DNA of 20,000 bases from an uncultured virus (IMG/VR IMGVR_UViG_3300021139_000004) (taxonomy: Duplodnaviria > Heunggongvirae > Uroviricota > Caudoviricetes): the IMG/VR virus record IMGVR_UViG_3300021139_000004. The stretch is one strand, 5' to 3'. Position 1 is the first letter of the stretch, and the number at the start of each line of letters is the position of its first letter. The position numbers were made by a program, and so were the translations under genes. Shown in pieces: positions 1 through 20,000 of this stretch. The notes beneath the pieces were generated by a model. The model did no database searches. It saw only the letters and a list, made by a program, of their open reading frames with translations, and had not been told where the DNA came from.

Positions 1-1
1 A

Positions 2-169
2 CAACATACTCGTGTTGTTCGTAATGTTGATACTGTTAATGACGTGTTTGATTTGTTTGAACACAATTATCCAGAATATCGCATCTATCGTATTATGGAA
101 ATGGATACAACCATATGGTATGGTCAACCAACTCCTAGTGATCCAAGAATAGAATATATTGGTGCATGA
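2..169 (+). CDS. 3' part of a hypothetical protein (truncated by the window edge); stop codon lies inside tRNA-Cys
   Basis: Frame open from base 2: QHTRVVRNVDTVNDVFDLFEHNYPEYRIYRIMEMDTTIWYGQPTPSDPRIEYIGA*, with TGA at 167-169. Confidence 0.6.
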   Translation, partial: QHTRVVRNVDTVNDVFDLFEHNYPEYRIYRIMEMDTTIWYGQPTPSDPRIEYIGA

Positions 170-235
170 GTCAGATGGTAAGTCGCAGGTCTGCAAAACC
201 TTGAGAACCCAGTTCGATTCTGGGATGCACCTCCA
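161..235 (+). tRNA. tRNA-Cys(GCA)
   Basis: Acceptor GGTGCAT/ATGCACC, U73, CCA; anticodon loop CT-GCA-AA; T arm CCCAG-TTCGATT-CTGGG. D stem is weak and position 8 is G. Confidence 0.9.
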
Positions 236-241
236 AAGCTC

Positions 242-347
242 GAGATGATGGTAGATACCGTGGACCACTGTTATTAGTGCACGACCTGTCAGGGGCGTGG
301 TTCCGGTCACAATTCTATCTCATTTGCGCCCAATATCTGTGCGGGTG
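242..347 (+). ncRNA. candidate structured RNA between tRNA-Cys and tRNA-Gly
   Basis: Nested helices found by eye: 243-255/314-325, 257-266/299-307, inner hairpins 267-278 and 280-299, and a further hairpin 327-347. No credible ORF. Confidence 0.4.
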
Positions 348-357
348 ATCAATTTTA

Positions 358-432
358 GCGGGTATAGCACAGCGGTAGTGCGTCACGTTGCCAACGTGAA
401 GGTCGTCGGTTCGATCCCGACTACCCGCTCCA
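358..432 (+). tRNA. tRNA-Gly(GCC)
   Basis: GCGGGTA/TACCCGC, U73, CCA; TCACG-TT GCC AA-CGTGA. Confidence 0.97.
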
Positions 433-509
433 GTTCCGATAGCTCAACTGAATAGAGCACTGGTCTACGAAACCAGAGGCTGAAGGTTTGAATCCTTCTC
501 GGAACACCA
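433..509 (+). tRNA. tRNA-Arg(ACG)
   Basis: GTTCCGA/TCGGAAC-A-CCA; CTGGT-CT ACG AA-ACCAG; T loop TTTGAAT. Abuts the previous CCA with no spacer. Confidence 0.92.
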
Positions 510-513
510 ATAT

Positions 514-588
514 TCGGATGTAGCTCAGTGGTAGAGCTTCTGCCTTCCAAGCAGAATGTCGTGGGTTCGACCCCCATCGTCCGCTCCA
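514..588 (+). tRNA. tRNA-Gly(TCC) with a U1:C72 mismatch
   Basis: TCGGATG/CGTCCGC-T-CCA; TCTGC-CT TCC AA-GCAGA. Confidence 0.9.
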
Positions 589-593
589 ATAAT

Positions 594-670
594 GCCCGAG
601 TAGTCCAATTGGCAGAGGCGTCCGCCTTAGAAGCGGAATGTTGGGGGTTCAAATCCCTCCTCGGGCACCA
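594..670 (+). tRNA. tRNA-Leu(TAG) with a short variable loop
   Basis: GCCCGAG/CTCGGGC-A-CCA; TCCGC-CT TAG AA-GCGGA; 77 nt. Confidence 0.92.
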
Positions 671-671
671 T

Positions 672-747
672 GCTACCTTAGTGTAATTGGTAAGCACCCG
701 AGTTTGTGGTACTCGGAGTTCTAGTTCGAATCTAGGAGGTAGTACCA
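672..747 (+). tRNA. tRNA-His(GTG), alphaproteobacterial type
   Basis: GCTACCT/AGGTAGT-A-CCA; CGAGT-TT GTG GT-ACTCG; the base at -1 is T. Confidence 0.93.
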
Positions 748-753
748 AAGTTT

Positions 754-844
754 AGGAAGGCTGCAGAGACGGTGGTTCTGCGACAGACTGTAAATCTGTT
801 CCCTAAGGGTAACACTGGGGGTTCGAATCCCTCCCTTCCTACCA
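754..844 (+). tRNA. tRNA-Tyr(GTA)
   Basis: AGGAAGG/CCTTCCT-A-CCA; ACAGA-CT GTA AA-TCTGT; long variable arm CCC-TAA-GGG. Confidence 0.9.
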
Positions 845-848
845 ATTC

Positions 849-924
849 GCCGATGTAGCTCAGCGGTAGAGCGAATCGCCTCATACGCGACAGGTCGCTG
901 GTTCAAATCCAGCTTTCGGCACCA
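849..924 (+). tRNA. tRNA-CAT (elongator Met or Ile2; not initiator-like)
   Basis: GCCGATG/TTTCGGC-A-CCA; loop CT CAT AC; G1-C72 is paired and the anticodon stem has no GGG/CCC. Confidence 0.88.
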
Positions 925-960
925 TTGATGAACCACAAGACACAAAAATACTGAAAGGGA

Positions 961-1086
961 ATTGGTTACCTGAGTAGAGTATCTGGAAGACTTGTGCCTT
1001 CGGGTTTGATCTAACCAGTCAAGTTCGTACGTCGAAGGGCGCTGTAGTCGAGCAGCAGGCAAGGTGTGGAGAACACCATCGACAAC
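961..1086 (+). ncRNA. candidate structured RNA between tRNA-CAT and tRNA-Pro
   Basis: Long imperfect hairpin closed by ATTGGTTA/TAACCAGT (961-1019), then a possible pseudoknot carrying a GGTGT-GGAGA-ACACC hairpin. Confidence 0.45.
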
Positions 1087-1092
1087 TATTAT

Positions 1093-1169
1093 CGGAGATT
1101 AGCGCAGTCTGGTAGCGCATCTGCTTTGGGAGCAGAGGGTCGCAAGTTCGAATCTTGCATCTCCGACCA
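1093..1169 (+). tRNA. tRNA-Pro(TGG)
   Basis: CGGAGAT/ATCTCCG-A-CCA; TCTGC-TT TGG GA-GCAGA. Confidence 0.97.
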
Positions 1170-1183
1170 TCATAGGAGTATGC

Positions 1184-1300
1184 ATGAAATGGTACGATAA
1201 ATATACTATGATCATCGATAATATCAACAAGTTGATATGGCTATCTTTGATGATTCACTGGATTTTGACTGATATTAAATTAACGGATCTTGTAAAGTAG
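1184..1300 (+). CDS. small hypothetical protein, 38 aa, hydrophobic core
   Basis: AGGAG 5 nt upstream of ATG; MKWYDKYTMIIDNINKLIWLSLMIHWILTDIKLTDLVK*; fills the gap between tRNA-Pro and the next CDS. Confidence 0.6.
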   Translation: MKWYDKYTMIIDNINKLIWLSLMIHWILTDIKLTDLVK

Positions 1301-1303
1301 AAC

Positions 1304-2059
1304 ATGAAAAAAATAGCGCTCTTTATGAATCATCCACAGTGTTCAAGACAATGTTGTAGTGGTATAATAAAGTCGTTATCTTCTAATTACACTTTCAAAA
1401 TCTTCACTAAAGAATCTAATATAATCGAAGTATTAAACAACGCTGATGCTGTCTTTTTTCCGGGCGGCATCGGCGATGCTGATTCTTACGACAAGTTTTT
1501 TCGTAGAAAAGCCGGTAATGCTGTAGCAGACTTTGTTCAAAATGGTGGAAAATATATTGGTGTCTGCATGGGTGCTTATTGGGCAGGTTCTAGATATTTC
1601 GATATCTTACAAGATGTAGATGCAGTACAATATATCAAACGTCCTGATGCAGACATTCGTAGATCTTATGGTACAGTTGCAAACGTAATTTGGCAAAACA
1701 AATGGAAAAAAATGTTTTTCTATGATGGTTGTGCTTTGATTGGTGATCAATCAAAGTTTACGACCTACGCTCGTTATGTCAATGGTGATCCGATGGCTAT
1801 CATTCAAGACAATATCGGTATCATTGGTTGCCATCCTGAAAGTCAAGAGTTCTGGTATGATAAACCATACGAGTATATCAAACAGCATTGGCACAAGGGT
1901 GAACATAATAAACTTTTGTTACGATTTGTAAACGATTTGATGGTGCCTTCGTCTAGCGGTTTAGGACATCGCCCTTTCACGGCGAAGATCACGGGTTCGA
2001 ATCCCGTAGGCACTGCCATAATGGAGAGTGGGCAGGATGGTAATGCAGCGGTTTGCTAA
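1304..2059 (+). CDS. BPL_N-like / class I glutamine amidotransferase-like protein; frame runs through tRNA-Glu into tRNA-Ser
   Basis: Motifs FPGG, GGKYIGVCMGAY (nucleophile elbow) and GCHPE (His-x-Glu). The protein-like part ends near base 1940; the rest is translated tRNA. Confidence 0.8.
   Translation: MKKIALFMNHPQCSRQCCSGIIKSLSSNYTFKIFTKESNIIEVLNNADAVFFPGGIGDADSYDKFFRRKAGNAVADFVQNGGKYIGVCMGAYWAGSRYFDILQDVDAVQYIKRPDADIRRSYGTVANVIWQNKWKKMFFYDGCALIGDQSKFTTYARYVNGDPMAIIQDNIGIIGCHPESQEFWYDKPYEYIKQHWHKGEHNKLLLRFVNDLMVPSSSGLGHRPFTAKITGSNPVGTAIMESGQDGNAAVC
1942..2018 (+). tRNA. tRNA-Glu(TTC)
   Basis: GGTGCCT/AGGCACT-G-CCA; TCGCC-CT TTC AC-GGCGA. Confidence 0.95.
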
Positions 2060-2108
2060 ACCGTACAACCGCAAGGTTGAATTGGTTCGATTCCAATACT
2101 CTCCGCCA
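2023..2108 (+). tRNA. tRNA-Ser(GCT)
   Basis: GGAGAGT/ACTCTCC-G-CCA; loop TT GCT AA; variable arm CAACC-GCAA-GGTTG. Confidence 0.93.
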
Positions 2109-2111
2109 TAT

Positions 2112-2185
2112 ATCGGTGTCGTATAATGGTAGTACAAGGGTCTCCAAAACCTTTAGCGTGGGTTCGATTCCTACCACCGGTGCCA
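2112..2185 (+). tRNA. tRNA-Trp(CCA)
   Basis: ATCGGTG/CACCGGT-G-CCA; AGGGT-CT CCA AA-ACCTT. Confidence 0.95.
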
Positions 2186-2202
2186 ATTTAAATGGGTGTT
2201 GA

Positions 2203-3402
2203 ATGAAAATAGGTATTATTGGTGCAGGAACTGCTAGTGCAGTTTCTCTTATTTCGATGTTACACGTATTTCGTGAAAGACGATTTAACGATTATGAGAT
2301 AGTCTGTATTGCAGATCCTAAAATTCCTATCACACACGTAGGTGAAAGTTTAAGTTCTTTGATCTTGCTTAAGATGATCGATGTATTAGATTTTGATCTC
2401 GTCGATGATCTGATCGAAATTGATGGAACTCTTAGAATTCAAAGTAGAGCTTTTTGGGAACGCGCTAACGGACACGACTTTAAAGTCAAATATGGTTTAC
2501 CGGGTTTACACGTCAATAGTGAAAAGTTCAGCAAGTTTGTAATCGATAGGATATTAAAACTCTATCCTAACGTGTCTATCGTTTATGACAACGTAGAAAA
2601 AATAATTGATACAGATGACGGCGCTACTCTATTTCTCAGTGATAATAAGAGTGTCGATTTTACTTTTGTCATCAATTGTACTGGTACTCCAACCGCAGAA
2701 GAACTCGCTAAAGATTACGAAGTTCCGGAATTCATTTCTGTCAACGCTGCGATCTTATATCCTGACTTCAAAAAGTACGACGAGATGTTTACATCGTCTT
2801 ACGTACACGACAATGGTTGGATGTTTGGTGTACCTCTTCAACACAGAAAAGCTTTTGGTTACTGCTATAACAATAATATAACTTCGAAAGAAGAAGCGAT
2901 CAAAGATTTTTCAGAGATCAAAAACATAGACGCTTCTACATGCAGAAGTTTTGAATGGTCACAATACTATCGTAAAAAAATAATCGAGCGCAGTGTACTT
3001 TATCTTGGAAATAAATTATATTTTCTAGAACCTCAGCAGGGTTTGCCCTTACATTTTTATGGAATGATGATCACTGCATTTACCAATGAATTGTTTATGC
3101 CTAAAGATATAAACACTATTAGAGATGAGTTTAATAGATACTACAGGTTCAACATAGAAAACGTACAAGACTTGATCGCTCTTAATTATTCAGGTGAATG
3201 TAATATCGATTCTAAGTTTTGGAACTATGTAAAAGAACCCGCTAGACAGAGACTGAAAAACTCTGAAGTGTTTCAAAATTGGCTATCTACTTGTGAAAAA
3301 GAAAACAAGCTTATACCCTTTTGGTTCTTTGATGAAAAGATGATTAAAGCTTATATTGAAGGGTATAAGATTGATTTGGGAGAATTAAGATGCAGTTCAT
3401 GA
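2203..3402 (+). CDS. tryptophan halogenase-like flavoprotein
   Basis: N-terminal IGIIGAGTAS dinucleotide motif, PKIPITHVGES, VINCTG, NGWMFGVPLQHR (WxWxIP-like), GNKLYFLEP, DSKFW. Confidence 0.8.
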   Translation: MKIGIIGAGTASAVSLISMLHVFRERRFNDYEIVCIADPKIPITHVGESLSSLILLKMIDVLDFDLVDDLIEIDGTLRIQSRAFWERANGHDFKVKYGLPGLHVNSEKFSKFVIDRILKLYPNVSIVYDNVEKIIDTDDGATLFLSDNKSVDFTFVINCTGTPTAEELAKDYEVPEFISVNAAILYPDFKKYDEMFTSSYVHDNGWMFGVPLQHRKAFGYCYNNNITSKEEAIKDFSEIKNIDASTCRSFEWSQYYRKKIIERSVLYLGNKLYFLEPQQGLPLHFYGMMITAFTNELFMPKDINTIRDEFNRYYRFNIENVQDLIALNYSGECNIDSKFWNYVKEPARQRLKNSEVFQNWLSTCEKENKLIPFWFFDEKMIKAYIEGYKIDLGELRCSS

Positions 3403-3968
3403 ATTTGTGGGCAACACCCGTAGCTTTATTTCAACATCCAGATTATGAATCTATCAATGCAGAGATCATGCAACACGAAGAGCTAAGAGGGTGTAACTTC
3501 TTAGCTAAGAAAGATGTTTGGGATTACGTAGATCAAGTTCCAGCTCTTCGTACTCTGTATGACTGGATGCTAGATTGCACAGCGAAATACGCCGAACAAT
3601 GTTTTGATTTAGAATATGATCCATCATTCTTTATGCACGGTCATGGTTCAATCAACTACAGAGGCAAGGGTAACGAAGCGATGATGCACACACATCGCTT
3701 GACTACAGTCGTCATGACATACTACGTGAGTGTTCATGATAACTGCGGCGACATTCGCCTCTTAGATCCTCGCAGCACACTGGGATGGATAAGTAAGAAT
3801 GTAGCTAAACCCTACAATCAGTATACACACAGTCCTCAAAATGGACAGCTTATCATGTTTCCCGGTTGGGTAATGCACATGGTAGCTCAGAATCAAACTG
3901 ACAAAGAAAGAGTCGCTTTGACTTCCAATGTGTATCTGAAAGAAGAGTTTAAAGATAAGGTGTATTGA
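3390..3968 (+). CDS. putative 2OG-Fe(II) oxygenase (TIGR02466-like)
   Basis: HTH...TYYV...GDIRLLDPR...GQLIMFPGWVMHMV...ERVALTSN. Confidence 0.85.
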   Translation: MQFMNLWATPVALFQHPDYESINAEIMQHEELRGCNFLAKKDVWDYVDQVPALRTLYDWMLDCTAKYAEQCFDLEYDPSFFMHGHGSINYRGKGNEAMMHTHRLTTVVMTYYVSVHDNCGDIRLLDPRSTLGWISKNVAKPYNQYTHSPQNGQLIMFPGWVMHMVAQNQTDKERVALTSNVYLKEEFKDKVY

Positions 3969-3970
3969 TC

Positions 3971-4438
3971 ATGAAAAAGTTTATTGTGTTAGACGATGTA
4001 CTAGACGAAGAAACAAGAATCGCTGTTCGTGATTTTAGTTATGGACCAGCACTACCGCAGAAGTGGTATGATTATGGCGTAAGCCCAATTCATGAAAAGA
4101 TCATCGACGTAGCACGAGATTATTTCGATCTCAGTGATACGATTGGTTATGAGATGTGGTGTAATCAGCGTGCAGTTGGTTGGCACTACGATCATGACGA
4201 AGTAAAGTCAAAAGAAAATAATACGTTCGTGTTTCCTCCTGTAGCTATCGCTTACTATGCTGAAGTAGCTAATCTTGAAGGCGGAGACTTCGTATCAGAA
4301 ACTCATCGCATAACACCGATTACGAATCGTATCATTATGTTTTCACCCGGTCTTTATCACGGCGTGTATCCATATTCAGGTATTCGTAAAGCGATCAGTA
4401 TCAATCCTTGGTCGTACAAGATTGAAAACAAGATTTAG
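3971..4438 (+). CDS. 2OG-Fe(II) oxygenase family protein; the last base of its TAG stop is G1 of tRNA-Gly
   Basis: WHYD (HxD), LEGG, NRIIMFSPGLYHGV, RKAISIN. ATG at 3971 preferred over TTG at 3965. Confidence 0.82.
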   Translation: MKKFIVLDDVLDEETRIAVRDFSYGPALPQKWYDYGVSPIHEKIIDVARDYFDLSDTIGYEMWCNQRAVGWHYDHDEVKSKENNTFVFPPVAIAYYAEVANLEGGDFVSETHRITPITNRIIMFSPGLYHGVYPYSGIRKAISINPWSYKIENKI

Positions 4439-4512
4439 CGGGTATAGCTCAGAGGTAGAGCTTCAGTTTTCCAAACTGACTGTCATCGGTTCGATCCCGA
4501 TTGCCCGCTCCA
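4438..4512 (+). tRNA. tRNA-Gly(TCC), second copy with canonical G1-C72
   Basis: GCGGGTA/TGCCCGC-T-CCA; TCAGT-TT TCC AA-ACTGA. Confidence 0.96.
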
Positions 4513-4523
4513 AAGGATAAATT

Positions 4524-5261
4524 ATGTTCACATTTTTTCATCGTAAAAAGAAAATTGTAGTCGATTGTCTGACTTGTCTTCCGGCAGCGTATGAATATAC
4601 GCCTATCGTTAGAGCATCTAAGACGATCCCGGACTGGTGGAAGAAGTTAGAACACGTAGGTCCTCTTAAAAAAGAAAACGGTGTCTATGACATCGAAAAT
4701 AACATGAAGAACTGTTACGGTTTTGTAGAGCTTTACAAAAGAGGTGCAGTCATTGAAAACTGGTGTGACATCTATCTGAATGTTTCACAAGAAGGTTATG
4801 AATACTACAAGAGTTATGGCATAGCACCCCAGCAGCATCGAAGAGAAGAATACAAGGGTGGATTTGAAAACTATCATCATATAAAGTTGATAAGCCCTTG
4901 GCACTTCAGAGAAAAGACTGGAATGCATTTTCTTTTCATGGGTGCAGAATGGGCAATCGAATATCCAGTAAAAGTTTTACCGGGTGTCGTACAGTATCGA
5001 GATAATTGCGGTACTCATATTAACATGATGTTACCAAAGTATCATGAATCGTATGATTTTACACTCAAATTGGGTCAACCTCTAGCGCATATCATTCCAT
5101 TAAATGATGATGTAAAGGTCGAGTTCAAAAATCATCTTCTTACTGAAGAAGAACTCAAAAAAGAAATGAGATTTGGTGGTCTTTCATTAGATGGTATGAG
5201 AGGCGTTACAGACATCGTAAAACGAAACAACGCACGTAAGTGTCCGTTCGGTTTTGGATAA
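4524..5261 (+). CDS. conserved phage hypothetical protein ending KCPFGFG (possibly DUF6065-like)
   Basis: 245-aa ORF with AAGGA SD; pattern P.WWK...MK.C.G...PW...LPGVV...G.PLAHIIP. The family call is tentative. Confidence 0.7.
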   Translation: MFTFFHRKKKIVVDCLTCLPAAYEYTPIVRASKTIPDWWKKLEHVGPLKKENGVYDIENNMKNCYGFVELYKRGAVIENWCDIYLNVSQEGYEYYKSYGIAPQQHRREEYKGGFENYHHIKLISPWHFREKTGMHFLFMGAEWAIEYPVKVLPGVVQYRDNCGTHINMMLPKYHESYDFTLKLGQPLAHIIPLNDDVKVEFKNHLLTEEELKKEMRFGGLSLDGMRGVTDIVKRNNARKCPFGFG

Positions 5262-5323
5262 ATAGAGCATGATCATTTCGTTATGTTTCTGATGATTGAA
5301 AAATCACCAATTCATAACGGAGT
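5257..5323 (+). promoter_or_regulatory. variant late promoter GATAAATA plus an SD-sequestering leader hairpin
   Basis: GATAAATA at 5257-5264; ATTTCGTTATG (5275-5285) pairs with CATAACGGAGT (5313-5323); inner hairpin TGATT-GAAA-AATCA. Confidence 0.5.
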
Positions 5324-5328
5324 CTCTA

Positions 5329-7158
5329 ATGAAAAGAATTTTAGTAGCCCTACTCGGGCTATGTGCATTCGCGCATGCTGCCGTTGCACAGAACTTACCG
5401 GCCGGTTCTCTAGGTGCGGTAACTAACAATACCCCAAACACATGGCAGACATATAGCTATACGTTTACACCATCATCTTCTGGTGCAAACTATATCGGAT
5501 TTGCATTTCGTCAAGATCCTGCATTCTGGACTTTCGATAACGTAACTTTGACTGCTTCTGGTTCGACTACAAATCTTTTAACGAACGGTGGATTTGATAC
5601 TGGTGGCCAGTTTAGTGTAACGACAAACAACGGTGTCAGTTCGATTCAGGCTCCAACAAACTGGGGTGTATGGTATCAAAACGGAACTTATCCTGCAGCC
5701 GCAGGTACTTGGACTGATATAGGCGGAACTCATGGAGGTGTATGGTATGATGGTGCTGTTGGAACATTTGATGGTATCTATCAGGGTGTGGTTCTACAAG
5801 CAGGAACGACTTACACAATATCTTTTCAAGTTTCTGGGAACAGTACTGCTAATAGTAGTTCTATTCAACTTGGCGTATATGGTGGCGCTTGCGCAACTGT
5901 AAGTATCGCTGCAACACAGTGTACGATTCCTGCAGCTGCTGGATTTACGACGCTTGCAACACCTGCTCAGGGTGCAGCAGCTGGTAATCCTAATCCTACT
6001 CCTACAGTAGTAAGCACAGCGCCCGGACCATCTACAGTTACACAGACGAGTGTAGCAGGAACGACTACTACTTCTGTTTCTAGCACACGCGGTGTATCTA
6101 CAACAGTAGTAGCTATATCAAACGCTGCTGCTAGATCGACAAACAACATCAACGTAACAAGAACTACTGTGACTACAGTTACTACTCCCGTAACGACAGT
6201 CACTACACATACGACTCCTATCGTCGTCTCGACTACAACAGTTCCAACGACAGTGACTACATGGAGTGATAATTCTACGACTACTACTAACGGCACACCA
6301 ATCGTAACTACTAATACGACAAATCAAGTAGTTGCATCTACTTCTGTGACTAACGATGTACAGTCAAGTACTGGTACTCAGTCACAATCAGTAAGTTCAA
6401 GTGGTGCACAAAACGCAGTCAAGTATCGTAACAACAATCCATTCATCGTCGATGTATTGAGTCAAAAAGATGGAACATGGATTAGTCCTACAGCTAGCTA
6501 CTACAAGACAGTAGGAAGTATGGCTGCTGGTGGCGTATCACTCGGTTATCAGTGGACAGTCGAAAACAACTCGTTCGGTGTAGCGTTTGCTTACAACAAC
6601 GCTAAGAGTGGCGGATTAGTCGGTAGCGACGTGCAAGCATCAACGTATGACGGCAACGTCTATGCTTTAAGCAAGCAAGAAGATGTTTGGATCAAGGGCA
6701 CTGTAGGTTACGGCTACGGCGACTACACAACCAACACATCGATTCCGCTGTTCGCTCTCTATAATTCTGGTAAGATCAAACAGAAGACATATTATGCAGA
6801 TCTAACTTTGTATAGTGCTGCAGACTATGCAGGCTTTCGTCCACTCATCGGTGCAACAATCGTAAAATCTCAGATCGATTCTACTTCTGTCGGTACACCA
6901 CTCTTAGATACGACAAGCGGCGTATCATCGAGCACGACTGTAAATCCATATATCGGAGTCAGATATGACTTTACTGACAACGTGGGTATTGAAACAAGAG
7001 TGACACAGACAAAAGATTTCAAGACAGTCGGTGGTATACGAGCAGTTGCCAAGACTGAAATCTATGATGGTGTATTCTTGGATGCTGGAGTCGGATTTGA
7101 TAAGGGCAACGGTTACACAGCAGCTGCTGGTACCATAGGTCTTAAGATCGCTTTTTAG
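5329..7158 (+). CDS. autotransporter-like outer-membrane protein
   Basis: GGAG SD before ATG 5329; signal peptide MKRILVALLGLCAFAHAAVA; beta-rich domain with NLLTNGGFD (carbohydrate-binding-like); Thr/Val stalk; roughly 230-aa amphipathic beta C-terminus ending GLKIAF. Confidence 0.8.
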   Translation: MKRILVALLGLCAFAHAAVAQNLPAGSLGAVTNNTPNTWQTYSYTFTPSSSGANYIGFAFRQDPAFWTFDNVTLTASGSTTNLLTNGGFDTGGQFSVTTNNGVSSIQAPTNWGVWYQNGTYPAAAGTWTDIGGTHGGVWYDGAVGTFDGIYQGVVLQAGTTYTISFQVSGNSTANSSSIQLGVYGGACATVSIAATQCTIPAAAGFTTLATPAQGAAAGNPNPTPTVVSTAPGPSTVTQTSVAGTTTTSVSSTRGVSTTVVAISNAAARSTNNINVTRTTVTTVTTPVTTVTTHTTPIVVSTTTVPTTVTTWSDNSTTTTNGTPIVTTNTTNQVVASTSVTNDVQSSTGTQSQSVSSSGAQNAVKYRNNNPFIVDVLSQKDGTWISPTASYYKTVGSMAAGGVSLGYQWTVENNSFGVAFAYNNAKSGGLVGSDVQASTYDGNVYALSKQEDVWIKGTVGYGYGDYTTNTSIPLFALYNSGKIKQKTYYADLTLYSAADYAGFRPLIGATIVKSQIDSTSVGTPLLDTTSGVSSSTTVNPYIGVRYDFTDNVGIETRVTQTKDFKTVGGIRAVAKTEIYDGVFLDAGVGFDKGNGYTAAAGTIGLKIAF

Positions 7159-7206
7159 TGTACAAACTCTCTCCATCGTGGTATAATCTTTACATGATGG
7201 AGAGAG
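7158..7206 (+). promoter_or_regulatory. T4-type early promoter inside a stem-loop
   Basis: TGTACA (7159-7164)-17 nt-TATAAT (7182-7187); 14-bp stem 7167-7180/7193-7206. Confidence 0.75.
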
Positions 7207-7208
7207 AA

Positions 7209-7436
7209 ATGCAAGTTATTCAGTTTCCCCTACAACAGCGTAACGCTACTATCGTCAACGGTGTGGCTACTCAGAATCCGCATAATCGTGCCAAGTATCT
7301 CAATCTGATCGAACGATTCTTGCTTCCTGATGACTATCAGGAAATCTTGAACGCTATCGAACATCCATTACTCTATGCTGCTTTGGAGCCTCAACTCCAG
7401 AGGATCTTAGACTATTACCTCAGTTACGATCAGTGA
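7209..7436 (+). CDS. hypothetical protein
   Basis: GGAGAGAG SD then MQVIQFPLQQRN...; start moved from the track's GTG, which lies in the promoter. Confidence 0.7.
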   Translation: MQVIQFPLQQRNATIVNGVATQNPHNRAKYLNLIERFLLPDDYQEILNAIEHPLLYAALEPQLQRILDYYLSYDQ

Positions 7437-7439
7437 TCG

Positions 7440-7447
7440 TATAAATA
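7440..7447 (+). promoter_or_regulatory. T4 late promoter
   Basis: Exact TATAAATA, intergenic, 24 nt before the ArfA-like ATG. Confidence 0.75.
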
Positions 7448-7471
7448 ATCTTACTTTAACAAAGGTGCGCT

Positions 7472-7600
7472 ATGACTAAGCAGGTTACAATTCGTAATCC
7501 AATCGCTAAGGCTCTTCAGAGCCAGTCTTTCCGCGCGCGTATCGTTGCCCCTAAACGTGGCAAGGGTTCATACAAACGTCAGAGCTTCAAAAAGTTCTGA
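7472..7600 (+). CDS. arfA: ArfA-like alternative ribosome rescue factor, 42 aa
   Basis: MTKQVTIRNPIAKALQSQSFRARIVAPKRGKGSYKRQSFKKF*, with an AAGGT SD. Matches the ArfA pattern N.I...L....FR.R....K.GKGSY.R. Confidence 0.75.
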   Translation: MTKQVTIRNPIAKALQSQSFRARIVAPKRGKGSYKRQSFKKF

Positions 7601-7607
7601 GGTTATT

Positions 7608-7684
7608 GGATCCTTAGCTCAGTAGGTTAGAGCAGCGGTCTTTTAAACCGCAGGTCCTGGGTTCGAATCCCAGAGGATCTACCA
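7608..7684 (+). tRNA. tRNA-Lys(TTT)
   Basis: GGATCCT/AGGATCT-A-CCA; GCGGT-CT TTT AA-ACCGC. Confidence 0.97.
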
Positions 7685-7706
7685 ACTATTTTGTAGGATT
7701 TTTATT

Positions 7707-7802
7707 ATGAATTTACGTGAATTACTATGGGTGATTGTTATGTGTAATTCCATAGCTATCGCGGCGTCAGTGATCGTCGTGAGTTGGAATTTTTGGAAGT
7801 GA
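7707..7802 (+). CDS. single-TM microprotein, 31 aa
   Basis: AGGA SD; MNLRELLWVIVMCNSIAIAASVIVVSWNFWK*. Confidence 0.5.
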   Translation: MNLRELLWVIVMCNSIAIAASVIVVSWNFWK

Positions 7803-7830
7803 ATATCGTTAACAACTAAGGAGCAATAAA

Positions 7831-8388
7831 ATGCAAAAGACTATCGTATCGGCGCTCGCTCTTCTTGCGTCGACAGCAGTGGCTTCGGCTACTGATCTGC
7901 CAAGCAAGACGAAAGCACCTGCTGCACCAGTCGCTGCACAGTCTTCAACAGACTTCTATGCTGGCGTTAATGCAGGCGGTGACTTCGATAAAGCACGCGT
8001 CTATTCTGGTGGTGCTGTTGCTGGCTGGAACGTCCTTCCGTTCCTCGCAGTAGAAGGTACATACGACCTTGATCGTCCAAGCGACAAGATTAAGGGTGCT
8101 TCAAACTGGCAGAACACTGTCGGCGTGAACGCTGTACCACAGTACAAGATTCCCGGTCAAGACGTTACCGTGTATGCACTCGGTGGTGTTGGTTACCGTT
8201 GGAATAGTGTAGCTACCGTTGCGGATCATTCCGTTTATAACTTCGGTGCTGGCGCTAAGTATGAGTTCGCTAAGAATCTCGAACTCGACGGTCGTTATCG
8301 TCGCATCGACGCTATCGAAAGCAAGTATCGCACGACTGCAAATCCTGCAGAAGACCGTGCAACACTTGGTGTAAACTACAAGTTCTAA
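7831..8388 (+). CDS. outer-membrane beta-barrel protein, RopB/Omp25-like
   Basis: TAAGGAG SD; signal peptide then ATDLPSKTKAPAAPVA; FYAGVNAGG; GAGAKYEF; C-terminal GVNYKF. Confidence 0.85.
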   Translation: MQKTIVSALALLASTAVASATDLPSKTKAPAAPVAAQSSTDFYAGVNAGGDFDKARVYSGGAVAGWNVLPFLAVEGTYDLDRPSDKIKGASNWQNTVGVNAVPQYKIPGQDVTVYALGGVGYRWNSVATVADHSVYNFGAGAKYEFAKNLELDGRYRRIDAIESKYRTTANPAEDRATLGVNYKF

Positions 8389-8813
8389 TGATGTACGAGG
8401 TTAGAAACGCTGTAAGCGATGACCTCAATGACATTATAAGAATAGAACAAACGTTTGGCGCAGAGGCATTCTCAAAGAGAACTCTGCGCCAACAACTAAA
8501 AAATACAATCGTCTTAAAAGACGAAGAAGTTCTCGGATACTGTATCTTCTTCAAATTCAAACACTCAGCAAGAATATACAGCATCGCTGTCGATGAAAAT
8601 CATCGACGCAAGGGTCTTGGTAAGATACTTCTCAAAGAAGTCGAGAATCGTTGCCAAGAAATGGACATTGCCAAGCTTACGCTTGAAGTTGCCATCGATA
8701 ACATAGCAGCACAACACGTGTATTCTCTTATGGGATATACCAAGATCAAAGATCTATCAGACTACTATGATCTTGGTAGACACGCTATCAAATTATCCAA
8801 GAATCTAAAATAA
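8388..8813 (+). CDS. GNAT acetyltransferase, RimI-like
   Basis: IYSIAVDENHRRKGLGKILL, LTLEVAIDNIAAQHVYSLMGY, DYY..G.HA. Confidence 0.88.
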   Translation: MMYEVRNAVSDDLNDIIRIEQTFGAEAFSKRTLRQQLKNTIVLKDEEVLGYCIFFKFKHSARIYSIAVDENHRRKGLGKILLKEVENRCQEMDIAKLTLEVAIDNIAAQHVYSLMGYTKIKDLSDYYDLGRHAIKLSKNLK

Positions 8814-8815
8814 CT

Positions 8816-8844
8816 GTTTACTTTTCTAGCCATCTTGATATAAT
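8816..8844 (+). promoter_or_regulatory. T4-type early promoter
   Basis: GTTTACT, 16 nt, then TATAAT (8839-8844) preceded by TGA. Confidence 0.7.
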
Positions 8845-8873
8845 AGTCATATTGGTTGAGAGGAGTCTTTGTA

Positions 8874-9098
8874 ATGTGGACAGACGATGACATCATCGAA
8901 TATGAAGCTGCTTTGACTACGCAGGAACGTTTGACTCTAGATGCTATGAAGCAGTTCAAAGATTTTGAACGAGTTAAAAACTACGTAGCACGGATGACAC
9001 ATGGTAACTATGATCCACACTACGTGGCTTCGATCTACTACAATCCAGACGCTTACTTCGATGCGTCTGACTTGGAGATATATAATGAACACATTTAA
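8874..9098 (+). CDS. hypothetical protein
   Basis: GAGGAG SD, then MWTDDDIIEY... Confidence 0.7.
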   Translation: MWTDDDIIEYEAALTTQERLTLDAMKQFKDFERVKNYVARMTHGNYDPHYVASIYYNPDAYFDASDLEIYNEHI

Positions 9099-9414
9099 TC
9101 TAGCACTGACAAAAAACTTTACAAAGTTGACACTCATTACGATTGCATCTTTGTCTAGCACTCTCGGTCTTCGAACTGAGATGGCTATCATCTTTGGCGA
9201 TATCGGTCTAGCAACGTGGCTTGCTATTGGCTGGGTATTTGTCATCATCATCGTCTTGGCTTACTACAAGTCAAAGCAAGACGTCGAGTTGATCTCTTTT
9301 CGTGAATATGAAAAAAATCGTGTATTGGCTGGTTTCAAGCCCGTTTCGTCGTATACATATACAGGCGGTGTCACAGCGCTTAATCAGGCTGATGACAATA
9401 TCAGGGAGAAATGA
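9085..9414 (+). CDS. hypothetical membrane protein
   Basis: GGAG SD before ATG 9085; hydrophobic segment IGLATWLAIGWVFVIIIVLAYY. Confidence 0.65.
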   Translation: MNTFNLALTKNFTKLTLITIASLSSTLGLRTEMAIIFGDIGLATWLAIGWVFVIIIVLAYYKSKQDVELISFREYEKNRVLAGFKPVSSYTYTGGVTALNQADDNIREK

Positions 9415-9415
9415 G

Positions 9416-9604
9416 ATGAACCGATTCGTTGTTAAGTATGACATCAAACATCTTTCTCAAAAGACTCCTCTTCATGGAGTCTTGACACCCGAAACGTGTA
9501 AGTTCGTGACTCTACAAGACGCTATCAAGTTCGTTCGTATTATGCGTGGTCGTCGCACATCGAAATATGAAGTTGTAGGAATGCCTGTTATCGAAAGGAT
9601 CTAA
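9416..9604 (+). CDS. small basic hypothetical protein
   Basis: GGGAG SD; MNRFVVKYDIKH...MPVIERI. Confidence 0.65.
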   Translation: MNRFVVKYDIKHLSQKTPLHGVLTPETCKFVTLQDAIKFVRIMRGRRTSKYEVVGMPVIERI

Positions 9605-9605
9605 C

Positions 9606-9869
9606 ATGCGTAAGTTACTAGTAATCGCTTCACTGTTGGCTATGACGACAGTAGCATCAGCAGAAGATTGGCGTCATGATAGACACCATCCAGCTCCACG
9701 CGTGGTGCATCGTGGTCATGGTGGTTGGGTTGGTCCAGCATTTTTGCTTGGTCTTGGTGCTGCTGCAGCAGTAGGAACAATCTTCTACTATGAAGGTCAT
9801 CGTTGCTGGAACGAATTAGTCGGTTACGACGAATGGGGTAATAGGTTAGTTCGTCGAGTCTGTGAATAA
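9606..9869 (+). CDS. small secreted His/Arg/Gly-rich protein with a Cys pair
   Basis: Signal peptide ending ASA; RHDRHH tract; GLGAAAAVG; C-terminal CW...RRVCE. Confidence 0.75.
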   Translation: MRKLLVIASLLAMTTVASAEDWRHDRHHPAPRVVHRGHGGWVGPAFLLGLGAAAAVGTIFYYEGHRCWNELVGYDEWGNRLVRRVCE

Positions 9870-9922
9870 CAAAAGGATCTATATCATGCCGATCTTCGTT
9901 CATTCTATTACACATTGGAAAA

Positions 9923-10498
9923 GTGATGAAAGTTAAAATTGGACCATACGTAAACTGGTTTGGAACTTATCAGATCGCGGATAAGATTTTCTTCTGGATC
10001 GATGATAGAAAAAGCATCGACTACGATGAGTTTTATAATCGTTGGGATGTGAAGCTGCGTGATTCATTTACTAATTGGTTATCTAAAACTTGGGTCCATG
10101 ACTTTTGTGTTTGGCTTTATAAATTCCAAAAGCGTAAGGTCGAAGTTCGCCTCGATCCATACGATACTTGGTCTCTCGATCATACGTTAGCGCTGATCAT
10201 TCATCCTGCTCTAATCCAGCTCAGAGATACCAATCATGGTTATGGAATGATAGATCCAGAAGATTGTCCATCGATCGGTAAAGGTAATGAAACTGACTAT
10301 GGTACTGACGATGATAAAGCATTAGATCGTTGGAATTGGTTCATGGACGAGATCATTTGGGCATTCGGTGAAATTGCAAATGACAATCCAAACGAGCCAA
10401 AGTTTAATAGTGACGGTGATGAAATGATAGCATATCATAACAGAATTCAAAATGCTATGGTTCTGTTTGGAAAATACTATCGAGCACTGTGGGATTAA
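9923..10498 (+). CDS. conserved phage hypothetical protein
   Basis: 191-aa Trp-rich ORF; DPYDTWSLDHTLALIIHP...LFGKYYRALWD. Confidence 0.75.
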   Translation: MMKVKIGPYVNWFGTYQIADKIFFWIDDRKSIDYDEFYNRWDVKLRDSFTNWLSKTWVHDFCVWLYKFQKRKVEVRLDPYDTWSLDHTLALIIHPALIQLRDTNHGYGMIDPEDCPSIGKGNETDYGTDDDKALDRWNWFMDEIIWAFGEIANDNPNEPKFNSDGDEMIAYHNRIQNAMVLFGKYYRALWD

Positions 10499-10509
10499 AG
10501 TAGTGTGTT

Positions 10510-10860
10510 ATGAATGTCGAAACTAAATACGACATTGGTCATAAGTTCTGGGTGCCACGAGTGCATAAAACATTCGTGACAACAGAAACTCTTTGCCATG
10601 AAGGCGAAGAATGGCATCGTGATGTTTATGAAATGAAAGCTTTTGCTAAACAAAAAATCGTAAAGAGTATCGATATTGCTATACACGAAAATGGTAAATA
10701 TAGAATTCAATACGGCGTAGCTAACTGTGAAGATAATAAGCCAGACTTACTTCAATGGTATCCTGAAGCAAACATGACGGATCACACTGAAGAATCAGCT
10801 CTTATTTTCGCAGAGAGTTTTCTCTCCGATAATCCAACTAAAGAGTATTTTGGTAACTAA
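10510..10860 (+). CDS. hypothetical protein
   Basis: 116-aa ORF starting METKYDIG-like (MNVETKYDIGHKFW). Confidence 0.7.
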   Translation: MNVETKYDIGHKFWVPRVHKTFVTTETLCHEGEEWHRDVYEMKAFAKQKIVKSIDIAIHENGKYRIQYGVANCEDNKPDLLQWYPEANMTDHTEESALIFAESFLSDNPTKEYFGN

Positions 10861-10864
10861 TTAT

Positions 10865-10940
10865 TCGGGGATAGTTCAATTGGTAGAACAGCGGACTTTG
10901 AATCCGTTGGTTGGAGGTTCGAGCCCTTCTCCCCGAACCA
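10865..10940 (+). tRNA. tRNA-Gln(TTG)
   Basis: TCGGGGA/TCCCCGA-A-CCA; GCGGA-CT TTG AA-TCCGT. Confidence 0.95.
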
Positions 10941-11231
10941 TTATTCTTTCTTACTCTCTACAGTCTTTTTAGCATTATCTAAGAATGAATAGATCGAGTT
11001 GATATTCTTCTGACACACAGTATTATTTGTATGCATCTGAACTAGTAGCTTTGACACTTGTACGTCTGTCAAAGTATCTGGATTCGGAAAATGTCTTACG
11101 TTTGGACAATAGAACAAAGACTTATCTGGCATGATAACGACTTGATCTGTCTTAGTAAGAACTTGAGGCGGTAACGATTTAGCGCAGCCTGCTAGAGTGA
11201 GAGCTGCTAAAGAAGCAATAACTAATTTCAT
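10941..11231 (-). CDS. o-spanin (Rz1-like lipoprotein)
   Basis: Lipobox LAGC, Pro-rich, two further Cys; 4-nt overlap with the upstream TM/coiled-coil gene. Confidence 0.75.
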   Translation of the reverse strand: MKLVIASLAALTLAGCAKSLPPQVLTKTDQVVIMPDKSLFYCPNVRHFPNPDTLTDVQVSKLLVQMHTNNTVCQKNINSIYSFLDNAKKTVESKKE

Positions 11232-11575
11232 TTTGGTGCATCCTTTAATCTGTTCACTGTCTTTTTCAAGACATCTGAAGCTGCACGATCAGACTTTTGT
11301 GTATCTGTTGAATTAAGATAATCGTCAGCTGCTTTCATCTTAGTATCAAAAGCTTCTCTTTCTGCTTTATTCTTTGCTAAGATCTCGTCTTGAGAAGCTT
11401 GGATGGCATCCATCTTAGCTTTGAACTCTTGCTGATCTTTGATAGCCTGTTCGATTTGTTTTTGATTATATTCTAACAGAGCTTCGCGTTCGATACTTGA
11501 ACGCCAACCGATATAACCTGCGGTGAGAGCTCCAAAGAAAAGCACACCACCTATGACTATAAGATAAAAACGCAT
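11228..11575 (-). CDS. i-spanin (Rz-like)
   Basis: GGAGG SD before the ATG at 11575; N-terminal TM helix, then a coiled coil. Confidence 0.75.
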   Translation of the reverse strand: MRFYLIVIGGVLFFGALTAGYIGWRSSIEREALLEYNQKQIEQAIKDQQEFKAKMDAIQASQDEILAKNKAEREAFDTKMKAADDYLNSTDTQKSDRAASDVLKKTVNRLKDAPK

Positions 11576-11596
11576 GATAACCTCCATGATCTGGGG

Positions 11597-11608
11597 TATT
11601 TATAAATA
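11597..11608. promoter_or_regulatory. bidirectional T4 late promoter
   Basis: Palindrome TATTTATAAATA gives TATAAATA on both strands between divergent genes. Confidence 0.8.
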
Positions 11609-11629
11609 TCTCATGACACGGAGTGAAAA

Positions 11630-11851
11630 ATGGTAATACCTAATTTAGAAAACTTACAGATAGTATCCGAAGAGATCATCGAATACTGTGCTAAGCAGAT
11701 TCAAGATGATCCGGAAAACAATTTTAGTAAGTTTCTCGAAGTAGCTAAAGAATACAGAAAAGCTGGTTTGACTCCTATCTTTTTATGTTCAGAGACTCTC
11801 AAAGATTTGATAGTCACTACTGAAGAAAGATTGAGAAAAAAGTTGCACTAG
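11630..11851 (+). CDS. hypothetical protein (late)
   Basis: GGAG SD; 73 aa; downstream of TATAAATA. Confidence 0.7.
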   Translation: MVIPNLENLQIVSEEIIEYCAKQIQDDPENNFSKFLEVAKEYRKAGLTPIFLCSETLKDLIVTTEERLRKKLH

Positions 11852-11853
11852 CT

Positions 11854-11883
11854 GTTTACAAATTAGGTCCGAGCACCTATATA
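11854..11883 (+). promoter_or_regulatory. promoter for the sHSP gene
   Basis: TTTACA (11855-11860), 17 nt, TATATA; the -10 context is CCTATATA. Confidence 0.6.
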
Positions 11884-11887
11884 GAAT

Positions 11888-11947
11888 TATGAGATGCCAT
11901 TCGGGTCTCATATTATAACCTAACTCGCTTAACAGGAGATAGCAATG
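11888..11947 (+). promoter_or_regulatory. ROSE-like RNA thermometer
   Basis: Hairpin TATGAGA...TCTCATA, then CTC(G)CT-TAAC-AGGAG, which pairs the SD with a bulged G. Confidence 0.7.
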
Positions 11948-12451
11948 ACAAATTGGCCTACATATAAGTTCGACCACACGTTTACAGATCTTGCAAAATT
12001 TGATAAGTTCTTTGTTGGTGCAGACAAGTTCTTTGAACGTGCTAGACAGACAGCTGAACTTGTAGCAAATACCGCACAAGTTGCATATCCACCCTTCAAT
12101 CTAAAGAAGACTGACGATAACGTCTATGTTATTGAGATGGCTGTCGCAGGTTTTGCTAAGCAAGACATCGAACTGACTCTTGAAGATAATAAGCTCAAGA
12201 TTGCAGGTAAAGTAGAAAACGACGAAAATGAGAATACTGATTTCTTGTATAAGGGTATCTCTGCTCGTCCGTTCGAACGATCATTCGTATTGAACGATAA
12301 CGTTGTGATCAACAATGCTCAGTATGTAAACGGTCTACTTAAGATCTGGTTAGAGCATATTATTCCTGAAGATAAAAAGCCAAAGAAGATCGACATCGCC
12401 GATGGTGATGCACCAGCTTCTAAGTCTAAGAAGCAACTTCTTACAGAATAA
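11945..12451 (+). CDS. hsp20: small heat-shock protein, Hsp20/IbpA family
   Basis: YPPFN, IEMAVAGF, FLYKGISARPFERSF, NGLLKIWL, PEDKKPKKIDI. Confidence 0.95.
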   Translation: MTNWPTYKFDHTFTDLAKFDKFFVGADKFFERARQTAELVANTAQVAYPPFNLKKTDDNVYVIEMAVAGFAKQDIELTLEDNKLKIAGKVENDENENTDFLYKGISARPFERSFVLNDNVVINNAQYVNGLLKIWLEHIIPEDKKPKKIDIADGDAPASKSKKQLLTE

Positions 12452-12481
12452 TCCCCGCTAATTGGATGCGTCCATTAGCCC

Positions 12482-12501
12482 CTCCCGGCTCCGGCCGGGA
12501 G
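12482..12501 (+). terminator. GC-rich hairpin (terminator or stabiliser; weak U tract)
   Basis: CTCCCGGC-TCCG-GCCGGGAG, a UNCG-type loop. Confidence 0.55.
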
Positions 12502-12524
12502 ACTTCTATCAAGGAATAAAAAAA

Positions 12525-12716
12525 ATGACACAACTAATATCAGCTTTCAGCTCATGGCTGAAGGACACATCACGTTATTACAATACAATATACGAACTAT
12601 CAAGACTTACAGATCGTGAATTACAAGACATAGGATTGAGTCGTGGTGACATCATCAACGTAGCGAATCAACAACTGACAAGAACGATTATAAATAACAT
12701 GTGTGACGCTAACTGA
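12525..12716 (+). CDS. DUF1127 family small protein
   Basis: AAGGA SD; ELSRLTDRELQDIGLSRGDI signature. Confidence 0.88.
   Translation: MTQLISAFSSWLKDTSRYYNTIYELSRLTDRELQDIGLSRGDIINVANQQLTRTIINNMCDAN
12689..12696 (+). promoter_or_regulatory. T4 late promoter for the endolysin
   Basis: TATAAATA about 30 nt upstream of ATG 12728. Confidence 0.7.
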
Positions 12717-12727
12717 TGGGAGCTATT

Positions 12728-13342
12728 ATGGCTATCACTAAAGAACAACTGACAAGCTTTTTTGAAGATACTGACGACGATGTAATAGAATCATTCGTCG
12801 ATCCACTTAATAAAGCTATGGATAAGTTTGAAATCAATAATACTAATCGTATCGCAATGTTCCTTGCTCAAGTAGGTCATGAATCCGGTGGTCTTACTAA
12901 GACAAGTGAAAATCTTAATTACAAGCCAGAGCGTCTAGCTCAGATCTTTCCTAAGTATTTTAGAGATGTAGATCCAAGCGAATACGCACATAACCCAGAA
13001 AAGATTGCTAATCGTGTATATGCTAATCGTATGGGCAACGGAGACGAAGAATCCGGTGACGGATACAAGTTTCGTGGTCGTGGTCTGATTCAGCTGACTG
13101 GTCGTTCTAACTACGAATCATTTGCTGAAGACGTAGGCATGGATGCTGATGCTGCAGTCGAATATCTAGCTACACCAGAGGGTGCTGCTATGTCAGCTGC
13201 ATGGTTCTGGGATCAACACGATCTCAACGAATATGCAGATAAGGGTGATACGTTGACAGTTACCAAGAGAATCAATGGTGGTACTATTGGTCTCGAAGAA
13301 CGTAAAGAACTCTACGAAGAAGCTCTGACTGTCTTCGCATAA
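12728..13342 (+). CDS. glycoside hydrolase family 19 endolysin
   Basis: GGGAG SD; AMFLAQVGHES, ENLNY, FRGRGLIQLTGRSNY, TKRINGG. Confidence 0.92.
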   Translation: MAITKEQLTSFFEDTDDDVIESFVDPLNKAMDKFEINNTNRIAMFLAQVGHESGGLTKTSENLNYKPERLAQIFPKYFRDVDPSEYAHNPEKIANRVYANRMGNGDEESGDGYKFRGRGLIQLTGRSNYESFAEDVGMDADAAVEYLATPEGAAMSAAWFWDQHDLNEYADKGDTLTVTKRINGGTIGLEERKELYEEALTVFA

Positions 13343-13346
13343 AGTA

Positions 13347-13376
13347 GTTTACAAGATTGTTGAAATGGGGTAATAT
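13347..13376 (+). promoter_or_regulatory. early-type promoter for gp43
   Basis: TTTACA (13348-13353), 17 nt, TAATAT (13371-13376). Confidence 0.65.
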
Positions 13377-13401
13377 AGAGATATGTTACCCCATTTTCTT
13401 T
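13363..13401 (+). terminator. intrinsic terminator overlapping the gp43 promoter
   Basis: AAATGGGGTAATATA-GAGA-TATGTTACCCCATTT followed by TCTTT. Confidence 0.75.
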
Positions 13402-13419
13402 GTCTAAATCGGAGTCCCG

Positions 13420-15966
13420 ATGCGTTTCTACACGAATGTCTATCTACGCGGAAATAAGATCTATACTCGTGGTTACCAAAACGGTAAGCGCTTTAAAGAA
13501 GAAGATCACTATCAGCCATACATCTTTGAATTCGTAGCCGGCCAGAGTTCTAAGTATAAGACTCTGAATGGTAGGGATGTCAAGCGCACAAACTTTCGTA
13601 GTATCAAAGATTGTCGCGACTACATCAAACAGATGGAGGGTGTAAAGGGTAAAGAACTATTTGGTCTTACACACTTTCAATATACGTACATCAACGATGA
13701 ATTTTCTGGTGATATAGAATACGATCCTTCACATATATCTGTAGTCAGCATCGATATCGAAACACCGACTGATCAGGGTTTTCCTGATCCTCAAGTCGCG
13801 AACGTTCCTATCAGCAATATCACGATTAGTAAGAACGGTAAGATCGTCGTTTTTGGTTGTGAGTACTATAAGACAAAAGCTGACAACGTCTATTACTTCA
13901 TGTGTAAAGACGAAGCTGAGATGCTTCAAAAGTTTCTTATGGTCTGGAACGATGATGACTGGTCACCCGACGTGTTGACTGGTTGGAACATCGACGGCTT
14001 CGACGTACCTTATCTGTACAATCGTATCAGCAAAGTTCTAAGCGAGAACGAGGCTCGTAAGCTGTCGCCTTGGCGTATGGTCGACGAGCGTGAGATCGTT
14101 CGTGGCAAGACTGGTGGTCAGAGCCTAAGCGATCGCACTGATAAGATCTATGAATTGGTTGGTATCTCTACTCTCGATTACATGCATCTGTATAAGAAGT
14201 TCTCGTTCACCAATCAAGAGAGCTATAAGCTAGATCATATCGCAAACGTGGTTCTTGGTGAGAACAAGTTGGACTATTCGGAGTTCAGTTCGCTCTATGA
14301 GTTCTATCAGAAAGACTATGAACGTTTCGTAGATTACAACATTCATGATACTGTTCTTGTCGAACGCCTAGAAGATAAGCTCGGTCTTATCAAGCAGGTA
14401 TTTGCTCTTGCTTACGATGCTAAAGTTAACTATAACGACGTTATGACGACTACTAAACCGTGGGATGTCATCATTCATAATTACTTGATGAATCAGAATA
14501 TCGTCGTTCCTTTCTTCAAACCGAGTCGAGAAGACTTTGATCTAGTCGGTGGCTATGTCAAAGAAGTTCAGACTGGTATGCATAAGTGGGTGGTGTCTTT
14601 TGACTTGAACTCACTCTATCCACATCTTATCATGCAGTACAACATCAGTCCTGAGACGTTCGTTGCTAGAACGACTGAAGGATTTCCGAGCATTGACGGA
14701 CTATTGACCGGCAAATATGACTTCAGCGCCCGGCATATTTCGCCCGATGATGGATTTTGCTGGGCGGCGAACGGATGCGCTTATAGAAAAGGAAAGCAGG
14801 GTTTCTTGCCAGCATTGATGGAAAAGATGTATGATGACCGTGTCATCTATAAAGAGATGATGCTCGAAGCTAAGAAGAGATACGAGAAGACGAAGTCTAA
14901 AGAAGACGAAAAGCTAATCGCTCGCTATCATAATCTTCAGCTAGCCAAAAAGATCCAGCTGAACTCAGCTTATGGCGCTCTTGGTAATCGATACTTCCGT
15001 TGGTTCTCTTTCGACAACGCTGAAGCCATCACTAAGTCTGGTCAGCTTTCGATTCGTTGGATCGAACGTAAGATGAACGAGTACATGAACAAGATCTGTA
15101 AGACTAATGGTGTAGATTACGTCGTAGCTTCCGATACAGATTCTATCTACGTAACGTTCAAGAATCTCATTCCAGATAACTGCGACGAAGTCGAAGCAGT
15201 CAAATTGATCGATAAGTTCTGTGAGACTAAGATCCAGTCTTATATCAATTCTTGTTATGATCAGCTCGCTGGCATGATGAATGCTTATCAGCAGAAGATG
15301 CAGATGAAGCGAGAGACTATTGCTAATAAGGGTATCTGGAAAGAAAAGAAGATGTATATCCTCAATGCTTGGAACATCGAGGGTGTGCAGTTTGATAAGC
15401 CTAAGTTGAAGATCTCGGGCATCGAAGCAGTTCGATCTTCTACTCCAAAGAAGTGTCGTGAAGCTATTAAGAATGCACTCGAAGTCTTGATGAATAAGAC
15501 TGAAACAGAGTTTCAAAAGTATATCGCTGACTTCAAAGTTCAGTTCATGGAGATGCCCTTCGAAGAAGTAGCGTTTCCTCGAGGCGTCAAGTTGTTTGGT
15601 TACAAGAGTGCAGCTAATGGTGGTGTATATAAGTTCGAGTACAAGCTCGATCAGAAATCATTGCCTATTCAGGTTCGCGGTGCTCTTCGATACAATGATA
15701 TGATCAAACGCATGGGACTCGAGAAGAAATACGATCTGATCAAAGAGGGCGATAAGATCAAGTTCGCTTATCTTATCACACCCAATCCAATAAGAGACAA
15801 TGTCATCGCAGCTCCTGAAATACTTCCAAAAGAGTTCAAGCTTGATACATACATAGATCGTAGTCTACAGTTCGAAAAGACTTTCTTAGATCCGCTCAAA
15901 GCTATCACTGAAGTCATTGGATGGAAAGTAGAAAAGACTGCGTCTCTTGAAAGTTACTTTTACTAA
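13420..15966 (+). CDS. 43: family B DNA polymerase, T4 gp43-like
   Basis: Exonuclease motifs DIET, GWNIDGFD, YNIHD; polymerase motifs SFDLNSLYP, KIQLNSAYG, DTDS; C-terminal clamp-binding SLESYF. Confidence 0.98.
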   Translation: MRFYTNVYLRGNKIYTRGYQNGKRFKEEDHYQPYIFEFVAGQSSKYKTLNGRDVKRTNFRSIKDCRDYIKQMEGVKGKELFGLTHFQYTYINDEFSGDIEYDPSHISVVSIDIETPTDQGFPDPQVANVPISNITISKNGKIVVFGCEYYKTKADNVYYFMCKDEAEMLQKFLMVWNDDDWSPDVLTGWNIDGFDVPYLYNRISKVLSENEARKLSPWRMVDEREIVRGKTGGQSLSDRTDKIYELVGISTLDYMHLYKKFSFTNQESYKLDHIANVVLGENKLDYSEFSSLYEFYQKDYERFVDYNIHDTVLVERLEDKLGLIKQVFALAYDAKVNYNDVMTTTKPWDVIIHNYLMNQNIVVPFFKPSREDFDLVGGYVKEVQTGMHKWVVSFDLNSLYPHLIMQYNISPETFVARTTEGFPSIDGLLTGKYDFSARHISPDDGFCWAANGCAYRKGKQGFLPALMEKMYDDRVIYKEMMLEAKKRYEKTKSKEDEKLIARYHNLQLAKKIQLNSAYGALGNRYFRWFSFDNAEAITKSGQLSIRWIERKMNEYMNKICKTNGVDYVVASDTDSIYVTFKNLIPDNCDEVEAVKLIDKFCETKIQSYINSCYDQLAGMMNAYQQKMQMKRETIANKGIWKEKKMYILNAWNIEGVQFDKPKLKISGIEAVRSSTPKKCREAIKNALEVLMNKTETEFQKYIADFKVQFMEMPFEEVAFPRGVKLFGYKSAANGGVYKFEYKLDQKSLPIQVRGALRYNDMIKRMGLEKKYDLIKEGDKIKFAYLITPNPIRDNVIAAPEILPKEFKLDTYIDRSLQFEKTFLDPLKAITEVIGWKVEKTASLESYFY

Positions 15967-15975
15967 GGGGTAGAT

Positions 15976-16194
15976 ATGGAAATCAACGAAGATTTTGACT
16001 TTGGTTTTACTCACGCATCGAGTGAAGAACTAGCCAAGGGTCAAGAAGATAAGCTTCAGGGATTGAGAGCGATGATCATGCCATTGCTCAATAATCTGAT
16101 GAAGAATCCAGAAAAAGATACGATCGTTTGGCCTGATCGTAAGAAAAAGATAGAAGCTTTTATTAAAAAAATGGATGCTTACATAGCAAAATAG
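15976..16194 (+). CDS. conserved hypothetical protein downstream of gp43
   Basis: DFDFGF...IMPLLNNLMKNPEKDTIVWPDR. Confidence 0.8.
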   Translation: MEINEDFDFGFTHASSEELAKGQEDKLQGLRAMIMPLLNNLMKNPEKDTIVWPDRKKKIEAFIKKMDAYIAK

Positions 16195-16223
16195 TGTACA
16201 ACGACTATTCAATGTGGTACTAT
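16194..16223 (+). promoter_or_regulatory. T4-type early promoter
   Basis: TGTACA (16195-16200), 17 nt, TACTAT preceded by GTGG. Confidence 0.7.
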
Positions 16224-16228
16224 ACAAT

Positions 16229-16789
16229 ATGTGCGTAAATTACTATGAAAACTTTGGTTTCTATCATATCACTAACTTCTTCTCTGAAGAAGAATATGCA
16301 TTGATGTTTGATGAACTTTCTTGGTTATGTGACGACGAACTACTTCTGAATCCTACTGATTCTGGTGGTAAGTCTTATGCTCGTACTAGTCGTGGATTGC
16401 CGATCGAATCTTTTATGCCAGCTTCAGATAGCTACATCATTCAAAAGATGAATAAGATGTGTGATCTTGATTTGAAGTTCGATCTGTCTAAGTATAAATC
16501 TACTCATCTTATCAATCACTATATGGGTGGTCAAAGATATGACTATCACACCGACGAGTGTGATTATACAGCTATCACCACTTTTTATAAAGATCCAAGA
16601 CCTTATTTGGGTGGCACTCTTGTTTTCTGGAAAGACAACGTAGAGATGACTATGGAAAAATTCTTATCGAGAGATTTGATTATTTTTCCAGGATCGCTTC
16701 ATCATAAAGTCACACCAATACAGATGCTCAAAAACAACGTAACTAATATGGACGCACGTATCAGCGTCAGCCGCTTCATGAAACTATAG
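16229..16789 (+). CDS. 2OG-Fe(II) oxygenase, prolyl-hydroxylase-like
   Basis: YDYHTD, YLGG, IIFPGSLHHKVTPI, RISVS. Confidence 0.85.
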   Translation: MCVNYYENFGFYHITNFFSEEEYALMFDELSWLCDDELLLNPTDSGGKSYARTSRGLPIESFMPASDSYIIQKMNKMCDLDLKFDLSKYKSTHLINHYMGGQRYDYHTDECDYTAITTFYKDPRPYLGGTLVFWKDNVEMTMEKFLSRDLIIFPGSLHHKVTPIQMLKNNVTNMDARISVSRFMKL

Positions 16790-16797
16790 GAGAACGC

Positions 16798-17838
16798 ATG
16801 TCACTCAGAGATAAATTGATTAAGAACAGCACGATCGATTGGACTTCTACACTTACTGATAGTAAGATCTTTACAAAGAAAGATATTATTCCTACACCAG
16901 TTCCAATGATCAACGTCGCGCTGTCTGGTACAGTCGATGGCGGTCTCACACCCGGCGTTACTATGTTGGCTGGTCCGTCTAAGCACTTTAAGACGGGTTT
17001 TGCTTTGTTGTTGGCTTCCTCTTTTCTAAAGAAGTACAAAGATGGCGTTATCCTTTTTTATGATAGTGAGTTTGGTACTCCTCAGTCTTATTTTCAAACG
17101 TTTGGTATTCCTTTTGATAGTGTTGTTCATACTCCCGTTACTGACGTAGAAGAACTTAAGTTTGACATCATGAGTCAACTTAAGAACATCGAGCGTGGTG
17201 AACACGTGATGATCGTGATCGACTCTATCGGTAACATCGCTTCTAAGAAAGAAGTAGACGATGCGCTTGAAGGCAAGTCAGTAGCTGATATGTCACGCGC
17301 TAAGCAGTTGAAGTCGTTGTTCCGTATGATTACGCCTCACCTGTCTCTTAAAGACATCCCTATGGCTGTCATCAATCATACGTACAAAGAGATCGCGATG
17401 TATCCTAAAGACATCGTATCTGGTGGAACTGGTTCTTATTATGGTGCAGACAATATTTGGATTCTTGGTCGTCAGCAAGACAAAGATGCAGACGGCATTC
17501 AGGGTTATCACTTCGTTATTAACGTCGAGAAGTCGCGTTACGTTAAAGAGAAGTCAAAAATACCTATTACAATTAGCTTCGAGGGTGGCATTAATCGTTG
17601 GTCTGGCTTGCTTGATGTGGCACTTGAGGGAGCCTACATCGTCAAACCAAAAGCCGGATGGTATGCTCTTGTCGACAGGGATACTGGAGAAGTAAAGCAA
17701 CCGTCTATGCGTGCATCTGATATCGTAGACAACAAAGAGTTCTGGATGAATATGTTCCAAGAGACTGACTTTGCAAAGTACATCGAAGCAAAGTATCGTA
17801 TGGCTACTGGCTCTATTATGGAAGAAACCGATGAGTAA
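16798..17838 (+). CDS. uvsX: UvsX RecA-like recombinase
   Basis: INVALSG, AGPSKHFKT, FYDSEFG, VIDSIGN, ADMSRAK. Confidence 0.97.
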   Translation: MSLRDKLIKNSTIDWTSTLTDSKIFTKKDIIPTPVPMINVALSGTVDGGLTPGVTMLAGPSKHFKTGFALLLASSFLKKYKDGVILFYDSEFGTPQSYFQTFGIPFDSVVHTPVTDVEELKFDIMSQLKNIERGEHVMIVIDSIGNIASKKEVDDALEGKSVADMSRAKQLKSLFRMITPHLSLKDIPMAVINHTYKEIAMYPKDIVSGGTGSYYGADNIWILGRQQDKDADGIQGYHFVINVEKSRYVKEKSKIPITISFEGGINRWSGLLDVALEGAYIVKPKAGWYALVDRDTGEVKQPSMRASDIVDNKEFWMNMFQETDFAKYIEAKYRMATGSIMEETDE

Positions 17839-18031
17839 AATTATTGACACTTACGTTTCAGACGATAAGACTAAGAAAGCAGAAATAGTTCTCAATCGAG
17901 ACGAGACTTTCTCTGTAAGTTTTTATAGAGACGACGTATTGGTAGAGACTCGAAAATATCCTGAAAACTCGATATATTATGCCGAACAAGTTGCAGAAAA
18001 CTATGTCATTGGTATATTGGATGTGTTATAA
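17831..18031 (+). CDS. small conserved hypothetical protein
   Basis: MSKIIDTYVSDD...YAEQVAENYVIG; ATG overlaps the end of uvsX. Confidence 0.7.
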   Translation: MSKIIDTYVSDDKTKKAEIVLNRDETFSVSFYRDDVLVETRKYPENSIYYAEQVAENYVIGILDVL

Positions 18032-18083
18032 TGTATCATAAACAGCCGAGTTCCGTTAAGTATGATTATAGTCAGGAGAAGAA

Positions 18084-19499
18084 ATGTCCATTGAAAACAC
18101 AATTTTCGCCAATTTGGTCTTCAATGAAGAGTATGCTCGTAAGACTATTCCGTTTCTTAAAGTAGATTATTTTGCAAATCATGCAGATCGTTGTCTCTTT
18201 GAACTCATCAGCGATTATGTAAATAAGTATAATGCTTTTCCATCCAAAGAAGCATTGGCTATCGATCTGTCTAATAAGTCTGGTGTAAGCGAACAGATCT
18301 TCAAAGAAGCCGTCGGTAAGATCGAGTCTTTGTCTAAAGACGATAATACACAACTCGATTGGCTTGTAGATCAGACTGAAAAGTTTTGTCAAGACAAAGC
18401 TGTCTATAACGCGATCATGAAATCCATTCAGATCTTAGACGATAAGACTGGAGCCAAGGGCGCTGGTGCTATTCCACAGATCTTGTCTGATGCATTGGCT
18501 GTATCTTTCGACACTCATATCGGTCACGACTTTATCGAAGATTCGGATGAACGATTTGAGTTCTATCACACTAAAGAAGTTCGTATTCCCTTCGATCTCG
18601 ACTTCTTTAATAAGATCACACAGGGTGGTCTACCACGCAAGACTTTGAATATATGTCTTGCTGGTACTGGTGTTGGTAAGTCTTTGTTTATGTGTCATGC
18701 TGCTGCAAGCAACATGATGGCAGGATATAATGTTTTGTATGTCACTATGGAAATGGCAGAAGAACGTATCTCTGAACGTATCGATGCTAATCTGTTGGAT
18801 GTACCACTAGATCAGTTGAAAGTGATTCCCAAAGACATCTACGAAAAGAAGATGAATAAGCTTCGCGAGAAAGTCAAGGGTAAACTGATCGTCAAAGAAT
18901 ATCCGACCGCATGTGCTGGTTCTGCAAACTTTCGTCATCTTTTAAACGAGCTAAAGTTAAAAAAGAAGTTCGTACCCGACATCATCTATATCGATTATCT
19001 AAACATCTGTATGTCTTCAAGGATTAAGCATGGAGCCCAAGTCAATTCTTATACCCTTATCAAGGCAATCGCAGAAGAGCTCAGAGGGTTGGCAGTCGAG
19101 TTCAATGTACCTGTCGTCTCTGCGACTCAAACAACTCGAAGCGGATATTCGAGCAGCGACTTGGAGTTGGGAGATACGTCAGAATCCTTTGGACTCCCAG
19201 CCACAGCTGATTTTATGTTTGGTATCTCCACGTCCGAAAAACTTGATGAACTCGGTCAGATCTTGGTTAAACAGCTCAAGAACCGCTATGGTGATCCTGG
19301 GATTAACCGTAGGTTCGTTGTTGGTATTGATCGTGCAAAAATGCGACTTTACGATTGCGAACAATCTGCTCAGGATGATCTTTTAGATGGTTCTGAATCG
19401 AAATCAGTTTTTGATAATAGTAAATTTGACGACGAAGATACAGAACGTAATAAGAAGGTAAGTAAGTTCGACAAAGCTAAGTTTGCGGGGTTCAAGTGA
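18084..19499 (+). CDS. 41: replicative helicase, T4 gp41-like
   Basis: LAGTGVGKS, TMEMAEE, IDYLNI, SATQTTRSG, SESFGLPATAD, QLKNRY. Confidence 0.98.
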   Translation: MSIENTIFANLVFNEEYARKTIPFLKVDYFANHADRCLFELISDYVNKYNAFPSKEALAIDLSNKSGVSEQIFKEAVGKIESLSKDDNTQLDWLVDQTEKFCQDKAVYNAIMKSIQILDDKTGAKGAGAIPQILSDALAVSFDTHIGHDFIEDSDERFEFYHTKEVRIPFDLDFFNKITQGGLPRKTLNICLAGTGVGKSLFMCHAAASNMMAGYNVLYVTMEMAEERISERIDANLLDVPLDQLKVIPKDIYEKKMNKLREKVKGKLIVKEYPTACAGSANFRHLLNELKLKKKFVPDIIYIDYLNICMSSRIKHGAQVNSYTLIKAIAEELRGLAVEFNVPVVSATQTTRSGYSSSDLELGDTSESFGLPATADFMFGISTSEKLDELGQILVKQLKNRYGDPGINRRFVVGIDRAKMRLYDCEQSAQDDLLDGSESKSVFDNSKFDDEDTERNKKVSKFDKAKFAGFK

Positions 19500-19999
19500 G
19501 AGATATTTTTGTAATCAGTGACACCCACTTCGGGCATGAGAACATTCTCAAGTTCGTTGATGATAAGGAACAGCCTCTTCGTGTATTCCATGACGTTCAT
19601 CATATGAACGAGCATATGGTTGAGTGCTGGAACAAAACTGTCAAGGATAATGACATCGTCTATCACCTTGGCGACGTTTACTTCGGTAAGGGTTATGAGA
19701 TGCTTTCTCGACTGCGTGGTCGTAAGCGACTGATATTGGGTAACCACGATGATGGTAAGTCTAAGTACCTACAGGAAACGTTCGGAAAGATCCTGATGTG
19801 GAGGGAGTTCAAAGAGTTCGATTGCATTCTAACTCACGTTCCTATCCACGAAAGTTCGTTATACAAGCGTAAGTATAATCTACACGGTCATGTTCATAAA
19901 GGCAGCCATCGTGGATTGATTGAAGATGAACGCTATGTAAACTGTTGCGTTGAAGTTCGTGATTATATGCCTGTTGCTATTGAGGAGCTAGTGAAATGA
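19496..19999 (+). CDS. calcineurin-like metallophosphoesterase
   Basis: SDTHFGH, HLGD, GNHD, THVP, HGHVH. Confidence 0.92.
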   Translation: MRDIFVISDTHFGHENILKFVDDKEQPLRVFHDVHHMNEHMVECWNKTVKDNDIVYHLGDVYFGKGYEMLSRLRGRKRLILGNHDDGKSKYLQETFGKILMWREFKEFDCILTHVPIHESSLYKRKYNLHGHVHKGSHRGLIEDERYVNCCVEVRDYMPVAIEELVK

Positions 20000-20000
20000 G

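Follow-up and report, generated by a model that had tools for sequence, protein, structure and literature searches.

Stop codons inside tRNA genes and a mini-ArfA gene in the tRNA island of a T4-like freshwater phage

We analyzed a window of 20,000 nucleotides, meaning the whole stretch of DNA under study, from the contig of a large T4-like freshwater phage (IMG/VR record IMGVR_UViG_3300021139_000004) that carries 26 tRNA genes. The window is best explained as an island of tRNA and auxiliary genes, flanked by regA and the DNA-polymerase gene, in a T4-like phage with a genome of about 170 kb that probably infects a freshwater alphaproteobacterium of SAR11 type. The features considered below are as follows:

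1..169, + strand: ORF1 (68 aa), 3' part; no Pfam or PHROG family
161..235, + strand: tRNA-Cys(GCA); ARAGORN, and Rfam at 44.5 bits with an identical 5' end
358..924, + strand: block of eight tRNAs, those named being Gly-GCC, Arg-ACG, Gly-UCC, Leu-UAG, His, Tyr and Met; ARAGORN, Rfam
1093..1169, + strand: tRNA-Pro(UGG); ARAGORN, Rfam
1184..1300, + strand: 38-aa ORF immediately 5' of the amidotransferase-like gene; tblastn
1304..2059, + strand: BPL_N / class-I glutamine-amidotransferase-like gene; Pfam BPL_N, 40.5 bits (cut-off 24.2)
1942-2018, + strand: tRNA-Glu(UUC); ARAGORN, Rfam
2023-2108, + strand: tRNA-Ser(GCU); ARAGORN, Rfam
2112-2185, + strand: tRNA-Trp; ARAGORN, Rfam
2203..3402, + strand: tryptophan-halogenase-like gene; PF04820, 109 bits; phrog_2928
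3390..3968, + strand: 2OG-Fe(II) oxygenase gene; PF13759, 52.7 bits; phrog_81
3971..4438, + strand: 2OG-Fe(II)-oxygenase-like gene; weak PF13640 match of 20.4 bits, under the cut-off of 27
4438..4512, + strand: tRNA-Gly(UCC); ARAGORN, Rfam
4524..7436, + strand: three genes of 245 aa (phrog_7084), 620 aa and 92 aa
7472..7600, + strand: mini-ArfA gene of 42 aa with its own TGA; PF03889, 30.7 bits
7575..7604, + strand: 12-bp hairpin at the arfA 3' end; folding
7608..7684, + strand: tRNA-Lys(UUU); ARAGORN, Rfam
10510-10860, + strand: 116-aa ORF ending 4 nt short of tRNA-Gln(UUG); a non-overlapping junction for comparison
10865-10940, + strand: tRNA-Gln(UUG)

The 38-aa ORF occupies the same position in three related phage genomes (G001, G002 and G003; 43-57% identity by tblastn). 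Two relatives, G002 and G033, have the 245-aa and 92-aa proteins in synteny with the window, and the 620-aa protein has no family match in Pfam or PHROG.

The original prediction held that three coding sequences in this region lack a complete stop codon before the first nucleotide of a tRNA, and the sequence bears this out. ORF1 starts at an ATG at contig position 13996, 37 nt before the window and with AAAGGA 8 nt upstream, and its stop TGA at 167-169 coincides with nt 7-9 of tRNA-Cys. In the amidotransferase-like gene (ORF 1304-2059), the last conserved codon is Leu 1937-1939, and the first in-frame stop is a TAA at 2057-2059 within tRNA-Ser, so that the frame spans the whole of tRNA-Glu. 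The 2OG-like ORF 3971-4438 stops on a TAG at 4436-4438, the G of which is nt 1 of tRNA-Gly. At each junction, therefore, the stop includes or follows tRNA nt 1, the arrangement that defines a non-stop mRNA by tRNA-gene overlap. Altogether, three of the five CDS-to-tRNA junctions of the contig overlap, more than chance would give: 250 same-strand upstream overlaps have been counted per 115,660 bacterial t(m)RNA genes (PMC4131195). At that rate the probability of at least three in 26 is ~3e-5, although the baseline annotations avoid such overlaps and make only a rough comparator.

Apparent overlaps could also arise from ORF miscalls, misplaced tRNA boundaries or frameshifts in the assembly, and the window does come from a metagenome assembly and includes an ORF1 without a Pfam or PHROG family. 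Such an artefact is nevertheless very improbable and already largely refuted. Two independent callers, ARAGORN and Rfam RF00005, agree exactly on the tRNA 5' ends at 161, 1942 and 4438 (44.5, 64.8 and 66.4 bits; gathering score 29). All three junctions were found again in related phage contigs and independent assemblies. Contigs from other studies bridge them (X4 record 10, 1439-2088; X7 record 20, 1183-2050; X4 record 14, 4396-4896; X7 record 22, 2121-4483; X7 record 17, 1-237), and no indels at the three junctions are listed in these contigs. ORF1 has homologues at 14 IMG/VR loci (84-99% amino acid identity), and its TGA falls on tRNA-Cys nt 7-9 (+9) in all eight loci with an intact tRNA-Cys called by ARAGORN. 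Strain differences, moreover, are mostly synonymous.

When RNase P cuts a co-transcript at tRNA +1, it removes the stop of an upstream message of this kind; by this established biology, each matured co-transcript would leave the upstream message stop-less. The arrangement recalls mitochondrial tRNA punctuation, in which tRNAs directly flank coding regions, tRNA-end processing sets the mRNA ends, and stops are completed by polyadenylation. Completion of that type was rejected here: only 4436-4437 leaves TA, while the other junctions in the window and its relatives leave ...AUU, ...UUGAU, ...UUAU or ...GUU, where adenylation gives no stop. The secG-leuU pair of E. coli differs from the window junctions in that secG ends on a stop codon of its own before the tRNA begins. 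It resembles them in that mRNA and tRNA would share one transcript, which RNase P divides in a single cut at tRNA +1, as described for secG-leuU (Mohanty and Kushner, PMC2241853). The secG mRNA is reported there to have a half-life of <30 s once leuU is separated, and the cut messages of the phage may therefore yield little protein.

Non-stop mRNA through tRNA overlap is already in print for bacteria (PMC4131195), where a same-strand CDS likewise has its stop inside a downstream t(m)RNA, and maturation should leave a stop-less mRNA. The bacterial overlaps are described as very rare, whereas the window has three among the 26 tRNAs of one phage contig; unlike those cases, the phage overlaps recur across a clade and beside a phage ArfA. 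That survey, as its overlap section describes it, did not extend to phages. As to transcription in the window, neither promoter-like sites (27 versus 29.9 in shuffles) nor terminator-like sites (11 versus 7.2) are in excess. One contig from an RNA library is identical to the window at 2069-2298 (tRNA-Ser, tRNA-Trp and the halogenase start), although its source may be DNA and contigs hide RNA ends.

Among the 459 frames of 153 tRNAs, 52% reach the end of their first in-frame stop within 23 nt, with median distances per frame of 10, 23 and 92 nt. Of the observed junction states, 11 of 12 lie within 23 nt (binomial p = 0.004; Mann-Whitney p = 0.004), or 11 of 13 (p = 0.015) when a +57 junction of the relative G035 is added; the threshold was picked post hoc and the states share descent. 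Overlapping junctions thus favour frames in which conserved tRNA bases supply an early stop. From this bias, ribosomes seem to read into uncut precursors, which would accordingly be translated. The overlap of the 2OG-like gene with tRNA-Gly(UCC) is +1 in the window, +21 in G002 and +15 in G033.

The amidotransferase-like gene has 80 IMG/VR homologues. It abuts a tRNA in all five genomes that place it in a tRNA cluster, where its stop lies 118 (window), 23, 15, 14 and 14 nt into tRNA sequence. The 75 homologues at tRNA-free loci keep their own stop, located 0-6 residues past the conserved FVxxL in 68 and after an extension of 37-38 aa in seven. The junction frame varies among relatives, with 0, 1 or 2 nt separating tRNA +1 from the final conserved codon. 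The gene is still functional and under purifying selection, since 11 of the 15 listed strain differences are synonymous.

The reading that we favour, and hold to be somewhat more probable than all others together, is genome compaction with stops lent by tRNAs, combined with a general rescue helper. Tight packing is evident from common CDS-CDS overlaps of 1-13 nt within the window and from gaps of merely 4-7 nt at the non-overlapping tRNA junctions. Under such packing, several genes would have lost their own stop and would end on a stop triplet of the next tRNA, either U8-A9-R10 or a TAG in the D-loop. The proteins would come mainly from uncut mRNA-tRNA precursors, presumably co-transcribed, and each putative RNase P cut would leave the upstream message stop-less and probably short-lived. 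The rescue systems of the host, together with those presumably supplied by phages, namely ArfA in the window phage and tmRNA in its relatives, would clear the ribosomes that stall on such messages. Compaction, which had been offered as the plainer alternative in the original prediction, fits the frame bias, the spread of ArfA and the overlaps in an ArfA-less relative (both described below) better than a dedicated system does. Even in this ordinary form, the tRNA genes of a compact phage genome can donate stop codons that they share with coding sequences, and such coding sequences will be truncated or missed by gene callers that bar CDS-tRNA overlap.

Some observations stand against compaction. 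The amidotransferase-like gene of the window uses the one frame that is open for 118 nt, where translation of the precursor would add a 39-residue tail, and the gene is nonetheless kept in at least three strain variants; here a stop-less message fits better than compaction. In addition, ArfA and the tRNA island occur together in the clade, and overlaps are commoner there.

The predicted ArfA-like gene was confirmed, its product matching PF03889 over residues 12-38 with 30.7 bits (cut-off 25.5). A profile built from 22 mini-ArfA sequences returned only ArfA from the PDB (six of six distinct matches; best E 5.7e-8). In the alignment of these sequences K28, G30, G32 and R36 never vary, and K31 and S33 hardly ever do. 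The window protein has the KGKGSY motif and the basic C-terminal tail expected of a small protein of this family, with 12 of its 42 residues being K or R; the tail of ArfA has a role in the mRNA channel (PMC5378476). It shares family, motif and basic tail with E. coli ArfA (YhdL; PF03889; PDB 5MDV, 5U4I, 5H5U and others), and the mini-ArfA aligns to residues 7-47 of that protein. It differs in being only 42 aa long, phage-encoded and adjacent to tRNA-Lys. The phage protein is a real mini-ArfA of SAR11 type.

ArfA production from a stop-less mRNA was reportedly described by Schaub et al. in 2012. E. coli ArfA arises in this way, the reading frame itself containing an RNase III site or a terminator, and is thereby repressed by tmRNA (PMC10107115). 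The phage gene, by contrast, keeps its own stop: an in-frame TGA is conserved in the window, G002 and G033, and the RNase P site lies 7 nt past it. The region 7440-7607 folds with z = -4.96, and the 3' arm of its hairpin, which reaches to within 3 nt of tRNA-Lys, holds the stop codon. No phage gene with an RF-1 domain was found in the three complete relatives, and the phage ArfA would therefore need to recruit host RF2.

At least 265 IMG/VR viral contigs encode a relative of this ArfA. Among the best 80 of these loci, ten have any tRNA within 6 kb and 70 have none. ArfA-like ORFs are also present in cultured phages of Alphaproteobacteria. In published examples, g10 of Citromicrobium phage RXM (PMC8953757) and gp30 of pelagiphage HTVC027P, expressed early and late (PMC12753301), are annotated as ArfA and read as general helpers of phage translation. 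Both genes, like that of the window, encode ArfA-domain proteins, and both phages infect Alphaproteobacteria, as the window phage probably does. RXM has one tRNA, and the passages on these genes in the two papers mention none for HTVC027P and describe no tie to tRNA overlaps or tRNA-Lys. The closest cellular relatives, counted in the best 80 of 154, belong to Pelagibacterales (55), other Alphaproteobacteria (7) and Gammaproteobacteria (18). This contrasts with the absence of arfA from Alphaproteobacteria (0 of 2,376) reported in Table 1 of PMC11633108. Mini-ArfA is thus common in phages and SAR11 genomes, past its reported gamma- and betaproteobacterial range. Most likely, the phage protein would act as a general ribosome-rescue helper of the translation toolkit, with tRNA-cut messages forming only part of its substrates.

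Co-occurrence of overlaps with arfA was upheld in part. ArfA and the tRNA island go together in this clade, but the ArfA-less relative G008 also has overlaps (two of eight junctions), and other ArfA-bearing loci with tRNAs have one overlap in four junctions. Overlaps occur at 8 of 13 junctions in the ArfA clade versus 2 of 10 in G008 and G006, junctions that are not independent (Fisher p = 0.09). Neighbourhoods of the 245-aa gene hold ArfA in all three cases with tRNAs, and neither in all six more distant ones, so the joint occurrence of ArfA and the tRNA island in the clade is one evolutionary event.

Some relatives carry tmRNA. G033, a complete genome, has an alpha-type tmRNA (RF01849, 106.7 bits; RF04321, 107.8 bits), G006 and G008 have permuted ones (ARAGORN), and the encoded tag is of the ordinary ALAA type. 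No SmpB gene was found in the three complete relatives. Phage tmRNAs are known from mycobacteriophages and Bacillus phage G (PMC4131195, Table 2), and Bacteriophage DSS3_MAL1 has an annotated ssrA. As in those phages, the tmRNAs of G033, G006 and G008 accompany large tRNA sets; they differ in being of the two-piece alphaproteobacterial type, and G033 has a phage ArfA as well.

A dedicated system would have tRNA maturation make stop-less mRNAs deliberately, with ArfA and host RF2 releasing the products untagged in competition with tmRNA tagging, and release thereby setting the yield. The inevitable stripping of the stop from each matured co-transcript speaks for it, as do the selected amidotransferase-like gene without a usable stop for 118 nt, its variable junction frame, which would be expected of a read-in tail that does not matter, and the position of ArfA inside the island with clade-wide synteny. 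The tmRNAs of the relatives make a choice between tagging and release conceivable. We nevertheless consider such a system distinctly unlikely: the claim that ArfA decides the fate of these proteins finds no support in view of the frame bias toward early stops, the 70 tRNA-free ArfA loci, the overlaps in G008 with their low counterpart at other ArfA loci, and the rapid decay of cut secG mRNA (PMC2241853). We give equally little credence to the wider proposal that the clade runs part of its auxiliary-gene expression by tRNA punctuation, with release or tagging chosen by rescue factors of its own, namely a mini-ArfA coupled to tRNA-Lys(UUU) and, in relatives, a tmRNA in two pieces, in hosts of a class thought to lack ArfA. 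If cut messages were translated, this would be a natural case of a virus that makes working proteins from stop-less mRNAs, whether by tolerating or by exploiting them, and supplies its own rescue factor.

The neighbourhood of arfA suggests a further reading, in which arfA and tRNA-Lys(UUU) form a two-gene unit that restores translation after host nucleases attack tRNA-Lys or mRNAs; the phage tRNA would replace the cleaved one, ArfA would free stranded ribosomes, and the overlaps would be incidental. We regard it as unlikely. An anticodon-nuclease target or repair gene was not identified in the window, the anticodon loop of tRNA-Lys looks ordinary by eye against the E. coli loop, and most viral ArfA genes, judged from the best 80 loci, have no tRNA-Lys nearby. 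On the other side, arfA is syntenic in G002 and G033 just 5' of tRNA-Lys(UUU), with a gap from its stop of 7 nt in the window and 6 nt in both relatives. The gap is 9 nt in the distant locus L102 (best-segment identity 58%), which carries a TTGACA-N17-TATAAT promoter of its own and, at the stop, a hairpin that differs in sequence. A tRNA is adjacent at three of the best 80 viral loci, in each case tRNA-Lys(UUU). The tRNAs, RNA repair and peptidyl-tRNA hydrolases of jumbo phages have been interpreted as responses to attack on translation (PMC7824862). The pair is also a small cloneable module for tests of phage ribosome rescue. In Caulobacter phage Cr30, an ArfA-like ORF that lacks annotation is flanked on either side by an RNA-ligase gene.

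Based on the boundaries between coding sequences and tRNA genes, the first element of the original prediction is confirmed: three genes of the window lack a complete stop codon before the 5' end of the next tRNA, and these 5' ends (161, 1942, and 4438) agree between ARAGORN and Rfam. ORF1 (68 aa), which begins with an ATG located 37 nt before the window and has a good Shine-Dalgarno sequence, takes its TGA from nucleotides 7-9 of tRNA-Cys. The BPL_N/amidotransferase-like gene (1304-2059; Pfam 40.5 bits) enters tRNA-Glu at ...TTG AT/G GTG CC... (the slash marks the tRNA start), stays open across the whole tRNA, and ends with a TAA within tRNA-Ser. In the 2OG-oxygenase-like gene (3971-4438), which ends in ...ATT TA/G, the first nucleotide of tRNA-Gly doubles as the G of the stop codon. 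Completion of the stop codons by polyadenylation is ruled out by the junction sequences. Contigs from other studies span every one of the three junctions without indels. Among the strain differences listed for the amidotransferase-like gene, 11 of 15 are synonymous (111 further differences lie beyond those listed), so this gene is under purifying selection in exactly the overlapping frame.

The window corresponds to bases 14034-34033 of a 34,232-bp IMG/VR record with an estimated completeness of about 20%. The record contains 26 tRNA genes, all on the plus strand, and 15 of them are inside the window. Together with auxiliary genes they form an island bounded by regA and the polymerase gene; the surrounding genes are as follows.

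Upstream of the tRNAs: gp45-type sliding clamp
Upstream of the tRNAs: gp44/gp62 clamp loader
Upstream of the tRNAs: RegA (PF01818, 150 bits)
Downstream of the tRNAs: small heat-shock protein
Downstream of the tRNAs: endolysin
Downstream of the tRNAs: family-B DNA polymerase (phrog_262, E 7e-302)
Downstream of the tRNAs: UvsX
Downstream of the tRNAs: DnaB-like helicase

The clamp, clamp loader, and RegA genes on one side and the polymerase, UvsX, and helicase genes on the other indicate a T4-like phage. The same island is present in G033, a complete relative of 167,756 bp with terminal repeats and 32 tRNAs. Within the window, tRNA-Gln(UUG) at 10865-10940 has almost no spacer on either side: a plus-strand ORF stops 4 nt upstream, and the base directly after the tRNA 3' end is the last one of a minus-strand ORF (10941-11231). 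The phage also encodes two outer-membrane-like proteins, namely a 620-aa protein (5296-7158; no family found) that begins like a signal peptide, is rich in Thr and Val in its middle part, and ends in what resembles beta strands, and a 185-aa OMP_b-brl/OmpA-like barrel (7831-8388; PF13505, 52.7 bits).

The overlaps are conserved as well as confirmed. ORF1 was found in 14 loci at 84-99% identity, and its TGA coincides with tRNA-Cys nucleotides 7-9 in all eight loci having an intact tRNA-Cys. In three loci (L299, L300, and L301, at about 1680-1740), the tRNA-Cys has been degraded by a D-arm deletion and is not recognised as a tRNA any more; the ORF1 stop there is a TAA inside the remnant, one codon later. 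In the related phage G002, only about the first 21 nt of tRNA-Cys are left, still encoding the last ORF1 codons and the stop. The ORF1/tRNA-Cys DNA is near-identical between the window (1-235) and the G002 locus L087 (1-130), with one change in the first 105 nt, amid flanking proteins that are about 63% identical, which suggests that this stretch is a small cassette, recently exchanged or mobile. The 2OG-oxygenase-like gene overlaps the same tRNA-Gly(UCC) by 21 nt in G002 and by 15 nt in G033, and G033 has two more overlaps of 10 nt each, where a 315-aa ORF enters tRNA-Gln and a 136-aa ORF enters tRNA-Leu.

For the amidotransferase-like gene, we compared 80 IMG/VR loci, 77 of which lack a tRNA in the sequence retrieved. 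Two of these 77 run off the contig, and the other 75 have their own stop, either 0-6 residues past a conserved FVxxL motif (68 loci) or after a 37-38-residue extension (7 loci). Where a tRNA is present (only L015, L020, and L035 among the 80 loci, as well as G033 and the window), it begins 0-2 nt past that Leu/Val codon, and the stop is reached after 14, 23, 14, 15, and 118 nt of tRNA sequence, respectively. For bacteria, it has already been inferred that t(m)RNA maturation leaves an overlapping upstream coding sequence without a stop, a situation reported as very rare (PMC4131195).

Many of the stops inside tRNAs are built from conserved tRNA nucleotides, either positions 8-10 or a D-loop TAG. 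We measured the distance to the end of the first stop in all three frames of 153 tRNAs from eight phage records (459 frames); the medians were 10, 23, and 92 nt for the best, middle, and worst frame, respectively. ORF1 was the only ORF shorter than 80 aa kept in the observed set, and a G035 junction that reads 57 nt into its tRNA was left out. A stop occurs within 23 nt in 52% of the frames, versus 11 of the 12 junction states seen (p = 0.004 in both the binomial and the Mann-Whitney test), a difference that is suggestive only, as the 23-nt threshold was picked after the data were seen and the junctions are related by ancestry. Collapsing the junctions to seven origins gave 7/7 within 23 nt (p = 0.01), and adding the unverified G035 junction gave 11/13 (p = 0.015). 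The sole exception to the early-stop bias is the amidotransferase-like gene of the window, which uses the frame that remains open. Since the junctions favour early stops inside tRNAs, there may be selection for short read-in, meaning that uncut precursors are translated, although this is suggestive only. In E. coli, the secG mRNA is reported to have a half-life under 30 s after RNase P separates it from the leuU tRNA (PMC2241853), and such rapid loss of the cut message agrees with translation of uncut precursors here.

In a lake metatranscriptome (run X20), eight pieces matched the window, only two of them identically (2069-2298 and 7254-7469); these pieces are contigs that carry no reading of RNA ends, strand, or level, and parts left uncovered by them are uninformative. 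The remaining pieces are tRNA fragments of 90-95% likeness that continue into unlike sequence. The contig at 2069-2298 runs from the end of tRNA-Ser through tRNA-Trp into the beginning of a halogenase-like gene, as in an uncut precursor, with DNA carry-over being possible.

The ArfA-like gene next to tRNA-Lys(UUU) (plus-strand ORF 7472-7600) scores above the Pfam ArfA threshold and is confirmed as ArfA. A profile built from 22 mini-proteins (36-88 aa, most about 40-55) matched only ArfA chains in PDB, aligning to E. coli residues 7-47. The gene is syntenic in G002 and G033, with 83-86% identity (tblastn and alignment) versus about 63% for neighbour proteins, and the gap to tRNA-Lys(UUU) is 6-7 nt in all three phages. 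In the window, a 12-bp hairpin at the 3' end of arfA holds the TGA in its 3' arm and ends 3 nt before tRNA-Lys. As a general feature of viral arfA 3' ends such hairpins were rejected, showing no enrichment at 65 genes versus 1,139 control stops (Mann-Whitney p = 0.80). A hairpin followed by a U-run inside the arfA frame is the layout reported to render bacterial arfA messages stop-less; unlike bacterial arfA, the phage gene carries its own conserved TGA. In one viral locus (L124, about 6060-6120), the arfA-like frame itself contains a strong hairpin and then a U-run, some 15 nt ahead of its stop. In 14 other loci (L104, L108, L113, L115, L132, L133, L137-L140, L145, L151, L152, and L169), the ArfA-like motif forms the N-terminal part of a longer viral ORF, with a K/G-rich C-terminal extension of 62-111 residues ending in ...GGGYK(D/N/S).

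A distant arfA (L102, 58% identity in the best segment) is served by a consensus-like promoter of its own; its stop also carries a hairpin, one that differs in sequence, and tRNA-Lys(UUU) follows 9 nt downstream. Because this distant copy has the same pairing, arfA-tRNA-Lys(UUU) is a recurrent two-gene module. The module might act in counter-defence, which we consider unlikely; a tRNA adjoins arfA in three of the best 80 viral loci, each time tRNA-Lys(UUU).

The original prediction joined the two elements into one system, in which RNase P cleavage at the tRNA 5' end would produce non-stop mRNAs and the phage ArfA could decide whether their products survive. Both the overlaps and the identity of ArfA stood, and the link between them is not favoured, as the overlaps are mostly not tied to ArfA. 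ArfA relatives occur in at least 265 viral contigs, and a tRNA lies within 6 kb in only 10 of the best 80 loci. In the complete relative G008, neither Pfam nor our own profile detects an ArfA, and two of eight junctions overlap. Another relative, G006, has a divergent ArfA-like ORF and no overlap in two junctions; this reverse-strand ORF (104672-104893; 31.6 bits to the family profile) keeps the N-terminal RN..AKDLRSPKYR.RVV and lacks KGKGSY. The ArfA clade has eight overlaps in 13 junctions, a rate that is not significantly different from that of G008 and G006 together (Fisher p = 0.09, with homologous and non-independent junctions). Around a 245-aa gene, 3/3 close loci have both tRNAs and ArfA and 6/6 distant loci have neither, which is a single evolutionary event. 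As cultured controls, the Aeromonas phages TSW001 and Aes508 have no overlap in three junctions (gaps of 2-20 nt), too small a control; the GC-rich phage DSS3_MAL1 was left out, as its raw ORFs conflicted with its annotation.

A dedicated joint system is possible, not favoured, and in our judgment quite improbable. We lean slightly towards genome compaction with tRNA-borne stops, accompanied by ArfA as a general rescue helper. In the literature found, which lay outside subscription journals, phage ArfA is annotation only, and no functional study of its link to tRNA overlaps was found.

ArfA-like matches in cultured phages extend to phages of Caulobacter, Roseobacter, Erythrobacter, Citromicrobium, and Pelagibacter and to one Microcystis phage (8 records, 7 phages; E 7e-4 to 0.7, the weakest being doubtful). 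Phage RXM is reported to have a gene annotated as ArfA and one tRNA (PMC8953757), and the ArfA-domain gene gp30 of HTVC027P is reported as expressed (PMC12753301). In Caulobacter phage Cr30, an unannotated ArfA-like ORF (NC_025422 11148-11237; L090:6001-6090; E 1e-3) sits in an interval left free by the annotation, with an RNA-ligase gene on each side, and the 12 kb covered contain no tRNA; a Caulobacter control genome gave no ArfA-family match.

The nearest cellular ArfA-like genes (best 80 of 154) belong to Pelagibacterales (55), other Alphaproteobacteria (7), and Gammaproteobacteria (18), in a scan whose narrow alignment and pattern (V[KAR]xK[KR]GKGSY) bias the taxa able to appear. Mini-ArfA proteins of about 40 aa (...KPKKGKGSY.RKKFKKV) are found in many Pelagibacterales genomes (loci L210-L289, e.g. 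L216:3001-3108) and in some Rhodospirillales. The protein ends are much alike in SAR11 (...RKKFKKV) and the phage (...RQSFKKF). No tRNA or tmRNA lies within 500 nt of the arfA-like gene in any of the 55 loci from Pelagibacterales. A published survey with nucleotide profiles reports arfA in 0/2,376 Alphaproteobacteria (PMC11633108); set against this count, the Pelagibacterales matches suggest that ArfA may range more widely than is currently recognised.

Phage tmRNAs have been reported (PMC4131195), and G033 holds one together with ArfA: a two-piece alphaproteobacterial-type tmRNA (L173:15208-15595; RF01849 106.7 bits, RF04321 107.8 bits). ARAGORN also found two-piece tmRNAs in G006 (24378-24767, minus strand) and G008 (14967-15356), and the predicted tags of these complete relatives end in ALAA. 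As no SmpB or RF-1-domain gene was found in the three genomes, this phage lineage would invest in ribosome rescue yet probably depends on host SmpB and RF2. DSS3_MAL1 (L306, MN602268 4254-28378) is another phage pairing tRNAs with ribosome-rescue functions, with 31 tRNAs in 24 kb and an annotated tmRNA and peptidyl-tRNA hydrolase in the same island.

Follow-up and report, generated by a model that had tools for sequence, protein, structure and literature searches.

Does a phage gene that encodes a short ArfA-like protein and ends in its own stop codon provide a ribosome rescue factor, or does it serve a different purpose? To our knowledge, descriptions of ArfA restrict the factor to Gammaproteobacteria, some Betaproteobacteria and a few Bacillus, and its synthesis to non-stop messages. 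The locus that raises the question lies in a 20,000-nt stretch of DNA from an uncultured virus (IMG/VR record IMGVR_UViG_3300021139_000004), which is referred to as the window (Table 1). The window belongs to a T4-like phage from freshwater, whose record comprises 34,232 bases and has a completeness of about 20% according to CheckV. The DNA and RNA runs holding the stretch are labelled freshwater or lake. RegA, a sliding clamp and a clamp loader are encoded in the 14 kb upstream of the window, and the record contains 26 tRNA genes, of which 15 are located in the window (161-10940) and 11 just upstream (L193 12697-13978). Both tRNA-Lys(UUU) and tRNA-Lys(CUU) belong to this set. A megablast search of positions 6000-10000 against phage records gave no matches. 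The alphaproteobacterial host that had been assumed in a first-pass annotation of this DNA was not borne out: the best matches of the DNA polymerase are cyanomyoviruses (48%), and the look-alikes of the outer-membrane proteins are a mixture of Pseudomonadota and Campylobacterota, which narrow the host down no further.

Table 1. Features of the mini-arfA locus and other genes of the window
Feature	Position	Strand	Remarks
Candidate T4-type late promoter, exact octamer TATAAATA	7440-7447	+	24 nt before the ATG
Shine-Dalgarno sequence AGGTG	7463-7467	+	4 nt before the ATG
mini-arfA ORF	7472..7600	+	42 aa, MTKQVTIRNPIAKALQSQSFRARIVAPKRGKGSYKRQSFKKF; ATG at 7472, TGA stop at 7598-7600
RNA hairpin spanning the final 7 codons plus the stop	7575..7604	+	Core stem 7579-7587/7592-7600; outer pairs 7575-7577/7602-7604
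tRNA-Lys (anticodon UUU)	7608..7684	+	ARAGORN; Rfam tRNA, 75 bits; 7 nt after the stop
Hsp20	11945-12451		In the window
DUF1127 protein	12462-12716		In the window
Family-B DNA polymerase	13420-15966		In the window
UvsX recombinase, gp41-type helicase			Window-encoded
Endolysin, GNAT acetyltransferase, two outer-membrane beta-barrel-like proteins			Window-encoded

A mini-arfA gene with its own stop codon

The mini-arfA ORF is a real gene of the ArfA family with its own stop codon. The elements by which the locus had originally been recognised, namely the frame of 42 codons with its FRAR and KRGKGSYKR segments, the Shine-Dalgarno sequence and the TATAAATA octamer, are all in place, and the UGA indeed follows soon after GKGSY, eight codons past the motif. 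Across 7472-7600, no overlapping ORF of at least 25 aa was found on the opposite strand. It could be argued that the ORF arose by chance in the leader of a tRNA-Lys transcript and is not a gene, for the reading frame is very short and synonymous changes are not in excess in the codon counts (between the window and its relative L009, 29 codons are identical, 3 differ synonymously and 10 non-synonymously). This explanation is extremely improbable and was rejected because the Pfam match exceeds the cut-off, the frame, the length and the position of the stop are retained in relatives that are 86%, 76%, 74% and 52% identical, the Shine-Dalgarno sequence is conserved (GGAGGTG in L009 and AAGGAG in L028), and 938 related cluster representatives were found by a profile search. 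Moreover, the ORF is conserved while the upstream intergenic DNA of the relatives that were compared diverges. A public protein collection contains the identical protein with a precomputed PF03889 assignment, and the 86% identical relative carries the JGI name ArfA. A word-based protein search returned the protein itself and one relative only.

The assignment to the ArfA family is supported by profile searches and by comparisons with PDB chain sequences. The Pfam ArfA model PF03889, which had been suggested as a check of the initial proposal, matches the window protein with 30.7 bits (E 2.1e-7) and thus above its curated gathering cut-off of 25.5 bits; residues 12-38 are placed on positions 15-41 of the 44 profile positions. 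All of the 18 aligned relatives are matched as well (E 0.01 or better). When the single protein was compared with PDB chains, residues 8-37 aligned without gaps to residues 13-42 of E. coli ArfA (E 0.026-0.076). A profile of nine phage relatives retrieved six E. coli ArfA chains with E values from 5e-9 to 1.4e-8, the best match having 39 bits at E 5e-9 and the first non-ArfA match following at E 0.91. Thus, the proposed ArfA-like identity has been confirmed. The NCBIfam search gave no matching models, and in PHROGs no more than two weak matches were obtained, both to families without a known function (E about 2e-3).

The window protein and E. coli ArfA (YhdL) share an FRxR[VI] segment, KGKGSY and a basic tail. 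The ungapped alignment places the window protein at E. coli positions of about 6-47, the C-terminal F42 corresponding to position 47. According to a review on ribosome rescue, ribosome-bound ArfA is ordered over 46-48 residues, and ArfA is inactive when cut to 40 residues and fully active without its last 17-18 residues (PMC8012679). With F42 at position 47, the basic tail of the window protein extends beyond these 40 residues. The same review describes that the ArfA residues Q27-E30 pair with RF2 (PMC8012679). The equivalent segment of the window protein is A22-V25 in FRARIV, which is followed by KRGKGSY at 28-34. FRARIV (FRQRVE in E. coli) and KGKGSY are the best-conserved parts, and G30, G32, S33 and R36 are invariant among 18 sequences.

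Two positions deviate from E. coli ArfA. Lys13 aligns with A18 and is not a small residue, although a shift by one residue is possible in this less conserved part; an A18T exchange in ArfA is described to abolish RF2 activation (PMC8012679). Furthermore, Phe39-Lys40 are found at the residues equivalent to a Lys-His pair, which is common to ArfA and BrfA and binds a pocket of the mRNA channel, its importance being untested according to the review (PMC8012679). Many relatives have kept the pair at the same spacing, for instance those of CRP-212, XM05 and L016. The genes differ in their layout, too. E. coli arfA encodes 72 residues and its message is cut by RNase III inside the ORF, whereas the window gene encodes 42 residues, ends in its own UGA and lacks the hydrophobic C-terminal extension of E. 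coli ArfA. Unlike E. coli arfA, the window gene is carried by a phage and adjoins a tRNA gene. BrfA from Bacillus subtilis and SmpB's C-terminal tail likewise sense the empty mRNA channel with a basic tail, and BrfA, too, is described to recruit RF2 by strand addition (PMC8012679). BrfA is produced from a non-stop message, and no sequence relation was found between the window protein and either BrfA or the SmpB tail.

Distribution of the short form in phages and SAR11

By tblastn, weak relatives were detected in eight phage records that represent seven distinct phages, and every one of these ORFs is short. Six of the phages infect Alphaproteobacteria (Caulobacter phage Cr30, Roseobacter phage CRP-212, Erythrobacter phage XM05, Citromicrobium phage RXM and the Pelagibacter phages HTVC034P and HTVC027P), and a Microcystis phage makes up the seventh. 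When IMG/VR was scanned with a pattern, 392 matches were obtained; 174 of these proved to be relatives, and 80 were retained. These loci comprise 33 distinct 3' ends, among them that of the window, with a stop no more than 15 residues from the motif. A profile built from 16 relatives was searched against 1.84 billion cluster representatives and matched 938 of them with an E value of 0.001 or lower, 88 of which reach 1e-10 or lower. Among the best 150 of the 938 representatives, the motif is present in 144, and the stop follows within 15 residues in 81 and at a greater distance in 63. The 52 loci from a metagenome pattern scan mostly contain the motif in unrelated frames; the useful ones are L199 and L211, whose protein is the same as that of L028, and L240. 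The 'pre-truncation' that had been noted for the gene is thus not peculiar to this phage and represents the usual condition in a large subfamily of phage and SAR11 proteins.

Phage ArfA genes have already been annotated in print, in 2022 and 2025. In what the respective papers state about g10 of Citromicrobium phage vB_CbaS-RXM (PMC8953757) and gp30 of Pelagibacter phage HTVC027P (PMC12753301), both proteins owe the name ArfA solely to the Pfam domain. The window protein is a member of their family, with tblastn identities of 48% and 41%, respectively. Unlike the window protein, g10 comprises 60 aa and ends in a partly hydrophobic tail of 28 residues, and gp30 has a long N-terminal extension and a 3' end without a hairpin. 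In the literature that we searched on phage ArfA, SAR11 ArfA and ribosome rescue, we found no functional study of short-form ArfA and no description of the SAR11 chromosomal gene, the stop-codon hairpin or the tRNA-Lys linkage.

Several phage relatives show a different architecture. In L040, L052, L059, L066, L076 (1992-2168) and L003 (1986-2168), a 28-residue hydrophobic tail is present in the canonical arfA layout, and these relatives may be made from non-stop messages. In L015, L017, L021, L037-L039, L043, L045 and L046 (about 1881-2429), an ArfA-like N-terminus is joined to a C-terminal domain that comprises about 100 residues and contains the motifs GNYTKP and GQWSARKAQ; the fused proteins have 136-142 aa and originate from uncultured phages. 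Caulobacter phage Cr30 carries an unannotated ArfA-like ORF of 50 codons (L002 2447-2599, record 11139-11291) between a hypothetical gene and a cluster with two RNA ligase genes and a GMP reductase gene. In Roseobacter phage CRP-212, an ArfA-like ORF of 41 codons (L004 1492-1617) lies inside the 3' part of the gp38 CDS in another frame; either the overlap with gp38 is genuine or gp38 has been annotated too long.

The short form is also encoded by cellular genomes. In the part of a published nhmmer survey that concerns arfA, the gene is listed for none of 2,376 Alphaproteobacteria genomes (PMC11633108). Our scan of one genome per species gave 279 confirmed relatives, the best 80 of which all belong to the Pelagibacterales (SAR11). 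An own-stop ORF of 34-50 aa (median 39) is present in 79 of these 80 loci, and therefore the Alphaproteobacteria are not all free of ArfA. Among the best 80, the stop lies at most 10 residues past the motif in 76 loci and 11-15 residues past it in 3. A PfkB-type kinase gene is found alongside in 78 of the 80 loci and in all 64 full-length loci, and an endonuclease III gene is also nearby in 74. Because of these conserved neighbours, SAR11 mini-ArfA is the product of a syntenic chromosomal gene and not of a prophage gene. The SAR11 proteins are 43-63% identical to the window protein, with their own stop 4-15 residues after GKGS[YF]. They differ from it by a shorter and more Lys-rich tail, and the cellular gene is not next to a tRNA gene.

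The Pfam ArfA cut-off was passed in all three SAR11 genomes tested. In these three genomes (G001-G003), two RF-1-domain genes each were detected, both of RF1/RF2 size; as only these two are present per genome, no ArfB was found, and mini-ArfA may be the sole back-up rescue factor in these genomes. The prfB match of G002 contains one in-frame TAG, which is followed by a 326-aa frame. An even sample of 401 Alphaproteobacteria genomes contained 10 with a match at an E value of 0.001 or lower and 8 with a score above the cut-off, and the family is therefore rare in this class outside SAR11. Thus, the earlier view that ArfA is not an alphaproteobacterial factor applies to the greater part of the class and fails for the Pelagibacterales with their chromosomal mini-ArfA.

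The stop-codon hairpin, the tRNA-Lys gene and expression

The hairpin predicted over the 3' end of mini-arfA has a folding energy of -14.7 kcal/mol (z -6.4), which was equalled by none of 200 shuffles. Hairpins were also found at the matching place in L009, whose protein is 76% identical (-12.9 kcal/mol, z -5.9), in L187 with 74% identity (-7.3 kcal/mol), in L028/L029 with 52% identity (-11.3 kcal/mol, z -3.7) and in L240 and Erythrobacter phage XM05. The stem sequences of L028/L029 are unrelated to that of the window. Between the stems of the window and L009, one G-C pair is replaced by A-U and one G-U pair by C-G, and the residues encoded by the changed pairs differ as well (S to A and F to V). 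In a covariation analysis of three sequences, 26 of 27 cells are paired and two pairs are changed on both sides, a result that is not significant because 110 of 500 shuffles reach the observed score. No such hairpin is present in 29 of the 33 distinct mini-ArfA 3' ends (z -0.7 to +1.4) or in the SAR11 mini-ArfA genes seen. Of the 43-nt stretches in front of five other tRNA genes in the window, none folds better than shuffled sequences (z +1.0 to -1.8). The hairpin is not followed by a T run, and no terminator-like site was found in 6900-8000.

Over 7000-8000, Rfam detects nothing above threshold except the tRNA. A tRNA-Lys(UUU) gene begins 7-8 nt past the stop in four lineages, represented by the window, L009, L187 and L028/L029, which differ from one another in their tRNA sequences and upstream neighbours. 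In L240, an intrinsic terminator takes the place of the tRNA-Lys gene, and no tRNA genes were found in the 20 other loci scanned, a set without RXM and HTVC027P. The new observations at this locus are thus the stop-codon hairpin, which recurs with different stems in six lineages, and the linkage to tRNA-Lys(UUU) in four of them. By the latter, phage tRNAs are connected with ribosome rescue in a way that can be tested.

The octamer TATAAATA occurs four times in the window, while 1.13 copies are expected, and at least four copies were reached in 5 of 200 shuffles. Over 34,033 bases of the record, five of six copies are located 9-34 nt upstream of the start of a codirectional ORF, including the endolysin gene. 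The proposed placement of mini-arfA under a late promoter is in line with this pattern, as the exact octamer before mini-arfA sits like the copy before the endolysin gene. The exact TATAAATA is not conserved in L009 and L187, where ACTAAATA stands in its place. A lake metatranscriptome contains one contig of 218 nt that is identical to 7432-7649 without any difference and includes the ORF and the hairpin as well as the tRNA's first half. The contig would fit co-transcription of mini-arfA and the tRNA, but only as a weak hint, since libraries of this kind may also contain DNA. Only assembled contigs were considered, in which transcript ends are invisible and gaps in the cover of 6900-8400 are uninformative. 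For pelagiphage HTVC027P, high expression of the ArfA-domain relative gp30 is reported 3 h and 12-15 h after infection (PMC12753301).

Possible functions of mini-ArfA and its neighbours

We consider it somewhat probable that the window gene encodes a stop-codon-terminated rescue factor that recruits RF2 and is expressed together with the phage tRNAs. Ribosome binding, the use of RF2, the timing of expression and independence from tmRNA are inferred. On a ribosome that has stalled where a broken message ends, the basic C-terminus would enter the empty mRNA channel and the FRARIV segment would add a strand to the host RF2, and RF2 would then release the peptide. Because the gene has its own UGA and lacks the hydrophobic extension, synthesis of the factor can proceed through ordinary termination, together with that of the phage tRNAs. 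Mini-ArfA would presumably escape from the tmRNA feedback and could keep ribosomes available while messages are cut in the course of infection. The short form in SAR11 genomes in which no ArfB was found fits a working rescue factor of this size. Points against such a factor are Lys13 at the A18 position, where Thr blocks RF2 activation, Phe39-Lys40 in place of the channel-binding Lys-His pair, the lack of a matching NCBIfam model and codon counts in which synonymous changes are not in excess. A complex prediction for the window protein and the 326-residue SAR11 RF2 frame (score 0.13, mark 0.32) counts neither way.

The two deviating positions would also suit a peptide that fills the empty mRNA channel without activating RF2, by which SmpB-tmRNA could be blocked, phage proteins could be spared from tagging or host ribosomes could be modulated in another way. 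The channel positions of ArfA and SmpB are indeed described to overlap (PMC8012679). Such a blocking role appears unlikely to us, as it is precisely the RF2-pairing segment and KGKGSY that are best conserved, and the syntenic short form in SAR11 without a detected ArfB fits a rescue factor better than an inhibitor. It is still less probable that the product is a small basic peptide that binds nucleic acids, for instance in the handling of tRNA or other RNA, and resembles ArfA only by a shared basic motif. This would agree with the short, Lys/Arg-rich protein, with the location of the gene among tRNA genes and with the neighbourhood of the Cr30 relative, where two RNA ligase genes are found. 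However, 30 positions align without gaps, non-basic residues (N, I, L, F, V, G, G, S, Y) are among them, and the only significant PDB matches of the profile are ArfA chains.

A different question is whether a compact form of the arfA feedback has been kept in the window. If the hairpin were cut, or if RNase P cleaved at the 5' end of the tRNA-Lys and subsequent trimming removed the stop, much of the message would end without a stop or a few bases from it, and tmRNA would still limit the protein. This scenario could explain why a hairpin with such a z value recurs with different stems in L009, L187, L028, L240 and XM05, why none was found upstream of the five other tRNA genes of the window and why tRNA-Lys begins so close to the stop in four lineages. 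Nevertheless, we assign it a low probability. The stem has no more than 9-12 pairs in the window, the stems of L028 and L240 have 6-7, and such lengths are short for RNase III. Moreover, the hairpin has no T run behind it, no terminator-like site is found nearby, and the covariation on three sequences is not significant. One contig from an RNA library crosses the hairpin into the tRNA, and the absence of the hairpin from most 3' ends and from SAR11 implies that the family works without it. The precedent for the feedback is E. coli arfA itself, whose internal stem-loop is reported to be both an RNase III site and a premature terminator (PMC3989581).

The rescue function that we favour could also be part of a larger arrangement, in which mini-arfA, the hairpin and tRNA-Lys(UUU) form a co-transcribed cassette against RNA-cutting defences of the host. 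Where anticodon nucleases have destroyed the tRNA-Lys of the host, that of the phage would take its place, and ribosomes stuck on cut messages would be released by the rescue factor. Through cleavage by RNase P at the tRNA, the arfA message would obtain its 3' end 7 nt past the hairpin-buried stop, and the output could still respond to how busy tmRNA is. For the PARIS system, it is reported that AriB cleaves host lysine tRNA and that phage T5 answers with its own tRNA-Lys (PMC11464382). We regard the cassette as a whole as doubtful.

The subfamily to which the window protein belongs appears to break two rules that have been associated with ArfA, because its short proteins end at a stop codon of their own and because it is present in many phages and fixed in the SAR11 chromosome. 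If these proteins depend on RF2, ribosome rescue would be a function that phages commonly bring along, SAR11, which is among the most abundant bacteria, would use an overlooked back-up rescue factor, and the minimal active ArfA would have a size of about 35-42 residues.

The surroundings of mini-arfA contain further genes. Directly after the tRNA-Lys gene, there is a hydrophobic ORF of 31 codons (7707-7802), whose start (ATGAATTT.CGTGA) is also kept in L009. Upstream, a 620-aa ORF (5296-7158) combines a signal-peptide-like N-terminus, a long Thr/Ser/Val-rich middle part and a beta-barrel-like C-terminus; no Pfam or PHROG matches were obtained for it. A tryptophan-halogenase-like gene and three 2OG-Fe(II) oxygenase genes are located at 2203-3968 and 16214-16789 in the window and at 8823-9455 in L193. 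The region 7831-8388 encodes a phage outer-membrane beta-barrel protein of 185 aa (PF13505/OmpA_membrane) with a signal-peptide-like start, and parts of this gene are covered by contigs from four lake RNA libraries.
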